NCBI GenBank assembly: GCA_965226885.1 | Contig: CBDDEL010000015.1 | Location: forward strand, 224,001-288,000 | Direction of reading: 5' to 3' | Source: Opitutales bacterium | Lineage (GTDB): Bacteria; Verrucomicrobiota; Verrucomicrobiia; Opitutales; UBA2987 | DNA: 64,000 nt | In this document: positions 1-64,000 of the stretch, piece after piece | Layout of the letters: the number at the start of each line of letters is the position of its first letter | Numbering within the stretch: position 1 is the first letter of the stretch | The notes under the pieces: model-generated | What the model was told of the DNA's origin: nothing | What the model saw: the letters and a program-made list of their open reading frames with translations, nothing else | Databases searched by the model: none | Position numbers and translations under genes: made by a program

Positions 1-516
1 CGGCAACGATACCAATCCCGAGGCCCAATGGCATAGGAGAGGATTTGACGGGTGCGTCGGCAAAGAGCGATCCAAACCCATTGGGCATCGCTCTTGCGCC
101 CCACAAAAGACCACAGTTCGTCCAGTTCAATGACATCATGGCGGCGGGCCGCAAGAATCGTGCTTTTGAGCGGTCGCAGCGATTGTCGTTTTTTTTAACC
201 AACTCAAAACGGTGTTGGGACTCACCCCGAAGGCGCGCTGTAAACCGCGTAGACTGCTGCGTTCCTGATAGACTCGAAGGATCATTTCTTTTTGCTCTTC
301 GGTGTATTTCACTGTGGGGTTTTCGCGGCTTTGTTTACCACAATCATGGCAGCGGTAGCGCTGTTTATGGTTGGGCGTCTTGCCAAATTTAATGATATTT
401 TCACTTCCACAGTGCCGACAATTAATAATTTTAGTAACCATGCACTAAAAATAAACTGCCTAACTCTATTTGTACAGCTAAAAATACAAAATAACATTCT
501 TTTTTTATACACTACC
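1..516 (-). mobile_element. IS1-family insertion sequence, truncated by window start
   Basis: InsA-like ORF 136..441 (CRHC...CHDC zinc ribbon + HTH). A second frame below ~190 reads ...[26 protein letters not shown], typical of InsB. Putative left end GGTAGTG on the minus strand at 516-510. Confidence 0.85.
136..441 (-). CDS. insA: IS1 InsA-like protein (N-terminal part of the frameshifted transposase)
   Basis: Two CxxC motifs, QRYRC, and HTH-like [20 protein letters not shown]8 run at 189-196 precedes the InsB frame. Confidence 0.85.
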
Positions 517-808
517 CGATCTTCCAGGTTGACCAAGACCAGTCATGCCATCCCCGGAATTGGCTGCCTTAGATTTGGCCAAAAAAAGCCCTTCCCTTAT
601 GGCGAACGAAACTTCTATGCACAACTGCCAGCCAGGTTGATCGGACCCCATCTTTGCTACCACTTTAAGTGAGAGTATTTCCTTAGGTTTGGTATTGTAG
701 GTTTTGCAGCGGGTGGCGCAATGAGGCCGTAGGCCGAATGGAGCCAGCCGCTGCTTTGTTGATTGTTCGCCAGAGTCTGGCAAATGTATTTGGGGAGAGA
801 AAGCCTAA

Positions 809-2381
809 CCCGGATATTTCGTAAAAAAAGTATCGCTGATATGCTTAACTGCTGATATACAGCAGGATAGATCAATAATTAAAGCAATATCAGCGATGAC
901 AAAAGGTAAACAATTAAAGCTACAGTTGACAAGGGTAAAAGGCCGCCGTGTGCGGGTTGATTTCAAGGGCGGAGAGGTTACTTCGGATGCCGGACTGCTT
1001 TTGATCCGGGAAGTGGATCGGCAGTTGGGCTTGACCGAACGAGCGGCCCGACAGTTAGTGGACAAACGGCAGAAGGGCAAAGTACGCCATGAGGTATTGG
1101 GGATGCTGCGGCAGCGCGTTTACGGGCTGGTGGCGGGCTATGAGGATTTAAACGACTTTGATACCCTGCGCCACGATCCATTGTTGCAAACGGTAACGGG
1201 GCGCATTGAAACGTTGGCCAGCGCGCCGACTTTGTGTCGTTTTGAAAACGGGCAGGATCGGCGGGCGGCCTTTGCGGTAAACGAGCTGTTGGTCGAACAG
1301 TTCATGGGCTCCTTTGCCGAGGAACCCGAAGAGATCATCCTGGACTTTGACGCCACCGACAATCCGGTGCACGGGCTCCAGGAGGGACGTTTTTTCCACG
1401 GTTATTATGATCATTACTGTTTTCTGCCGCTATATGTTTTTTGCGGTGATCAGCTGCTGGTGGCCTACCTGCGGCCGAGCAAGATCGATGCCAGCAAGCA
1501 TGCCGGGGCCATCCTCAAATTGCTGGTTAAACGGATTCGCCAAAGCTGGCCCCGTACGCGGATTATTTGGCGCGCCGACAGTGGATTTTGTCGAGACCGG
1601 ATACTCTCTTGGTGCGACCGCAACGAAGTTAGTTACATCGTGGGGATGGCTCGCAATGCACGCTTGCAGCAAGACGCCCAGCAGTTGCAAAAGCAGGCCA
1701 AAGAATGGTTCGAACTAAGGGGTAAAAAACAACGGTTATTCCAGGACTTCGTCTATGCTGCCGATTCGTGGCGATGGCTGCGGTTGGTCATCCATAAAGC
1801 CGAACACACCGCACAGGGGTCCAACCCGCGCTTCGTGGTGACGAACCTGCCGGGCGATCCCCAGGAGCTTTACGACAAGGTATACTGTGGCCGCGGTGAA
1901 ATGGAGAACCGAATCAAGGAACAGATGCAATTGTTCAGCGAGCGCACCAGCGCCCATCAATGGTGGGCCAATCAGTGGCGATTGGTGGGCCAATCAGTGG
2001 CGATTGCCTACACCTTGATGGAAGCCATGCGCCGGTTAGCCTTAAAAGGGACGAAGTGGGCGCGGGCCCAATGCCACACCCTGCGGCTCAAATTAATCAA
2101 GATCGGAGCGGTCATCGTGCGCAACACCCGAACGATTCACTTTCACCTAAGTGAGAGTTATCCTTGGGCCAGTCTTTTCAACCATGCGGCCCGCCGATTG
2201 GTGCCAACCTAAAGGGTGCATTGGTGCTGCCCCCGGCACTACCGAACCAATGGGGGAAAGGGGGCAGTGTCTCTACACCCTGAAAAACACCTAAAAATCA
2301 AGACGATCTGCTCAAAATACAAAGAAATCCATCTCCAATAGCAATAACGAGCCAAACTTTACCCTTCATGAAATATCCGGG
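809..2381 (+). mobile_element. IS1380-family insertion sequence nested in IS3 orfB
   Basis: IRs CCCGGATATTTC (809-820) and GAAATATCCGGG (2370-2381). 4-bp target duplication CTAA at 805-808 and 2382-2385. Confidence 0.93.
896..2212 (+). CDS. IS1380-family DDE transposase
   Basis: TSDAGLLL, GYEDLND, LDFDATD, RADSGF and RGEMENRIKE motifs. Confidence 0.95.
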   Translation: MTKGKQLKLQLTRVKGRRVRVDFKGGEVTSDAGLLLIREVDRQLGLTERAARQLVDKRQKGKVRHEVLGMLRQRVYGLVAGYEDLNDFDTLRHDPLLQTVTGRIETLASAPTLCRFENGQDRRAAFAVNELLVEQFMGSFAEEPEEIILDFDATDNPVHGLQEGRFFHGYYDHYCFLPLYVFCGDQLLVAYLRPSKIDASKHAGAILKLLVKRIRQSWPRTRIIWRADSGFCRDRILSWCDRNEVSYIVGMARNARLQQDAQQLQKQAKEWFELRGKKQRLFQDFVYAADSWRWLRLVIHKAEHTAQGSNPRFVVTNLPGDPQELYDKVYCGRGEMENRIKEQMQLFSERTSAHQWWANQWRLVGQSVAIAYTLMEAMRRLALKGTKWARAQCHTLRLKLIKIGAVIVRNTRTIHFHLSESYPWASLFNHAARRLVPT

Positions 2382-3165
2382 CTAATCGGCTGTGGGGGTG
2401 TTTCGCGTTGTATTTGTGTCGCCATTGTTCGACCACCACACGCGCTTCGGTCACGCTCAGGAACAGTTCCTGATTAAGGCATTCATCGCGCAAACGATTA
2501 TGAAAGGATTCTATATGTCCATTCTGCCAAGGGCTTCCTGGATCAATGTATGCAATGGCAATTTCCTGCCGCTGCAGTTCTTCTTTGACTTGGTGGGCTA
2601 TAAACTCCGATCCGTTGTCCGAGCGGATGCACTGAGGTTTGCTGTTCTCCTTTATGGCTTTGTTCAATACCTCTACCACATCGGTACTTTTCAGTGAGCG
2701 CGCAACCTTAATGGCCAGGCATTGTCGGGTATGTTCATCGATCAGTGTCAAGAGCCTGAGCGGACCGCCCCGGTCGGTGCGATCCGCCACAAAGTCCCAA
2801 CTCCACACATGGTTGGGCTGCACTGCTCGGGTCAGGGTAGCTGTAGAGTGGCCCTGCCGGCGACGGCGCTTGCCAGGCGGCCGGCACACCCAGTCCTTCG
2901 AAACGACGCACTTTTTGGACGAATTTGCGACTCACGGGCCAGCCTTCATGGGCCAACAAAGCGCGGATCCGACGATAGCCATAGCGAGGGTGCTTCTTCG
3001 AAAAGGCAATGATGCGTGTCACCAGTTTATGCCTATACTCAGTAGCTTTCTTGGGTTCATACAGGTAGGTTGAGCGATGCAACCCAAAATACTGACAGGC
3101 CCGACGCAGCGAGCACGACCCTTGGGCCAATACATGCTTCACCGCTTCCTTTTTCTGCTTCGGGC

Positions 3166-3432
3166 CTACCATTTTTTTGCGTTCACCTCCTTGAGCACAC
3201 GGTTCTCCAGCATCTGCTCGGCTACTATCTTCTTAAGCTGCGTGTTTTCGCGCTCCAGCTCCTTCAGCCGCTTGGCGTCACGTAACTCCATCCGGCCATA
3301 CTTTTTACGCCAACGATGATAGCTTTGAGGACTAATATTGTGGGACCGACAGACATCCTGGATGCCTTTGCCTGCGTCTACTTCGCGCAGTATCGTTATG
3401 ATCTGTTCAGGTGTGTATCTTTTTTGCTTCAT
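3166..3432 (-). CDS. IS3-family transposase OrfA
   Basis: MKQKRYTPEQIITILRE...RLKELERENTQLKKIVAE...KKW: HTH plus leucine zipper. Confidence 0.9.
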   Translation of the reverse strand: MKQKRYTPEQIITILREVDAGKGIQDVCRSHNISPQSYHRWRKKYGRMELRDAKRLKELERENTQLKKIVAEQMLENRVLKEVNAKKW

Positions 3433-3885
3433 ATGTCTTTCCGGTAATTTCTCCAGAAAGACTCTCACTGGCAATGGTCATGTTTTTGGCGGTCACATCA
3501 TGAGGCATTCCGGTTTGCGTTTGAAACGGGATAATGCTGGGAAGTTAGGCGTTAGGCAAGCGAAAATGCTTTATTTTTCGGAATTTTGGTGGTTTTTCCT
3601 TTTTCCGGGAATGGAGTCTCGGGCGCCGCTGGCGGATTTTGTCAGGTTTCTTAAAAAAGAATTGAGCCCGGCGGGAAAATGAGTCATCTTGTCTTTCAAA
3701 ACGGAAATCCTGGTCTCAAATCTCAACATTTCAAAAAAAATTAAAAAAGTCCCGGATTTCAATTCTGGACTTCAAGCAGAGATTACCCGCCGCGGACCGC
3801 ATCTTGCTGGCCGGGAACTACGATTCCCACATTAAAATAAATTAATATAAATAATTAAAACCTTCTTCAAAACGAATTTCTTTCC

Positions 3886-4641
3886 ATGCCAGTATTTGAA
3901 AATATTGAGAATCAACAGGTTGCCTCTCCGGTAGAGGAACGGGGCCGAAGCCGCAAATCCAGGTACAAGCGTAACGACGCCTTCATACCTATGACACCCA
4001 GCGCCCCCCATGACGGTGAAATTATTGAATATTCACCCAACCGCACGGGCAATCGCCCGCCCGACCATGCCGCCATTTCACGCCGGGAGCAACGAATGCA
4101 CCGATCGAAAAAATATACCCAAAAAATAAATACTGGGCTGATCAATCCTTTTTCGGACCTTATGCTTTCTTTGGGCGACGATGGCCTGAAGTCTTTTTTC
4201 CTGGAAGGAGTAAAAAATATTCTCAAAACCCTCCGCGGTCTCTGGCCGACCAAAAAAAAGAAATCTACTCCGAAAAGCGGAGACTTCCAGAGAAGAAAAA
4301 GGCGGCCACGCAACAGAGGAGACTATCAAAAGAGGCGCAAGCAAAATGGAAACGAGGGAAAAGAGAAGCGGAACCAGGAACGGCCCAACCGCAATCGAAG
4401 GAGGGGGTCGAAAGGTAGATTGCCCCAACAAGGAAAATCCGAAAACCAGGGCAATTCAAGACAAGGCAATTCAAGAGATGGATCTGCAAACCGGAGGGGA
4501 AACAATGCCAACCCCAACTCCCAAGCCAACCCCAACGCCAATTCAAATTCCAATTCCAACTCAAAACCCAACCGCAATCGCCACCGTCGAAGAAGACCAT
4601 CCTCCGACCCCACAGGGGCCCAATCTCCCCGCAAGGACTGA
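3886..4641 (+). CDS. Hypothetical Arg/Asn-rich, largely low-complexity basic protein
   Basis: 251-aa ATG ORF after an AT-rich promoter-like region, ending 18 nt before murA. Contains RRR clusters and NANPNS repeats. Confidence 0.6.
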   Translation: MPVFENIENQQVASPVEERGRSRKSRYKRNDAFIPMTPSAPHDGEIIEYSPNRTGNRPPDHAAISRREQRMHRSKKYTQKINTGLINPFSDLMLSLGDDGLKSFFLEGVKNILKTLRGLWPTKKKKSTPKSGDFQRRKRRPRNRGDYQKRRKQNGNEGKEKRNQERPNRNRRRGSKGRLPQQGKSENQGNSRQGNSRDGSANRRGNNANPNSQANPNANSNSNSNSKPNRNRHRRRRPSSDPTGAQSPRKD

Positions 4642-4659
4642 GCTTCGTCCTCCAGAGCT

Positions 4660-5958
4660 ATGGAAGTTCTGAGAATCCGGGGCGGAAATCCCCTGCATGG
4701 CGTTGTCACCGTGAGCGGAGCCAAAAATGCGGCCCTGCCGATTTTTGCCGCCACCCTCCTGACCGATGAGGAATGTGTCATAGACAACGTTCCCGACCTC
4801 AGCGATGTGCGTTATCAAGCGGAAATCTTGCAAAGCCTGGGCGCCGGAGTGTCGCGGGAAGGAGCCCACCGGTGGAAATTCAAGGCCGAGTGCCTGAACC
4901 CGCGGGCACCCTACGAACTGGTTCGCAAAATGCGGGCATCGGTTTGTTTAATGGGTCCCCTCGTGGGCCGGCTGCGCCGGGCGGAAGTCTCCCTGCCGGG
5001 TGGGTGCGTCATTGGCCCGAGACCCATCGACCTTCACCTCAAGGGCCTCGGCAAGCTGAATTGCGCCATCGAAATAGCCAATGGCTATGTGCACATAGAC
5101 GGCAGTTCCATGCGCGGTGCGGATATCTTTTTGGGCGGCCGCCATGGCCCCACCGTGACCGGCACAGCCAACATTTTGATGGCATCGGTATTGGCCCCCG
5201 GCCGCACCCGGATCGAAAGCGCAGCCTGTGAACCGGAGATTGTTGACCTATGCGGTATGCTCAACGCGATGGGCGCCGATATCAATGGTGTGGGCAGTCA
5301 TCACCTGACGGTGGAGGGAGTGGAGAAATTGCATGGCTGCCACTACCGAATCATTTCCGACCGCATTGAGGCGGGCACTTTTCTTCTCGCCGGAGCCATT
5401 ACGGGGGGCGATCTGACGGTCTCCGGCGCGCAGCCAAAACACCTCAGCGCTCTTTTCGACAAGCTGGAGGAAGCCTGCATCGGAACCGAAATCAGCCCGC
5501 ATGGCGATATACGGGTGATGGGCGGGGGCAAGCGCAAACCGGTTGATTTGATTACCTTGCCCCACCCCGCATTCCCCACCGATTTGCAAGCCCAGATGTG
5601 CGCCGTCATGAGCCTGACTCCCGGCCTCAGCATTCTGACCGAAAAAATCTACCCCAACCGCTTCATGCACGTACCCGAACTTCAACGCATGGGGGCGGAT
5701 ATCGCCATCGAAGGGCCCAGCGCAATCATCAACGGCAAGGAAACCTTGTCCGGAGCCCCTGTCATGGCCTCGGATCTGCGGGCCAGCGCGGCCTTGATTT
5801 TAGCCGGTTTGGCCGCCCGGGGGGAAACCTGGATACAGCGCATTTATCATATCGACCGCGGTTATGAACACATTGACGAGAGGCTTCATGCGCTCGGCGC
5901 GGACATCGTCCGCATGCCCGCCTCGGAAATGCCAAAAGATATGCTGGTGGAGGCCTGA
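4660..5958 (+). CDS. murA: UDP-N-acetylglucosamine 1-carboxyvinyltransferase
   Basis: SGAKNAALP, MRAS, LPGGCVIGPRPIDLH, FPTDLQAQ, DLRASA and IDRGYE motifs. Confidence 0.97.
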   Translation: MEVLRIRGGNPLHGVVTVSGAKNAALPIFAATLLTDEECVIDNVPDLSDVRYQAEILQSLGAGVSREGAHRWKFKAECLNPRAPYELVRKMRASVCLMGPLVGRLRRAEVSLPGGCVIGPRPIDLHLKGLGKLNCAIEIANGYVHIDGSSMRGADIFLGGRHGPTVTGTANILMASVLAPGRTRIESAACEPEIVDLCGMLNAMGADINGVGSHHLTVEGVEKLHGCHYRIISDRIEAGTFLLAGAITGGDLTVSGAQPKHLSALFDKLEEACIGTEISPHGDIRVMGGGKRKPVDLITLPHPAFPTDLQAQMCAVMSLTPGLSILTEKIYPNRFMHVPELQRMGADIAIEGPSAIINGKETLSGAPVMASDLRASAALILAGLAARGETWIQRIYHIDRGYEHIDERLHALGADIVRMPASEMPKDMLVEA

Positions 5959-5963
5959 AACCG

Positions 5964-6995
5964 ATGAGTGAGATGGAAAAAGGGACCCATTATCTGCAAA
6001 CCGCCCTGGAGCGGGACGAGAACATGGAGGCAGCCTTGCGGCCGACAGTTTTTGCCGATTTCACGGGCCAGAGAAAATCCGTCGAGCGTTTGCAGATCAT
6101 GGTCGGGGCGGCGCGAGACCGCCAGGACGTCCTCAACCACATCCTCATCAGCGGGCCGCCGGGACTGGGTAAAACCACCCTGGCCTGCATCCTCGGGCAC
6201 GAAATGAACAAAAAGGTGATCATCACCTCGGGGCCGGTCATCGAGAAACCGGGGGACGTGGCCGGGATGCTGACCAATCTGGAGGAGGGAGACATACTTT
6301 TCATTGACGAAATCCACCGCATACCGAAAACCGTAGAGGAATACCTCTACTCGGCGATGGAGGATTTTCGCATCGACATATTGCTCGACCAGGGCCCCAA
6401 TGCCCGCAGCGTGAGGCTGAACATTGCCAGGTTTACACTGGTCGGCGCTACCACCCGCCTGGGTTTGCTGACAGCCCCCTTGCGCAGCCGCTTTACTCTG
6501 CAAACCCGACTCGATTACTATAACAGGGAACAAATGCTGGCCATCGTCCTGCGCAGTTGCGGCCTGCTACATGTGGAGACCGATGATAAAGGGGCCGCTG
6601 AAATTGCCGGCAGGGCGCGCGGCACACCCCGCATAGCCAACAACCTGATCCATTTCGTGCGCGATTTTGCTCAACAAAGGGCGGATGGAAAAATCAATGT
6701 CAAAGTCGCCGCCGGGGCCCTCGAAATGCTCGAAATCGACCAAAACGGCCTCGACGAAATGGACAAGCGCATCCTCCGCCTGATGGCCGAAAATTACAAG
6801 GGAGGCCCGGTCGGGCTGAGCACCATCGCCGTCGCCGTGGGGGAGGAGGAACATACCCTGGAAGAAGTCCATGAACCCTACCTCATCCAGGAAGGTTATC
6901 TGCAACGCACTCCCCAGGGCCGCATTTTAACCGAAAAAGCCTACCACACGATTGGAATGGCCAAACCCGAGGACGGCCAGATGGCATTCTTTTAA
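5964..6995 (+). CDS. ruvB: Holliday junction branch migration helicase RuvB
   Basis: GPPGLGKTT, FIDEIHR, FTLVGATTR, RGTPRIAN and RTPQGR motifs. Confidence 0.97.
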   Translation: MSEMEKGTHYLQTALERDENMEAALRPTVFADFTGQRKSVERLQIMVGAARDRQDVLNHILISGPPGLGKTTLACILGHEMNKKVIITSGPVIEKPGDVAGMLTNLEEGDILFIDEIHRIPKTVEEYLYSAMEDFRIDILLDQGPNARSVRLNIARFTLVGATTRLGLLTAPLRSRFTLQTRLDYYNREQMLAIVLRSCGLLHVETDDKGAAEIAGRARGTPRIANNLIHFVRDFAQQRADGKINVKVAAGALEMLEIDQNGLDEMDKRILRLMAENYKGGPVGLSTIAVAVGEEEHTLEEVHEPYLIQEGYLQRTPQGRILTEKAYHTIGMAKPEDGQMAFF

Positions 6996-7148
6996 CCGAA
7001 GAGAGCGGGAGAAGGATGCAGGTGTCAGGTTTCAGGACCCGACGCGTAAATCACTAATAAAGGAAATTCTATCCTCCATCCCGGACCCCGATACCCTAAA
7101 ACGATTAAAACTTGCCGCATAGGCAATTTTGTCGATACTTTCCAGTTT

Positions 7149-7355
7149 ATGAGACAGGTTTTGGTCTATCCTGGAGAAGATGGCTACTGGGTAGCGGAAT
7201 GCCCCAGCCTGCCAGGCTGTATTTCCCAAGGGAGCACAAAGGAGCAGGTCCTATCGAATATCAAAGAAGCGATCACCGTTTACATCGACGCTCTGGAGGA
7301 AGACAATCTGCCCGTCCCGCCCGATAATCAAAAGGCTGCTGTGATTAGTATATGA
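7149..7355 (+). CDS. hicB: HicB-family antitoxin (short form)
   Basis: EDGYWVAECPSLPGCISQG.T.E....NIKEAI signature. ATGA overlap with hicA. Confidence 0.9.
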   Translation: MRQVLVYPGEDGYWVAECPSLPGCISQGSTKEQVLSNIKEAITVYIDALEEDNLPVPPDNQKAAVISI

Positions 7356-7547
7356 GCAAGCTGCCTCGAATTTCGGGCCGCAAACTCATTACCGTACTTG
7401 AAAAAGCGGGATATTACAAGAAAAGACAAAGCGGAAGCCATATCGTCATGCGCCGAGACAAACCCTTTGGGCAAACGATTGTGCCCGATCATCGGGAATT
7501 GGACCGTGGCACTTTACGGGCTATTCTAAGGCAGTCGGGGCTAACTA

Positions 7548-9364
7548 GAGGCTGTCCCAAAAATATAAAGATTTTATAGTCAACTGGATGACGTTGATAA
7601 AAAGAGCCGGAAAGAGCAAGTTTTTGCTCGATCCGGCCAAAAAAGGGTTCTATAATTGAGTTAGCGAAAATCAATATAGCCCTTTCTATGAAAAATATAG
7701 CCATCCAATGCCTCCTGCGTCCAGCCTTAACTGTGGTCGACCGGTGCCTCGATTACGATAACTTCCGCGCCACCATTGATCGAATCGATCGGCTGCTGAT
7801 CGACTCGGAGGTGGAATCGCAGGCCATTGAGCTGGCCTTGGAGGGGTGGCAGCCAATGGGTCTAAAGGCCCGGCGGCAGCGGGCCAGTTTTGCCATCAAG
7901 GCACTGCGCATGGATACGCTGGGCCGTCTGCTCGGAGGGATTTCGTTTCGGCATTTGTCGCGGGCTCTGGGCAGCAGCGATCTGTTGGCCGACTTTTGCC
8001 GTGTCCGGCAGATCGATGGCATCAGGGGCATCTCCAAAAGCACCCTGGAGCGGGCCTCGAAGTTTTTCAGCGAAGAGCAGTTGAGGGCCTTGCACCGGAC
8101 CTTGACTGAGGTGGTGGGCGATGCCCTTCTGGCCCGGCAGGTGGGATTGGACAAGCCGATTGACACCACCATTTGCCTGATCGACGGCACCTGTTTGGAG
8201 GCTAACATTCATTGGCCGACGGACTGGGTATTACTCAAGGATGTAGCCGGCACGTTGCTCAAAGCGATCCGGCTGATCCGCGAGAAGGCCGGTTTGCGCC
8301 ATCGCATGCCGATCGAACCGGAGCCCTTGGCTCGGCAGATGAATCGGCTGTGCATACAGATGACCCACAGCCGGCGGCGAAAGGACAGCGCGCGGCAGCG
8401 CAAGGGTATCTTGAGGCAGATGAAAAAGCTGCTCAAACGGATCGGGGAGCATGCCCGCAGTCACCGGGAATTATTGCAAGCCTGCTGGGAGCAAGGCGAT
8501 TACAGCGAAAAACAGGTCCAACAGATCCTCGCCCGGATGGAGCGCATGAGCGAGCAAATCCCGGTGGTCATCAAACAGGCGCACGAGCGGATCATTGGCG
8601 GCCGCCAGGTGAAAAACGCAGAGAAAGTCTTGAGTGTTTACGAACTCGATGGGCAGGTGATTGTGCGAGGTAAAGCGGGCCAAGAGGTCGAGTTCGGCAA
8701 CACCCTGTTTTTGGGAGAAAGCGTTGAAGGGTACCTGCTGGACTGGAAACTCTACGGCAGCCGAACTCCAAGCGAAAATGAACAAATGCAAGAGAGTTTG
8801 CAAAGACAGAACCGCTTCAACCTGGAAGAACCCATAGCGGCCATGTGCGCGGACCGGGGATTTGCCTCCCAGCGGGCCCGCCGGCAGTTAGCCCAGGAGG
8901 GAATCTACGACGCGCTCTGTCCACGCGATCCGAAGCAGTTGAAAAAACGGATGGAGGAACCACTGTTCAGACAATTGCAAAAGCGCCGGGCCAGCACCGA
9001 AGGGCGGATCGGGGTATTGAAGAATCGCTGGCAGGCCGGGCGGTTGCGCAGCAAAGGCTTTGCCAACCGCTCGATCAGCGTAGCCTGGTCGGTACTCTCG
9101 CACAACCTATGGAAAGTAGCCAAGATGCTGGCCCAGCAAGACGAACTAAAAACCAAAGCGGCGGCCTAGAGAGCGGAAAAGCAAGGACAATACTTTTTCA
9201 CAGCCTTACTGGCGGCTCATACAAAGAAAACCAGGCAACCGGACCCCAAAACCAGTATCCTAACGTCATAGGAGAGCAAAGTTGATACTCTCCCAAATGC
9301 AAAAACCTCTAAAATGAGCGCCTATCAAAAGCCCTCGCAAAAATCACCCTTTTGGGACAGCCTC
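7548..9364 (+). mobile_element. IS5/ISNCY-like insertion sequence, copy 1 (1817 bp)
   Basis: IRs GAGGCTGTCCCAAAA / TTTTGGGACAGCCTC. 6-bp duplication TAACTA at 7542-7547 and 9365-9370. Confidence 0.93.
7688..9169 (+). CDS. DDE transposase (IS5/ISNCY-like)
   Basis: IDGTCLEANIHWPTD, RGKAG.EVEFG, ADRGF and RRASTEGRIGVLK motifs. Exact family assignment is uncertain. Confidence 0.9.
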   Translation: MKNIAIQCLLRPALTVVDRCLDYDNFRATIDRIDRLLIDSEVESQAIELALEGWQPMGLKARRQRASFAIKALRMDTLGRLLGGISFRHLSRALGSSDLLADFCRVRQIDGIRGISKSTLERASKFFSEEQLRALHRTLTEVVGDALLARQVGLDKPIDTTICLIDGTCLEANIHWPTDWVLLKDVAGTLLKAIRLIREKAGLRHRMPIEPEPLARQMNRLCIQMTHSRRRKDSARQRKGILRQMKKLLKRIGEHARSHRELLQACWEQGDYSEKQVQQILARMERMSEQIPVVIKQAHERIIGGRQVKNAEKVLSVYELDGQVIVRGKAGQEVEFGNTLFLGESVEGYLLDWKLYGSRTPSENEQMQESLQRQNRFNLEEPIAAMCADRGFASQRARRQLAQEGIYDALCPRDPKQLKKRMEEPLFRQLQKRRASTEGRIGVLKNRWQAGRLRSKGFANRSISVAWSVLSHNLWKVAKMLAQQDELKTKAAA

Positions 9365-9605
9365 TAACTACAAAACAGCTCGAATCATTCCTGAAGTAAA
9401 ATTACGAATTTTCAAAAAAATAGGCTTCGCTTGAATGTCGATGGATTGCACCCCCCGGCACGGCACATTTCCAAACGGAAACACCCCGTTTCCTTATACA
9501 TTTCTTGTAGCAGATCTTTAAACGAGTAAGTATATTCTTTGTCCAAAAGATATATCGAAATTGAAAAGCGAAGATCGTTGTTTTACACAGCTCGAAATCC
9601 TTTTT

Positions 9606-10217
9606 ATGTTAAGCCTGAAATTGTTCACTGAACACCGGATTGCGTTCTCCCGGCTATTGATCTTGTTGTGGATCACCCTCTTATTATTTTCCCATCACAA
9701 ATGGAGTGAAGGCGGGCTGATGGACAGCTCAATGACTTGGCTGGCGGTTATCCTGCTCGGGCTTGCCATGCTGGGGCGCATATGGTGCTCCATTTATATT
9801 AGCGGTTATAAAAACCGGGAACTGGTGCATCACGGACCTTATTCTATTTGCCGGCACCCTCTTTATTTTTTCACTTTTCTGGGAGTGATGGGCATAGGGC
9901 TTACCACGGAGAGCATGATGTTGACGATGCTTCTCGCGCTATTCTACTGGCTATATTATCCGGCCGTGATGAAGGAAGAAGAGGTTGCCCTGACCACACT
10001 CTTTGGCAAACATTATACCAGTTATTGCCGAAAAACCCCTCGGTTTTTTCCTAACCTGAGGCGGTTTCGTCAAGCCGATCCATTTTTGGTGAAACCCGCC
10101 CTGTTGCAAAGGCGTTTGTGGGAATCATTCTGGTTTCTGATCGCATTCCCCATTGCCGGAATCATCGAGTATATGCACCTGCACGGCTTTTTGCCAATTT
10201 TGTTTTTGAGCTATTGA
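9606..10217 (+). CDS. Isoprenylcysteine carboxylmethyltransferase/PEMT-family membrane methyltransferase
   Basis: LVHHGPYSICRHPLY and EE..L...FG..Y..Y....PRF motifs. Several TM segments. Confidence 0.85.
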   Translation: MLSLKLFTEHRIAFSRLLILLWITLLLFSHHKWSEGGLMDSSMTWLAVILLGLAMLGRIWCSIYISGYKNRELVHHGPYSICRHPLYFFTFLGVMGIGLTTESMMLTMLLALFYWLYYPAVMKEEEVALTTLFGKHYTSYCRKTPRFFPNLRRFRQADPFLVKPALLQRRLWESFWFLIAFPIAGIIEYMHLHGFLPILFLSY

Positions 10218-10269
10218 AATCTAAAAAGGCCGTCCCGCCACCGGGCTATATAGCTCAAGTAAATTCCAA

Positions 10270-11250
10270 TCAGCACACGAGGCTGCCGAAATCATCCACC
10301 TGGCCGGTGAATCCGCCCGGCGCTCCCTTGTTCATAACGGCCACCGCATCGTGTGAATGGAGCGACTCCAGATGCGCGCATGCGATCTGGAAGTCAACTA
10401 TACGGTCATCGCCCTGAAGCTGTTCGTAAACCAGCCGCACGGCGTCCTCCACAAATTTGGGCTGCTCGCCGTTCATTTCGGCAAAAGCCTGCTCGTCGTC
10501 CCTCCGGACCATGACCTGGGTTTCTGTCGGCAATGCCTTCCGGCAATGGCGCAAAAGGTCCTCGATGCAGAGCAATGCACCGGGCCTGACTTCCACGCTG
10601 AGGCGCGCTTTGCTTCTTTGCGAATGCGGAATGGCATAGACATTGCGCGTCTGGCGGGAATGTTCCGCCAATTCGGATGAGGATGGACAGGCCGACGAAT
10701 AAACAAAGTCGAAATGGAGGCGTTTGCGAAAGCGGTCCAGATCGTCAAGAATCCCCTCGTAAACCACCTCGTAATATTGATAGCCCTCAAGATTGCTGCG
10801 CAGGCTTTTCTGCAATACTGGATAAGAAAAGGAGAGCCGCACACAGGCCCGGCTGCTGCCGATGTCCGCTTTGTAACGCAGGAGTATTTCCTCCAGTAGT
10901 TCTAGGGTAAATACGCGGTCCTTGAAAACGTAAAAAGTCCGTATAATGCGGGACATGTTGATGCCCTTGGTTTCCGCCGCCACGGACACCGAGCCAGTCA
11001 CCGAAACTTCAATTTTCAAAGTCTCATTTTTCTCTGTGAGGATACTCAAGGGCTGCCGAAAATTGGATATGCCGGTCTGCAAAATGGGCACATTGGCCCC
11101 CCTGATCTCCGTCGAGGGAGCATTCTGCACATCGGGCAGGCTGTGGCGGTATTGTTCGGTAGCCATCAACTTCTGCTCCTCATTAGGCAACTGCGATTTG
11201 CTTTCTCCAGACGGATTGATGGCAAACGGACTCTTTTGTGAATCTTTCAT
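10270..11250 (-). CDS. folE2: GTP cyclohydrolase IB (FolE2)
   Basis: [28 protein letters not shown] and [10 protein letters not shown] motifs. Confidence 0.92.
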
Positions 11251-11404
11251 AATATATGATATATAGGAACGTCAAATTACCGAAAAATTTCCAAATAGCA
11301 AGTTTTGGTATGATCCATAAATTGACGATTTTTAGAAATGATCGAAGAAATTAAAAAAACATTTGCCCCCGGCTACACCCCTGATTAATTGGTGGACCCC
11401 GAAG

Positions 11405-12214
11405 ATGGCTATACAATTTCAAATCCTGGGTAGCAGCAGTTCCGGCAACTGCGCCCTTTTGATGACCGAGAACTGCAAAATTCTCATCGATGCCGGTTTT
11501 TCCTGCCGTCAACTAGGCGCTCTTCTGGATTCCTGCGGCCAATCGATGGATCAAATCGATGCTATTTTCCTCACCCACGAGCACACCGATCATTGCAAAG
11601 GCATCGGCGGACTCAACCGGCATGGCCCCCGCAAAGTTTTTGCCAATCACGGAACGGCCAGCGCGGTACAATGTAAACTGGCCTGGCGAGTGGGATGGAA
11701 TTTATTCGAAACCGGCAGTGCGTTTCGCTTCCGGGACCTCGAGGTAACGGCCTTTTCCGTGCCCCACGATGCCTCCGATCCGGTCGGTTATCTCTTTCGC
11801 CAATGCCGGGAGGAGGGCGATCCATCGGGCGGAAGCGTCGCCTGGTGCACCGACCTCGGGCACCTCTCCCATCTCGTCAAGGAGCGGCTACGCAATGCCC
11901 AAATCCTCGTCCTCGAAGCCAACTACGAAACCCGTCTGCTGGACGAAGATCCGCGGCGGCCCTGGTCCGTCAAGCAACGTATAAAAAGCCGCCACGGCCA
12001 CCTCTCCAACGACGCCACCCTCGAATACCTGAAAAGCGCGGAAGACACCGCTTGGCAAAAAGTTTACCTCGCCCACCTGAGCAAAGACTGCAACCAGGTA
12101 AACCTCCTGCAAAACCGCTTGGCGGACTACCCCCTCCGCCAAAAAAACGGAAACCCCCTTGATATAACCGTCGTCGATCCAGCCAACGGCCTCATGCCCC
12201 CCTGCCGAGTTTAA
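11405..12214 (+). CDS. MBL-fold metallo-hydrolase (YycJ/WalJ-like)
   Basis: LGSSSSGN, THEHTDH, VPHDA, GHLSN and LAHLS motifs. Confidence 0.9.
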   Translation: MAIQFQILGSSSSGNCALLMTENCKILIDAGFSCRQLGALLDSCGQSMDQIDAIFLTHEHTDHCKGIGGLNRHGPRKVFANHGTASAVQCKLAWRVGWNLFETGSAFRFRDLEVTAFSVPHDASDPVGYLFRQCREEGDPSGGSVAWCTDLGHLSHLVKERLRNAQILVLEANYETRLLDEDPRRPWSVKQRIKSRHGHLSNDATLEYLKSAEDTAWQKVYLAHLSKDCNQVNLLQNRLADYPLRQKNGNPLDITVVDPANGLMPPCRV

Positions 12215-12257
12215 ATACCTGTGAGTGGGGTTTAAGGGTTTATTTTCAAATAAATAT

Positions 12258-12290
12258 TTGACGAGGCCAAATTGTACATTATTTTGTACG
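12258..12290 (+). promoter_or_regulatory. Putative yefM-yoeB promoter/operator
   Basis: TTGACG (12258-12263), TATTTT 16 nt later, overlapped by TGTACA (12273) and TGTACG (12285) at 12-bp spacing. Confidence 0.6.
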
Positions 12291-12293
12291 CTT

Positions 12294-12545
12294 ATGAAAT
12301 CGATTACCTACACCGCCGCGCGGGAAAATCTGGCGCGGACGATCGATCGGGTTTGTGAGGACCGCGCCCCGGTGATCATTACCAAGAAGAACGACAAGTC
12401 GGTGGTGATGATGGCTTTGGAGGATTTTGAGTCTCTTGAGGAGACCGCCTATTTGCTGCGCAGTCCGAAGAACGCCCGAAGGCTTCTGGAATCGATTCAT
12501 AAACTCGAATTTGGCGAGGGCATGGAAAAAGATTTGGCCGAATGA
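12294..12545 (+). CDS. yefM: Phd/YefM antitoxin
   Basis: MKSITYTAARENLA...PVIIT...ETAYLLRSPKNARRL. Confidence 0.93.
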   Translation: MKSITYTAARENLARTIDRVCEDRAPVIITKKNDKSVVMMALEDFESLEETAYLLRSPKNARRLLESIHKLEFGEGMEKDLAE

Positions 12546-12546
12546 G

Positions 12547-12801
12547 GTGAAAATCGTCTTCTCCGAACTATCCTGGGAGGATTACCTGCATTGGCAAAAA
12601 ACCAATCGGTCAACCTTGCGCCGCATCAATCGGCTTATCAAAGCAATAACGCGGGATCCGCATGAGGGAATCGGCAAACCCGAATCGCTCAAGCATGCCC
12701 TCTCCGGTTACTGGTCGAGACGGATCGACTGGGAGCACAGGATCGTTTACCGAGTCGCAGGAGACAGGCTCTACATCGCCCAGCTTCGCTATCACTACTA
12801 G
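12547..12801 (+). CDS. yoeB: Txe/YoeB toxin
   Basis: GTG start. WEDYLHWQ, GIGKPE.LK, WSRRI..EHRIVY and C-terminal RYHY motifs. Confidence 0.93.
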   Translation: MKIVFSELSWEDYLHWQKTNRSTLRRINRLIKAITRDPHEGIGKPESLKHALSGYWSRRIDWEHRIVYRVAGDRLYIAQLRYHY

Positions 12802-12829
12802 CTTTGGAGCCTGGAGATGCCTCTGTCGC

Positions 12830-13453
12830 TTATTCCGCTACGGCGATGAGTTTGCCCATGTAGGCTTCGGCCCGGGTGAGGCTTTGCAGGTCGTCCACGT
12901 CTTCCAAGGTGGGCAAGATTTTGACCGTCAAGCCCTTCTCTTTAATTCTTTCCAGAGTGACGGGAAAAACGGTTTCGGTACTCCAGGCGATGTCTTCGAA
13001 TAGCCTTGGTTCCGGCCGGTTCAACCCCAGCAGGTAATAACCGCCATCCACCGCCGGGCCGATGACGACTTCGTGCTTTTCGAGTTCCCCGGCGGCCATA
13101 TGGATAAGGTCCGGCGTGACATAGGGGCAGTCCCCGCCCAGAATGATTGCCGAATGGGTCCCTCGTGCGAATGCGTCTTGGGCTGCTTTGGCCATGCGGT
13201 GGCCGAGATCGCCTTCGGGCTGGGGGAAATAGGGGTGGTCCGGCCCCAGCCAGGAATGCATGATGTCCTCGGCCTCAAGGGGCGTGTAATGAATCTCGAA
13301 CGGCCAGCGGGCAGCCAGATTGTCAAAGAGGTGTTCGACCATGGCCCGATAGGCGGCCAGGGCACGCACTTCTCCGATGTCTTCGGCAAGCCGGGTTTTC
13401 ACCCGGCCGACAACGGGTGCCTTTAGGATGAAAAGCAATCTCGGTTTTGGCAT
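12830..13453 (-). CDS. DUF2064/TIGR04282-type glycosyltransferase-like protein
   Basis: KAP..GRVKTRL, Q..GDLG.RM, GGDCP, GPA.DGGYYLLG and LEDVD motifs. Confidence 0.85.
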   Translation of the reverse strand: MPKPRLLFILKAPVVGRVKTRLAEDIGEVRALAAYRAMVEHLFDNLAARWPFEIHYTPLEAEDIMHSWLGPDHPYFPQPEGDLGHRMAKAAQDAFARGTHSAIILGGDCPYVTPDLIHMAAGELEKHEVVIGPAVDGGYYLLGLNRPEPRLFEDIAWSTETVFPVTLERIKEKGLTVKILPTLEDVDDLQSLTRAEAYMGKLIAVAE

Positions 13454-13527
13454 TTTTAAGGATTTAACACAAATCATTCATAAACAAAGAACATCGGGAA
13501 ATTTATTTTATTCCAAATGACACAATA

Positions 13528-14688
13528 TCAGTCGACCCGAAGGTAGCATCCTTTCAAATATTCGCTCTCTGGCATAGTCAACAACACCGGGTGATCGGCT
13601 GGCTGGCCGGTCTGGGCAATGACCTCCACGCGGCGTCCGGCGTCCCCCGCTGCCTGGGCCAAAACCTCCCTAAACAAGGCCCGGTCCACATGGAGGGAGC
13701 AGGAATAGGTGGCCAGAATCCCTCCCGGCTCAAGCATCCGCAAGGCCCGCAGGTTGATTTCCTTGTATCCGCGCAAGGCACCCTCGACCGCCCTGCGATT
13801 GCGGGCGAAAGAGGGAGGGTCGAGGATGATGAGCCCATATTTTTCCTTCCGACGCGCAGTGAAATAGTCGAACAAGTTTTCTTGCACAAAATCCACTTTG
13901 AGGCCATTCCGAACGGCATTCTTATTAGCCAGAGCGACACACTCCGCGGAAATTTCCACCGCCGTGACCGATGCCGCTCCGACCCGCGCGCAATGCAATG
14001 CGAAGGACCCCTGGTTGCAAAAGCCATCGAGCACGTTTCGGCCCTTGGCAAAACTCGCCACTTTTGTGTGCTCTTCCCTTTGGTCGAGGTAAAAGCCCGT
14101 TTTCTGGCCCTTTTGCAGGTCGAGGAAATATTCCATGCCCTCAATGGCAAACCATCCGGGGGACAAATCCCGGCCATCGGCTGTTTTCACTTCCAGGGAA
14201 AGCCCCTCGTGCTGGCGAGTAGGGGCATCGTTACGAAACAGTATCGTTTCGGGCTTTAGCAGGTCTGACAAAATTTCACTAATTACTGGCAGCCGCTGAT
14301 CCACTGCCAGGGTGACGGCTTGAACCACCAGCACTTTATCGAACTGGTCCACAATCAGACCCGGAAGGTCATCGGCCTCCGACCAGACGAGACGACGAAA
14401 AGAGCCATCCGGGCGGCGGCTGACCGCTTTATTAATGGTTCTTTGCAGAAATTCCCGATCAAAAACAGCCCTCGAATCCCGGCTGAACCGGCGCCACACG
14501 ATTTGTGACTGGCTGTTGTAAATGCCGACGCCGAGAAACCGGCCCCGCTCATCTTTCAAGACAACGGACTGGCCATCGAATTCGGGATTGGGTTGGGAGC
14601 GGATTTCACCGGCAAATACCCAGGGATGCCCTTGCCATATTCGCTGACGCCGACCGCTTTTGAGCGTAATTTGAGATGTGTTTTTCAT
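13528..14688 (-). CDS. rlmI: RlmI/YwbD-family class I SAM-dependent rRNA methyltransferase
   Basis: PUA-domain GHPWVF, SEADDLPGLIVD, GQKTGFYLDQR, ILDPPSF and EYLKG motifs. Confidence 0.85.
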   Translation of the reverse strand: MKNTSQITLKSGRRQRIWQGHPWVFAGEIRSQPNPEFDGQSVVLKDERGRFLGVGIYNSQSQIVWRRFSRDSRAVFDREFLQRTINKAVSRRPDGSFRRLVWSEADDLPGLIVDQFDKVLVVQAVTLAVDQRLPVISEILSDLLKPETILFRNDAPTRQHEGLSLEVKTADGRDLSPGWFAIEGMEYFLDLQKGQKTGFYLDQREEHTKVASFAKGRNVLDGFCNQGSFALHCARVGAASVTAVEISAECVALANKNAVRNGLKVDFVQENLFDYFTARRKEKYGLIILDPPSFARNRRAVEGALRGYKEINLRALRMLEPGGILATYSCSLHVDRALFREVLAQAAGDAGRRVEVIAQTGQPADHPVLLTMPESEYLKGCYLRVD

Positions 14689-14728
14689 TAAAAATGTTTT
14701 TTAGGACTATTTGTTGCCTTGCCAAGAA

Positions 14729-15841
14729 TTAAATGGCCTTGCGGTGCAGCCAGAGGGCCAGAAGGAGCATGGCCCCGATCGGCAGCCAGGCGGCCGCCAA
14801 GGGGGCCAGTAGTCCGCGTTCTCCCATAATCGTGCACAAGGTGGAGCCGAGGTAATAAAGGAAAAAGAGTCCGAAAGACTTGGCCACCCCAATCATGGCG
14901 TTGACGCGCACCCCGGAAACGGCGAACGGCGCCGCCAACCCGACCACGATCAAGGCGCTGAAGGGATTGGCCAATATGCCGTTGTAACGCACCTCGTAAG
15001 CGCGCAGGCGCGGATCGTCGCCCGCCGACAATTTATCCAAGACTCTCCTCAATTCGAAAAAGGAGAGATCCTTGGGCCGTTTTTCGAGAGCTTTCATGAG
15101 ATTGGGGTCTTCCTGGAAAGCAGGTTCAATTTTGCGATCGAAGGGCAGGGAGCGAATGGGGTCGGAGCCGTCCTTTCCAAAGGTGATCTCCCTGCCATTG
15201 AGAAAAACCCAATGCCCCTCAATATCGTCGAAAAACCCCTCACCAGCCACCAGCCGGGCAGTCTCCCGATTACGCTCATCGAAGGTTGAAACCGTAATGC
15301 CGTAACCCTGGTAGGTGTATTCGCTGAAACGGTTCATGAACCACAGCCGCCGCTCCTGTCGATTGTGGAAGGCGAGGTTGTGAATCAGCCCGACTTGATC
15401 CTCCGGCTGTTCGGAAAGCTGGCTGGAAAATTCCAGGTTTTCCCGAAGCAGACGGGATTGCTCCACCGACCAGGGAACCAGGTGGGCGTTCAGGTAAAGC
15501 AGCAAACCGGTAAAACAGATGCCGGCCAGCCAAAGTGTGCGGGTAATGCGCAGTAGGCTCAGGCCACAGGAATGCATGGCGATAATCTCGTTTCCACTAT
15601 GAAGCCCGCCCAGGCTCATGAGAATGGAAACCAGCAAAGCCAGCGGCAAAACGGTGGGCAGGAAACTCGGTACGAGCAGCCAATAATAGCGGACGATCTC
15701 TCCCGGGCCGGCCCCGAAGCCGAGAAAGTCCGGCAAATCGTCATAGAGGTCTTCGAGCAGGAGCAGGCCAAGGGTCACTCCCAGGGCAAGGACAAAAGTT
15801 TTCAGCCATTCGCTGAGGATGTGGCGGTCGATAAGATTCAC
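14729..15841 (-). CDS. LptF/LptG (YjgP/YjgQ) LPS export permease
   Basis: IDRHIL start, NEIIAM...G.SL.RI, 3+3 TM layout around a periplasmic domain, LAAWLP end. Confidence 0.88.
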   Translation of the reverse strand: MNLIDRHILSEWLKTFVLALGVTLGLLLLEDLYDDLPDFLGFGAGPGEIVRYYWLLVPSFLPTVLPLALLVSILMSLGGLHSGNEIIAMHSCGLSLLRITRTLWLAGICFTGLLLYLNAHLVPWSVEQSRLLRENLEFSSQLSEQPEDQVGLIHNLAFHNRQERRLWFMNRFSEYTYQGYGITVSTFDERNRETARLVAGEGFFDDIEGHWVFLNGREITFGKDGSDPIRSLPFDRKIEPAFQEDPNLMKALEKRPKDLSFFELRRVLDKLSAGDDPRLRAYEVRYNGILANPFSALIVVGLAAPFAVSGVRVNAMIGVAKSFGLFFLYYLGSTLCTIMGERGLLAPLAAAWLPIGAMLLLALWLHRKAI

Positions 15842-15860
15842 AAAATACTATCTAGCTATG

Positions 15861-15894
15861 GGCATGGAGCAGGATGCGGCATGGAGCAGGATGC
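15861..15894. repeat. 17-bp tandem duplication GGCATGGAGCAGGATGC x2
   Basis: Read directly from the intergenic sequence. Confidence 0.95.
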
Positions 15895-15975
15895 GGTTAT
15901 AAGCGCAAAAGTGAAAACCTGGCGAGGTAATTTTTTGCTGGCCAACAGGTTGGGAGCCGCTTGAATGACGCCAGT

Positions 15976-17712
15976 ATGGCAAGAGTAAAGGAGTCCTGGA
16001 ATTCTCAATTCGGAGTCATTCTGGCGGTTTCAGGCAGCGCCGTGGGACTAGGGAATTTCCTTCGTTTCCCCGGCCAGGCGGCCCAATATGGGGGAGGGGC
16101 TTTTATGTTGGCCTACTTTGTCGCCTTTCTCCTCATCGGCCTACCCATTTGCTGGGCGGAGTGGACGATGGGTAGGCGGGCTGGTCGAAACGGTTTTAAT
16201 TCCTGCCCCGGCGTCTATGCTTACATTACCCGTCATCCGTTGGGGAAATACGTTGGGGGCTTGGGCATCGTCATACCCATCATTGTTTACGTTTACTATG
16301 TTTATATTGAGGCCTGGTGCCTAGGCTATGCGGTGAACTTCGCCCGCGGGGAGATGGCTTTCCCCACCGCCGCCGCGGCCGGAGAGTTTTGGGGCAATTT
16401 CATCGGTATTGCCAAAAATGGCTCCGCTTTGGGTTTCGGTATCAAAGAAGTGGGCGTTTACCTGTTATTGGCCTTTGCGCTCAATTTTTACTTGATTTAC
16501 CGGGGGTTGGCCAAGGGCATCGAACTTTTTTGCAAATTCGCCATGCCCACCCTCATCGTGCTGGCCTTTATCGTCCTGGTGCGAGTACTTACCCTGGGGT
16601 CGCCGGACCCGGCCAATCCCGGCAACAGCGTTTTCAATGGTCTGGGTTATATGTGGAATCCTTCCAAAATAGTCGTGCAGGAAGCGCGGGAAGATGCCAG
16701 CGGAAAGAGGGTATGGGTCAAAGTGGACGAGTTGATGGAGGCGGAAATCATCGCGGCGAAAAAAGCCGAGTTGGAGGGCTCGAAAGACAAACGTATCGTC
16801 ACAATCACGGTCTGGCGGCAATTGAAAAATCCGCAATTGTGGCTGGCCGCCGCCGGTCAGATATTTTTCTCCCTCTCGGTCGGTTTCGGCATCCTCATGA
16901 CCTACGCCAGTTATCTTAAAAAGACCGATGATGTGGTCCTCAGCGGGCTGACTGCTACCAGCACCAACGAACTTTGTGAAGTGGCCCTGGGCGGACTCAT
17001 TACGATACCGGCGGGATTCGCTTTTTTGGGAGTGGCCGGAGTGGCCGGCCAGAGTACCTTTGCCCTGGGTTTCAACGTGCTGCCGATGGTCTTTTACAAT
17101 ATGCCCGCGGGGCAGTTTTTCGGTTTTCTCTTTTTCTTCCTCTTGTTTTTGGCGGCGGTCACCAGTTCACTTTCCATGGTGCAGCCGGGCATCGCCTTTC
17201 TGGAGGAGGCCATGGATATTAACCGCAAACAATCGGTCGCTATTCTGGGAATCATCACCGCTTTCGGGACCGGTTTCGTGGTTTATTTCAGCGAAAACAT
17301 CAAGGCCCTCGACACCCTCGATTTTTGGGCCGGCACCTTTTTGATTTTTATTTTGGCCACCCTGCAGATCATCACCTTTGCCTGGATTCTGGGACTGGAT
17401 GAGGGCTTCAAGGAAGCCCATCAGGGCGCAGCCATACGCATCCCGCGAATTTACAGGGTGATTATGAAATATATCTGCCCTCTGTTCTTGCTGACCGTTT
17501 TTGTTCTTTGGGTGATCGTCAATGTATTCGGATACAGCTTTGAAACGGGGGAAGCCAACGTCAGCGGGTACATCAAGGATCTGGTGGGAAAAGACTCCGA
17601 CGTGGTTGCGCAAATGAGCATCGGTCTTATTTTGGCTGTGGCCGCCTTCGTGGCCATCATCATATCGCGAGTCAAACGTTATAAAGATATAATTTCGATA
17701 AAACAGCAATAA
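15976..17712 (+). CDS. Sodium-dependent NSS/SNF-family transporter
   Basis: GSAVGLGNFLRFP, YGGGAF, AAAGQIFFSLSVGFG and AAVTSS motifs. Confidence 0.93.
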   Translation: MARVKESWNSQFGVILAVSGSAVGLGNFLRFPGQAAQYGGGAFMLAYFVAFLLIGLPICWAEWTMGRRAGRNGFNSCPGVYAYITRHPLGKYVGGLGIVIPIIVYVYYVYIEAWCLGYAVNFARGEMAFPTAAAAGEFWGNFIGIAKNGSALGFGIKEVGVYLLLAFALNFYLIYRGLAKGIELFCKFAMPTLIVLAFIVLVRVLTLGSPDPANPGNSVFNGLGYMWNPSKIVVQEAREDASGKRVWVKVDELMEAEIIAAKKAELEGSKDKRIVTITVWRQLKNPQLWLAAAGQIFFSLSVGFGILMTYASYLKKTDDVVLSGLTATSTNELCEVALGGLITIPAGFAFLGVAGVAGQSTFALGFNVLPMVFYNMPAGQFFGFLFFFLLFLAAVTSSLSMVQPGIAFLEEAMDINRKQSVAILGIITAFGTGFVVYFSENIKALDTLDFWAGTFLIFILATLQIITFAWILGLDEGFKEAHQGAAIRIPRIYRVIMKYICPLFLLTVFVLWVIVNVFGYSFETGEANVSGYIKDLVGKDSDVVAQMSIGLILAVAAFVAIIISRVKRYKDIISIKQQ

Positions 17713-17727
17713 CGGGAGAAAAGAAAA

Positions 17728-17883
17728 ATGACATTGGGAGGCTGGATAATATTACTGACTTCGGTGACCTGCGTAACGGTTCTCTTTGTCTGGTGCGTTT
17801 ATAAGGTATTTTCCATTCCGGGTGAAACGGAACACATGTACGGTGTCGAGTTTCAAACCCCGGATGAAAAAGACGATGAGTAG
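17728..17883 (+). CDS. 51-aa single-TM small protein (MetS-like NSS accessory subunit candidate); absent from ORF track
   Basis: GGGAG RBS-like site upstream. Sequence MTLGGWIILLTSVTCVTVLFVWCVYKVFSIPGETEHMYGVEFQTPDEKDDE*. Confidence 0.7.
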   Translation: MTLGGWIILLTSVTCVTVLFVWCVYKVFSIPGETEHMYGVEFQTPDEKDDE

Positions 17884-17894
17884 CCCAGCCTGGA

Positions 17895-18584
17895 TCAGGC
17901 TCCATTGAGGAGGGCAAAAACCTCAGCTGTTTGAGTAAAATCGTCCAGCAATAAGGTAGGGTGGCAGGCGGCCAGTTTTTCCCTGCTGTGAAAACCGGTG
18001 GCCACGGCTATGGTGGAAGCCCCGATGGCCTTGCCGCACGAGATATCCCTGGTCGTGTCTCCAATCACATAGACCCTGGATGGCTGCGTTTCAAAATCGT
18101 GGTTATGGACCCGCCGCGCCCGTTCCAGGGCGATGGGCCCGAGTGCATTGCGGTCGGAGCTGTCCTCCCCGAACGCACCGAAGTCAAAGTAATGGTTCAG
18201 ATCAAAGCAATCGAGCTTGACCCGGGCCGCCTCGCTCAGATTTCCCGTCAATAAACCCTGAAAGATATTCGGGCGCCGGGCGGCTGTTTGCAAAAAGGAT
18301 TCCACCCCGTCATAGGTGTGAATTCTCCCCAGGCCCATTTCCGTTTTTAGGCGTTCAATGTAACGAGCGCCACATTTCCGGATATGATTTTCCGAATTTT
18401 CCACATTGTGCCGGGGAAGAAGCCATTCCAACAGTTGGCGGTCGGTGCACCCGGCTATCTCGAACCCATCAAAAGAAGCCTCCACCGCGAAGCAATCTTT
18501 CATGGCCTGGAGCATGGCCCTCCGGCCGGCCCCATCGGCATTGACGAGGGTTCCGTCAATATCCCAAAGAAGGAGTGAATTCAT
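17895..18584 (-). CDS. HAD-superfamily hydrolase
   Basis: LWDIDGTL, LLTGN and VIGDT..D motifs. Confidence 0.9.
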   Translation of the reverse strand: MNSLLLWDIDGTLVNADGAGRRAMLQAMKDCFAVEASFDGFEIAGCTDRQLLEWLLPRHNVENSENHIRKCGARYIERLKTEMGLGRIHTYDGVESFLQTAARRPNIFQGLLTGNLSEAARVKLDCFDLNHYFDFGAFGEDSSDRNALGPIALERARRVHNHDFETQPSRVYVIGDTTRDISCGKAIGASTIAVATGFHSREKLAACHPTLLLDDFTQTAEVFALLNGA

Positions 18585-18590
18585 TGTTTG

Positions 18591-19913
18591 TTAATCGATC
18601 ATTTCGAGGATGGTTCCTTCGACAAATTCGGCTCCGGCCCGGTCGAGCTTCACCCGGGCCCGGCGGTTGGTTAAATCTTTTGCCGAGGAGCAAACCACCC
18701 GGATGTAATTGCCGGTGTAGCCGGGCCAAAGACCGTCGCGCCGGTCCTCGAAGAGAACCTCCAGGGTCCGGCCCACATGCCTTTCATAATAATCATACCT
18801 TTTTTGAGCCCCCAAACGGCGCAGGTAAGCGCAGCGGCGGCGGCGTTCGGCCACAGGCACCTGCTCTGCCCGCTTGGCCGCAATGGTACCGTCTCTCTCC
18901 GAATACGGGAAAACATGGCAATAGGCTAAAGGGTTGTTGAGAAATGTGCGGCAAGTTTCTGCAAATTCCTCCTCTCCCTCGCCGGGAAACCCGACCAGGA
19001 TATCGGTCCCGATGCACAGGTCCGGCACAGTTTCAGCGGCTTGTGCAATAAATTCCGTGAATTCCTCCACCGTGTATTTGCGTCTCATTTGCCGCAGTAC
19101 CTTGTTGCAGCCGCTTTGCAATGGGATATGCAGGTAAGGAAGCAAGGCATGGTGCGACGAGCCCATCCGCTCGAAAAGCGCGGTCGGGATAGTGGTCGGC
19201 TCGATGCTGCTGATGCGGATACGCTCAATGCCCTCAATGGCATCCAGGCGGTCAACCAGGGAAACGATGTCCTGCCCATGGCTGGAATAGGTGCCTATAT
19301 TGACTCCGGTGAGCACAATCTCCCTGACTCCCCGCGCGCCCAGAGATTGAGCCTCGGCCAGAAGGTTGTGGCAATCCCGGCTGCGGGCGCGGCCCCGGGC
19401 AAAGGGTATGACGCAGAAGGAGCACATAAAATCGCAACCGTCCTGGATTTTAAGGTTGGCCCTCTTGTTGAATGGCTGATCGCCGACGAACGAGATGGAA
19501 AAATCGCCGCGGTCGATACGCTCGCGCACGATGACCGGCCGTTCGTTTTTACCAAATTCCACATAATCGAGCACACTGAGCTTTTCCTGGTTGCCGATGA
19601 TGAGGTCCACCCCCGGAATTTCGGCAATGGCGCGGGCTCCCATTTGGGAATAACAGCCCACCACGGCGGTGAAGGCTTGAGGGTTGCGCCGGATGAATTG
19701 GCGGATGGCCTGCCGGCACTTGGCCTCGGCCTCTCGGGTGACGGTGCAGGTGTTGATGATGCCCAAATCGGCCCACTCCCCGAAGGGCGCCATGTCATAA
19801 CCGGCCCCGGCCAGTTTTTCCCGAATCAACTGGCTTTCGGACTGGTTCAACCGGCAACCCAGGGTATGTACAGAGGCCCGCCGGGTTCGGATCTGGGTCA
19901 AATTAGAAACCAT
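18591..19913 (-). CDS. mtaB: tRNA t6A37 methylthiotransferase MtaB
   Basis: TLGCRLNQ.ES, INTCTVT, QDGCDFMCSFC radical-SAM motif, HVFPYS and G.TGNY. Confidence 0.9.
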   Translation of the reverse strand: MVSNLTQIRTRRASVHTLGCRLNQSESQLIREKLAGAGYDMAPFGEWADLGIINTCTVTREAEAKCRQAIRQFIRRNPQAFTAVVGCYSQMGARAIAEIPGVDLIIGNQEKLSVLDYVEFGKNERPVIVRERIDRGDFSISFVGDQPFNKRANLKIQDGCDFMCSFCVIPFARGRARSRDCHNLLAEAQSLGARGVREIVLTGVNIGTYSSHGQDIVSLVDRLDAIEGIERIRISSIEPTTIPTALFERMGSSHHALLPYLHIPLQSGCNKVLRQMRRKYTVEEFTEFIAQAAETVPDLCIGTDILVGFPGEGEEEFAETCRTFLNNPLAYCHVFPYSERDGTIAAKRAEQVPVAERRRRCAYLRRLGAQKRYDYYERHVGRTLEVLFEDRRDGLWPGYTGNYIRVVCSSAKDLTNRRARVKLDRAGAEFVEGTILEMID

Positions 19914-20025
19914 GATCGGATGCTAAGATAACTCGGGCCGGTTTTTCAAAGAGAAATCTCACTCATTGCCCGGCCGGCTGGAAACGGATTGCCTCCCGAA
20001 TCCGGTTTAAACTGGCAAAAATAAA

Positions 20026-20418
20026 TCAGGAAGGAATGAGCAATTCCCGAAAAGCCTCAATGGTGAGGGCGAATTCTATTTCAATCTGTTCGGCAATAGC
20101 GTCGAGATCGGCTAAGCTTCCATCATTGATGTTGTTTTCCAGCAATATGGAGAGCTTGGAAATCCTATTGCCGCCCATATTAGAACTGCTTCCGGCAACC
20201 GCATGGGCAAGTTTAGCCGCCTCAGCCCAGTCTCCTCTGGCAATTGCCGGGCGAATCCGTTCCACCCGCGCAGTGTTGTCCTGGCAATAAAGGTCGAGCA
20301 GTTCCTGCAATAGTTCCGGCTCGCACTCCAACGCCGTTTCCCGCAACATTTCCACCTGATTATTGTCTAGAAGGGGTTCATCGCTTTCAATGAAAGCCGC
20401 TGCCACAGATGTATTCAT
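20026..20418 (-). CDS. Stand-alone Hpt domain protein
   Basis: AHAVAGSSSNMG phospho-His motif in a helical acidic protein. Confidence 0.82.
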   Translation of the reverse strand: MNTSVAAAFIESDEPLLDNNQVEMLRETALECEPELLQELLDLYCQDNTARVERIRPAIARGDWAEAAKLAHAVAGSSSNMGGNRISKLSILLENNINDGSLADLDAIAEQIEIEFALTIEAFRELLIPS

Positions 20419-20614
20419 TTCTAAGAGACATCGTATTTTTCAGCACTAAATTAAGAATTATTGCCATTTATTAATGCCCCACAAAGCGCTTCAGGTTCGA
20501 CGGGACAGGCAAAACAAAGTCCTTGCATTTGCTTGAAATCGAGGGAAACCCTATTAATTTCGCAATAAAACCAATCCGTCTGCTCGATTCATTACAACTA
20601 GTGATTTGCCCGCA

Positions 20615-21052
20615 ATGAGTGATTCAGCCAAAAAAGAAGCGATAGATATTCTGCGTCTCACGAATCAGGATACGCTCAAGGCTCTGGAAATCATTGAGCG
20701 GCAGCTATTTGTCATTTATACGCGGGCCCAGGTGTTGGTCAGTCTGGCCGGGGTGGTAATAACCGTAACGGGTTTTTCGGGCCGCACAATTGCCGGCACA
20801 TCCCTGCCTGCCCAATTGCTCATCATCGGCGGCTTGGCAACGGTACTGGGCTGCGTCATCTGGATTTACATGAATGTGATGAAAATCAACTGGTCCACAT
20901 CGGCCTTGTGTGAGGATCCCGTGGATTGCCTGATGAATCTCATTGAGCGCCGAAACAAAAAAACCCAAGCTTATTTGGTGGGCGGACATATTTTCTTTAT
21001 CGCCCTCTACTGCATTTCGGTTTCCCTCATGCTGCTCAGTCCGGGAAATTGA
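20615..21052 (+). CDS. Hypothetical membrane protein
   Basis: About three hydrophobic segments. Converges on the AraC gene. Confidence 0.6.
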   Translation: MSDSAKKEAIDILRLTNQDTLKALEIIERQLFVIYTRAQVLVSLAGVVITVTGFSGRTIAGTSLPAQLLIIGGLATVLGCVIWIYMNVMKINWSTSALCEDPVDCLMNLIERRNKKTQAYLVGGHIFFIALYCISVSLMLLSPGN

Positions 21053-21090
21053 GAAATGACCCGTCCCCCCGAGTGGGGGAAAAATCAAAA

Positions 21091-21993
21091 TCAAACCGCC
21101 CGCAGTCTGGGGTGTATATCGTCCAGGCTTTTGCGAAACCCAGTCGGAGTGGCGCCGGTGATTCGCTTGAATGACCGGTTAAATTGGGAAAGCGACTCGA
21201 AACCGACATCGAATGCAACCTCACTGACTCGTTTGTTGGGGTTATAGAGGAGATTTTTGGCCTTCTCGACTCGGATGCGGGTGAGGTAATCGGTAAAAGT
21301 CATACGGGTTGATTTTTTGAACATTTTGCAAAAATAGTGGGCGCTTGTATTGACCGCCCGGGCAGCCCTGTCGAGGGTCAAGGTAGATTCGTAATTATCG
21401 AGTATGAACCGACGCGCTTTGGCCACCATTTCCGGTTCGGAATTTTTTTCTTTGACCATAATGGCATTGCTGATGGAGGCCAGATGCTGGGCAAAAGTCG
21501 CCAGCAGTTGCACAAAAGCTTCATACTGTTCCGGACTCAACACCTTGGTTTGGTAGTAGGCTTCCTCCAGACGCTTCAGGTTTATGCGTGTGCCGAGGGC
21601 GAGGATTTTGCGGGTAATTTTGCTGAAATGTTCGTCGTTCGGCTGATGCAGGAGCACTTGGCCGGTTTTTAAAAATGCGACCACATTTTCTCCCACCCTA
21701 ATGGGGACGGCGGAATCGCAAAGACCGGCAAAACATTTGAGGGTGCGCGGTTTGAAATTGGCCTCGCGCTCCAGTTTTTCCTGCACCCTGAGGCATTCGA
21801 GGCAGCTTTCATTGCTGTCCGCCATCAGGGAGCAGAACGGATTGGTGTTCTCCGACTGCAACCACTCAAGATTGAGAGAACCGGCGATACTCAAGGCCAG
21901 GGGCAAACCGGTGGCAGTGGAATAGGCCTTTTTATAATCGCGATAGATGGCGGTACGTGAAAGTTTTCGCGAAAATTCACGCTTTTGCGTCAA
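21091..21993 (-). CDS. AraC-family regulator with PocR sensory domain
   Basis: N-terminal NPFC...C...CFAGL..SAVPI (PocR). C-terminal YFCKMFKK...VGFESLSQFNRSFK (AraC HTH). Confidence 0.92.
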   Translation of the reverse strand: MTQKREFSRKLSRTAIYRDYKKAYSTATGLPLALSIAGSLNLEWLQSENTNPFCSLMADSNESCLECLRVQEKLEREANFKPRTLKCFAGLCDSAVPIRVGENVVAFLKTGQVLLHQPNDEHFSKITRKILALGTRINLKRLEEAYYQTKVLSPEQYEAFVQLLATFAQHLASISNAIMVKEKNSEPEMVAKARRFILDNYESTLTLDRAARAVNTSAHYFCKMFKKSTRMTFTDYLTRIRVEKAKNLLYNPNKRVSEVAFDVGFESLSQFNRSFKRITGATPTGFRKSLDDIHPRLRAV

Positions 21994-22185
21994 ATGATTC
22001 TACGTGCCTAGTATTGGCTTCCACAACAAATATCCAGTCCTGAACTTTAATTATGGCAGGAATTCCGCTAAGTCAAAGGAATCAGTCACATTCTAGAAGA
22101 ATTTATACACTTAAGAAACAAAAATTGACCGGATAAAGAGAATTTTTGCTGAGTTTTTTATCCCGAAATTAGCGATAATAAGGAT

Positions 22186-22688
22186 ATGAACGGGCAGCTT
22201 GTGGATTTTTTGCTGTGAAAGAGGAAAAGATTTTGGACGACTGGAAGACGGAACTGGAATTGGCCCCGCCCTGTGATATTTTCACCCATTGAGAACTTTC
22301 ATATGAAAACCTGGCCGAGCTTTTTGAAAATGTCCTCAATCTTATGAATATAAAATCGGAGGGGCCCGCGAACCATCCAGGCCTACACCATTACATGGAT
22401 TTTACCTTCACTTTCTCCCCGCAAAGATCCGCTTGCGTGGAACTTCAGCAGGCCGAGCAAACGGCATTTTTCAGAGCGCTCAACGAAAGCGGCGTCCCGC
22501 GGTTCGCATTTACCCAAAATCAATTCAGGGCCTGCTCCACAATATTGCAAAACGCGCTGGCCATCGCCTTGCACAGAGAAATCGAAACGTGCAGCGAAGT
22601 GAGCGCCAAAGAATTTTGTCCCTTCAAACCGGGCGATGAATCCCCATACCAATTTCTCAGCTCAAAAGTCCATTTATTAAATAACTAA
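22186..22688 (+). pseudogene. Probable degraded gene divergent from the AraC regulator
   Basis: ATG at 22186, frameshift in the T-run 22206-22211, then a frame open into ORF 22344..22688 except for TGA at 22290. Confidence 0.4.
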
Positions 22689-22931
22689 CCTTTTTTAAAT
22701 AATTTTAAATAAATAATTTTCCTGGCGGCCCGTGGGAGAGCCGTGTAAAAGCCGGTCCCGGAACCTACCGGGGACGGCTTCTAATACAGGGTAATCCACC
22801 ATCAGTCCCGCAACGACATCCAGCCAGTAGTCAAAGTGGCAATTACTTCCACGGGCGCCAGGTAACTTTCTCTCAGACACTTTGGCAGGTCTATCCGATT
22901 TTAATATCGAATCCAGGTTGAGCGGAGTGAG

Positions 22932-24485
22932 TTACTTGGGTTGTGGATAGCGGAGAAGGACGGGGATATCGCTCAGTCGGCTGACCAGACGAAAAGTCCC
23001 GCTACGCGTATCGCGATACAAATAGGGCGCCCAGTATCCGATGTCCTCCCGGCGCCACCATTGGCCCGTTTCTTTTTTCTCCGAAAGGATTGTAAAAGAA
23101 TACCTGTACAATTTAAACCGAATGATTTGCGGTGGAGATTCCGGGAATGGATTGTGGGCGAACAACGCCGTAACGTCGGCTTCTCCCTCAATCAGCCTGG
23201 CCCCGGCCAAAAGAACGAACCGGTGCCGCTCATTGCCATAGACGCCTAACTGGGCAAACCAGAGATTCCAATCGAAACGCGGCAGGTGCGGCGCCATGAA
23301 ACGCGGCGCGATGCCGGTATCCTGGGCCTGCCATTTGAAGCGGTAAGTTTTCCAACTCAAGCCCCCGTCATTGGAACCCTCATATTCAATATGGTGGCGG
23401 TGGTGAGTCATACTGCCGAAAAGAGCGTAGCGATTGGCCGATCGAAAATTTCCCAGCAAAACCAGCGGCTGCCGGGTAAAGGCGGGAAGGGAATTGACCG
23501 GAACCCGCATGACGGCCAGAAAAATGTATAAGCCGATATAAAAAAAGGGGAGCAGCACAACGGAAGCGGTAACTTTTCGCCACCAGGCAGCGGCAGCCGG
23601 TGAAACGCCGGTTTTCCTTTCAGGCAAAAAAGGCAAGATTTTTCGAATCGCCCTGTCGTCCAAAAGCAGCATTGCCAGGGCAATGGAATTGTAATTGAGA
23701 AATGTATAATTGCCGGTCAGGAGAATTCCGAGGTTCATTCCGCCCCACAACAAACACAACAAGATGCGCCCCTTGCGCCCGAGGAAAAATAAAAATGGAC
23801 CTACCACTTCGACATAGAGAGTGGCCCCCGTCATGCCGGAATGAACCCAATCGGGAAGGTGCTGGGCATACCAGCCCAGCCAGGTCGGGAAAGGACAGTT
23901 CACATAGTAATCTTGAAGGGCGGAAAAGGTTTTCCAGGCCTCGTCGCCCCCCATGCTCTTGGCTATCCCCGGCTCAAAAATCAAACGAAAGCAGAGCCAC
24001 CAGAACAACAGCCTGACCACCACTGAGGACGGCGTCCGCTCCCCCAAACCTGGCCGCAGTCCTCGCGGTGCCAAGAAAACGGCCAGGAGGACCGTCTCCA
24101 GCATGAGACCATCGGATTGGAATCCAGAGAAATTGCGCGCCGCCGAGACAAATGATAGATAAAAAATCCAACAGAATACGAGGGCGGCGCGAGGCCACGC
24201 ATTCAATAGGAGCAATAACCCGGCAATCATGCCGCCATAGCAAATGAGGTTGAGCCCGGCAGCGCCTGCGTCGCACCACAATAAGGTTGGCGCCGACAGG
24301 AAGGCCTTCCACGAGGGCATTTGGCTGGCCAGGGCATTCAGGTAATCCTCTGCCGGCAGAATACCGCGCGGCCCGATGAGCCCGTATATCTGGGTGGAAA
24401 GCGAGAGGAAGGAAGCCAGAAAGCCAATCCCCAGAATTCGTAGAAAAATCCAGCGAGACCAAAAAAAGGTCTCATCCTTGCCCAT
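22932..24485 (-). CDS. Lipase maturation factor (LMF1)-family membrane protein
   Basis: GLIGPRGILPA, F.GFQSDGLMLE, TGNYTFLN, N.Y.LF..MT and APHLPRFDWNLWFA motifs. ATG overlaps the sulfotransferase stop (TGATG). Confidence 0.9.
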   Translation of the reverse strand: MGKDETFFWSRWIFLRILGIGFLASFLSLSTQIYGLIGPRGILPAEDYLNALASQMPSWKAFLSAPTLLWCDAGAAGLNLICYGGMIAGLLLLLNAWPRAALVFCWIFYLSFVSAARNFSGFQSDGLMLETVLLAVFLAPRGLRPGLGERTPSSVVVRLLFWWLCFRLIFEPGIAKSMGGDEAWKTFSALQDYYVNCPFPTWLGWYAQHLPDWVHSGMTGATLYVEVVGPFLFFLGRKGRILLCLLWGGMNLGILLTGNYTFLNYNSIALAMLLLDDRAIRKILPFLPERKTGVSPAAAAWWRKVTASVVLLPFFYIGLYIFLAVMRVPVNSLPAFTRQPLVLLGNFRSANRYALFGSMTHHRHHIEYEGSNDGGLSWKTYRFKWQAQDTGIAPRFMAPHLPRFDWNLWFAQLGVYGNERHRFVLLAGARLIEGEADVTALFAHNPFPESPPQIIRFKLYRYSFTILSEKKETGQWWRREDIGYWAPYLYRDTRSGTFRLVSRLSDIPVLLRYPQPK

Positions 24486-25594
24486 CAACAAATAGATATT
24501 TCGGCAGGAATATTGTAGTTCCAATAATCGAGGGCGAAACCCCATTGATCTTTTATTCTTTCCACTTGGCGTGGCGTCAAGCGATAGACGTTGCGGCGGT
24601 AGTTTCTCTGTCCATGGATATAAGCCTCTATCCCCTTGAAGGCTTCCCGGCGCTCGGAAAGTCCATGGAAATCATATATTTTCTCGATCTCCCGCATTGG
24701 ATTCCGCTCGATTTCCTCATAGCTTACTTCGATCAGGTCCTCCGCCGGTAGTGTGGGTAGTTCCTGCAAATACCGTTCCATGAGAAGACGGTAATTTTCG
24801 AGGGTGATGGTTTCAAAATCGAGATGCTCGTAAGTCTGCCAAGCGAAGGCGGGCATGGTTTGCTCGTAATGCTTCACAGTGGAACAAAAGACATTGTAGG
24901 GGTTGCGAACTATATGAATGAAGCGGGCGTTGGGGAAAACGGTTTTCAGCCACCGGGCGCGGGTGGTGGAAGCGGGATTCTTGAGCAAGAGCCGTTTCCC
25001 CTCATTGGCCAGCGTCAGTTTCCGCAACAGGTAGAGGTAAGCGCTCGCAAAACGCTCCAGTTCACCTTCCTCCAATCCGTCGAGCAGAACCGAGCGGCGG
25101 TAGTGCTGTTGTAATTTTTCCGGAAAATAATAACAATTGTAGTAGCACAGCGGGTTCATATTGCCCAACGCCATCTCCTCTTCCTGGGGCGAGTCCAGGG
25201 TTAGGGAAACGTTATCCATGCCGCGCGTTTCCGGCAAGATCCTTTCGATTATGGGTGGAGCGATTTTCAATTTACCCAAAAAATCCAGCGGCATGGCTGT
25301 CTGCAGAAAGGAAATCCAGGCAAACTGGGGGTCGCGGCTTAAAAGGTTGTGCAAATGGGTGGTTCCGCTGCGCCAATGCCCCAGTATGAAGATGGGTTCT
25401 TTTTCCAGCACCGTGGCATTGATGCGGGAACGATAAAGCAAATGCTCAATCTGGTAAAATGAGAATCGGGCCATAATGGCTAGTAGCCCGATGGCTTGCG
25501 GGAGTAGCGCGGGCCCCTGAAATGCGCGGTGTTCCCGCAGGAGTTCCAGATAGGTCGTAAGATTGCTTCCGGCGAGCGGGTGCAAGAGTCTCAT
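24485..25594 (-). CDS. PAPS-dependent sulfotransferase
   Basis: 5'-PSB loop PIFILGHWRSGTTHLHNLL, LLKNP, 3'-PB FIHIVRNP....S, and V.YE. Confidence 0.92.
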   Translation of the reverse strand: MRLLHPLAGSNLTTYLELLREHRAFQGPALLPQAIGLLAIMARFSFYQIEHLLYRSRINATVLEKEPIFILGHWRSGTTHLHNLLSRDPQFAWISFLQTAMPLDFLGKLKIAPPIIERILPETRGMDNVSLTLDSPQEEEMALGNMNPLCYYNCYYFPEKLQQHYRRSVLLDGLEEGELERFASAYLYLLRKLTLANEGKRLLLKNPASTTRARWLKTVFPNARFIHIVRNPYNVFCSTVKHYEQTMPAFAWQTYEHLDFETITLENYRLLMERYLQELPTLPAEDLIEVSYEEIERNPMREIEKIYDFHGLSERREAFKGIEAYIHGQRNYRRNVYRLTPRQVERIKDQWGFALDYWNYNIPAEISIC

Positions 25595-25624
25595 GCCACT
25601 AGCCCGATGAAGGAGGGGTAATAG

Positions 25625-28600
25625 TTATACCCCATGCAGGGGATCGCTTATGGTCGGGTCGGAGGATGTCGTTTCTTTAAAACGCTCTATGGACTCCGGC
25701 GAGATGAAATAACCCTCACATTGAGGCCGGGCCGATTCGAGGTCCAGAGTATGCAGCAATTTGTAGTGGGCCAGAGAGTCTTCCAATTTGACCGGGCCAA
25801 GGGTAGGCCGGATGTCCGGCTTGCGCCCAGTGAGAAGGCTGGATAAAATACAACCGGTCATCTCACGAGGATCCCTCCCCACCAGGCTTAACAATCGGTT
25901 GCCTCCCAGTTCCTCGATTCTTTCGACCGCGCCGCTGGGCAGAAAAATGGTTTCTTTCACTTCTTTCTGCAGGCGGATGAGGCCACCGGTGGTAAAGAGT
26001 ATGTCGTGCTCGGATTCGATTCGCTGAATGGCGTCGAGGGTGTGGAAGCAGGGAGGAAAGGAATCGTCCACGATAAGCGTTCCGGGCCGCAGGCGGTTGA
26101 CGTCAAGGATGCCGGGAACATTGGTCGCTCCTAGAATAAAGGAGGCCCTGTAAACAGCATCCGGCAATCGGCCGCGGGTCGGTTCCAGCTTGATTTTGCC
26201 ATCGAAACCCAATTCCTCCACCAACTTGCGGCGGATGCCTTCAAGGGAGTCGATTTTCTGGTAAAGATCGCACAGGATGAATTCCTTGGGGTGAGGCAGC
26301 ACTTCGAGCATCAGCCGCATGGTTGCATAGCCGATGGATCCCAGCCCGACAATTGCCACAGATTCCTCCTCCAGGCTGCGTTCGGCCAGTGTCAACAATC
26401 CCTCCATGGATTTGATAATGGTGGCAGTTGTTGTGGCGTGCCCTGTTGTAATGATGGGCAGATCGGTACGGCCGTCGATTAAATCGGTCACTTGCAACCC
26501 GTAGTTGGTGGCCGAGGGGATCAGACCGGTCAGGGACACTTTCTTTGCCCCCATGTTCTTGGCGATTTCCAGCGATTGCATGATTTGATCGCCCAGAAGA
26601 GTCTGGTTTTTATAAAGCTCGGAACCGAGCCGAGGCAGCATGACAAGCCCGATGCGGCCATAGGGAGTTTCATAAATATTGCTGATAAAGGACCTGTCGT
26701 GCAGCCAGTTATGGGCAATATCGTCTTTGCTCAATCCGGTCAGGGGAAGAAAGGCGTCGGGTATATAAGCGAGGGCGACGGCATCAACCTGGGGCAATGA
26801 ATCGCGGTCGCCGTTAAAGCCTTCGACCACCTCCAGATTGAGGTATTCGGAATTGGCAATCTCTTCGGCCATATTATCCATATAACTGCCGTTGCCGTTG
26901 AAAGCGGAACCGGCGGCGATTTCACGATCATCTGGAATGGTGTCGAGATAACGGGCCAGGTACTCGACGGTGGGGTTGCGCAAGAATACTTCGACTGGAA
27001 ATTGCCGGTTAAAAACCTGCGAGATTTCGGTCAGCAACTGCAGGGCAAGCAGTGAATCACCTCCCAAATCGAAGAAATTGTCAGTGATGCCGACCTCTTC
27101 GCTGGAAAATGCCTTGTTGAGGATATCGACCAAGATTTTTTCGGTCGGAGTTTGCGGAGCGGTATATGCGGCCTGCAACTCGACTCTAACGATTTGCGGG
27201 GCGGGCAGGGCCAGGCGGTCGATCTTCTTGTTCGCGGTAAGGGGAAAATTGTCCAGCAGGACATAAGCGGCCGGACGCATGTAATCGGGCAACAGTTCCG
27301 TGAGATGGCTGCGCAGCTCGGAGGTCAAGCCCTCGGATGGGTCGTTGGCAATGATGTAGGCGACCAAACTGTCGCCGCCCGGCATATCGCCTCTTTTGAC
27401 GACCACTGCTTGGTCCACCTTGCTATGGGAACGCAGGTGTGTCTCGATATCCTCCAGTTCGATGCGATACCCGCGCAATTTGATCTGGGTGTCGCCGCGC
27501 CCCAGAAAATCGATTTTTCCATCGGGCAGGAAGCGGGCTAAATCTCCCGTCTGGTAAACGCGTTCCTTTTTGCCATTGGGCAGTTGCAGTTCGATAAATT
27601 TTTCCGCCGTCAAATCGGGCTGGTTGTGATAACCGCGAGCCAGCCCATTGCCGCCAATATAGAGGTTGCCCGTGAAGCCGGGCGGCAGGGCGTTGTGATT
27701 GTCGTCCAGAATGTAAATCGTGGTGTTGGCGATGGGCCGGCCAATGGGCACGCTACCGGGCTGCGAATCCACCTTATCGACGGTGGACCAGATGGTCGTT
27801 TCAGTCGGCCCGTAGAGGTTCCATACGGCACGGGTGCTGGGTAGCAGGGACTCTGCCAACTCGCGGGGCAAAGCCTCCCCGCCGCAGAATACGCGCAGGT
27901 CGTGCTTGCCGTTCCAACCGGAGTCCAAAAGCATCTGCCAAGTGGCCGGCGTGGCCTGCATGGTGGTGACCGCATATTCCTCCAGAAGCATGGAGAGGCG
28001 GCGGCCATCGGTGGCCTCCTCCCGCGTGGCGATAACGACCTGCGCTTCGGCCACGAGGGGTAAAAAGAGTTCTAGTACCGAAATGTCGAAAGAGAGGGTG
28101 GTGACGGCCAAAAGCGTGTCATCGGTAATCAGGCCGGGGGTTTCCCGCATGGAGGAAAGGAAGTTGACGACAGCGCGATGGGGAATTTCGACCCCTTTCG
28201 GTTGGCCGGTGGAACCCGAAGTATAAATGATATAAGCGAGCGAATCTGGGGAATTGGCGACAACCGGGCCTTTTCTGGCGGCACCCGTATTTTCCACCGC
28301 AAGGAGGCTCCATCCACCCTCCGGAAGGCTCTCCTGGAGATGGCCTTGGGTAACCACAACGGACGGATTGGCGTCTTCCAGCATTTGCCGGATGCGGTGC
28401 TGGGGAAAGGCTGGGTCGAGCGGCACATAACAACCGCCGGCCTTGAGGATGCCCAAGGCGGCGATCAGCATTTCGACGGATCGGTCCACGTACAAGCCCA
28501 CCGGGCAGTCCACATCGATTCCCTGCGAGCGCAATTTCAGGGCCAGGCCGTTGGCCCTGCGGTTGAGTTCGCCATAGGTGAGCGATTTGCCCGCGCTGGT

Positions 28601-31600
28601 TACGGCCGTGCGGTTGGGATTGTGTTCGGCGTGTTCCGTCACCAATTGGTGCAGGCATTTGTCCTCGGGGTATTCCAGTTCGGTATGATTCCATTCCTCG
28701 AGGATAATCTTTTCTTCGTCTCGAGACAAAAATGAAAGCTCGGAAATTTTCTTTTCCGGGTGCACCACCACTTCTTCCAGGATTTGCTTGTATAGCCCGT
28801 TCAGGCGGTCGATGGTGGCCGGCTCGAAGAGGTCGCGGTTGTACTGCCAGCAGCCATAGATATGCCCGCCAGCTTCTTCCACCACGAGGGAAATTTCAAA
28901 CTGGGCCTGGCGCAGGTTCAAATCAATCGATTCCACAGATATATCGCCGACTTTAAAGTTGTGCCCACCTTGTCCGATGAGGAATACGGCGATGCCTTGC
29001 TCGTCCACGCCGGGAATTCGTTCCATAGAAAAAGTTACCTGAAAAATGGGCGAGCGGCTTGGGTCCCGTTTAACTTTGAGAGCATCGACCAAATGGGAAA
29101 CGGGATGCTCCTGGTGCTCTATGGCGGCAACCACCGAATCGCTCATCTGGTTGAGGTATTCGTTAAAGGATGGGTCGTCCACTACCCTGCTGCGAATCGG
29201 AACCGGGTTGATGAAAAAGCCCACCACTTCATGAAATTCCTTTAAGCGGCGACCGGCGAAGGGGCTTCCCACAATCAAGTCGTCCTGGTTGCAATAGCGG
29301 TGTAGGAGCACTTGAAAGGCCGAGAGTAGAGTGGTGTAGAGAGTGACATTGTTCGATTTGGCCAGAGTATCCACCCTCCGCGAGAGGCGGTCATCCAGCT
29401 TGAACCCGTGAGTGGAGCCATTGAAAGACTGCACCGGCGGACGGGCATGGTCGGTAGGCAGATCGAGAACCAGAGGAGCCCCCTGCATCTGGTCCTTCCA
29501 ATACCTGAGCAATTTCTCCTTTTGGGGGCCCTTGAGAAGCGTTTGCTGCCAGTTCACGTAATCCGAATAACGATAGGGCAATTCCTCTAATTTGTGGGTG
29601 AGTCCCGATTTGAGAGCAAAATAACTTTCCATCAGGTCTTGCATGAGGAGCGCCACGCTCCAGGCATCGGAAACAATGTGGTGCATGGAGAGCAAGGTGA
29701 TGTGGGATTGATCGGCGGTGCGAAAGAGTTCCAGCCTGATCACGGGGCCCTTCTTCAAATCGAAGGGCTGGTTGGCGTGCTCGACCAGAAGCTCCTTGAT
29801 TTTTTCTTTGCTCAGGTGCGTGGTATCGTGCTCCCGAAAATCGATGGTCCGGTTTTTACGCAGGGTCTGCAGCGGCTGCCCGGTTTCATCGGAAAAAGTG
29901 ACGTCGAGCATCGGGTGCCGTTGAAAAAGAGCGGCAAAAGCCCTTTTCATGACCGAAATATCGACATAAGGGGTAATCTTGGAGCTGAAAATCAGGTTGT
30001 AAGCCGGACTGTGGGGGGCCAGTCGATTGAGGAACCAGAGGGCGCGCTGCCCCTCCGACAATGAAAAGACCGTCTCTTCCTCTTCCGACCGCTCCACGGT
30101 AGGCATCCCTGAGGATTCGGAGGTCTCGGTTTCATTTGTGGAATCTTCGCCCGCTTTTTGCAAAATGAGTTCTAGCACGGGAGTGGCCAGTTCGATGATA
30201 TTGGGGCCTTGCAGGAATTGCCCCATGGGCAGGTTGATACCCAGGTTGGTTTCCAGCCGGTTCATCAACTCGATGGCCATAAGTGAATCCAGCCCGATCT
30301 GGGTGAGGGGCGTATCGCGATCGATTTGGGCAGCGGTGGTGCCGAATACTTGTGCCACCTGTTCGCAAATATAATCGGCCACCATGGGCAAACGCTCGGC
30401 AGGGGTGGCAGCGATGACTTTGGGCCGGAAAGAATAGGCATCGCCGTAGGCTGAGTCGGCCTTTTTCTCCTTGTTCACCATTTTGGCATAAGTGAGCGAA
30501 CTTGCCGTTGCCGGATTGAGCCGGGCCAAACCCGTCCAATTAATCCTCGAGGCACCCAATTGAGCGGAGTTCTTGGGCAATACGCGGGCAAAAATGCTGA
30601 GGGCTTCACTGGGGGTAAAGCTTTCCAGGCCAAGCTTATCCAGATATTTGGCCACTTTTTCGTTGCGCGCGACATAACCGGCTTCGGAAAGGGCGCCCCA
30701 ATTCATGGCCAGAGCTGGCAGGCCGAGAGCTTTCCGATAGTTGGCGATAGCATCGAGAAAGAAATTGGCGGAAGCGTAATTTCCCTGTCCTGATCCACCA
30801 ATCATGGAGGATGCGGAGGAGAACAGGATAAAATGTTCGAGCGCCAAATCGAGGGTCAGGGTGTGTAAATTCCAGGCCCCGATCATTTTGGGTTCGAGGA
30901 CTTTGTTGAAGCGCTCCGGAGTCAATTGGATGATCCAGTCGTCATCCAGAACCATTGCCCCGTGGATGAGCCCGCGCAATGGCGGCATATCCGTTTCGAT
31001 TAGTTTGAGCACCCGGGCGATGTCTTCCTGGCGGGTCACATCGGCACTGACCACCTCTACTCTGACACCTTTGGCCTGCAATTCCGCAATGGTATCCCGG
31101 GCCAGGTCTGTGCTGGCCCCGCTGCGGCCCATGAGAACCAGGTTTTGCGCTCCGTATTCCACCATCCAGCGGGCCACTTCGAGGCAGAAACCGCCCAAAC
31201 CGCCAGTTATCAGGTAGGTGGCGTCGCCCCGGAACAGCCGGTCAGCCTGCAGGGACGGTCTCACTGGAATGGATTCCACTTGCATGGAGAGTACGTTTTT
31301 CCCGATATGTTTGGCCTGGGCCATATAGCGGAAGGCTTTTTCCGTCTCGCAAATGGAAAACGATTTCAAGGGCAACGGCCGCAGCTTCTTTTCATTAAAT
31401 AATTCGGCCAGTTCCGACAGCATCGAGGTAATAAAGTAGGGCCGATCTTTAAGAAATGAGGCTAGATCGATGGCGAAATAGGAGATATTGTCCTTGAAGG
31501 GTTCCAGGCCAATCTTGGTATTGGAATAAATGTCGATTTTACCAATTTCCAAAAACCTTCCATAGGGCGCCAGTACGGAAAAACTGCGTTGAATGAAATC

Positions 31601-34600
31601 GCCCGCCAACTGGTTGAGGACCACGTCCACCCCCCGGCCTTCCGTAACCTCCAGAATTTCATCGGCAAAGTTAAGTGTGCGTGAATCGAATACATGCTCG
31701 ACCCCCTGGGAGCGAAGCAGATCGCGCTTTTGATCATTTCCCGCCGTGGCAAAGACTTCCGCCCCAACTTGTTGGGCGATTTGAATGGCCGCCTGGCCCA
31801 CTCCACCCGCTCCGGCATGAATGAGGATCATTTCGCCGGGCTGAAGCCGGGCCAGATGATTGAGGGCATAATGCGAGGTTAGGAAAACCACTGGCAGGGT
31901 GGCGGCCTCCTCAAAAGACAGGTGCTTTGGTTTGGAAAATATCAGCGCCTCATTGACGGTGGTGTAGGCACGGCAGCAATAGGGAGCCATTCCCACCACC
32001 TCGTCGCCGATTTTGAAGCGTTTGACGCCCTCGCCCACCGCCACGACCTTGCCAGTACATTCGTCGCCCAGCCACTTGAGGTCTTCACTTTGCCCCGGGT
32101 ACATGCCCAGAGCTTTCATCACATCGCGGAAATTCATGCCCACCGCGGCAACCTCGATTTCGATCTCTCCGCTCCCGGGGGTATTGCGACGCGTTTCCCT
32201 CAAGCAAAGGTTGCTGAGCACACCCGGGGTTGGTATTTCCAGCCGGTAGGGTAAAATTTCGTGGCCGTTTACGGCCTCTTTCAAGAGCTCGGGAAGTTCC
32301 TCCGGGGTGGGATTGGTCAAGCGGTTGCCATAACGCACCTGGCCCCTGTGCAGGGTCTCGAGTTCCTTGTCCTCCGAGCAGATTTCCTGGAAAACGATTC
32401 TCGCCCATTCCTTCGGCAGCGACGGATCGAGGTCGATCCCGGTCCAGGCAAATTCCTGCTGCTCATTGTTGGCAACTCTGGCAAATCCGAATAACGGGGT
32501 CGATGCGATGGAGGTGATTTCACCCATTGGGCCAAAAGATTGGGCGCCCTGGGTAATTAGCCAAACTCTCGGCTTTTCAGAAAATTCCTGGGCTGCCAGC
32601 GCCTGGCCAAGGTTCATTGCGCTGATGCAGCCGGTTTTTTGGGCTTCCCGCAGGGACTCGGCGGTGATCTCGGCGGAAGATGGATGATCGAGACTCCACA
32701 AATGAACCACACCGCGTAATCCTTTGGTGGCAACATCCATGGCCTCCATGATCTGGCGCATGTCATCGCCCGCATCGGGCCGAATGGTAAATTTTTGATC
32801 GTTTTGGCGGGCATAGGAATCGCCCGCGTAAACCAGGGCGCAGGGGCAACCGTTTCTTTCCAGCTTGCCGGCGATGGCTTCGCCAACTCCGCCGGAGTCG
32901 GCCATTATCAGCCAGGGTCCCTCCTTGCCGGAGAGCCGTTGGGCAGAGATTTCCTCCACCCGGTCGACCGTAATCTCCGGAACTTGCGCCAGAAAAACCG
33001 CTTGCTGCGCTTCTTCCTCGTCCATGCAATTGATGACCGATTTAACCTGGCAAAACCCGCTCTCCGATAATAAATCGCTCCACTTTTGCCGGGAAAGGAG
33101 GGCGCATTCTGGCCGAAGATCGGTATCCTCGTAATGCCACCAGCCTTTCATCAAACCGAAAACCTGGTCGAGTGAACGCAGGGATTTGGTCACTTCGAGG
33201 AACATCAAGAAGCCCCCGGAGGCCAGGCAGCGGCGCACATTGTGCAGGGTGCGCTTTAAGTCAACGGTGGCATGGAGGACGTTGGTGGCCAACACCAAGT
33301 CATAGGAATGAGGTTCGATCCCCTGGGTTGCGGGATCTTTTTCGATATCCAGAACAGTATAATCAACAAAATCATATTCTGTAAATTTCTGCCTGGCCTG
33401 AGAGGGGAATACCGGAGTGATGTCGGTAAAGGTGTATTGCGTTTTATCGGCCGGTAGAACAGGCAGGATCATCTCGGTCAAAGAACCGGTGCCTGCGCCG
33501 ATTTCCAGAATGCGGATTTTGCTGTTTTGCGGCAGCTTGGCCATGATGGCGGAAACTGATTTCTGGAGCAGTTCATTATAAGCGAGAAAATCCGCATCCT
33601 CTTTGTAAAAAGTTTCCAGCAAGGCAGCCGACTGGGGGGAAAAAATCAGTTGGAGCGGGTCCAGGCGGCCAGCCAGAACATCCGCCAGGTTGGCCCCGCA
33701 TTTCTTGAACAATGGAATCTGGGCATAAAAATCGGGGTACTGTTTGGCCAACGCATCGGCTGATTTTGCCGAATCGGGAGTATCCGGAATGATCCCTATT
33801 TCCCATTGGTCTCCCGGCAATGGCAGGAGGGCCCCTTCCTCGCTCAAAGCCTGCAAGAAGGCGTGCATCAGCCGGTCGTGCGTCTGCACGACCCCTAGGC
33901 TTTCCATGAGCCCTTCAACCGTTACCACATCACCCTTTTGCGGTTTCCAACCCAACTGAAGGAAACTATTTATGATCTGATAATAGCTCAATTTTTCCAG
34001 GGCGGGGAGGAACTCGCGGGCGTGTTTTCCTAATTGATATTGCTCGTAGAGCGGCTCGATTTCGGATTGGATGGTTTCGTAAACTTCATCCGGGCTGACT
34101 ATGGCGTGGGCGCCTTGGCGGATCGCGCTGCCCTGCAATCGGGACGGTTCCCATTTGAACTCATAGAGGCAGCTATCGAGGTCGTTTTCCTTTCTGGCCT
34201 CGCTTTGCTCCACACGCTGGCAGCGGAAGCCTTTGATCTCTGCGATCCGTATGCCCTTTTGGTCGTAAACCTGTATGTCAGAGGTTAAATCCTTGCCATT
34301 ATCGAAAAGAATATGGGCGTGGCTCCATATGCGCTGCTCAGGTTTGCGGAACAACCGGATGCGGTCCAATCCGACGGGCAGGTAAAAATTATCGGTGATA
34401 TCGCGATCATCTGGTAATTCCTGAGCCCGGCTGACACACTGAAAACAGGCGTCCAGCACAGCTGGATGGAAGAAATAGTCGTCTGAATTTTCAAAGATGA
34501 CATCGGGAATTTCAATCTCGCCGAGAGATTCTCCTGGGATTCTCCAGACATTCTGCAGGAGGGAAAAACAAACTCCGAACTGATAGCCAGCCTTGACCAT

Positions 34601-37600
34601 ATCTTCGTAAATAAGTTGGTGGCCAAATTTTTCCACCAATCGGGAACGAATTTTGCCCAAATCCGTTTTAAACTCTTTCTGCGGTGAAAGTTTTTGCAGA
34701 CGTCCCTGAGCATTTTGCTCCCAGATCAGAGTTGTTGCGCTTTCATCGGAACTATTGATTTCGAAGGAGGATTCTTTAGCGTCGCAGACAAATTGCAGGT
34801 TCCTGGAACTGTTGGATGCAAGAAAGAGCGCTTTCTCGAATTTGATGTCCTCAATCGAATAGGGTGTCTCGGCAAATAATTCATTGCCCGCGGCCAAGCC
34901 CATCTCGACATAGGCGGAAGCCGGGTAAACCAGCGAATCCCGCAAACGGTGGTCGTCCAGATAAGGATAGGCGGGAGGATAAAGAACGCATTTCCATGTC
35001 GGGTTGGGATCGCGCTGGCGAAGCCCTAAAAGGGGATGGGATTCCTCCTCCATGCGGTAGTCGAACGATTCACCGGATTCCAGCCAGAAGCGCTCGTGTT
35101 GCCAGGGATAGGTGGGCAGGCGGACATATTGGCCGTCTTTTCCATTCAATGTCTCCCAGTCGATGGGCAATCCAATGTTATATAGAGCGCCGAGCGAGTG
35201 CAACATTCTTTCCTGCTCCGGCTCTTTTCGGACTAGTGAGGGAAGAACGTAGCCTTTGGTTCCCACTTTGGCCATGCATTCCTGAATTGAGCTGGCCAGG
35301 GCCGGATGAGGGCCAAGTTCCAGAAATATCTTTTCCCCCTCCTCAATAATACCGCTGATGGCCGGACTAAAAAGGACGGTATTGCGAACATTCTGCCACC
35401 AATAGCCGGCATCCAATGAGGTTCCCTCCAGCAGCCCGCCGGTGACTGTGGATATAAAAGGAAGATTGCCCGCATGAGGTTCGATATCCGCCAGGGATTC
35501 CCTCAATTCCTCCACGATGGGATCCATCTGATGGGTATGGAAAGCGTAATCGATGCGCAACCAGCGTATGAATACCTGCTCCTTTTCAAGGGGCGCGATC
35601 ATGTTTTCGAGAATTTCGGTATCCCCTGCCATGGTAACCATGCTGGGGCTGTTGACCACCGCCACGGCGACCTGGTCTTCAAATCCGCTGATGACTTCGG
35701 CAGCCTTTTCCTGGGAAAGACCCACCCCCACCATGCGGCCTTTGCCTCCGGTTGTATTTTGCAGACGGCTGCGATGATAAATGATTTTTACGGCGTCTTC
35801 CAGGGTGTAAATTCCGGCCCAATAAGCGGCCGCTACCTCTCCCACGCTATGACCGATAATCTGCCCCGGCTCAATCCCTCGCGAGCGCCAAAGCTCGGCC
35901 AGGCCCACCTGCAAGGCAAAAATCGCAGGCTGGGCGATATCCGTGCGATTGATATTGGAATCCGCTTCCGGCTTGCACATCTCCTCCAGCAGCGACCAAT
36001 TGCCGAGCTTTTGTATCAAGATATCGATTTTTTTCAGGGTCCGGCGAAAAACAGGCTCTGTTTTGATTAATTCCTGGCCCATGCCCCACCATTGCGGGCC
36101 CTGGCCGGTAAAAACGAAGACTATCTGCGGTATTTCCGGGGAGGCCCGCCCGATTTCAATTCCGGCCACTTCCTTTTCCCCCGCGCTCCATGCCTTTAAC
36201 CGGGCGGTAATTTCATCCATGCTGGAACCGATTACGGCCAGCCGGTGTTCGTGATGGTTTTTGCGCAATGAAGCGGTGTGGATGACATCGCCCAGATTGA
36301 GGGCGGTCTCCTTCGCCTCCTGATGGTCCGAAAGAAAATCGGCCATCCCCTTAACTACTGCTTTGAGGGAATCGTCCGTATTGCCGGACAAAGGCAGCAA
36401 AACCGGTTGCTTCCGCCTTCTTTTCCGTTTCGCTCCGCCGTCGTGTTGGAGCGCTTCCGCCGGCCGTTCGGACAGAACGATATGAGCATTGGTGCCGCCA
36501 AAACCGAATGAGTTGACAGCGGCCACAGCGGGCTCTTCGGTTTCGGGCAATGGCTCCGCCTCCAGCGGCACCCTCAGGTGCAGCTCCTCGAAGGGAATGT
36601 TGGGGTTGGGAGTCTCAAAATTCAAATTGGGGGGAATGATCCGGTGGTGGAGAACCAATGCGGCCTTGATCAGCCCGGCCACGCCGGAACCTGATTCGAG
36701 ATGGCCGACATTGGTTTTGACGGAACCGATAACACAAAAGTCGTTTTCCGCCCGGCCGCGGCTAAGGACATTGCCCAAGGCCCGCACTTCGATGGGGTCG
36801 CCCACCGGCGTGCCGGTTCCATGAGCTTCCATGTAATTAACCCGGCTGGGAGAGATGCCGGCTTGCTCATAGGCCTCCTCAAGCATCTGCGACTGCGATT
36901 CCAGACCCGGCACCGTCATGGCATTGGTACGCCCGTCCTGGTTGATGACGGTGGCATGAATTACGGCATAGACCGGATCCTTTTCCGCCAAGGCCCGCGA
37001 TAGGGGTTTGATGACGAGCATGCCGGCGCCTTCACCGCGTACGTAGCCATTGGCGCGGGCGTCGAAGGCGAAACATTTGCCGCTCGGCGAAAGCATGGAT
37101 GCCTTGCTGAAACCGATGAACGCATCGGGCATCAGAAGGGCGTTGACGCCGCCCGCCAGGGCAGTGTCGCACTGCCCGTCCCATAAACTGCGGCAGGCCA
37201 GGTTGACGGCCACCAGGGCGGAGGAGCAAGCCGTGTCCACCGATATACTGGGCCCCTTGAAATTGAAAAGGTAGGAAATACGGTTGGAAGCAATGCTCAG
37301 AGTGCTGCCGCTATTGGTGTGCACATCCACATCGGCGGGGCTTTTCATCTGAATATTGGCGTAATCGTTGCTGGCGATTCCGACAAATACCCCGGTACGA
37401 GTGCCGGACAGTTTTTCGGGCGGCTGCCCACCGTCTTCGAGGGCTTCCCAGGCAACCTCCAGGAGCCACCTTTGCTGGGGGTCCATGCGAAGCGCTTCGC
37501 GCGGGGATATTCCAAAAAAACGGGCGTCGAACATTTCGACATTGTCGATAAATCCGCCCCACCGGGTGATCATTTTGCCTGGAATCTGCGGATTGGGATC

Positions 37601-37759
37601 ATAATAACGATCGACATTCCAGCGGTCCTCGGGAACGACCCGGATGGCATCCTTGCCAGCCATTAAATTATTCCAGAATGTCGTCGGATGGTTGGCCCCG
37701 CCGGGCAGCCGGCAGCCAATACCGATGATGGCCAGGGGTTCTTTCCCTTTGCCCGTCAT
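25625..37759 (-). CDS. Hybrid highly reducing PKS-NRPS: KS-AT-DH-cMT-ER-KR-ACP-C-A-T plus acyl-ACP-reductase-like terminal domain
   Basis: KS DTACSS/HGTGT/GHLE; AT GHSVG, YAFH; DH HxxxDxxxxP, DACFQ; MT LEIGAGTG, NVLH; ER IHAGAGGVG; KR TGGLGG, LDD, YASAN; ACP GLDSL; C HHIVSD; A YTSGSTGQPKG, YGPTE; T GGDSL; tail TTGHATT, VGLGSIG, GCILSSLL. Confidence 0.96.
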   Translation of the reverse strand: MTGKGKEPLAIIGIGCRLPGGANHPTTFWNNLMAGKDAIRVVPEDRWNVDRYYDPNPQIPGKMITRWGGFIDNVEMFDARFFGISPREALRMDPQQRWLLEVAWEALEDGGQPPEKLSGTRTGVFVGIASNDYANIQMKSPADVDVHTNSGSTLSIASNRISYLFNFKGPSISVDTACSSALVAVNLACRSLWDGQCDTALAGGVNALLMPDAFIGFSKASMLSPSGKCFAFDARANGYVRGEGAGMLVIKPLSRALAEKDPVYAVIHATVINQDGRTNAMTVPGLESQSQMLEEAYEQAGISPSRVNYMEAHGTGTPVGDPIEVRALGNVLSRGRAENDFCVIGSVKTNVGHLESGSGVAGLIKAALVLHHRIIPPNLNFETPNPNIPFEELHLRVPLEAEPLPETEEPAVAAVNSFGFGGTNAHIVLSERPAEALQHDGGAKRKRRRKQPVLLPLSGNTDDSLKAVVKGMADFLSDHQEAKETALNLGDVIHTASLRKNHHEHRLAVIGSSMDEITARLKAWSAGEKEVAGIEIGRASPEIPQIVFVFTGQGPQWWGMGQELIKTEPVFRRTLKKIDILIQKLGNWSLLEEMCKPEADSNINRTDIAQPAIFALQVGLAELWRSRGIEPGQIIGHSVGEVAAAYWAGIYTLEDAVKIIYHRSRLQNTTGGKGRMVGVGLSQEKAAEVISGFEDQVAVAVVNSPSMVTMAGDTEILENMIAPLEKEQVFIRWLRIDYAFHTHQMDPIVEELRESLADIEPHAGNLPFISTVTGGLLEGTSLDAGYWWQNVRNTVLFSPAISGIIEEGEKIFLELGPHPALASSIQECMAKVGTKGYVLPSLVRKEPEQERMLHSLGALYNIGLPIDWETLNGKDGQYVRLPTYPWQHERFWLESGESFDYRMEEESHPLLGLRQRDPNPTWKCVLYPPAYPYLDDHRLRDSLVYPASAYVEMGLAAGNELFAETPYSIEDIKFEKALFLASNSSRNLQFVCDAKESSFEINSSDESATTLIWEQNAQGRLQKLSPQKEFKTDLGKIRSRLVEKFGHQLIYEDMVKAGYQFGVCFSLLQNVWRIPGESLGEIEIPDVIFENSDDYFFHPAVLDACFQCVSRAQELPDDRDITDNFYLPVGLDRIRLFRKPEQRIWSHAHILFDNGKDLTSDIQVYDQKGIRIAEIKGFRCQRVEQSEARKENDLDSCLYEFKWEPSRLQGSAIRQGAHAIVSPDEVYETIQSEIEPLYEQYQLGKHAREFLPALEKLSYYQIINSFLQLGWKPQKGDVVTVEGLMESLGVVQTHDRLMHAFLQALSEEGALLPLPGDQWEIGIIPDTPDSAKSADALAKQYPDFYAQIPLFKKCGANLADVLAGRLDPLQLIFSPQSAALLETFYKEDADFLAYNELLQKSVSAIMAKLPQNSKIRILEIGAGTGSLTEMILPVLPADKTQYTFTDITPVFPSQARQKFTEYDFVDYTVLDIEKDPATQGIEPHSYDLVLATNVLHATVDLKRTLHNVRRCLASGGFLMFLEVTKSLRSLDQVFGLMKGWWHYEDTDLRPECALLSRQKWSDLLSESGFCQVKSVINCMDEEEAQQAVFLAQVPEITVDRVEEISAQRLSGKEGPWLIMADSGGVGEAIAGKLERNGCPCALVYAGDSYARQNDQKFTIRPDAGDDMRQIMEAMDVATKGLRGVVHLWSLDHPSSAEITAESLREAQKTGCISAMNLGQALAAQEFSEKPRVWLITQGAQSFGPMGEITSIASTPLFGFARVANNEQQEFAWTGIDLDPSLPKEWARIVFQEICSEDKELETLHRGQVRYGNRLTNPTPEELPELLKEAVNGHEILPYRLEIPTPGVLSNLCLRETRRNTPGSGEIEIEVAAVGMNFRDVMKALGMYPGQSEDLKWLGDECTGKVVAVGEGVKRFKIGDEVVGMAPYCCRAYTTVNEALIFSKPKHLSFEEAATLPVVFLTSHYALNHLARLQPGEMILIHAGAGGVGQAAIQIAQQVGAEVFATAGNDQKRDLLRSQGVEHVFDSRTLNFADEILEVTEGRGVDVVLNQLAGDFIQRSFSVLAPYGRFLEIGKIDIYSNTKIGLEPFKDNISYFAIDLASFLKDRPYFITSMLSELAELFNEKKLRPLPLKSFSICETEKAFRYMAQAKHIGKNVLSMQVESIPVRPSLQADRLFRGDATYLITGGLGGFCLEVARWMVEYGAQNLVLMGRSGASTDLARDTIAELQAKGVRVEVVSADVTRQEDIARVLKLIETDMPPLRGLIHGAMVLDDDWIIQLTPERFNKVLEPKMIGAWNLHTLTLDLALEHFILFSSASSMIGGSGQGNYASANFFLDAIANYRKALGLPALAMNWGALSEAGYVARNEKVAKYLDKLGLESFTPSEALSIFARVLPKNSAQLGASRINWTGLARLNPATASSLTYAKMVNKEKKADSAYGDAYSFRPKVIAATPAERLPMVADYICEQVAQVFGTTAAQIDRDTPLTQIGLDSLMAIELMNRLETNLGINLPMGQFLQGPNIIELATPVLELILQKAGEDSTNETETSESSGMPTVERSEEEETVFSLSEGQRALWFLNRLAPHSPAYNLIFSSKITPYVDISVMKRAFAALFQRHPMLDVTFSDETGQPLQTLRKNRTIDFREHDTTHLSKEKIKELLVEHANQPFDLKKGPVIRLELFRTADQSHITLLSMHHIVSDAWSVALLMQDLMESYFALKSGLTHKLEELPYRYSDYVNWQQTLLKGPQKEKLLRYWKDQMQGAPLVLDLPTDHARPPVQSFNGSTHGFKLDDRLSRRVDTLAKSNNVTLYTTLLSAFQVLLHRYCNQDDLIVGSPFAGRRLKEFHEVVGFFINPVPIRSRVVDDPSFNEYLNQMSDSVVAAIEHQEHPVSHLVDALKVKRDPSRSPIFQVTFSMERIPGVDEQGIAVFLIGQGGHNFKVGDISVESIDLNLRQAQFEISLVVEEAGGHIYGCWQYNRDLFEPATIDRLNGLYKQILEEVVVHPEKKISELSFLSRDEEKIILEEWNHTELEYPEDKCLHQLVTEHAEHNPNRTAVTSAGKSLTYGELNRRANGLALKLRSQGIDVDCPVGLYVDRSVEMLIAALGILKAGGCYVPLDPAFPQHRIRQMLEDANPSVVVTQGHLQESLPEGGWSLLAVENTGAARKGPVVANSPDSLAYIIYTSGSTGQPKGVEIPHRAVVNFLSSMRETPGLITDDTLLAVTTLSFDISVLELFLPLVAEAQVVIATREEATDGRRLSMLLEEYAVTTMQATPATWQMLLDSGWNGKHDLRVFCGGEALPRELAESLLPSTRAVWNLYGPTETTIWSTVDKVDSQPGSVPIGRPIANTTIYILDDNHNALPPGFTGNLYIGGNGLARGYHNQPDLTAEKFIELQLPNGKKERVYQTGDLARFLPDGKIDFLGRGDTQIKLRGYRIELEDIETHLRSHSKVDQAVVVKRGDMPGGDSLVAYIIANDPSEGLTSELRSHLTELLPDYMRPAAYVLLDNFPLTANKKIDRLALPAPQIVRVELQAAYTAPQTPTEKILVDILNKAFSSEEVGITDNFFDLGGDSLLALQLLTEISQVFNRQFPVEVFLRNPTVEYLARYLDTIPDDREIAAGSAFNGNGSYMDNMAEEIANSEYLNLEVVEGFNGDRDSLPQVDAVALAYIPDAFLPLTGLSKDDIAHNWLHDRSFISNIYETPYGRIGLVMLPRLGSELYKNQTLLGDQIMQSLEIAKNMGAKKVSLTGLIPSATNYGLQVTDLIDGRTDLPIITTGHATTTATIIKSMEGLLTLAERSLEEESVAIVGLGSIGYATMRLMLEVLPHPKEFILCDLYQKIDSLEGIRRKLVEELGFDGKIKLEPTRGRLPDAVYRASFILGATNVPGILDVNRLRPGTLIVDDSFPPCFHTLDAIQRIESEHDILFTTGGLIRLQKEVKETIFLPSGAVERIEELGGNRLLSLVGRDPREMTGCILSSLLTGRKPDIRPTLGPVKLEDSLAHYKLLHTLDLESARPQCEGYFISPESIERFKETTSSDPTISDPLHGV

Positions 37760-37972
37760 ACGGATGCCCTCCGCCGTTGTTGGCCGCTCGGGGTAATCGA
37801 GGCAAGCCCTTTCCGGAAAGAAAATTTGTGTTCAATCAAGTCAATCATACCGTGATAAGGGGATATCTTAATGAATAAGGCCATAAGCAATGTCTAGCCA
37901 AAACATGGGACTAAAAATAGAGGTTCGGGGTCGTTCAAATGATGCAAAATATTCGTTGGGAAAGTCCCTCGG

Positions 37973-38010
37973 CTTTGTCAAGAGCGCTGTTCTTTGTCAA
38001 GAGCGCTGTT
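37973..38010. repeat. 19-bp tandem duplication CTTTGTCAAGAGCGCTGTT x2
   Basis: Read directly; lies upstream of the PKS-NRPS. Confidence 0.95.
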
Positions 38011-38378
38011 CTGGGAAAAAGGATAATATTTTTGCCGTTTCCGGCGGGTGCAGCTGCTAAACGGATAATCTGAAAGGATCATATTTGTGTGTTGGCAGAT
38101 ATTCCGGGTTTCGTTTAAGAAAGGTTTGGAGAGCGAATAATTCTTTGTTGAAAATCGTAAGGAACCCGGACAAATTCCCTGAATACTTGCATATCATAGA
38201 GTTGAAGAATAGTACCGATGGCCCCTTTGTCAATTATTTCGTTGCCCCTGAACGCATAGGTGCCATACCGATTGTTGGTCTCATTTGGCGTTTGTTTCCA
38301 TTTCGATATTTGATCGCTGGCCGCTAATTTATACCCAAACCCTCACTTTTCTCTCTAAGGAATGGGCCTCAATTTTAT

Positions 38379-38395
38379 AGCAAAAAACGTGCCCA
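38379..38395 (-). promoter_or_regulatory. Putative sigma54 (-24/-12) promoter facing the PKS-NRPS
   Basis: Minus strand TGGGCACGTTTTTTGCT: GG-N10-GC with GGCACG and TTGCT half-sites. Confidence 0.5.
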
Positions 38396-38502
38396 TAAGT
38401 GGAATTGAAGAAGAAATTGGGGCCTGTAGGGCCGGATTCCGTTGTTGACCGCCCAGATGCGATTCCGTAACGAATTAAATAACATCCAGTATCCCCAGCG
38501 CC

Positions 38503-41500
38503 ATGAAATTAACCGAGATCGCCATTAAAGAAAACCGTTTGACCCTGACGCTGGCCGTTTTCGTCGTTCTCGGCGGGTTGATAGCCTTGTTTAACCTGCC
38601 AAGGTCCGAAGATCCCAAAATTCCTTTCCGATTCGCCCTTGTGACCACTATTTACCCCGGCGCTTCAGCCGAGCGAATGGAAAACCTGGTCTCCAGAAAA
38701 ATCGAGGAAGCGGTCAAAGAGGTGCCTGAAGTCGAATTCGTCAACAGTCTTTCCCGCCGCAACGCTTCGGGGGTCCTCATAAAGCTGAAGGATGATTACA
38801 AAGACTTGCGACCCATTTGGGATCGCTTGCGGAGGAAGATCGAGCGGGTAGGCAATGACTTTCCCGACGGTGTCAGGGGGCCATTTTTTAACGATGAATA
38901 TGGCGAGGTATTCGGCATCATAGTTACTATCTCCAGTCGAAATCTTCATTACCGTGAGATCAAGAATGCGATCGATGCCTTGCACCAGCGATTGCTCGGG
39001 CTTTCACAGGTATCCAAGGTGATCGAGCTTGGCCAACGGGAGGAACGGATCACCATTACCTACGACGATGCGGAGATGGCCGAGGCCGGGCTTTCCCCCT
39101 TCCATTTCAAATCCTACCTGGAGGCGCAAAACGTTATCGCTCCGGGTGGCGGCCTCCTGGAAGGCCGCAAACGCATCGCGACCGAACCGGCCAGCGATTT
39201 GGAAAACCTGTCAGACATCGAGAACCTCTATGTGGCTTTCCCAGAAGACGAAGACGCCTTTAGCCTGGGCGAACTAGTGGATGTCACCAGCGGATTCAAA
39301 GACCCTCCCGACAGCTTGTTGCGATCTTCAGGAGTTCCCGCCATCGGTCTTGGGATTTCCCTGCGGGAAGGAGGAAACATTGAAAAGCTGGGTCGCCAGG
39401 TTCAGATGGCGGTGGACGATTTTTCCAGTTCTACCATCGAAGGATTGCAATTCGACTACGTGGCCTTCGAGCCGGAACGGGTAAAAAAGCGGATCAACAG
39501 GTTCTTCATCAATCTTCTGCAAAGCCTGCTCATTGTGGGAATCATTCTCATGGTCACCCTGGGGCTGCGCACTGGCTCGGTCGTAGCCAGCATGATGCCG
39601 CTGGCAGTTCTGGCCGCCCTCTGCGTAATGCTCGCCGTCGGCCTCAATATCAACCTGGTGGCGCTTGCCGCATTTATCGTCGTGCTGGGCATCATGGTGG
39701 ACACCCATATCGTAATTTCGGAACGCATCATGGTCCTGCGGGGGCAAGGCATGTCCGCCCTGGACGCCGCCACCACCACGACAAGCGAGCTTTATCCCCC
39801 CTTGCTGACGGCCACCTTTACCACCGTAGCGGGATTTTTGCCCATCTATGTGGCCAATTCGACTGGCGGCGAATACGTCACGCCCCTCTTCACGATTGTT
39901 ATGATCACCTTGTTTTGCTCGACGTTTTTCGCCTTCACCATTACGCCGGCGCTCTCCATCAAATTCTTCAAGGTAAACCCGGACGGCCATAAACCGCTCA
40001 CCGAAAAGCCCATTTACAAGGTTTACCATAAAATACTTTTGTTTCTGCTGCCGCGGCCCTTTCTTGTCCTGACAACCCTCGCGGTAGTGTTTTCATTATC
40101 GATCTACGGTTTTCGATTTATTCCCACTATATTTTTTCCTGCTTCAGACAGACCCATATTTACGGTCGATCTCGAATTTCCAGCCGGAACGGTCATTGAG
40201 CAGACCGAGCAGGCTGCCGCCAAAATCGATCAATTTGTCCGGGAAAACCTGCTCGTTGAGCAAAATGACGGAGTGGGCATCACCAATTGGGTATCCTTCA
40301 TCGGCCGCAATGCCCCGCGTTTCATTCTCAATCATCGAACGCGCGAGTATAATCCCGAATACGCCTACTTTATTTTCAATATCACCTCCACGGATGATTT
40401 TACCTGGCTGCGGTCGAAGCTGGACGCGTTTTGCGCAGAAAACATGGCGGACGGCCAATACCGCATCCGCCGCATCGAGGCGGGCCCGGCCGTCGGTTTT
40501 CCCATCCGGGTCCATATTTCCGGCGAAAATCAGGAGGGCATGTTCGCTATCGCGGAGGAAATCCAGGAGGAAATGGGAAAACTGCCGGGGGTCTTCAACA
40601 TCAACAATAATTGGGGCGCTCCCATCAAAAAATATCGCGTCGTTATCGAAGAGGAGGCCGCCGGGCTGGCCGGGGTAACGCATGGCGAAATCGCCATGGC
40701 CTTGCAAACCTACCTGACGGGCATACCGGTCACTGAAATCCAACAGGGAAAAGACAGCATCCCCATCATCATTCAATCGTCGGTGCAAGGCGCCGATGCA
40801 TTGGAAAAAATCAACGCCCTCCAGGTTTACTCAAGTATCTACAAACGATCGGTGCCGCTGAATGAGGTGGCCGCCATGGTCGAAGTTTATGAATCGGCCA
40901 ACATCATGCGGCGGGAATTCCGGCGCACCGTCACGGTCAGGGCGGATGTCGAGCCGGGCCTCAATCCGAAAAAAGTAGACCGCGCCCTGGAAAAATTCAT
41001 GGAGCAAAAAAAACCGCAATGGGCCGATGCATTTTATGTTCGGCTGGGGGGCGAAGGTACCGAATCGGCCAAGGCCAACCTTTCCATCCTCAAAAACGTC
41101 CACTGGGCATTCTTTATCATTCTGCTCCTTCTGGTTAAGCAAACCCGCTCCTTTCGCCGCTCCTTCATTATAATGAGCGCGGTGCCCATGGGCATCATCG
41201 GGGTGGTCTTCGGGCTTTTGGTCACCCGCCAGCCATTTGGATTCACCACCCTGATCGGCATCGTCTCCTTGACCGGCATCGTGGTGAACAACGCCATCAT
41301 CCTGATCGACCGCATTCGCATCAACACGGGGAAAGGTGAATTATGCGCCCAGGAGTGCATTGTGGAAGCCGCCCTCGACCGAATGCGCCCCATCCTCTTA
41401 ACCACCATAACCACCGTGGGCGGGATTATGCCCCTTTATCTGAGGGGAAACCCAACCTGGCAAGGCATGGCCGTGGCCATCATTTTCGGCCTCCTTTTCG

Positions 41501-41595
41501 CCACCGTTCTGGTTTTGGGAATTGTCCCGGTTCTCTATGCGCTCCTTTTCCGCGTTTCTTTCAAAGGTTACCGCAAAGCGGATGAGGAAAACTGA
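38503..41595 (+). CDS. RND (AcrB/AcrD/AcrF-family) efflux permease
   Basis: 1030 aa. YPGASAE..E, GIVVNNAIILID and RMRPILLTT motifs. Two large periplasmic loops. Confidence 0.93.
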   Translation: MKLTEIAIKENRLTLTLAVFVVLGGLIALFNLPRSEDPKIPFRFALVTTIYPGASAERMENLVSRKIEEAVKEVPEVEFVNSLSRRNASGVLIKLKDDYKDLRPIWDRLRRKIERVGNDFPDGVRGPFFNDEYGEVFGIIVTISSRNLHYREIKNAIDALHQRLLGLSQVSKVIELGQREERITITYDDAEMAEAGLSPFHFKSYLEAQNVIAPGGGLLEGRKRIATEPASDLENLSDIENLYVAFPEDEDAFSLGELVDVTSGFKDPPDSLLRSSGVPAIGLGISLREGGNIEKLGRQVQMAVDDFSSSTIEGLQFDYVAFEPERVKKRINRFFINLLQSLLIVGIILMVTLGLRTGSVVASMMPLAVLAALCVMLAVGLNINLVALAAFIVVLGIMVDTHIVISERIMVLRGQGMSALDAATTTTSELYPPLLTATFTTVAGFLPIYVANSTGGEYVTPLFTIVMITLFCSTFFAFTITPALSIKFFKVNPDGHKPLTEKPIYKVYHKILLFLLPRPFLVLTTLAVVFSLSIYGFRFIPTIFFPASDRPIFTVDLEFPAGTVIEQTEQAAAKIDQFVRENLLVEQNDGVGITNWVSFIGRNAPRFILNHRTREYNPEYAYFIFNITSTDDFTWLRSKLDAFCAENMADGQYRIRRIEAGPAVGFPIRVHISGENQEGMFAIAEEIQEEMGKLPGVFNINNNWGAPIKKYRVVIEEEAAGLAGVTHGEIAMALQTYLTGIPVTEIQQGKDSIPIIIQSSVQGADALEKINALQVYSSIYKRSVPLNEVAAMVEVYESANIMRREFRRTVTVRADVEPGLNPKKVDRALEKFMEQKKPQWADAFYVRLGGEGTESAKANLSILKNVHWAFFIILLLLVKQTRSFRRSFIIMSAVPMGIIGVVFGLLVTRQPFGFTTLIGIVSLTGIVVNNAIILIDRIRINTGKGELCAQECIVEAALDRMRPILLTTITTVGGIMPLYLRGNPTWQGMAVAIIFGLLFATVLVLGIVPVLYALLFRVSFKGYRKADEEN

Positions 41596-41625
41596 TTGCG
41601 CAAAAAAACCCTTTCGATTCGAGCC

Positions 41626-41970
41626 ATGAACGTAATTCTCTACCACAACCCGAGATGCAGCAAATCCCACCAAACCCTGGCGTTGCTGCATGAAAATGGC
41701 GTGCAGCCGGAAATTATCGAATATTTGAAAACCCCGCCGAATGTCGAAGAACTGGAAGACCTATTGGTCAAACTAGGTCTCGAACCGAAAAACATAGTGC
41801 GGCCCGCCGAAGCCAAAGAAGCCGGAATCAACCAACTGGACGGCAAATCCCTTTTGGCCGCGCTGGCCGAGAACCCCGGGGCATTGCAGCGGCCCATCGC
41901 GGTATGCGGCCACAGGGCCGTCATCGGGCGGCCTCCGGAAAACGTCCTCACCCTTTTATCGGCCCGATGA
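41626..41970 (+). CDS. arsC: ArsC-family (glutaredoxin-type) arsenate reductase-like protein
   Basis: [21 protein letters not shown] and IGRPPE motifs. Confidence 0.85.
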
Positions 41971-42782
41971 AATCCCGCTGGCAACTGGAGGGCAAAAATG
42001 CCTTGATAACAGGCGGCACGAGGGGCATTGGCCGGGCTATCGCGGAGGAATTTGTCTCTTTGGGAGCCAAAGTTTGCCTGGTCGCCAGGAACATCGATCC
42101 GGCCCATGAATTGGTTGAAAGATGGAATCGGGAAGGTTGCGAGGCCATCGCCATACAGGCCGATTTGAGCCGGGCGGAAGACCGTCAAACGCTTTGCGCG
42201 GAATTGGCAAAAAAATGGTCCCGGCTGGATATTTTAATCAACAACAGCGGCATAAACATCCGCAAGGCCGCGGTTGATTATTCACTTGAGGAATATTACA
42301 AAATTATCGATACGAACCTGACTTCCGCCTTCGATCTTTGCCGGCTCCTCCACCCCATGCTGAAAAAATCGAAAGAGGGCAGTGTGGTCAACATCGCCTC
42401 GGTGGCCGGCCTTTTCCATGTGCGCAGCGGCGCCCCTTACGGAATGAGCAAAGCCGCCATGACCCAACTGACCCGCAACCTGGCGGTGGAATGGGCCCAG
42501 GATGGCATCCGCGTAAATGCCGTGGCGCCTTGGTATATTAAAACGCCCCTCGTCAAAGCGCTCCTGGAAGATCCTGAATTCATCAACCCCGTTTTGGAGC
42601 GCACCCCTCTGGGCCGGGTCGGCGAACCCCGAGAGGTTGCCGCGGTTGCGGCTTTTCTCTGTATGCCGGCCTCATCCTACATCACCGGACAATGCCTGGT
42701 GGTGGATGGGGGAACCACCGTTTGTGCTTTTCATCCACAATGGGAAAATATCCTGCAACCAGGTCCACCTTCTGCGGTATGA
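41967..42782 (+). CDS. SDR oxidoreductase (tropinone-reductase-like)
   Basis: [17 protein letters not shown] and NAVAPWYI.T motifs. ATGA overlap with arsC. Confidence 0.9.
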
Positions 42783-43378
42783 CTGCGGCATTCGATCCCC
42801 AACCCATCATTCTGGAAAGGAAGCACGCCCGCCTCGAACCATTGGATTTCAGCCACGCCGAAAATCTCTTTGCCAATGGTCGGGAACCGGGATTGTGGGC
42901 TTTATTGGTAAGAGAGAAATTCGAGTCCATAAGCGATGCTCAAAAATGGGTTGAGGAAGCCCTCGAAACCGCGCAAACGGGCTTGGAAATACCCTTCGCC
43001 ATCATTGACAGAAAGTCAGGCCGCGCTGCCGGTTCAACCCGTTACATGGACATTTCAAAACACTTGAGAGCCCTGGAAATAGGTTGGACCTGGCTGGGTA
43101 AAGACTATCGGCGCACGGCCCTGAACACGGAATGCAAATACCTGCTGCTTGAAAACGCTTTTGAAAACTGGGGCACATCCCGTTTGAGTTTCAAAACTGA
43201 TGGGGAAAATTTGCGCTCACAAACCGCCATCGAACGGATCGGCGCCCAGCGCGAGGGCGTTCGCCGCAAACACCGTATCCGCTGGGACGGCTCAATCCAG
43301 GACTCGGTTTACTACAGCATCATCGACACCGAATGGCCCAAAGTAAAAAAGCGCCTGCAAGCGATGATGAAACCGTGA
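42779..43378 (+). CDS. RimJ/RimL-family GNAT N-acetyltransferase
   Basis: [21 protein letters not shown] and N.RSQ.AIERIGA..EG motifs. Confidence 0.9.
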
Positions 43379-43409
43379 TTGCTCCCTAGAATACAGGCAT
43401 TGCCGATTT

Positions 43410-43443
43410 GCACCTTGACACCATAGCACCATTACACCATTTT
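43410..43443 (+). promoter_or_regulatory. Putative vapBC promoter with 4 x CACC operator array
   Basis: GCACCTTG ACACCATA GCACCATT ACACCATT (8-bp period) overlapping TTGACA at 43415-43420. Confidence 0.55.
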
Positions 43444-43449
43444 AGCGTT

Positions 43450-43677
43450 ATGAGATTATCGGTAAATCTTGAGCCGGATTTATATGCGCTGGCCAAGTCC
43501 CTTGCGAAATCCGAGGATTGCAGCCTGAGCGCCGCTCTCAATCGTCTGGTCCGGCGGGGTTTGCAACGACCGGCTAGCAGCGGGCAAGAGGGCAAGAGGA
43601 ACGGACTTCCCGTTTCGCGGGGAACGATACCTATCACAGCCGATCTTGTCCGGAAAATCGTATCGGAGGGACAATGA
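43450..43677 (+). CDS. vapB: RHH/CopG-type VapB antitoxin
   Basis: MRLSVNLEPDLY..AK.LA......LS.....L.R.GL...RNGLPV. ATGA overlap with the PIN gene. Confidence 0.8.
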   Translation: MRLSVNLEPDLYALAKSLAKSEDCSLSAALNRLVRRGLQRPASSGQEGKRNGLPVSRGTIPITADLVRKIVSEGQ

Positions 43678-44078
43678 CCTGACTGTTGGACGGCAATTTA
43701 TTGGTGGCATTGGTTATCGACAGTCATATACACCATGAGCGTGCCCATCACTGGTTCGCCGATCTGGGCCGGAATCGGTTCGCCACTTGCCTTGTCACCG
43801 AGGGAACGCTGCTGCGAGTGCATATGCAAACCGCAGAAGATGGCTCTGCGGCATCGACCTGGAACAAATTAAAGCAAGTCTGTGCGCATCCGGCCCATGA
43901 ATGGTGGGGCAATGCCTTCAGTTATGTCGATGTTCCTCATCGCAACCTGCAAGGGTCCGCTCAAGTCACCGACGCCTGGCTGGCGGAATTGACACGCCGG
44001 AGAGAGGGTAAGCTGGCCACCCTTGATTCAGCCCTGGCGATGTTGCACGCTGACGTGGCTGAGTTGCTTCCCTTATAA
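43674..44078 (+). pseudogene. vapC: VapC PIN-domain toxin with nonsense codon at position 3
   Basis: ATG ACC TGA CTG TTG GAC GGC AAT (MT*LLDGN). H..H..A..WF, TE..LLR, QVTDAWL and LATLD motifs. Confidence 0.8.
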
Positions 44079-44144
44079 TTGTCTTTTTTAAAACGCCTGG
44101 AGGATAAAAAAGAAAACCTCATCAAACCAAGCTCGCCACTGGAT

Positions 44145-44471
44145 TTAATTGTCTTCGGAGGGAGCTTTGGGAAGTGTGAAAATTGTTGAGCGCGTTAGTT
44201 TTCCCTGATACATGAAACCGGAGTGGTACTCGCCAATGCGGGCCTTGTCATGGATAAAATCAAATATTTCGTCTGCCCTGTCGCTCTCTACAACAATGGT
44301 AATAATGTCCACCTCAAGACGGCCTCGTTTGCCTCCGCCTCTACCGCCGGCGACATTTGCGCTAGATATGTTTTTTTCGTCCTTCAGTGTCTTGATTATC
44401 TGGAGGCCCTCTCCCTTGGTAATAATGCAGGTAATTAACCTGCTGTTTTCATTGGTCTGTATATTAGCCAT
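44145..44471 (-). CDS. PII-like protein (divergent)
   Basis: LITCII.KG, GGRGGG, E.DIITIVV....ADEIF and GFMY: GlnB-like pattern. Confidence 0.75.
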   Translation of the reverse strand: MANIQTNENSRLITCIITKGEGLQIIKTLKDEKNISSANVAGGRGGGKRGRLEVDIITIVVESDRADEIFDFIHDKARIGEYHSGFMYQGKLTRSTIFTLPKAPSEDN

Positions 44472-44473
44472 GT

Positions 44474-44854
44474 CTAAGACTCTTCCCCAGCTTTAGAAGC
44501 GGACAGTTTTTTGAGAATTTCAGGCGGAATATAAGTGGCTACTTTTTCCAGAGGAGTAATATACATAATTCCCATTCCGGGAGTGTCTAAATTGCCGGCC
44601 AGATAAACTTTCTCAAATATACTGTCCACCTGATCGCTGGAAACAACTATTGAGATCACCTCTTTTTCCACTTCGACGGCCACGCCAAGAATTCCCAATC
44701 TTTCGCGAATGCCCTCGCCCCTTGCAAAATGGACTGTGGCCCCTTGGGCGCCGGCTTCACGGGCCGTCTTTATAATGATGTCGGCAAGATCACGCTGAAC
44801 TATGCAGGTGATCAAAGCCCCGTTCGTTAATACTGTAATGTCTCTTTTATTCAT
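44474..44854 (-). CDS. PII-family regulator
   Basis: AREAGAQGAT...ARGEG, EKEVI.IVV and LDTPGMGIMY motifs. Confidence 0.88.
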   Translation of the reverse strand: MNKRDITVLTNGALITCIVQRDLADIIIKTAREAGAQGATVHFARGEGIRERLGILGVAVEVEKEVISIVVSSDQVDSIFEKVYLAGNLDTPGMGIMYITPLEKVATYIPPEILKKLSASKAGEES

Positions 44855-46452
44855 ACCACAGCGCTCTCCAATTCTTCAAGTTCACGAATGTCCGCCTTTT
44901 CAATCCGTTTAATTTTAAATTGTATCCAGAGCCCCACGCAAAGCACTGAAAGTATAGGGCAAATGGAGGCCATAGACAATATTCCGAACCCTTCAACGGC
45001 CTTCACGGCGGTCCCAAATCCCAATCCCATGGCCAACACCAGAGGAACGGTGACAGGCCCGGTGGTTACACCGGCGCTGTCCCAGGCCACATTGACAAAC
45101 TCTTCGGAGGACAGTGCGGTCAATACAATGGCAAGCAGGTAAAGGGGTATAAGCAATGCGGCGATCGGAACGTCGTAAATAATTTTAAGCACGCCTATGG
45201 TAATGCCTGTGCCGACCCCTACGGATACGGCATACATAAGCGTTCTTTTTTTGAAAACGCCGTTGGTCAAGTTTTCCACCGTCATACCCAGCGCATTTAG
45301 AGCGGGCTCGGCCAGGGTGGCTCCAAAACCGAGAATCCAGGCAAAAATCATGGCGATGCCAATGCCCACTTTGTAAATGTAAAGGGGAGAGTTTTGGATG
45401 GTATCAATTTCGACAAAGGCCGCTGGAATCAGGCTGCCGGATTGACCGCCGAGCTTTGCCAGGCCGTAGCTTAGGCCCACGTTGAACATCATCATTCCAA
45501 GCAATGCCAGGGCCAGCCCGTAAATCACGATCCCCGCATCATGTATTTTTTCTCGAAGGACAAACTTCAAAACAAGATAGAGAAAAAGGACCAGCGGGGC
45601 TATGGCCCGAAACCCCGCAATAATTTCAGGGTAAGGTGTTTTCTCGTGCCAGGCGACACTTGTTCCGACAACGGCAGCGGCGGAAGACTGTGCAGCCTCG
45701 ATAATCATCGCAGGCATCTGTGTAAAGGATACGAATATGGCAAGAACCATGACGCCGACAATCGGAAATATGGAGGCAAGAGTGACAATGCCAAAGCCGG
45801 ACAGCGAGGAATTGCCCTTTCCAGCAGCCGCGGAAATGCCTATCCCCAACGAGAGGACCAAAGGTACGGTTATGGGCCCTGTGGTAACTGCCCCACAATC
45901 CCAGGCAAGCCCGATGATATCTTTCAGGTTGGAGTCGAGCATGCAATAAATAGTCAATCCAAGCCCCGGAACAAGGGCCATGTAAACCATCGGCTTAAGG
46001 CTCCAGCCATTTAGAAATCGCAAGGTCCCCAGCACGGCTGCAAGGCCGACACCCGTGCCTATCACGAGGACAAGAATGCCCGTCCAGTCATTGAGCAATG
46101 TGTATAGATAGGGCGCCTTCTGGACATCCACAATGGATCCCACAGCCTGTAGCGCCCCTATGGCAGGCTCGGCAAAAGTGACCCCGATTCCTAAAAGAAA
46201 AGCGATAAAAAGCACCACGCCCAGTTTCGATTTTTTCGGAAGATTATTTCCAATGATCTCCCCGAAAGGCATTAGGCCAAGTTTCAGGCCCTCCATGAAA
46301 ACCATCAGCCCCAGCAAAACGGCGAACATCCCTCCGGTGATTATCCAATGCTCAGCCACCGATTGCTTTAAAATTAAAACCTGAAACAACATCAGGTAAG
46401 CCGCCAGCGGGACCACCGCTTTAACCTGGTTGATAAACCTTACGCTAACATA

Positions 46453-48263
46453 GAGGCTGTCCCAAAAATATAAAGATTTTATAGTCAACTGGATGACGTT
46501 GATAAAAAGAGCCGGAAAGAGCAAGTTTTTGCTCGATCCGGCCAAAAAAGGGTTCTATAATTGAGTTAGCGAAAATCAATATAGCCCTTTCTATGTCTAT
46601 GAAAAATATAGCCATCCAATGCCTCCTGCGTCCAGCTTTAACTGTGGTCGACCGGTGCCTCGATTACGATAACTTCCGCGCCACCATTGATCGAATCGAT
46701 CGGCTGCTGATCGACTCGGAGGTGGAATCGCAGGCCTTGGAGGGGTGGCCGCCAATGGGTCTAAAGGCCCGGCGGCAGCGGGCCAGTTTTGCCATCAAGG
46801 CACTGCGCATGGATACGCTGGGCCGTCTGCTCGGAGGGATTTCGTTTCGGCATTTGTCGCGGGCTCTGGGCAGCAGCGATCTGTTGGCCGACTTTTGCCG
46901 TGTCCGGCAGATCGATGGCATCAGGGGCATCTCCAAAAGCACCCTGGAGCGGGCCTCGAAGTTTTTCAGCGAAGAGCAGTTGAGGGCCTTGCACCGGACC
47001 TTGACTGAGGTGGTGGGCGATGCCCTTCTGGCCCGGCAGGTGGGATTGGACAAGCCGATTGACACCACCTTTTGCCTGATCGACGGCACCTGTTTGGAGG
47101 CTAACATTCATTGGCCGACGGACTGGGTATTACTCAAGGATGTAGCCGGCACGTTGCTCAAAGCGATCCGGCTGATCCGCGAGAAGGCCGGTTTGCGCCA
47201 TCGCATGCCGATCGAACCGGAGCCCTTGGCTCGGCAGATGAATCGGCTGTGCATACAGATGACCCACAGCCGGCGGCGAAAGGACAGCGCGCGGCAGCGC
47301 AAGGGTATCTTGAGGCAGATGAAAAAGCTGCTCAAACGGATCGGGGAGCATGCCCGCAGTCACCGGGAATTATTGCAAGCCTGCTGGGAGCAAAGCGATT
47401 ACAGCGAAAAACAGGTCCAACAGATCCTCGCCCGGATGGAGCGCATGAGCGAGCAAATCCCGGTGGTCATCAAACAGGCGCACGAGCGGATCATTGGCGG
47501 CCGCCAGGTGAAAAACGCAGAGAAAGTCTTGAGTGTTTACGAACTCGATGGGCAGGTGATTGTGCGAGGTAAAGCGGGCCAAGAGGTCGAGTTCGGCAAC
47601 ACCCTGTTTTTGGGAGAAAGCGTTGAAGGGTACCTGCTGGACTGGAAACTCTACGGCAGCCGAACTCCAAGCGAAAATGAACAAATGCAAGAGAGTTTGC
47701 AAAGACAGAACCGCTTCAACCTGGAAGAACCCATAGCGGCCATGTGCGCGGACCGGGGATTTGCCTCCCAGCGGGCCCGCTGGGAGTTAGCCCAGGAGGG
47801 AATCTACGACGCGCTCTGTCCACGCGATCCGAAGCAGTTGAAAAAACGGATGGAGGAACCACTGTTCAGACAATTGCAAAAGCGCCGGGCCAGCACCGAA
47901 GGGCGGATCGGGGTATTGAAGAATCGCTGGCAGGCCGGGCGGTTGCGCAGCAAAGGCTTTGCCAACCGCTCGATCAGCGTAGCCTGGTCGGTACTCTCGC
48001 ACAACCTATGGAAAGTAGCCAAGATGCTGGCCCAGCAAGACGAACTAAAAACCAAAGCGGCGGCCTAGAGAGCGGAAAAGCAAGGACAATACTTTTTCAC
48101 AGCCTTACTGTCGGCTCATACAAAGAAAACCAGGCAACCGGACCCCAAAACCAGTATCCTAACGTCATAGGAGAGCAAAGTTGATACTCTCCCAAATGCA
48201 AATACCTCTAAAATGAGCGCCTATCAAAAGCCCTCGCAAAAATCACCCTTTTGGGACAGCCTC
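46453..48263 (+). mobile_element. IS5/ISNCY-like insertion sequence, copy 2 (1811 bp)
   Basis: Same IRs as copy 1. 7-bp duplication TAACATA at 46446-46452 and 48264-48270. Confidence 0.93.
46593..48068 (+). CDS. DDE transposase, near-identical to 7688..9169
   Basis: Lacks IELA (12-nt deletion), has a 6-nt TCTATG duplication at the start, and a few substitutions. Confidence 0.9.
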   Translation: MSMKNIAIQCLLRPALTVVDRCLDYDNFRATIDRIDRLLIDSEVESQALEGWPPMGLKARRQRASFAIKALRMDTLGRLLGGISFRHLSRALGSSDLLADFCRVRQIDGIRGISKSTLERASKFFSEEQLRALHRTLTEVVGDALLARQVGLDKPIDTTFCLIDGTCLEANIHWPTDWVLLKDVAGTLLKAIRLIREKAGLRHRMPIEPEPLARQMNRLCIQMTHSRRRKDSARQRKGILRQMKKLLKRIGEHARSHRELLQACWEQSDYSEKQVQQILARMERMSEQIPVVIKQAHERIIGGRQVKNAEKVLSVYELDGQVIVRGKAGQEVEFGNTLFLGESVEGYLLDWKLYGSRTPSENEQMQESLQRQNRFNLEEPIAAMCADRGFASQRARWELAQEGIYDALCPRDPKQLKKRMEEPLFRQLQKRRASTEGRIGVLKNRWQAGRLRSKGFANRSISVAWSVLSHNLWKVAKMLAQQDELKTKAAA

Positions 48264-48501
48264 TAACATAAGGAGTAAGCAGCCGGTGCACATCAATGGC
48301 CCGCAACTTGATTTTTGGCGGGGTATAAGGCTTTTCCTGGCCTTCCGCGTCAAATTGCGGTTTTGGCGTCAGGTCGTTGTAGTCCAGGTATTGCTGCTGA
48401 ATGTTCGATTCACGGATGAATTCTGAAAACTTTATTTCTTTGGCCATAAAGAGCTTACCCTGACAAAGTTAATCAAAATTCCAATTCCTAATGTAAAGCC
48501 T

Positions 48502-48537
48502 TTTGAGAGAAATAACAAATTTGAGAGAAATAACAGA
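48502..48537. repeat. 18-bp tandem duplication TTTGAGAGAAATAACA(A/G)A x2
   Basis: Read directly; one mismatch. Confidence 0.9.
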
Positions 48538-48915
48538 TGCTATATGACGATTTGGGGCTTCCTTCAGTTCAGTAGAGGTATCAGACTGGAACCGCCGTGT
48601 TGCAGGAATCAAAAGCAAGCTTTTGGGCGGCAAAGCGAACAACAGGAAATACTTTACCATCCTCAATGAAAAGCAAGCCAATTCGTTTTCCATCTTTGTC
48701 ACGATAATAGAACCTGTCTCAAATTCGATGATGTTTGTAGCGCCACGGTGGCAGATGCCAGGCGGCTTCGCGCCCAGATGGGCTGGGGCTCCCTCGGGCA
48801 CGAACCATTGCCGATCCGATCTATTATAATTTTACACTTGAAAAGTCTGCCAACCTCCCTTCAATGGCAACCTCAACGGCAGCCGCCAGAGCCACCGGCA
48901 TGGCCAAAGCCACCG

Positions 48916-48994
<79 letters not shown>

Positions 48995-49019
48995 TTTTAG
49001 CTCTTTGATCATCAATGAG

Positions 49020-49065
49020 TTTTTGTATTCTCGAAATAATACTTTTTGTATTCTCGAAATAATAC
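49020..49065. repeat. 23-bp tandem duplication TTTTTGTATTCTCGAAATAATAC x2
   Basis: Read directly; 25 nt downstream of tRNA-Val. Confidence 0.95.
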
Positions 49066-49246
49066 CTTTGAGTATTTAATTCGACAAGGAGCATATCCAT
49101 CTTGCATTTCCCTTAATTTTAGGGCAAAATGTTTTTTACTCATATTTCCTATTTCATCATAAGATAATTAGCTTGAAATAATCGCTCGATGTTGTTAATA
49201 ATAAGTTACTTAAATATACATATAGCGAGCAAATTCTTAAAATCCA

Positions 49247-50100
49247 ATGGGTGACGCAAAAAAGAGCAGTTTTCGGTTTCAATTCAACCGCCGAATCAAG
49301 TTGGGGTTCCACGGTGCGAAGGTTATAAGTGATGCAGGATTGTTGCTCTACCGGAAATTCGATGAAGTTTCGGGCTGACTGCGATTGGAAGCGAAAATGT
49401 CCTGGATGAGCGCACAGGCAAAAAAATTCAGCATGGCAGAGCCACTTTGAAACACAGATGTTAACCAAACCTGCGAATATGACTGCACAGACGGGCATGA
49501 GCGGTCAATGGTTAGATCAGGTGAATAGGCGAGTTGGGATGAAAAAACTGATTTTCGATATGGATAGTTCGGAGAGCCCGACTTACGGGAAGCAGGAAGG
49601 CTCGGCCTTCAACGGCCATTTCGGGTGCACCTGCTACCATCCCCTGTTCTGATTCAACCAGTTTGGCGATCAGGAACGGGCCAACCTGCTGGAAGGTAAC
49701 GTGCACAGTCCCGACGATTAGTTGTCGGTGCACCAACCGATCATTGCCCACTATCGCGAGTGTCGTTTGAACCGACTGTTCCGTGGTAACGTCGCCTTCG
49801 CTAATACAGGCCTCTACAGTTACCATGAGGAAGAGAATATTTCCTACCCCATCCGACTACAGAGCAACGCGATATTACAAAAACATATCGCCCCTTTACT
49901 CACTCGCCCGGTGGGGCGACCCTCGCGGGCACCCAAAGTGTTTTATGCGAGCTTTCAGTATCAAGCCGTCAGTTGGGAGAGAGTTCGCTGGGTGGTGGCC
50001 AAGGTCGAGTGGCACGCCGGAGAGTTATTTGCGCGGGTCGGTTTCATCGTGACAAATCTGAACTGGCCACCCAAGAAGGTAGCGAAATTTTACAGCCATC
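49247..50100 (+). pseudogene. Decayed IS1380-family transposase
   Basis: MGDAKK...FHGAKVISDAGLL, DMDSSESPTYGKQEG..NGHF.CTCYHPLF*, VVAKVEWH.GELF.RVGFIVTNL. Stops at ~49650 (TGA) and ~49719 (TAG), plus an internal deletion. Confidence 0.88.
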
Positions 50101-50165
50101 TGTTTTCTAATCTATCAATGTTATTTTAACAAATTCATAACATGCTTATAAACATCAAGTTGAGT

Positions 50166-50241
50166 TGGTGGAGCCGATCGGGATCGAACCGACGACCTCT
50201 TGCATGCCATGCAAGCGCTCTTCCAACTGAGCTACGGCCCC
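50166..50241 (-). tRNA. tRNA-Ala(GGC)
   Basis: Minus strand GGGGCCGTAGCTCAG...CTTGCATGGCATGCAAG...GGTTCGATCC...CGGCTCCACCA. Confidence 0.96.
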
Positions 50242-50390
50242 AAAAATGATGGATAAGAGAAAGGAAAGGCGGAATTGAAGGAAATTTGCCTCTCGGGTCA
50301 ATGTCAAATAATACCCGCTTGTTTGAGAATCCCGTTCAGACGTTTAAGCAGCTTTCCATTCTAATTATACGAGTGTGTATGCTTCTTCCT

Positions 50391-51422
50391 TCATTTCCCG
50401 ACCTGCTCGGCGGTTTTCCACTCCAGGATGGATACTACGCTTTCCCGTCCGTTTTCACGGGCATAATCGATGGCGGATTTTCCATCCTTGTCGGTGAGAT
50501 GGATGTGAGCCCCATATTCGAGCAGTTTTTTGACCATTAGGGATTCTCCGGCCCTGGCTGCGTAGAGCAAAGCGGAACGCCCTTTCTTGTCCGCCATGTT
50601 GGGGTCCGCTCCAGCTTTCAATAGATAATTGATTTTATTAAAATTTGCCTCCCGAACTTGATCGATCAAAGTGGTGGCGCCCATGACATCCCTGGCATTG
50701 ATATCGGCGCCTTTTTCGAAAGCGGCGACAAAGATTTCCGGGTTTCCCCCTCAAGCGGCCGAGTGGGCCACGGTCCAGCCTTTATTATCCACCGCCCTTG
50801 GATTGCCACGGAAGGTGAGCACGGTTGAGAAAATATCCGCATTGCCACCCTCGGCCGCGGCCATGAGGACTGTGTAGCCGGATGCATCGGCAGTGTTTAG
50901 ATTCAAGCCTTTTCTGCGAACGATTTCAAATATTCTATTGTTTCCACCGACCGCCGCGGCCATGACGAGAGAATATCCGGTTTTATCAACCGGTCTTCCG
51001 TATCCAGCCTGGGCCAACACTTTATCAAATACTCTTTGATTTCCTCCCGAAGCGGCAGCCATCAAGGTGGAATAGCCTTTTTCTGTGCGCGCCCTGGGAT
51101 CGGCACCCTTTTTCAGGAGGATCGAAAATATCTTTTGATTACCGCGAGCGGCCGCTTCCATCAAAACCGACCAGCTTTCCTCGTTCATGGCCCTGGGATC
51201 GGCACCCCCAAAAATAAGGAAATTAACGGCGGTCGCATCCTGTTTTTTGACAGCCAGCCATAAATTAGCATTAATGGTAAACTGCTGGGAGTTCTCGATG
51301 ATGGCTTCCAGCGGCGTCCTCAACAAGCCCAGGAGGAAAAATGGCATGATGAGGGCAGGGCAAATGCGATAGGCTTTTTTCGTGGGCTCTTTTGGAGGAA
51401 AGGTTGTTAGGGCGGAACTCAT
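50391..51422 (-). pseudogene. Ankyrin-repeat protein with a single in-frame TGA at 50751-50753
   Basis: Repeated G.T.LMAAA.GGN...GADP units. Frame continues HSAA*GGNPEIF...GADINARD into ORF 50391..50684. Confidence 0.85.
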
Positions 51423-51491
51423 GGCATTTTGTCGCGCATACTACTAACCGGAGCTTGCCATGACAACCCCCTTTACAACTAATATGACAAA

Positions 51492-53495
51492 ATGTCTGAG
51501 ACGCTTAATTGGGGAATTATCGGAACCGGCCATATCGCCCGTAAATTCGCTGCCGCCCTGGAGGAATCCCCAACGGCCCGGTTGGCCGCGGTGGGCAGTC
51601 GCAGACAAGAAACGGCCGATGCTTTCGGCCAGGAATTCAACGCGCCCAACCGCCATGGCGATTACCAGGCACTCATTGATGATTCTTCGGTCGACGCTGT
51701 CTATATTGCCACCCCCCACCCCTTTCACGCAGAATGGTCCATCCGCTGCGCGGACGCCGGCAAACACCAGATTTGTGAAAAACCCCTGGCCATGAACCAG
51801 GCCGAGGCTATGGCGGCCATTGAGGCGGCCCGCAGAAACAAGGTCTATCTTTACGAGGGTTTCGCCTACCGCTGCACCGAGGTGGCAACCCGCTTGGTCG
51901 ATTTCATCCGCAACGGGGCCATTGGCGAGGTGCGGAGGATAGAGTCGAGTTACAGCTTCAAACTGGCCGCAAAACCGGCCCGACGGCTGGTGGAACCGGA
52001 ACTGGGCGGTGGGGCCATCCTCGATGTCGGATGCTACCCCGTCTCCCTCGTTCGAATGCTGGTGGGGGCTGCTCTGGGGCAAGCTTTCGCCAATCCTGTC
52101 GATCTCAAGGGAATGGCGCGAATGGGACCGAACGGGATCGATCTTCATGCCCTGGCTTTCCTGAAATTTGAAAATGGAATAATGGCAAAAGTATCCACCG
52201 GACTTGATGCCCGCGATGACAGTCCCTTGTTGGTATTGGGAGAGAAGGGGAAAATTTCCATGGGTTCCCCCTGGCAAAGCGAGGGCAAATTTCTTTTGCA
52301 AAGTGAGGGCAAGGATGCGGAGGAAATCGAATTAAAAAGGGACAAAGGTCTATTCGTTTACCAAATCGAGGAAGCGGCTCGGCGTTTGCCAGAGGGACAA
52401 TCGCCCGCCATGAGTTGGGCGGATTCCCTGGGAAACATAAAAACTCTGGATCTCTGGCGGCAGGCGGTGGGCCTCACCTACCCCTGTGAGAAGGCAAAAT
52501 CCCGACGCTGGCCCATACACCGCGACTCCCTCCAGCCTTCCCCTGATCATAACATGAAATATGGCCGCATTGCCGGCCTCGAGAAAAAGATTTCAAGCCT
52601 CGTCATGGGAACCGATTACTGTCCGGGAGATGCTCATGCAGCTGTTATATTCGATGATTTTTTCGAGCGGGGCGGCAACTGTTTCGATACTGCTGAAATA
52701 TATTCTAACGGGGAAAGAGAAAAAGTTCTGGGCCGCTGGATGAAAAACCGGTCGTTGCGGCAGGAGATCGTTGTCATGGACAAAGGTGGGCATACACCCT
52801 TCTGTTGGCCGGATATTATTCGGGCCAGTGTTCCCAAAAACCTGGAACGGCTGCAAACGGATTATATCGATATTTACATGCTCCACCGCGACAATCCAGA
52901 GGTGCCGGTGGGCGAGTTTATCGACGTCCTTAACGAACACCTGAATGCCGGCCGCATTCGGGCTCTGGGCGCATCCAACTGGACCAGGGAGCGTGTTGAT
53001 GAAGCCAACGCCCACGCGGCCAAAAAGGGCCTCCAGGGTTTTACCGCGGTGAGCAATAATTTCAGCCTCGCCCGCATGGTCAACCCTGTATGGGCGGGCT
53101 GCCTGGCCTCCTCCGAACCGTCTTACAGGCGATGGCATGGGGAAACACAAATGCCCCTCATGTCCTGGAGCAGCCAGGCGCGCGGATTCTTCACGGATCG
53201 ATCCGGTCCTCAGAAAAAACATGATCGACTGATGGTCAACGCCTGGTACAGCGATGATAATTTTGAAAGAAAAAGACGGGCCGGGGCGCTGGCCGAAGAA
53301 AAAGGCGTTTTGCCCATCAATATAGCCTTGGCCTACGTCCTCGCGCAGCCCTTCCCCACATACGCCCTTTTTTGCCCCCAAACGCTGGAAGAAATGCGAA
53401 CCACCGTGGACGGTTTGGACCTTGAATTAACCGCAGAAGAGATTAACTGGCTTAACCTGGAATCAGAAAAACGACCCAACCAGACAATATTTTAA
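51492..53495 (+). CDS. Gfo/Idh/MocA oxidoreductase fused to an aldo/keto reductase
   Basis: N-terminal WGIIGTG.IA, CEKP, GGGAILDVGCY. C-terminal FDTAEIY, YIDIYMLHRD, GASNW. Confidence 0.9.
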   Translation: MSETLNWGIIGTGHIARKFAAALEESPTARLAAVGSRRQETADAFGQEFNAPNRHGDYQALIDDSSVDAVYIATPHPFHAEWSIRCADAGKHQICEKPLAMNQAEAMAAIEAARRNKVYLYEGFAYRCTEVATRLVDFIRNGAIGEVRRIESSYSFKLAAKPARRLVEPELGGGAILDVGCYPVSLVRMLVGAALGQAFANPVDLKGMARMGPNGIDLHALAFLKFENGIMAKVSTGLDARDDSPLLVLGEKGKISMGSPWQSEGKFLLQSEGKDAEEIELKRDKGLFVYQIEEAARRLPEGQSPAMSWADSLGNIKTLDLWRQAVGLTYPCEKAKSRRWPIHRDSLQPSPDHNMKYGRIAGLEKKISSLVMGTDYCPGDAHAAVIFDDFFERGGNCFDTAEIYSNGEREKVLGRWMKNRSLRQEIVVMDKGGHTPFCWPDIIRASVPKNLERLQTDYIDIYMLHRDNPEVPVGEFIDVLNEHLNAGRIRALGASNWTRERVDEANAHAAKKGLQGFTAVSNNFSLARMVNPVWAGCLASSEPSYRRWHGETQMPLMSWSSQARGFFTDRSGPQKKHDRLMVNAWYSDDNFERKRRAGALAEEKGVLPINIALAYVLAQPFPTYALFCPQTLEEMRTTVDGLDLELTAEEINWLNLESEKRPNQTIF

Positions 53496-53517
53496 TAATT
53501 CCTCAAACTAACTGTAA

Positions 53518-54438
53518 ATGAGGATAAATTCACATATAAAAACATTCCTTCAGGCGATTTATGTCGTCGCCCTCTGCCTGTTGTATCCAACGGTTATCAG
53601 ATCCGTTGATAATCAAATGGCGCCGGTGGAGGAGAAAAAAAATTCCCTTCGTAGAAGTGACCATCGGGGCGTGGAGCAGGTTTGGGTGGCGGCGGGAGTG
53701 TTCTTTATGGGAACTGCGCAGGAGGATATTATGGGAATCGAAATACCGCCCTGGGCCACGATTGAATTGCCGGCGGAAATGCCCCGGCACGAGGTACGAA
53801 TTTCGAAGGGTTTCTGGATTGATCGCTGCGAAACGACCAACCGGGAATTCCGGGCTTTCATGGATGACAAGGGGTATCAAACACGGGAAAACTGGTCGCA
53901 AAAAGGCTGGGCATGGCTACAAGGGCAAGCTGCCGGCTCATTACCCGTAAAATGTGTCGAGGATGAGGCGGCGGATCGGCCGAGAGTCTGCGTTACCTGG
54001 TACGAAGCCGAGGCTTATGCGAAATGGCGAAAGGGCCGCCTGCCCTATGAGGCCGAATGGGAATATGCCGCCCGCGGACCGGAGTCGCTGCTTTATCCCT
54101 GGGGAAACGAGTTCGACCCGGCCAAGGCGAACATAGTGGACAGCAAGGGCTTGACGCCGGTCGGCAGCTATCCCGCAGGGGCCAGTTGGGCGGGCGCGCG
54201 CGATATGTGCGGAAACGCCATGGAATGGGTGCAGGATTGGCTGAGCCCCGATTATTACGAAAACAGCCCCAAAGTCGATCCGAAGGGTCCGGCAACAGGC
54301 ATTCGCAAAGTGGAAAAAGGCGGTTGGTGGGGAAGCAACCCATTCGTCGCCCGGTCTGCCTATAAACACTTCGAGGATCCCCCGACCTACCAGGATCACC
54401 ATATCGGTTTCCGGGTTGTCACGCCGGTGGAAAATTAG
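53518..54438 (+). CDS. FGE-sulfatase (SUMF1/EgtB/PvdO) domain protein, probably exported
   Basis: F.MG, P.HEV, RLP.EAEWEYAARG, DM.GN..EWV.DW and IGFR motifs. Hydrophobic N-terminus. Confidence 0.88.
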   Translation: MRINSHIKTFLQAIYVVALCLLYPTVIRSVDNQMAPVEEKKNSLRRSDHRGVEQVWVAAGVFFMGTAQEDIMGIEIPPWATIELPAEMPRHEVRISKGFWIDRCETTNREFRAFMDDKGYQTRENWSQKGWAWLQGQAAGSLPVKCVEDEAADRPRVCVTWYEAEAYAKWRKGRLPYEAEWEYAARGPESLLYPWGNEFDPAKANIVDSKGLTPVGSYPAGASWAGARDMCGNAMEWVQDWLSPDYYENSPKVDPKGPATGIRKVEKGGWWGSNPFVARSAYKHFEDPPTYQDHHIGFRVVTPVEN

Positions 54439-54496
54439 AACCTGTCCCAAGACCGCCGATGAGCAATGTCTGGAAAAAGACGGAGACGGGAGCAGC

Positions 54497-55042
54497 TTAT
54501 TTCCAGCGCCGATTCCAGACCATGCGGTAGGGTTTGCCAGCCCAGGGCGGCCCGACGGAGTCGATGCCGATGCGGGGCGTTCGGGCGACTTCCTTTTCGG
54601 GAACGGCCAGGCCGCTTTCCTCAATCCAGAGACTGTTTTTCCTCATCGCCGGAAGGTGATTGGTAGCTTTGTCGATGTTCAGGGCGCGGGTGAGTCGGCC
54701 CGGGCCATTGATTTCACCGGCCCCTCGAATAAGGATGGCTGCCGGGTAATCTATTGGACCGACCACGATATTTAACAGCCAATGAACTCCGTAACACAAA
54801 TAAACATACCAATAACCGGGCGGGCCGTACATAACGGCATTGCGCGGGGTACGCCCCCGGTGGCCGTGGCAGGCCTTGTCTTGCGGGCCATCGTAAGCCT
54901 CCAATTCGGTCAGGTGGAGCCGGATAATTTTCCCATTGCGGCGGCGGCAGAGGTTTTTCCCCAGTAAATCGCGGGTGACCTCAAGAGTCGAACGATTGAA
55001 AAATTCCGGCTTGAGAACGGGTCCTTTGCTCGGAGGTTTCAT
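54497..55042 (-). CDS. DNA-3-methyladenine glycosylase (MPG)
   Basis: TELEAY.G..D.ACH, YVYLCYGVH, GPGRLT and RIGI motifs. Confidence 0.92.
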   Translation of the reverse strand: MKPPSKGPVLKPEFFNRSTLEVTRDLLGKNLCRRRNGKIIRLHLTELEAYDGPQDKACHGHRGRTPRNAVMYGPPGYWYVYLCYGVHWLLNIVVGPIDYPAAILIRGAGEINGPGRLTRALNIDKATNHLPAMRKNSLWIEESGLAVPEKEVARTPRIGIDSVGPPWAGKPYRMVWNRRWK

Positions 55043-55047
55043 GCCTG

Positions 55048-55503
55048 TCAAAGCTTCTTGTTTTTAGTATCGAGCAAAAGGGTGACGGGGCCATCGTTGA
55101 GGGCGCGGATTTTCATCATTTTACCGAAGGCGCCGGTGGAGACCGGTTTGCCCAGATGGGTGGACACTTCTTTGACAAATTCCTCGTAAAGGGGCACGGC
55201 GATTTCCGGAGGGGCGGCCCGGTTGAAGGATGGGCGCGTGCCTTTGCGCAGGTCTCCGTAGAGGGTGAATTGACTGATGACCAACAGGTCGCCTCCGGTG
55301 TCCAGCAGTGAGCGGTTCATCAATCCTTTATCGTCCGGGAAAAGACGTATGGAGGGAATCTTTTGACTGAGCCAGCGGAGGTCAACGGGACCATCATCCC
55401 TGGCAATTCCGATAAAAGCCAACAGTCCCGGCCCGATGGCACCGATAACTTTGCCTTCCACCTCGACTGAAGCCTCGGATACTCGTTGCAGAACGGCTCT
55501 CAT
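55048..55503 (-). CDS. dtd: D-aminoacyl-tRNA deacylase
   Basis: MRAVLQRV, SQFTL, RPSF and NDGPVT motifs. Confidence 0.96.
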   Translation of the reverse strand: MRAVLQRVSEASVEVEGKVIGAIGPGLLAFIGIARDDGPVDLRWLSQKIPSIRLFPDDKGLMNRSLLDTGGDLLVISQFTLYGDLRKGTRPSFNRAAPPEIAVPLYEEFVKEVSTHLGKPVSTGAFGKMMKIRALNDGPVTLLLDTKNKKL

Positions 55504-56402
55504 GATGAATTAAAGTCGCCATCGAAAATAACCAAGGCAATGGCAAGGCATAGAAGAAAAGCTCCTCCCAAACGCCTGAGCATAATTTTTCGGCCGATGT
55601 TCTTTTCCGTATTGCCGAAGAAGGGCCCGATCATCCAGACCAGCAAAACACTCCACAATCCTCTTGAACCGTAAATGATATTAATAGCAGTGGCTTTTCC
55701 ATAATTGCTGAAACAATAGGCCAGCGCCAGCCATTGAAGGCTCAACAAAACAGTGCCCGTGATCAGCCACATCCAGCTTTTGGACGGTACAGCCCGCAGG
55801 GGAGCATGAAAAAAAGGCATCAGGGCAAAAGACTCTACTGCGATGAGTCCGGATGAGATGACGACATAATGATAAAATCCGAATTCCGCCGACCAACGCT
55901 GTATGAGAACGTCACCTAATCCAAAAAAGGCTCCGCCGGTCACGGCAGCGAGGAGAGCATAAGCATTTCGTTTGCGAAAAACAACGCCCGATGCTCCCAA
56001 CAAGTAAACGGCCATAACGGTCAAGGCAGCTCCCAACCACCAGGAGCCCTTGACTTTTTCGGAAACCAAAAAAAGGGAAAACAGGGCCACAAAGAGGACT
56101 TTGATCCCGGCTACGGGCGTTACCACACTAACTTCCCCCATCCTCAAGGAGAGAAAAGTGAAAACAAGACCGCCCATGGCGACAAAACTAGTAATGACGG
56201 GCCAATAAATGCGTTCCCACAACACCGGCCCATCACCTAAAAACCACAATGGAAGAAGGAGTATGAAGGTCAGCCAGTTGGAGACGAATAAAAGCCGCGT
56301 CAGCCCTATACCCCCATCCATGGCCAGTTTCAGGAGCATGGAGGCAAAGGCGGCCACCACGGCGCAAAAAAACGGTAAAATATAATAGATGGGTATATTC
56401 AT
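55500..56402 (-). CDS. DMT/EamA-family transporter
   Basis: About 10 TM segments, G.VSV.TP...KV motif. Confidence 0.82.
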   Translation of the reverse strand: MNIPIYYILPFFCAVVAAFASMLLKLAMDGGIGLTRLLFVSNWLTFILLLPLWFLGDGPVLWERIYWPVITSFVAMGGLVFTFLSLRMGEVSVVTPVAGIKVLFVALFSLFLVSEKVKGSWWLGAALTVMAVYLLGASGVVFRKRNAYALLAAVTGGAFFGLGDVLIQRWSAEFGFYHYVVISSGLIAVESFALMPFFHAPLRAVPSKSWMWLITGTVLLSLQWLALAYCFSNYGKATAINIIYGSRGLWSVLLVWMIGPFFGNTEKNIGRKIMLRRLGGAFLLCLAIALVIFDGDFNSS

Positions 56403-56468
56403 GCGAAACAGTCCAGCCTTGCATGGGGTTTCAGGCCAGGAATGGCCTATGGCTCGAGGCTCATGCAG

Positions 56469-57362
56469 TCACTTGCGGAGAGTTCTGGCAAGCGCAGTTT
56501 CCAAATCCGGACATTGGAACAAATAACCGTTGGCATTAAGCACTGCGGGCGCGACCCGGCAATCGGCGAGCAGGGTTTCCCGAGCCATTTGGCCAAGTAA
56601 TAGGGAAAATACAAAGGCCGGCGCCGGCAAAAATGACGGTCGTCTCAAAATCTTTCCCAGAACGCGTGAAAACTCGCGGTTCGAAACCGGCTGCGGCGCC
56701 ACCACATTGACGGGACCGGCATAGGATGAATCCAGCAGACAGGCGGAAATAACGCCAACCACATCGGAAAGGGCAATCCAGCTCATCATCTGCTTGCCGG
56801 AACCCACCGGCCCTCCGAGGCCCAGTTTGAAAATAGGCAGCATTTTCCCCAAGGCGCCGCCCCGTGCGCCCAATACCACCCCAAATCGCAAGTAAACCAC
56901 TCTTGTCCCGATGTTTATGAGGGGAGCCGTAGCTTTTTCCCACTGTTGGCAAACGGAGGCCAGAAAGCCGTCACCGGGCGGCCCGGTTTCGTCATAGGTT
57001 TCAAAAGTGTCGAAGGGGTAAAATCCGACTGCTGAGGCACACAAAAAAACTTTGGGCGGCATGGCCATGGCTGCCAACCTTTGACAGAGTAGTTCGGTGC
57101 CCTTGACACGGCTTTCCATGATTCGTTTTTTCCGCGCGCGCGACCAGCGTCCCGATGCGATATTTTCTCCGGCCAGATGAATGACCTCGCCAAAGCGATC
57201 TTCCGCATCTAAATCGAGTTTCCCGGCCACGGGATCCCAGTGCACATCATCGGGATTTGCCGCCCAGCGTGTGAGCCGCACTAATTTGTGGCCTTCATCG
57301 TGCAAATGATCACAGACCGACTGCCCGATCAGTCCGGAAGCTCCCGATATCAATATTTTCAC
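56469..57362 (-). CDS. TIGR01777/YfcH-family NAD-dependent epimerase
   Basis: ISGASGLIG, HLAGENI..RW, ASAVG.Y and GLGGPVGSGKQ.MSWI motifs. Confidence 0.9.
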   Translation of the reverse strand: MKILISGASGLIGQSVCDHLHDEGHKLVRLTRWAANPDDVHWDPVAGKLDLDAEDRFGEVIHLAGENIASGRWSRARKKRIMESRVKGTELLCQRLAAMAMPPKVFLCASAVGFYPFDTFETYDETGPPGDGFLASVCQQWEKATAPLINIGTRVVYLRFGVVLGARGGALGKMLPIFKLGLGGPVGSGKQMMSWIALSDVVGVISACLLDSSYAGPVNVVAPQPVSNREFSRVLGKILRRPSFLPAPAFVFSLLLGQMARETLLADCRVAPAVLNANGYLFQCPDLETALARTLRK

Positions 57363-57430
57363 CGCCTTATCCTTGTGCTGGTTGAGCCTGAAACATTGCA
57401 AAGTTGGCGATATTAGTCACCCAAAAAGCA

Positions 57431-57460
57431 AAAAACCGCCAACCTAAGTTGGCGGTTTTT
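57431..57460. terminator. Bidirectional intrinsic terminator-like hairpin
   Basis: AAAAACCGCCAAC-CTAA-GTTGGCGGTTTTT. Confidence 0.8.
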
Positions 57461-57469
57461 ATTACTACT

Positions 57470-57505
57470 ACTACCTGTTTCTGTAGGACTACCTGTTTCT
57501 GTAGG
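57470..57505. repeat. 18-bp tandem duplication ACTACCTGTTTCTGTAGG x2
   Basis: Read directly. Confidence 0.95.
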
Positions 57506-57654
57506 GGGAACAGAAATTCTATTTAAAATTCAACCGAAACCGAAAAAGAACCAATACGAAGAAATGAGAAGTTGTCAATGATTGTTTGTTAATCCGAAGA
57601 GAAAAAATGTTAACAAGAAAAAATTCAAAGTTAACCATTAATCGAATTATGAAT

Positions 57655-57690
57655 TTGCGCCTCTGGAATGGATTGCGCCTCTGGAATGGA
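57655..57690. repeat. 18-bp tandem duplication TTGCGCCTCTGGAATGGA x2
   Basis: Read directly. Confidence 0.95.
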
Positions 57691-57714
57691 GAAGGGAGCT
57701 TTTTCGAGGCGATT

Positions 57715-58509
57715 TCAATTGGTTTCGGGAGGGTCGGTTGCAATGAAAAAGCCATCGCTTTCAGGTCGGGGAAGCAATCGGGCGCGAACGCCGAAAACTT
57801 TTTCAATAATTTGGGTTTGCAGGGCGACTTCAGGGGTTCCCCGTTGCACAATGCGCCCTTCCTGCAAAACAATGACTTCATCGGCATAAGACACGGCCAG
57901 GTTGAGATCGTGCAAGACTACTATTACAGCAGCCCCGCGCCCGGCAAATCGACGAGCTGCCTCTAAAGCGGTGTGTTGGTAGGCCAAGTCTAGACTGGCG
58001 GTGGGCTCGTCGAGCATCAAAAGGCAGCCCGGTTGCGGGGAGACCTCCCAGATTTGGGCGAGAACGCGGGCTATTTGAACGCGCTGTTTCTCCCCGCCTG
58101 AAAGTGTCGTAAACAACCGTCCGGCCAGCGAATCCATATCCATCATTTGCAGGGCTTGATGGGCGATTTCGTAATCCGCTGCCGTTTCCCTCTTGCCCAA
58201 GTGAGGCAGACGGCCCAGAAGAGCGACTTCCTGCACGGTGAATGGAAAATTCAAATGCGACTCCTGGAACAATACGCCGCGAAACCGCGAAATCTCTGCA
58301 ACTGGCCACTTTTGCAGGGATCGTCTGGCCACTTCAATGCTGCCGGCCCCGGGACTCATTTCTCCGCAAAGGATGCGAAAGAGGGTTGTTTTACCCGCCC
58401 CGTTGGGACCCGTCAAGGCAGTCACCCTTCCAGAAACAAGTTCCAAGGAGGCATTGTCTACAATCGTTCGTCCACTCAAGGAACAGGAAATTTTCTCGGC
58501 TTTCAGCAT
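57715..58509 (-). CDS. hmuV: Heme/iron-chelate ABC transporter ATPase (HmuV-like)
   Basis: GPNGAGKTT, LSGGEKQRVQIARVLAQ, LDEPTASLD and HDLNLA motifs. Confidence 0.85.
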   Translation of the reverse strand: MLKAEKISCSLSGRTIVDNASLELVSGRVTALTGPNGAGKTTLFRILCGEMSPGAGSIEVARRSLQKWPVAEISRFRGVLFQESHLNFPFTVQEVALLGRLPHLGKRETAADYEIAHQALQMMDMDSLAGRLFTTLSGGEKQRVQIARVLAQIWEVSPQPGCLLMLDEPTASLDLAYQHTALEAARRFAGRGAAVIVVLHDLNLAVSYADEVIVLQEGRIVQRGTPEVALQTQIIEKVFGVRARLLPRPESDGFFIATDPPETN

Positions 58510-58511
58510 TT

Positions 58512-59588
58512 TCAAGACCAAATGGTTTGTCGCGTGTAGTAAAGCAAACCGATAAAGAATGGTGCCCCCAAAACAGCGGTGACCACGCCGATGGGCAGTT
58601 CGACAGGGGTCAACGCCGTGCGTGCCAACAGATCCGCGCTAACCAGCAATAGGGCTCCCAGTAAAGCGGACCCCGGAATGACGTAACGGTGATCCGGGCC
58701 CACAATGGAACGAACTATATGGGGCACCACCAAACCGACAAAACTGATGATGCCGCAGGCGGCCACCGTTGCCCCGACAATGGCGGCGCATATAAAAACG
58801 ATCCACTTTTTCAAACGACCAACATCGACTCCGAGAAAATAGGCCTCCGCCTCACCCAGCAAAAACGCGTTCAGGGGGCGCGCGAATAAAGGAAACACAA
58901 TGAGGGCCGGGATCACCAGCACGGCCACGGGCAAAAGATTTTTCCAGGTGGCGCCGCTCAGGCTGCCCAGAGACCAGTAGGTGAAATCCCGCAATTGGGT
59001 ATTGTCCGATAAAAAAAGCATCGACCCAATCAAAGCGGAGGCGAGGGCATTGATCGCGATGCCGGCCAATAGCATAGTGCCCATCAGGGTCCTCCCTTCA
59101 ACTTTGGATACGTGGTAAACGCAGAATGTGGTTCCCACGCCACAGACAAATGCCGAGACCGGCAATAGAGCTTCGTCCAGCCATGTCGAATGAACCAACC
59201 CCGATCCACCCAGAAGAACTATAGCGGTAACGGCCCCGATGGCGGCGCCGGCGGAGACCCCGATGAGAGAAGGATCAGCCAGCGGGTTGCGAAACAATCC
59301 TTGCAGTCCGGCCCCCGCCAGTGCAAGCGCGGCACCCGCCATGACGGCCAGCAAAACCCTCGGCAGGCGTATCGACCACAGCACCGTCCAGAGGGTTTCC
59401 TGCGTATAGGGGGAAAATATTTCGGCGTCAACATCCCGCCCAAACTGTATCCCGGCCAGTGAGATAAACTGGGAAAGACTGATTTTTATGGGACCTGCCG
59501 CCAGGGAAATGATGGCCGCCAACAGCAGGATAAATGCCAGCTTAAAAAGACATAAACGTTTGGCCTTCGCGCTATGGCAAAATTTCAC
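58512..59588 (-). CDS. hmuU: FecCD-family ABC permease (HmuU-like)
   Basis: IRLPR, QGLFRNPLADP, LGEAEA..LG, FVGLVVPH and ELPIG motifs. Confidence 0.88.
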   Translation of the reverse strand: MKFCHSAKAKRLCLFKLAFILLLAAIISLAAGPIKISLSQFISLAGIQFGRDVDAEIFSPYTQETLWTVLWSIRLPRVLLAVMAGAALALAGAGLQGLFRNPLADPSLIGVSAGAAIGAVTAIVLLGGSGLVHSTWLDEALLPVSAFVCGVGTTFCVYHVSKVEGRTLMGTMLLAGIAINALASALIGSMLFLSDNTQLRDFTYWSLGSLSGATWKNLLPVAVLVIPALIVFPLFARPLNAFLLGEAEAYFLGVDVGRLKKWIVFICAAIVGATVAACGIISFVGLVVPHIVRSIVGPDHRYVIPGSALLGALLLVSADLLARTALTPVELPIGVVTAVLGAPFFIGLLYYTRQTIWS

Positions 59589-59589
59589 A

Positions 59590-59615
59590 ACAAAAAACCC
59601 GTTTCTTAACGGGTT
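59590..59615 (-). terminator. Intrinsic terminator after infA
   Basis: Minus strand AACCCGTT-AAGA-AACGGGTT followed by TTTTGT. Confidence 0.7.
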
Positions 59616-59663
59616 GGCAGGGTTTCCACTGCCCCGGCGGGGTTTGGCAGCGATGAGAAGGGG

Positions 59664-59945
59664 TTATCTTCTTCTACGCGGGCCAAAACTGCGTATGGGG
59701 GCATTTCGGTTGGTTTTGGCATTGCGCAGCCGATATACGATACGGGCCCGATCCAGATCATAGGGACTCATTTCCATTTTGACGGTATCGCCTACAGTTA
59801 TCTTGATAAAGTTTTTTCTCAGCTTGCCCGAGATGTGGGCCAATACCTGGTGCCCATTGGTGTTGGGCAATTCCACCCGGAACATGGTTCCCGGCAGAAC
59901 CGTCACAATTTTTCCTTCGACCTCTATTGAAACTTGATTTGCCAT
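59664..59945 (-). CDS. infA: Translation initiation factor IF-1 with basic C-terminal extension
   Basis: [19 protein letters not shown] and EMSPYDL..ARI.YR motifs. Confidence 0.96.
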
Positions 59946-60092
59946 GTATGCTTGTAATGACCCCGGCGGGTTCGCTATCCTCCGGCGGGAAAATGATTTA
60001 ATTTATCAGGATGCACTCAAAGCGTAAATTATGCAACTAAGTCAAGTCATAAACCACTACAAACCTGTAATTATTCAACATTTACCGTAGAT

Positions 60093-60632
60093 TTGAAATC
60101 GGAAGCCAACGGAAACCATCCAACATTGCAGGAATGTCCCTTCCCCAAAATCCATCCTTCCCAGTTGGTGCGGGACGATCTTTTCTTTATGAAATTGGCT
60201 TACAGCCAGGCTATTGACGCCTGGCGGGCTGATGAAGTCCCCGTGGGCGCGGTTATCGAATGGGAAGGAGAAGTGATTGCCAGAGCTTACAACAGGATTG
60301 AATCGACGGGCGACCCCACCGCTCACGCCGAGATGCTCGCCCTCACTCAGGCCAGCCACAAAATCGGTGACTGGCGCTTGAACGGATGCACCGTCTATGT
60401 GACCAAAGAGCCCTGCCCGATGTGCTCCGGGGCGCTCCTCATGGGGCGCGTATCCCGCGTCGTCTACGCCGTGGCCGATCCCAAAATGGGTTGTCTGGGG
60501 GGTGCCGCCGATTTGAACGCCCTACCGGCCATCAACCACCATTTCACCATCACCGGCGGCGTCATGGAAGCGGAGTGCAAGGAATTGATTACCGTCTTTT
60601 TTGAAATAAAACGAAAAAGCAAAGGGCAATAG
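60093..60632 (+). CDS. tadA: tRNA adenosine(34) deaminase (start codon uncertain)
   Basis: EVPVGAVI, DPTAHAE, WRL, EPCPMC.GA and DPK.G motifs. Confidence 0.92.
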   Translation: MKSEANGNHPTLQECPFPKIHPSQLVRDDLFFMKLAYSQAIDAWRADEVPVGAVIEWEGEVIARAYNRIESTGDPTAHAEMLALTQASHKIGDWRLNGCTVYVTKEPCPMCSGALLMGRVSRVVYAVADPKMGCLGGAADLNALPAINHHFTITGGVMEAECKELITVFFEIKRKSKGQ

Positions 60633-60717
60633 TTTGACCATTGAAGCATGGCCCTCTATTGATATTTTTTACTGATGTCGGATTATTAACTTAACTTAAA
60701 ATAAAAAAAGGAAAAAA

Positions 60718-61329
60718 ATGGCCTACGAACTCCCTAGTCTTGACTACGCTTACGATGCGCTCGAACCGCATATCGATGCCCGCACGATGGAAATCCATCA
60801 CAGCAAGCATCATAACGCCTATATCACTAATTTAAACAATGCCATTGCCGGGGCCGGATACGACGCGCCGGACTGCGTTTGCGACCTCGTGGGCAACCTC
60901 GACGCCGTGCCGGAAGGCATCCGCACAGCGGTGCGCAACAACGGCGGCGGGCATTGCAACCACACCTTTTTCTGGAATATCCTCTCCCCCAGCGGCGGCG
61001 CGGCGAGCGGCAACCTGGCCGCGGCCATCGACGCCGAACTGGGCGGAATTGACAAATTCAAGGCCGATTTCGCCGCCGCCGGAGCCACTCGGTTCGGCAG
61101 CGGCTGGGCCTGGCTCTTCGTTGATGGCGGCGGCAACCTGCAAGTCGGCTCCACCCCCAACCAGGACACCCCGGTCATGGACGGCAACCAACCCGTCATT
61201 GGGCTCGACGTCTGGGAACACGCCTACTACCTCAATTACCAGAACCTCCGTCCCAAATACATCGAAGCCTTCTGGAACATCGTCAACTGGGAAAAAGCCG
61301 AAGCCAACTACAACGAAGCCAAAGGCTGA
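60718..61329 (+). CDS. sodA: Superoxide dismutase, Mn-type signature
   Basis: [24 protein letters not shown] and DVWEHAYY motifs. Confidence 0.93.
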
Positions 61330-61360
61330 TCTCGATTCAAATTTGCAATCCAAACATCAA

Positions 61361-61392
61361 AGCCGTCCGGAAAACCACCGGGCGGCTTTTTT
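61361..61392 (+). terminator. Intrinsic terminator after sodA
   Basis: AGCCGTCCGG-AAAACCA-CCGGGCGGCT followed by a T-run. Confidence 0.8.
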
Positions 61393-61495
61393 GCAAATTT
61401 GCTATTCAACCAACCCCGTCCGCTTCATTGACTATCCGACCACGGAAATGGCTTGACCCGGCTCTGAAACTGAAAAGAAACCAAAGCAGCTTATT

Positions 61496-63259
61496 ATGTC
61501 GCCGGTTGATTGGATAATTGTTGGACTTTATCTCCTGTCGGCCCTCGGTATCGGCCTATACTTTACCAGGAAAGCCAGCGGCAATACGGCCGACTTTTTT
61601 ATCGCCGGCCGATCCCTCCCATGGTACATCGCGGGAACTTCCATGGTGGCGACGACATTTTCCTCGGACACACCGCTGTTCGTAGCCGGAATGACGCGCG
61701 ATGAGGGGATTTATGCCAATTGGTTCTGGTGGGGCTCGGCCATAGGGATGATGGCCTCCGTTTTTTTCTTCGCCCGTTTGTGGAGAAGGACCAACGCCAT
61801 TACGGAGATTGAGTTCATATCGCTCAGGTACGAACCTTCAACTGCGACTTCCGTCCTGAGAGTTTTCAAAGCCATATTCGACGGCGTATTCAAGAACTGC
61901 GTTGTTATGGCATCGGTAACCCTGGCCATGTCGAAGGTGATCGACATCATACTCGATCTACCGACTGAAGCCTTGTTTAATCTGCCTCTTTTCGGACCCG
62001 TGACTCCTTCCACCTTGGCGCTGCTTTTGTTGGGACTGACGGCAGTTCTCTACACAACTTTGTCAGGGCTTTACGGGGTGGTTTATACCGACCTTATTCA
62101 ATTCGCTCTGGCCATGATAGGTTCCATAGCACTGGCCGTTATTGTGTATAGGGACGTATCGACCGTAAATGGCGGCTGGGCTTCCGGATTCCAAGGTATG
62201 CCTGGTTTAAAAAACGATACCTTTCATTTTTTTCCCGATTTTGCCGAATTCGACTGGAAGGTATTCACCTTTCTGGTCGTAATTTCCCTGCAATGGTGGA
62301 GTGCCGCTCCCGGATTCGGCTATTTTGTGCAGCGCATGCTGGCTACGCGTTCGGAGCGCGATGCGATGCTCTCGGTGTTCTGGTTTTCCATTTGCAATTA
62401 CATAATTCGCAGTTGGCCCTGGCTGATTGTCGGGCTGGCCTCAATAATTTATTTCCCCGATCTGGCCGATGCGGAAACGGCCTACCCGAGAATGATCGAT
62501 CAATTCCTGCCCGTCGGTTTGAAAGGCATCATGGTGGCGTCTCTGCTGGCCGCATTCATGAGCACTCTGGATACACACATGAATTGGGGTTCTTCCTACT
62601 TGATTAACGATATTTACCAGCCCTTTATCGCTCCCGGACGCGACCCCCAACATTACGTAAAAGCCTCACGGGTGTGCATGGTCGCCTTAGCCGCAACGGC
62701 TCTTGTCGTAATGACGAAGTTAACCGGGATTTTCGCCGCCTATAAATATATAGCCGTTATTCTCAGCGGGATTTCCCTGCTTCTCATTGTGCGCTGGTAT
62801 TGGTGGAAAGTGAATACCTGGTCTGAAATCTCCGCCATGGCCACGGCGCTGATTGTGGGCAACGTTCTTACTTTCCTTATACCCAACCAGAATGGAGAGG
62901 ATCTATTTGCCCTCCGGCTAGTCATAAACTTAGTCGTCACTTCGGCAACCTGGATAACCGTTACTTTCTTGACTTCCAAAGAGCCCACCGGGCAGTGCAA
63001 GGAATTTTACCGAAAAACCCGCGTCAACGGAATTGGCTGGAAGCGGATAGCGGAGGAGACAGGTGTAAAGCCCTACCCTGACGGTCTTAAAAACGCCTTT
63101 ATCGGTTGGGTCGCCAGTGTGATATTTATCTACTCGCTAATGCTGGGGCTGGGTTACCTATTGTTTTCCCAATGGTCTTTGGCTTTACTGTGCGGATTTC
63201 TGGTTATCGTTTCGGGCGCAATTGTCCGGAAATCTCTCGGAAAATTTCATTTCGAATAG
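61496..63259 (+). CDS. Sodium:solute symporter (SSS) family protein
   Basis: FFIAGRSLPW, SMVATTF..DTP, GVVYTD..QF and AAFMST motifs. Confidence 0.92.
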   Translation: MSPVDWIIVGLYLLSALGIGLYFTRKASGNTADFFIAGRSLPWYIAGTSMVATTFSSDTPLFVAGMTRDEGIYANWFWWGSAIGMMASVFFFARLWRRTNAITEIEFISLRYEPSTATSVLRVFKAIFDGVFKNCVVMASVTLAMSKVIDIILDLPTEALFNLPLFGPVTPSTLALLLLGLTAVLYTTLSGLYGVVYTDLIQFALAMIGSIALAVIVYRDVSTVNGGWASGFQGMPGLKNDTFHFFPDFAEFDWKVFTFLVVISLQWWSAAPGFGYFVQRMLATRSERDAMLSVFWFSICNYIIRSWPWLIVGLASIIYFPDLADAETAYPRMIDQFLPVGLKGIMVASLLAAFMSTLDTHMNWGSSYLINDIYQPFIAPGRDPQHYVKASRVCMVALAATALVVMTKLTGIFAAYKYIAVILSGISLLLIVRWYWWKVNTWSEISAMATALIVGNVLTFLIPNQNGEDLFALRLVINLVVTSATWITVTFLTSKEPTGQCKEFYRKTRVNGIGWKRIAEETGVKPYPDGLKNAFIGWVASVIFIYSLMLGLGYLLFSQWSLALLCGFLVIVSGAIVRKSLGKFHFE

Positions 63260-63523
63260 TAACAAAGGCCCACGCAGGGTGCTGGGTTCAAGTTTCAGGA
63301 ATTGACAGACAGAACACAGTAATCAGTCCGGCGGTCGAGCGATAGCAAGCGCTTTTTGGTAAATTGCCAAATCATGCCCAAAGAAAGGCAAAATATGCGA
63401 GGACAGGTTGAACTATAACACCTATACTTGAAGGGTACTATAGTATTCGGAACCAAGCCCCTTGTAACTCAAGAATAAGGGAACTCCTGTTGTCTCCATG
63501 GTTGCTATGAAAAAAGAAAAAAT

Positions 63524-64000
63524 ATGATCGGCGGAAGGAAAGTTTTCCAGTCATTTATCGGGCTTTACTCGATTATTTTTCTGCTCGTATTTATCGGGCT
63601 GGCGGTTTTCGCAGTACAGGATTACCTGAGAAAAGATGAAACACCGGCCATTGAAAGAACAGTAATTTCCTCAACAGATCAAGGCGACCAGACGCAATTA
63701 GTTGAGCAAGAGTCAGTTACGGCAATCGTTGAGGTTGCCGACGAATCTCCCACACCCGCGGCCATAGAAAATCCGGCTGCAAGGTCCAAGCGGGGGGAAT
63801 CGCTTTTCAATGCTAACTGCGCCGCCTGCCACCAATTGGGGGCCGAGGGCAAAGTCGGGTTCGCACCCAGCATCCGCAACCGGGATTTTCTTGCTTTAGC
63901 CTCTGACGATTTTATTAAAAAAACGATCAAAGGCGGCCGTCCGGGGACGGCCATGCCGCCGAGGCCGGACCTTTCCGATTACCAAATCGACGGTATTGTG
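63524..64000 (+). CDS. Membrane-anchored c-type cytochrome, truncated by window end; absent from ORF track
   Basis: MIGGRKVF + TM helix, GESLFNANCAACH heme motif, GRPGTAMP axial Met. Frame is open to 64000. Confidence 0.9.
   Translation, partial: MIGGRKVFQSFIGLYSIIFLLVFIGLAVFAVQDYLRKDETPAIERTVISSTDQGDQTQLVEQESVTAIVEVADESPTPAAIENPAARSKRGESLFNANCAACHQLGAEGKVGFAPSIRNRDFLALASDDFIKKTIKGGRPGTAMPPRPDLSDYQIDGIV

Follow-up and report, generated by a model that had tools for sequence, protein, structure and literature searches.

A highly reducing PKS-NRPS synthase of the Opitutales (Verrucomicrobiota) appears to form the core of a conserved lipid module, in which an acyl-glycine lipid would be assembled, released by a terminal amidation domain (TAD), sulfated, probably glycosylated and exported by an RND pump. 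We put the probability of this reading at roughly one in two. The module lies in a 64-kb stretch of DNA (the window), where three co-oriented genes occupy the minus strand: the PKS-NRPS-TAD synthase (25625..37759; 4044 aa, defined by Pfam and its open reading frame), a PAPS-type sulfotransferase (ST; 24485..25594; 369 aa, scoring 118.8 bits with Pfam Sulfotransfer_3, where the cut-off is 27) and a membrane protein of the LMF1 family (22932..24485; Pfam LMF1 at 136.3 bits and LMF1_C at 122.4 bits, both above cut-off). The synthase stop codon and the ST ATG are separated by 30 nt, and in the sequence TGATG the TGA that ends the ST shares bases with an ATG. Starting LMF at this ATG would put its first residue at position 21 of the longest frame (22932..24545, minus strand), which is reasonable because LMF relatives align from about residue 24. 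The frames and letters confirm the arrangement of these three genes, with its gap and overlap, as an earlier note on this DNA had described it.

Upstream of the synthase, and divergent from it, a gene for an RND permease is encoded on the plus strand (38503..41595; 1030 aa, Pfam ACR_tran E 8e-135). The 743-bp intergenic region between the two genes (37760..38502) contains no ORF of at least 100 aa and no match to an Rfam family; an Rfam scan of the window returned two tRNAs and nothing else, and counts from a promoter and terminator scan of positions 22000-26000 were at chance level. The RND gene falls just outside the interval that the earlier note had covered (22932..37759) and was missed there. 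Further along, SDR and GNAT genes at 41904-43378 were considered as pathway members and dropped, as comparison of neighbourhoods showed them to be kept within the genus only.

The synthase is of the type I highly reducing PKS-NRPS class: all of its Pfam domains score above their cut-offs and its motifs are kept in 13 orthologues. The order is KS-AT-DH-cMT-ER-KR-ACP-C-A-T followed by a C-terminal TAD of about 400 aa; the order given earlier stands, by Pfam, from KS through T, but lacked this final domain. All domains are encoded on the minus strand. The KS (36470..37741, residues 7-430; Pfam ketoacyl-synt and Ketoacyl-synt_C) has Cys/His/His motifs that are invariant in the 13 orthologues, and the AT (35189..36121, residues 547-857; Pfam Acyl_transf_1) retains GHSxG in 12 of 13. 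The AT specificity motif reads Y/F-A-F-H in the orthologue alignment, and Phe in this motif denotes malonyl. Active-site His and Gly residues are invariant in the DH (34196..35038, residues 908-1188; Pfam PKS_DH_N and PS-DH), SAM motif I is largely so in the C-methyltransferase (cMT; 33053..33574, residues 1396-1569; Pfam Methyltransf_12/23/25), and GGVGQ is invariant in the ER (31283..32239, residues ~1841-2159; Pfam ADH_N and ADH_zinc_N, and TIGR02824). The KR (30686..31222, residues 2180-2358; Pfam KR E 1e-64) has an LDD-type motif in 10 of the 13 orthologues, the remaining 3 having LHD. After the ACP (30185..30376, residues 2462-2525; Pfam PP-binding), with its invariant serine motif, come the condensation (C) domain (28703..30076, residues 2562-3019; Pfam Condensation E 1e-105), in which HHxxxD is present in 13/13 orthologues, the Pfam-defined adenylation (A) domain (27224..28639, residues 3041-3512) and the T domain or PCP (26945..27151, residues ~3537-3605), which was recovered as PP-binding halves in two sub-queries and has a conserved serine motif. 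The protein ends with the TAD (25661..26860, residues ~3634-4033), a putative AAR-like release domain of NAD(H) type.

Orthologous synthase frames of 4030-4074 aa were found in 12 other genomes, and the synthase is split into two frames in G097 and three in G104, which could be decay or MAG error. Within its own genome it is the only multidomain PKS, one of six KS matches falling in a multidomain frame. The domain search bears out the earlier statement that the 64-kb window holds neither a loading module nor another PKS gene, and the neighbourhoods in relatives revealed no conserved loading module, loading enzyme or FAAL near the module.

What the synthase appends to its acyl chain is predicted to be glycine. 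At the ten Stachelhaus positions the A-domain columns, placed by eye against PheA numbering, read DILQFGLIWK, exactly the pocket reported earlier and one position off the Gly code DILQLGLIWK; 4 of the 13 orthologues have the exact code as quoted. A full-text literature search for this code, and also for its first eight letters, found no paper, so that the meaning of the code derives from the earlier note. The closest solved A domain is that of LgrA residues 1229-1713, at 654 bits against 447 for the next best, and third among the PDB matches is the A domain that opens chain 5u89 of DhbF (residues 28-520); both we take to be Gly-activating. The glycine assignment of the earlier note is thus supported by structural relatives as well as by orthologues.

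How widely the module is shared was gauged in a comparison set comprising 201 genomes of the order (16 with the synthase, 185 without) and 400 others sampled from the phylum. The 16 synthase genomes include all eight from the window's own family and extend to three other families; none of the 400 other genomes has the synthase. Directly 3' of the synthase lies the ST in 15 of the 16, which supports the functional ST-synthase link. ST orthologues of at least 51% identity are confined to these 16 genomes. The RND gene adjoins the synthase in 14, the two genes being on separate contigs in the other two. RND orthologues of at least 52% identity occur in exactly the 16 synthase genomes and in 0 of the 185 others, where the best matches reach 38% at most; against NCBIfam RND_permease_2 the protein scores 383 bits, which lies below the cut-off. 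No MFP/OMF partner is conserved near the module, and a search beside the RND gene for a conserved fourth gene, which might have been an MFP, FAAL or reductase, yielded none of these; the sole candidate, confined to one family, was a GT21-like lipid glycosyltransferase.

This GT21-like gene is found in 15 of the 16 synthase genomes and in 0 of the 185 others. It is unlinked in the present genome, where it lies on another contig (C9), and in 9 of its 15 carriers; elsewhere it adjoins the RND gene (four genomes), the ST (G057) or a second HR-PKS (G012). GT21 and ST genes are paired in an unrelated MAG of the Verrucomicrobia as well. Its product matches Pfam Glyco_transf_21 at 30.2 bits, just over the cut-off of 21.7, and no relative was found in the PDB. 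It is not an HpnI equivalog, its HpnI score being 52 bits where 310 are required. Like the RND exporter, the GT21-like transferase was missed in the earlier note.

These distributions call for care in reading. Every sampled genome of the four families has the module, and as a result the phyletic co-occurrence of RND, ST and GT21 is fully confounded with kinship, leaving the adjacencies as the sole independent evidence. Synthase, ST and RND gene have remained adjacent in all four families, with 51-61% protein identity between them and with different genes around the module.

The release step rests on the identity of the terminal domain. Its match to PDB entry 9e4s has an E of 2.7e-87, and Pfam finds no family in the last 471 residues; even with E allowed to reach 1, NAD_binding_4, Epimerase and adh_short are absent from the matches. 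An AF2 model (pLDDT 89) superimposes on the carmabin TAD with a VIA-align Z of 52 and an rmsd of 2.0 over 380 aligned residues at 40% identity; against AAR the Z is 29 at ~16-17% identity, and PigE (4ppm) matches at E 1.7e-5. Cys 3970, the equivalent of CarI Cys2238, is invariant in 36 homologues and 13 orthologues, as are the Rossmann GxGxxG glycines in both alignments. Modeling and alignment together place the domain in the TAD family, with a predicted AAR-like fold of two subdomains following T. A classical SDR-type R domain (NAD_binding_4) was ruled out on two counts, the want of a profile match and a fold that is AAR/TAD-like.

Which chemistry such a domain performs is a more delicate matter. 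The literature on the "terminal amidation domain" yielded one preprint only. In that study, each of the three assembly lines that end in a TAD and have a known product yields a terminal primary amide (Rankin et al.), terminal amides are the sole recorded correlation, the reaction has not been reconstituted, and no release from the PCP was seen in vitro under any condition tested. These observations, with the shared fold, the shared Cys and the 40% identity to the carmabin domain, make it conceivable that the product is a fatty acyl-glycinamide, in which the ST sulfonates the amide N or a chain hydroxyl and GT21 is unrelated to the pathway. We regard this as a rather unlikely alternative: in that study no TAD was seen to amidate in vitro, and the five TAD clusters in the preprint's sequence similarity network are only 24-42% identical to one another, so that chemistries may differ between them (Rankin et al.). 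With a terminal amide, moreover, neither a glycosyltransferase nor a sulfotransferase would find an obvious hydroxyl, save one retained on the chain, and the presence of GT21 beside RND, ST or PKS in six genomes argues for a hydroxyl that can be glycosylated. On the other side, AAR and the N-terminal domain of PigE are thioester reductases according to PDB entry titles and abstracts, a kinship that favors reduction; reductive release by the TAD is nonetheless uncertain.

The ST is predicted from its sequence to be a PAPS-dependent enzyme of the Sulfotransfer_3 family, with PAPS-loop residues G72 to T79 invariant or nearly so in 27 relatives, and APS kinase and a PPTase are encoded in the genome. 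Among its few PDB matches are the ST domains of CurM and OLS (E 0.0017 and 0.015). As the ST gene always comes directly after the release domain, one might imagine that sulfate serves as a leaving group as it does in CurM and OLS, through elimination or through dehydration of an amide to a nitrile, leaving a final product free of sulfate. We consider this very improbable. The similarity to CurM ST is marginal, and two uncharacterised proteins of 384-414 aa, presumably mycobacterial Stf-type enzymes, are closer; no TE or decarboxylase partner is present, and the existence of a dedicated RND pump agrees with an end product that is amphiphilic. A predicted complex between the ST and the T-TAD didomain scored 0.21 against a mark of 0.32, which is evidence neither way.

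Relatives of the ST at 33-45% identity are widespread away from any PKS. They stand beside LpxB in two Akkermansia-like MAGs, and in Alphaproteobacteria their neighbors include MlaC, MMPL, Omp85 or squalene-hopene cyclase (SHC) genes; with neighbors so varied, the acceptor of the ST family is not fixed. It might accordingly be argued that ST, RND and GT21 have a different target in the envelope, LPS or hopanoid-type lipids for example, and are mere neighbors or clade markers of a synthase that makes an unsulfated lipopeptide. Such a view can point to LptF/G, 9 kb from the module within the window, and to the confounding of co-occurrence with kinship. We give it little credence, considering both the tight adjacency kept across four families amid changing surroundings and the recurrence of ST-PKS adjacency in other lineages, at loci L014, L027, L041 and L042.

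The gene that first catches the eye, LMF, proves to be incidental. It lies within a clean indel (22864-24497) relative to congeners, in which the flanking genes are syntenic and the site carries either a DUF2490 gene or just 98 bp. At this site LMF is intact in one of the 16 synthase genomes and present as a fragment in one other (G097), cut by a DDE transposase or IS element; it was not found beside the ST in the other 14, nor at any of 80 ST loci from other genomes. Its best non-self relative is 55% identical, versus 95, 91 and 79% for the closest relatives of the ST. Four metagenome loci with LMF relatives contain no PKS, ST or RND gene, and the genome encodes, at another location, a distant paralogue of LMF (35%). 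The LMF gene is a recent, strain-level insertion 3' of the ST, outside the conserved module, and probably has no role in the pathway.

The earlier note had proposed PKS-NRPS, ST and LMF as one compact operon, with reductive release to an N-acyl-glycinal or N-acylethanolamine, O-sulfation, and LMF acting at the membrane as third pathway member. Part of its case is sound. The ST-LMF junction is bridged by contigs of a second study, so the adjacency is no assembly artefact; the TGATG overlap suggests co-translation in the present strain; and the thioester reductases named above are, going by entry titles and abstracts, structural relatives of the TAD. On the co-occurrence check that the note itself called for, however, the linkage of synthase and ST stood and that of LMF fell. 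PKS-NRPS, ST and LMF do not form a conserved cluster in the 16 genomes, and the model as a whole, with LMF as its third member, is improbable.

In our preferred reading, that of a sulfated and exported acyl-glycine lipid, the PKS part would produce a saturated, possibly methyl-branched acyl chain, built either iteratively, in the manner of mycocerosic acid synthase, or by a single extension of a fatty acyl primer. The C domain would N-acylate glycine bound to T, and the invariant Cys of the TAD would take over the acyl-glycine before releasing it, whether reductively as an aldehyde or alcohol (compare AAR and PigE) or, following the proposal made for carmabin, as a primary amide. The head group would then be sulfated from PAPS and probably glycosylated, leaving an anionic lipid for the RND pump to extract from the inner membrane. 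Given a module found in all sampled genomes of four families, in syntenic housekeeping surroundings, an envelope lipid fits better than a sporadic antibiotic.

A more specific version, which we offer as speculative and unlikely in its full detail, is that of a sulfatide-like sulfoglycolipid on a "pseudo-ceramide" anchor. Here the synthase would make N-acyl-glycine, the TAD would act as a thioester reductase to yield an N-acyl-aminoalcohol, GT21, whose family includes ceramide glucosyltransferases, would glycosylate its primary hydroxyl, the ST would sulfate and the RND protein would deliver the lipid to the outer membrane. Were this to be true, thiotemplate enzymes would have arrived convergently at a sphingolipid-like envelope lipid, and a TAD clade would gain its first assigned chemistry. 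A search of titles and abstracts for sulfotransferases with polyketide synthases in Verrucomicrobia or Opitutales found no description of the cluster; should the product indeed prove to be a sulfated (glyco)lipid, the Verrucomicrobia, a phylum that is abundant yet has few cultured members, would gain a new lipid class. For TADs, which are widespread as release domains, the module presents a simple test system, in which a single enzyme acts on an acyl-glycine substrate that can be predicted and the tailoring partners are fixed.

Several known systems illuminate parts of the module. Closest in their release domain are the cyanobacterial TAD-NRPSs (CarI of carmabin, VatR of vatiamide and HcaD of hectoramide; PDB 9e4s-9e56), which likewise have an AAR-like, NAD(H)-type domain of ~400 aa after the last T, with the same Cys and the same Rossmann motif. 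Those peptide assembly lines comprise several modules and finish on N-methylated aromatic or aliphatic residues, and no partner ST, RND or GT is reported for them, whereas the Opitutales synthase is verrucomicrobial and places a single PKS module and a Gly module before its TAD. AAR and the thioester-reductase domains of PigE/TamH have a fold in common with the TAD and a Cys that takes the acyl group from the carrier protein, although the N-terminal subdomain of the Opitutales TAD has diverged from that of AAR, at the low identity given above. CurM and OLS also bring in a sulfotransferase at the end of a PKS line, but as a fused domain followed by a TE; the Opitutales ST is a separate protein of another subfamily and no TE follows it.

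In domain order, KS-AT-DH-cMT-ER-KR-ACP-C-A-T in one protein of ~4000 aa with no loading module, the synthase resembles the fungal iterative HR-PKS-NRPSs, for instance PsoA (PDB 9x29). To this extent the fungal comparison drawn in the earlier note is apt, but by sequence the KS-AT is of bacterial cis-AT/MAS type rather than fungal: it scores 661-795 bits to bacterial cis-AT and MAS enzymes against ~520 bits to PsoA and LovB, and the A domain reaches only 184 bits to PsoA. Fungal HR-PKS-NRPSs end, moreover, in an SDR-type R or Dieckmann domain. For the logic of the whole module, the mycobacterial sulfolipid-1 system, made up of Pks2, a sulfotransferase and an MmpL-type RND exporter, offers a parallel. 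It operates without an NRPS module or TAD and places its sulfate on trehalose, and its exporter is MmpL-like where the Opitutales RND is AcrB-like. Pks2 is the best NCBIfam match of the Opitutales PKS part, at 1356 bits, far below the equivalog cut-off of 2400, and the two systems are alike in combining a MAS-like reducing PKS with a PAPS sulfotransferase and a lipid exporter of the RND superfamily.

ORF calls and Pfam matches bear out the gene layout proposed in the earlier note: three minus-strand genes encode a 4044-aa PKS-NRPS synthase (25625..37759), a 369-aa Sulfotransfer_3 sulfotransferase (ST; 24485..25594) and an LMF membrane protein with LMF1 and LMF1_C matches, whose longest frame spans 22932..24545. 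Thirty nucleotides separate the synthase stop from the next ATG, and the ST stop codon shares bases with an ATG (TGATG). Counted along the longest LMF frame, this ATG falls at residue 21, and the start originally proposed there is reasonable because LMF relatives align from about residue 24. The synthase follows the domain order KS, AT, DH, cMT, ER, KR, ACP, C, A, T, as had been claimed, and a search of the window agreed that it contains no further PKS gene. The 5.48-Mb assembly has six KS matches, of which that of the window synthase alone lies in a multidomain frame.

The distribution of this system was traced using the C-terminal domain of the synthase, here called TAD after the carmabin terminal amidation domain, as a query over 201 genomes of the order. 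TAD is present in 16, counting the window's own: all 8 genomes of its family and every genome sampled from three further families. A sample of 400 additional genomes of the phylum did not contain it. The proposed association with a sulfotransferase proved robust: in 15 of the 16 genomes ST follows immediately 3' of the synthase, and in the other (G057) it is 510 kb away. ST orthologues of at least 51% identity occur only in these 16 genomes, and 11 other genomes of the order hold relatives of 32-37% identity. An RND permease gene (38503-41595), divergent from the synthase and beyond the originally proposed cluster, has orthologues of at least 52% identity in exactly the 16 synthase genomes, with best matches elsewhere of at most 38%. 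It adjoins the synthase in 14 and lies on a separate contig in the other two. Linkage of synthase, ST and RND genes is conserved.

The surroundings, comprising MiaB-like, SNF and LptF/G genes, are syntenic, and identities among module genes are similar to those of their housekeeping neighbors. Steady presence in whole families within syntenic surroundings is more in keeping with an envelope lipid passed on vertically than with a mobile antibiotic cluster. DDE transposase genes of 491 and 493 aa with identical Pfam hits occur at 46593-48068, at a distance of 5 kb from the RND end of the module, and at L125:11033-12514 on contig C9, directly beside a glycosyltransferase gene described below; insertion sequence copies of this kind could explain scattered module genes. 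The Rfam elements found in the window were tRNA-Val(GAC) at 48918-48994 and tRNA-Ala(GGC) at 50166-50241, and no others.

LMF does not share this constancy, and the claim that it belongs to the pathway is not borne out. Only the window's genome and, as a 5' fragment, G097 carry a copy adjoining ST among the 16 synthase genomes. DNA alignment identifies 22864-24497 as an indel flanked by syntenic genes; one relative (G051) has 98 bp at this site, and in two others (G137 and G155) a DUF2490 gene on the opposite strand occupies it. In the congener G097 the homology breaks off within the LMF gene, and a DDE transposase follows. At L087:8434-10284 in that genome, and at locus L107, an IS1-like gene sits beside the transposase-interrupted LMF gene. 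The G097 synthase is likewise broken, into two frames (1692 and 2507 aa), and together these features could reflect locus decay or MAG error. The closest LMF relative among 5.8 billion proteins searched is 55% identical, compared with 95, 91 and 79% for ST relatives. No LMF gene is present at any of 80 ST loci taken from other genomes, and the four metagenome loci with LMF relatives show no PKS, ST or RND gene. A second LMF1-family gene (31-38% identity) resides elsewhere in 14 of the 16 synthase genomes; in the window's genome it is a 664-aa frame at positions 6746-8230 of contig C16, 35% identical to the window copy. This distant paralogue is the ancestral copy, and the window LMF is an extra one. 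Because contigs of a second study bridge the ST-LMF junction, the window LMF is real DNA in the strain, but it is probably cargo at a variable spot rather than a pathway gene. P0247, a close LMF relative, carries a fused PF04134 (DCC-type thiol-disulfide oxidoreductase) domain. Just past the insertion lie a PocR/AraC-type regulator gene (21091-21993) and two small ORFs without family assignment (20606-21052 and 22344-22688), all kept within the genus only.

A further candidate partner emerged from one family (G060, G032, G083 and G104), in which the RND gene adjoins a gene for a 426-aa membrane glycosyltransferase matching Pfam Glyco_transf_21 (GT21), to which ceramide glucosyltransferase and HpnI belong. 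Of the 16 synthase genomes, 15 carry an orthologue (45-100% identity), and the 185 others have none; the gene was not found in G172, a synthase genome of 90% completeness. Since every sampled genome of four families has the module, the profiles of RND, ST and GT21 are fully confounded with kinship, and the independent evidence for these partners is repeated adjacency in differing arrangements. In G057, the sole genome with ST away from the synthase, GT21 lies 105 bp upstream of ST. In G012, it diverges from a second reducing synthase gene (L128:1898-8290; 2130 aa, KS-AT-DH-ER-KR-ACP, no NRPS part). In L019, from an unrelated Verrucomicrobia MAG, a 38%-identical GT21 homologue directly precedes an ST homologue, the only such pair among the 80 ST loci. 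In the window's genome GT21 lies on contig C9, between P-type ATPase and transposase genes.

Other ST homologues keep different company. Stand-alone PKS genes like that of G012 adjoin them at L027, L041 and L042. At L023, L025, L030, L033, L039, L043, L045, L051, L052 and L055, from Alphaproteobacteria and certain other lineages, homologues of 33-38% identity precede a gene for an NAD-dependent epimerase/3-beta-HSD-type SDR, in many cases with an unannotated protein of ~340-395 aa in between, and sit near MlaC, MMPL, Omp85 or squalene-hopene cyclase genes. This looks like a separate, uncharacterized lipid-sulfation module. In two Akkermansia-like MAGs (L011:11134-12270 and L017:11113-12279), lpxB, which encodes lipid-A disaccharide synthase, comes directly after an ST homologue of 44-45% identity.

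The synthase itself was compared across 13 sequences, the window protein and 12 intact orthologous frames (4030-4074 aa); G097 (two frames), G104 (three frames) and G155 (cut by a contig end) were left out. The KS Cys/His/His, DH His, methyltransferase SAM motif, ER and KR nucleotide motifs, both carrier serines, C-domain HHxxxD and A-domain core motifs are all kept, and from these motifs the domains preceding TAD look functional. The AT motif is Y/F-A-F-H, which we take to indicate malonyl, so any methyl branches would derive from the cMT. The ten A-domain specificity columns read DILQFGLIWK in 6 sequences, the exact glycine code quoted previously (DILQLGLIWK) in 4, and an I-to-V variant in 3. 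The best solved relative is LgrA residues 1229-1713 (654 bits), followed by a match at 447 bits and DhbF (chain 5u89, 415 bits); the LgrA and DhbF domains are presumably glycine-activating, and the first, valine-type LgrA A domain reaches only 329 bits. Glycine, as originally proposed, is accordingly a well supported prediction. The likeness to fungal HR-PKS-NRPS survives in domain order but not in kinship: KS-AT scores 661-795 bits against bacterial 7zma, PikA, CurL and mycocerosic acid synthase and about 520 bits against fungal-type PsoA and LovB, which makes the "fungal" order an architectural resemblance.

How the chain leaves depends on the ~430 residues after the T domain, a region that the earlier note passed over. 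These match no Pfam family, and therefore include no SDR-type R domain, but match PDB chains 9e4s (E 2.7e-87) and 9e4x (E 1e-86) and, weakly, the N-terminal part of PigE (4ppm; E 1.7e-5). The AlphaFold2 model, based on 36 homologues (pLDDT 89), superposes on the "TAD from Carmabin Biosynthetic Pathway" (Z 52, rmsd 2.0 over ~380 residues, 40% identity) and on cyanobacterial acyl-ACP reductase (AAR; Z 29). Neither cysteine 3970 nor the Rossmann glycines vary in the TAD and synthase alignments. The preprint on this domain describes a putative terminal amidation domain, a name that reflects the primary amide ends of carmabin, vatiamides E/F and hectoramide B. The domain binds NAD(H) beside an invariant cysteine within reach of the PCP arm; there, no condition tried gave substrate release, the amide nitrogen source was not identified, and an aldehyde route was also weighed (Rankin et al., bioRxiv 10.1101/2024.10.28.620694). 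The superfamily includes proven thioester reductases, AAR and PigE/TamH. The reductive release suggested earlier thus stands neither confirmed nor excluded. The lipid-type glycosyltransferase favors a product with a free hydroxyl, whether from reductive release or retained on the chain, and we give reductive release a probability of roughly 45%. The only precedent for TADs favors an amide, making that ending a credible second candidate, while some other mode of release seems rather unlikely.

From these parts a route can be sketched. The PKS part would make a saturated, possibly methyl-branched chain, iteratively or by single extension of a fatty acyl primer; neither a loading module nor a FAAL is conserved in the vicinity. 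The C domain would N-acylate Gly-S-T, and the acyl-glycine would pass to the TAD cysteine before release. ST, and probably also GT21, would decorate the head group, and the RND pump would export the anionic amphiphile. APS kinase and a PPTase are present in the window's genome.

The system reaches past its original bounds to 41595 and includes an unlinked glycosyltransferase gene. Its orphan status holds in the literature, where searches found no published description of such a cluster. The module offers a tractable handle on TAD chemistry, and its product is a candidate new lipid class in Verrucomicrobia. The nearest known counterparts include the carmabin-type T-TAD terminus and the fungal HR-PKS-NRPS architecture. 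The mycobacterial trio of Pks2, sulfotransferase and MmpL follows a logic akin to that of synthase, ST and RND, and Pks2 is the best NCBIfam match of the synthase, at 1356 bits far below its 2400-bit cut-off; resemblance of ST to the CurM ST-TE termination is only marginal. None of these systems joins a single reducing PKS module, a glycine module, TAD, a separate ST, an RND pump and GT21.

Follow-up and report, generated by a model that had tools for sequence, protein, structure and literature searches.

The closest described relative of the domain treated here is the terminal domain of CarI, from the carmabin pathway of the cyanobacterium Moorena, which was the first of its kind to be solved (PDB 9e4s, 9e4u, 9e4x, 9e50 and 9e56) and was named a 'putative terminal amidation domain' (TAD) (Rankin et al., 10.1101/2024.10.28.620694). 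According to the same preprint, it has a fold like that of acyl-ACP reductase (AAR) and an invariant cysteine, binds NAD+ (Kd 11.6 µM) and NADH (Kd 3.5 µM) but not NADP(H), and was crosslinked to phosphopantetheine (Ppant), which forms a disulfide with Cys2238; an Asp stacked on the nicotinamide is argued to favour NAD+. CarI, VatR and HcaD end in a TAD, and the products of these pathways (carmabin, vatiamide and hectoramide) are terminal primary amides that retain the last residue (10.1101/2024.10.28.620694). No TAD has been active in vitro so far: NAD(H) brought about no release of substrate mimics from the CarI and VatR domains, nor was any seen with metals, ammonia or the 20 amino acids, and in the authors' view what stands in the way is that authentic substrates are lacking (10.1101/2024.10.28.620694). 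The family has crystal structures and an undemonstrated reaction. Literature searches for a later proof of TAD activity, or for the product of the Verrucomicrobiota cassette, returned nothing relevant; the megapolipeptin paper concerns another amidation route.

Two further systems are related. AAR (PDB 6jzq, 6jzu, 6jzy and 6jzz; TIGR04058) is free-standing, acts on fatty acyl-ACP, uses NADPH and carries Gly where the TAD has its nicotinamide-stacking Asp (10.1101/2024.10.28.620694). PigE, of the prodigiosin MAP pathway, has a PLP aminotransferase fused to it and does not stand at the end of an NRPS; it is described as AAR-like, with a conserved Cys296, and was assigned as a thioester reductase, and the purified protein showed no NAD(P)H turnover (PMC8341465).

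The 64-kb stretch of Opitutales DNA analysed here (the window) encodes a PKS-NRPS megasynthase whose domain order, assigned from Pfam and the translation, is KS-AT-DH-cMT-ER-KR-ACP-C-A(Gly)-PCP-TAD (Table 1). Unlike in CarI, which has a cyanobacterial host, the part upstream of the terminal domain consists of a single highly reducing PKS module and a glycine module. The ten specificity positions of the adenylation domain read DILQFGLIWK, which is glycine-type, and the code DILQ[F/L]GL[I/V]W. occurs in 17 of 18 orthologs, the sequence of locus L016 having DIMQ instead. Signatures of glycine A domains are described in PMC12283262; that of the MtaG/MelG type, in which the A domain is split by a monooxygenase, is DILQLGMIWK. 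MtaG/MelG likewise end in a glycine module and give a terminal amide, but their chemistry cleaves the glycine, whereas the products of TAD pathways keep the last residue. Across the whole megasynthase, Pfam reported no thioesterase (TE), other release domain, monooxygenase insert or aminotransferase domain. Inspected by eye, the DH, ER and KR domains have intact-looking catalytic motifs, and a beta-hydroxyl is therefore not expected on the chain. The substrate predicted for the terminal domain, an N-(2-methylacyl)-glycyl thioester, is a simple one.

Table 1. Coordinates of the megasynthase, its terminal domain and the linked genes in the window.
Feature	Position (nt)	Strand	Protein or domain residues	Basis or remark
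PKS-NRPS megasynthase, 4044 aa	25625..37759	-		ORF list and translation
Megasynthase Pfam domains, PKS part		-	KS 7-382, AT 547-857, DH 908-1188, MT 1418-1518, ER 1862-2157, KR 2180-2358	Pfam
Megasynthase Pfam domains, NRPS part		-	C 2562-3019, A 3041-3512	Pfam; PP-binding found twice in the protein
Adenylation domain, glycine-type	27224..28639	-	AMP-binding 3041-3378, AMP-binding_C to 3512	Pfam
Terminal PCP, Ppant-attachment Ser (GGDSL)	27053..27055	-		Translation; Pfam PP-binding, two stretches
TAD-family terminal domain, AAR-like, two lobes	25625..26857	-	protein ~3635-4044	phmmer, AF2 model, Foldseek, VIA; stop codon 25625-25627
Thr-Thr-Gly where the two lobes meet	26441..26449	-	domain 148-150	CarI 2042-2044; TTG of AAR
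GLGSIG dinucleotide-binding loop	26330..26347	-	domain 182-187	Regular expression; GxGxxG of CarI, 2076-2081
Asp208	26267..26269	-	domain 208	CarI Asp2102 (phmmer alignment); invariant in aligned homologs
Asp-Asp-Ser-Phe-Pro loop	26054..26068	-	domain 275-279	Alignments with CarI and AAR
Cys347 codon, putative acyl-accepting nucleophile	25850..25852	-	domain 347 (protein Cys3970)	Alignments
Sulfotransferase, PAPS-type	24485..25594	-		Pfam Sulfotransfer_3, E 5e-34
RND-family permease, divergent from the megasynthase	38503..41595	+		Pfam ACR_tran, E 8e-135

The terminal domain was compared with the PDB using phmmer, in which 9e4s and 9e4x were matched with an E-value of 2.8e-87 over domain residues 12-410 at an identity of 38-40%, a similarity that chance comes nowhere near explaining. 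An AF2 model of the domain (pLDDT 91.2) was superimposed on the CarI TAD by Foldseek (E 6e-51, TM 0.89) and by VIA, which for 9e4s gave Z 52.8 and an rmsd of 2.0 over 381 residues, with model residues 12-418 aligned. The best structural matches were the five CarI entries (Z about 52-53, rmsd 2.0-2.2, 381-396 residues), followed by AAR (Z 28.9) and then by the next unrelated fold (Z 14.4). Judged by sequence and model, the domain formed by the C-terminal ~400 residues belongs to the TAD family and has an already published fold, and the novelty which the preliminary description had seen in it is accordingly withdrawn; new here are the Opitutales context of the TAD, its linkage to a sulfotransferase and the divergent RND permease. 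Among themselves, the TADs of CarI, VatR and HcaD share 85-95% identity, against about 40% with the Opitutales domain; 182 homologs with E<=1e-3 were found among the 8000 database candidates scored. As in CarI, the domain follows the PCP of the terminal NRPS module, and it ends at the stop codon. The terminal placement proposed earlier is right, but in the structural alignment the fold begins at domain residue 12-15, near nt 26857, about 20 residues upstream of the former boundary at nt 26800.

The order of the characteristic strings in the minus-strand ORF is GGDSL (PCP), GAKKVSLTGLIPS, ITTGHATTTATI, ESVAIVGLGSIG, IVDDSFP and MTGCILSSLL, exactly as first reported. Neither GxSxG nor TGxxGxxG nor YxxxK was matched by regular expressions in the last 421 residues, which contain one GxGxxG, at domain residue 182. 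Pfam reported no thioesterase, NRPS-reductase, SDR or NAD_binding domain in the terminal stretch, the sole match being 2-Hacid_dh_C with an E-value of 0.22. In agreement with the first reading of the sequence, a TE or an SDR-type R domain was rejected on both grounds. SDR-type R/TR domains occupy the same place in assembly lines and may have the common role of nicotinamide-dependent release, but they have another fold, and their TGxxGxxG and YxxxK motifs and Pfam match are all missing here. R domains are not known to form a covalent Cys intermediate.

Regarding the active site, Cys347 is invariant, both in 36/36 aligned homologs and in 18/18 orthologs from Verrucomicrobiota; its partner in the phmmer alignment is the GCAFS cysteine of 9e4s, which corresponds to CarI Cys2238 by the offset from the numbering of the preprint. 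Also invariant among the aligned homologs are T149 and G150 of the TTG motif and G182, S185 and G187 of the GLGSIG loop, and Asp275 is conserved together with TTG, GxGxxG, Asp208 and Cys347. In the loop D275-D276-S277-F278-P279, four of the five positions of CarI (D2169-D2170-S-G-cisP) are kept; Phe278 stands in place of Gly2172, and the following residue is Pro instead of His (DDSFPP versus DDSGPH), DDSFPP being common to 10/10 Opitutales sequences. With the exception of this one Gly, all TAD active-site residues are present in the Opitutales domain. The catalytic motifs are kept across orthologs down to 45% identity. In 6/8 Verrucomicrobiales orthologs Arg or Lys takes the place of the second Gly of GxGxxG, and in 8/8 Tyr takes that of the nicotinamide-facing Asp. 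By analogy with the CarI preprint, Asp208 would select NAD(H) over NADP(H); the check proposed in the preliminary description named NAD(P)H, whereas the CarI domain binds NAD(H) and not NADPH.

The likeness to AAR that had been noticed in the sequence was confirmed by structure and by profile. Foldseek gave an E-value of 5e-17, and VIA an rmsd of 3.6 over 317 of the 341 AAR residues (model 36-397 versus AAR 1-341), whereas the identity is 16-17%. Profile-profile alignment (hhalign) to four AAR sequences reached a probability of 93% (E 3e-7) and paired the motifs in the same order (TTGH/TTGN, GLGSIG/GATGDIG and VDDSFP/IDGGYP); with relaxed settings it also paired Cys347, in GCILSS, with the catalytic Cys of ACFAE, as had been proposed; in AAR this Cys likewise opens the equivalent helix. 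Phe278-Pro is paired with the Tyr-Pro of AAR, and Phe278 resembles that Tyr. TIGR04058 was absent among the NCBIfam matches listed up to E 10, and the TAD profile matched AAR sequences of the PDB with an E-value of 0.075. Unlike AAR, the domain has an additional N-terminal strand and helix and an excursion of ~30 residues before the Cys, and instead of being free-standing it sits at the end of a 4044-aa protein. The fold is thus of AAR type, neither SDR nor TE, and the structural search which had been suggested as a check placed the CarI TAD and then AAR, with its Cys aligned, ahead of the next unrelated fold.

Homology to PigE's N-terminal domain is seen in the sequence of the Rossmann lobe and of a part of the N-lobe (profile E 1e-9 to PDB 4ppm; NCBIfam NF053554 E 1.8e-13, positions 66-277 of 837 of the model). 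The NF053554 match scored 49.8 bits against a cut-off of 850, and the protein has no fused aminotransferase, so that an identity as PigE was rejected. Amino-acid, malic and 2-hydroxyacid dehydrogenases were rejected as the closest kind since they match the Rossmann lobe alone (sequence E 0.01-1; Z ~14 over ~150 residues).

The TAD was found in 8/8 other genomes of the window's own family, in 3/32 genomes from other families of the order Opitutales and in 0/200 other sampled Verrucomicrobiota genomes, the last of which rules against a phylum-wide housekeeping lipid gene. The TAD family as such is widespread, as 167 of 173 pattern matches in a collection of species-representative genomes encode a relative.

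The stop codon of the megasynthase is followed, 30 nt downstream, by the sulfotransferase gene. An ortholog of this gene lies directly downstream of the TAD in all 12 TAD-positive relatives and in 9/9 Opitutales loci, and was found in none of the 29 TAD-negative relatives. Its best PDB matches were 2z6v and 2zq5 (E ~4e-6); an identity as a CurM-type ST was rejected, the similarity to the CurM and OLS STs being weak (E 0.015 and 0.0017, respectively). The RND permease, with NCBIfam matches below the curated cut-offs, is kept at the same position in all five relatives' loci fetched (53-61% identity) and likely exports the product. The strict linkage of these two genes sets the locus apart from CarI; the word 'sulfotransferase' is absent from the main text of the preprint. 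Downstream of the sulfotransferase no further conserved gene was found in 16 related loci. The cassette points to an exported sulfated lipid in one Opitutales family.

The reading preferred here, tentatively and with somewhat less than even confidence, is a TAD-family, NAD(H)-assisted release of the acyl-glycyl chain, most likely as a primary amide. It builds on what was observed here: the domain belongs to the family and has its fold, the catalytic residues are conserved, the A domain is specific for glycine and the genes are linked. A fatty-acyl starter would be extended once, C-methylated and fully reduced at the beta-carbon, and the chain would be condensed with glycine to N-(2-methylacyl)-glycyl-S-PCP. 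By analogy with the CarI preprint, the domain would bind NAD(H) and the Ppant arm would enter the nucleotide tunnel and reach the cysteine, so that the acyl group could pass to Cys347 and form an acyl-S-enzyme as in AAR. The chain would then be released with the help of NAD(H), most probably as N-acyl-glycinamide to judge from the TAD family, possibly via a transient aldehyde or carbinolamine in a redox-neutral cycle, and the product or a derivative would presumably be sulfated by the linked sulfotransferase and exported by the linked permease. As no TAD has shown activity in vitro, the amide outcome rests on the correlation of clusters with products in three closely related cyanobacterial pathways. 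Three observations speak against an amide: the predicted N-acyl-glycinamide has no obvious O- or N-nucleophile for the sulfotransferase, the strict linkage of which is more in keeping with a reduced (alcohol) product; Phe278 stands where CarI has Gly and is like the Tyr of AAR; and an ammonia-supplying partner, be it a glutaminase, NAD synthetase or aminotransferase, was not found in the window.

In the next reading, possible but doubtful, the acyl-glycyl group would move onto Cys347 and the thioester would be reduced by NADH, giving N-acyl-aminoacetaldehyde, in the manner of AAR and of PigE's N-terminal domain. The aldehyde, or the alcohol after a second reduction, would provide the hydroxyl for the sulfotransferase, and the exported product would be a lipid of the N-acyl-ethanolamine-sulfate type. 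The fold and the aligned Cys common to AAR, the homology to PigE with its published assignment, the pairing of Phe278-Pro with Tyr-Pro and the slight preference of the CarI TAD for NADH over NAD+ (10.1101/2024.10.28.620694) are in its favour. So are the distribution of the sulfotransferase among TAD-positive and TAD-negative relatives, the PKS motifs that leave no beta-hydroxyl to be expected, and the finding that FA_desaturase-family and WelO5-like oxygenases gave no match in the window's own genome. The sulfate acceptor could nevertheless be a hydroxyl on the starter acyl chain, and a two-electron reductase would stop at the aldehyde, with no conserved second reductase linked in the window (an SDR at 41904-42782 has no counterpart in the 5 upstream loci that were checked). 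Of the Cys-dependent reductive off-loading claimed at the outset, the fold and the aligned cysteine stand; since the known products of TAD pathways are amides and the domains have been inactive in vitro, the reduction itself is hypothetical. Together with NAD(H) binding, the failure to release mimics from the CarI and VatR domains and the retention of both Asp208 and Asp276, the latter being Gly in AAR, the amide precedents make release of an aldehyde possible but not the leading reading.

It is rather unlikely, but would be of consequence, that the Opitutales TAD is a genuine NADH-dependent, Cys-mediated thioester reductase which releases N-(2-methylacyl)-aminoacetaldehyde or -ethanolamine for O-sulfation and export by the RND permease. 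A reductive reading, if true, would mean a new class of bacterial sulfated lipoamino-alcohols and the first demonstrated TAD activity, in a family not uniformly 'amidating'. The predicted 2-methyl-fatty-acyl-glycyl thioester of the Verrucomicrobiota TAD is very simple and synthetically accessible, and the substrate preference of the linked sulfotransferase would report the chemistry of the released terminus; the two together offer a practical way to settle whether amidation, reduction or both in turn take place.

Less probable still is another Cys-dependent release, with NAD bound but not consumed or structural, or dependent on a partner. Such a release might be hydrolytic, might pass the chain to another nucleophile or might cleave the terminal glycine oxidatively and leave a fatty primary amide. 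The terminal residue is glycine, as in amidation of the MOX type, and the Verrucomicrobiales variants in GxGxxG and at the nicotinamide-facing Asp suggest that across the clade the cofactor site may not be under the constraint of a classical dehydrogenase. In the window's own domain, however, the NAD site is fully canonical, and no precedent was found in the literature searched; since carmabin, vatiamide and hectoramide keep their last residue, glycine cleavage is not the general chemistry of the family. An inactive remnant, with the chain released by other means, is highly improbable: the absence of any demonstrated TAD activity is compatible with it, and nothing specific speaks for it, whereas the reading frame is intact, the catalytic motifs persist in distant orthologs, neither a TE nor any other release domain is present in the megasynthase and the model is confident.

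An LMF1-like gene was rejected as part of the cassette, being present in the window only and as a fragment in locus L008. In Verrucomicrobiales, the sulfotransferase is flanked by oxygenases of the FA_desaturase family or by WelO5-like oxygenases.

Pfam assigned the megasynthase the order KS, AT, DH, C-methyltransferase, ER, KR, ACP, condensation, adenylation and PCP, and left the approximately 420 residues past the PCP unassigned in the scan of the full protein; this stretch on its own yielded a single match, 2-Hacid_dh_C (E 0.22). The preliminary description, made from sequence alone, had read it as a Cys-dependent reductive off-loading domain resembling the cyanobacterial acyl-ACP reductase (AAR). 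All five strings quoted there, including IVDDSFP and MTGCILSSLL, were found in the translation in the order stated, and the reported lack of TE and SDR motifs was borne out by a regex search of the last 421 residues, in which GxSxG, TGxxGxxG and YxxxK were all absent and GxGxxG occurred once. The domain itself is real; its folded part starts slightly upstream of the start originally proposed.

Feature coordinates in the 64,000-nt window
Feature	Position	Strand	Source or remark
DDE_Tnp_1_4 transposase	896-2212	plus	mobile element
rve integrase-core fragment	2359-2889	minus	mobile element
PocR-sensor/AraC regulator, small ORF, Hpt-domain protein	20026-21993	minus	after cassette
LMF1 + LMF1_C (lipase maturation factor) membrane protein, 537 aa	22932-24545	minus	Pfam
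Sulfotransfer_3 protein	24485-25594	minus	Pfam E 5e-34; 30 nt past megasynthase stop codon
Megasynthase, single 4044-aa open frame	25625-37759	minus	ORF list and translation
Folded C-terminal domain	start near 26857	minus	structural alignment
PCP serine (GGDSL)	27053-27055	minus	translation
RND-family permease, divergent from megasynthase	38503-41595	plus	upstream
DDE transposase, weak match	46593-48068	plus	mobile element

A PDB sequence search aligned the C-terminal domain's residues 12-410 to entries 9e4s/9e4u and 9e4x/9e50/9e56 at E 2.8e-87; the Foldseek titles of these entries read 'TAD from Carmabin Biosynthetic Pathway' (release 2025-02-26), TAD being the 'terminal amidation domain' of the carmabin synthetase CarI. 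The AlphaFold model (mean pLDDT 91.2), for which 36 aligned sequences served as input, matched the CarI entries with a TM of 0.89 (Foldseek), a Z of about 52-53 (VIA) and an rmsd of 2.0-2.2 over 381-396 residues at 38-40% identity. The second-best structural matches were four AAR entries (Foldseek E about 5e-17; Z 28.4-28.9; rmsd 3.3-3.6 over 313-318 residues, model residues 36-397 covering AAR 1-341), so that the AAR-like fold had been correctly deduced from the raw sequence. Formate/2-hydroxyacid dehydrogenases were rejected as the closest kind, with Z 14.4 and a match confined to some 150 Rossmann-lobe residues. The TAD profile matched AAR PDB chains weakly (E 0.075); profile-profile alignment against four AAR genes from cyanobacterial genomes made the link clear (probability 93%, E 3e-7) and paired TTGH with TTGN, GLGSIG with GATGDIG and VDDSFP with IDGGYP, in the motif order claimed, while relaxed settings also aligned MTGCILSS, with the proposed catalytic cysteine, to AAR FACFAES. 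The domain is essentially certain to be a member of the TAD family and as such has already been described and solved.

According to Rankin et al. (10.1101/2024.10.28.620694), CarI, VatR and HcaD all end in a domain of about 400 residues, and the compounds they make (carmabins, vatiamides E-F and hectoramide B) are terminal primary amides; the domain's structure is two-lobed and AAR-like, and it binds NAD+ (Kd 11.6 µM) and NADH (Kd 3.5 µM) and does not bind NADP(H). The invariant Cys2238, which was crosslinked by the PCP phosphopantetheine, sits 4 Å from nicotinamide C4; further features are the invariant TTG, GxGxxG, Asp2102, which selects for NAD, and, in an Asp-Asp-Ser-Gly-cisPro loop, a second Asp stacked against the nicotinamide. 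Substrate mimics were not released under any of the conditions (NAD(H), metals, ammonia, all 20 amino acids), for which reason 'amidation' is still hypothetical, and the authors also weighed a redox-neutral route via an aldehyde (10.1101/2024.10.28.620694).

With equivalences taken from the PDB sequence alignment and the preprint numbering (chain index + 1886), the counterparts of the CarI sites are T148-T149-G150, G182-G187, Asp208, Asp275-Asp276-Ser277-Phe278-Pro279 and Cys347 (Cys3970 of the protein). The sole change is Phe278 for Gly2172, a difference from the CarI TAD that is shared by the Opitutales subgroup; T149, G150, G182, S185, G187, D208, D275, P279 and C347 are invariant across the 36-sequence alignment. 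The nicotinamide-facing residue is Asp in Opitutales and Tyr in all eight Verrucomicrobiales orthologs (loci L010-L017), and a matching Tyr is reported for the Verrucomicrobiota-rich cluster 3 (10.1101/2024.10.28.620694). The second Gly of GxGxxG is replaced by Arg or Lys in six of these eight orthologs (GLRSIG, GLKSIG), an uncommon substitution in a loop that binds dinucleotides.

The A-domain code, read at what we take to be the ten specificity positions (placed by eye from core motifs), is DILQFGLIWK; the form DILQ[F/L]GL[I/V]W. is found in 17 of 18 orthologs, the exception being L016 (DIMQ...). Gly-activating A domains with DILQLGMIWK have been reported, Gly signatures being variable at positions 299, 322 and 330 (PMC12283262). 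As the sole departure from the Gly code is Phe at 299, glycine is a well supported prediction for the A-domain substrate. The KS lies at the very start of the protein with no loading module (Pfam) and, judged by eye, the catalytic motifs of DH, ER and KR appear intact; the predicted PCP load is therefore an N-(2-methylacyl)-glycine on an externally supplied fatty-acyl starter.

Among species-representative genomes, 173 pattern matches were obtained, and 167 encode relatives. Within the best 80 of these 167, the closest were Opitutales MAGs (83-93% identity in L001, L002, L003 and L008; 57-66% in L004-L007 and L009), followed by Verrucomicrobiales (L010-L017; 45-51%); cyanobacteria, Nitrospirota, Planctomycetota and others came after these with about 40-45%. 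The genome of the window (5.48 Mb, 17 contigs, 96% complete) holds one TAD copy. Among 40 relatives the TAD was present in all eight other genomes of the same family and in 3 of 32 from the order's other families, and at E<=1e-20 it was found in none of 200 other sampled genomes of the phylum; it is therefore family-conserved and elsewhere sporadic. The full KS-AT-cMT-ER-C-A-TAD architecture is retained in 15 loci (L002-L004 and L006-L017) and is partial in L001 and L005 because the contig or open frame is shorter. In the same-genus locus L008 (G214:C29) the TAD open frame spans just 2507 aa, with all upstream domains detectable, and beyond the sulfotransferase and an LMF1 fragment lies a DDE transposase; this megasynthase copy may be disrupted, or the assembly in error. 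The Verrucomicrobiales genome G008 has, some 1.7 kb away from its full-length TAD, a second, partial TAD-like frame (G008:C32:14193-14888) of 257 aa that shares 50% identity with domain residues 77-309.

A sulfotransferase ortholog was located by tblastn directly downstream of the TAD in all nine Opitutales loci (52-91% identity) and adjacent to it in none of the eight Verrucomicrobiales loci. In whole-genome searches of 41 genomes, that of the window included, an ortholog (52-100% identity) was present within 152 nt of the TAD match in 12 of 12 TAD-positive genomes and in none of the 29 TAD-negative genomes, two of which had homologs at 32-36% identity only; the 12 cover at least six genera, and since they overlap the nine loci and are kin, they do not represent 12 independent events. 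Four of five Verrucomicrobiales genomes carry a 44-47% identical sulfotransferase on contigs other than the TAD's. It adjoins an FA_desaturase-family gene in two of the four loci (L086:4908-11580 in G006; L088:6602-9167 in G010) and, in L086, also genes for a WelO5-like Fe/2OG oxygenase or halogenase, a CMAS-like methyltransferase, a MauE-like protein and a PPTase of the Sfp type; the group has the look of a set for lipid tailoring and has no linkage to the megasynthase. The FA_desaturase-family and WelO5-like proteins had no match in the window's genome.

The RND permease occupies the same position in all five more distant Opitutales relatives fetched (53-61% identity); none of its NCBIfam RND matches reached the curated cut-off, which makes it a divergent RND. 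No ORF of at least 150 aa lies between permease and megasynthase, no further gene downstream of the sulfotransferase is conserved in the related loci compared, and no NAD synthetase, glutaminase or aminotransferase was found in the 64-kb window. The RND permease, the megasynthase and the sulfotransferase thus make up the functional unit, which suggests an exported, sulfated lipid as product. The word 'sulfotransferase' is absent from the main text of the TAD preprint (10.1101/2024.10.28.620694), whose supplements and journal version may show these neighbourhoods. The LMF1 gene directly follows the sulfotransferase, its ORF start overlapping the latter's 3' end by 61 nt; it was rejected as a cassette member, being found nowhere but in the window and, as a fragment of about 130 aa, in L008. 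The PocR/AraC, small-ORF, Hpt and MiaB-like genes are syntenic in the same-genus L002 and L003 only, and the remaining window genes are ordinary housekeeping ones (EPSP synthase, RuvB, LptF/G, MiaB-like, SodA and others).

By homology with the CarI TAD and AAR, the acyl-glycyl chain would probably pass from the PCP to Cys347, and bound NAD(H) would probably then aid its release. The released terminus is tentatively assigned as a primary amide, on family precedent and the retained Asp276, which AAR lacks. Net reduction to an aldehyde or alcohol appears somewhat less likely: the aldehyde-forming release put forward in the preliminary description is neither established nor the family's leading hypothesis, the known TAD products being terminal primary amides, and Asp276 is retained, unlike in AAR. 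Such reduction is favoured by analogy with AAR and with PigE, a second functional analogue, by the alignment of Phe278-Pro with AAR Tyr-Pro, and by the strictly linked sulfotransferase, which requires a nucleophile that the predicted glycinamide would not offer. This linkage is the sole evidence from the present analysis shifting the odds toward reductive release, and it is indirect, as a hydroxyl of the starter chain could equally serve as the acceptor. Another chemistry, or a missing partner, is improbable, and an inactive remnant scarcely credible. With its simple predicted glycine-terminated substrate and a reporter sulfotransferase, the Opitutales version allows the chemistry of TADs to be put to a direct test.

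Among further TAD homologs (P0026, P0041, P0079, P0090, P0104, P0110 and P0114), the domain was seen fused to a thioesterase (P0026) and after KR-ACP (P0041), and free-standing homologs of about 430 aa occur in Hahella, Enterobacter, Vibrio, Burkholderia and Robbsia.
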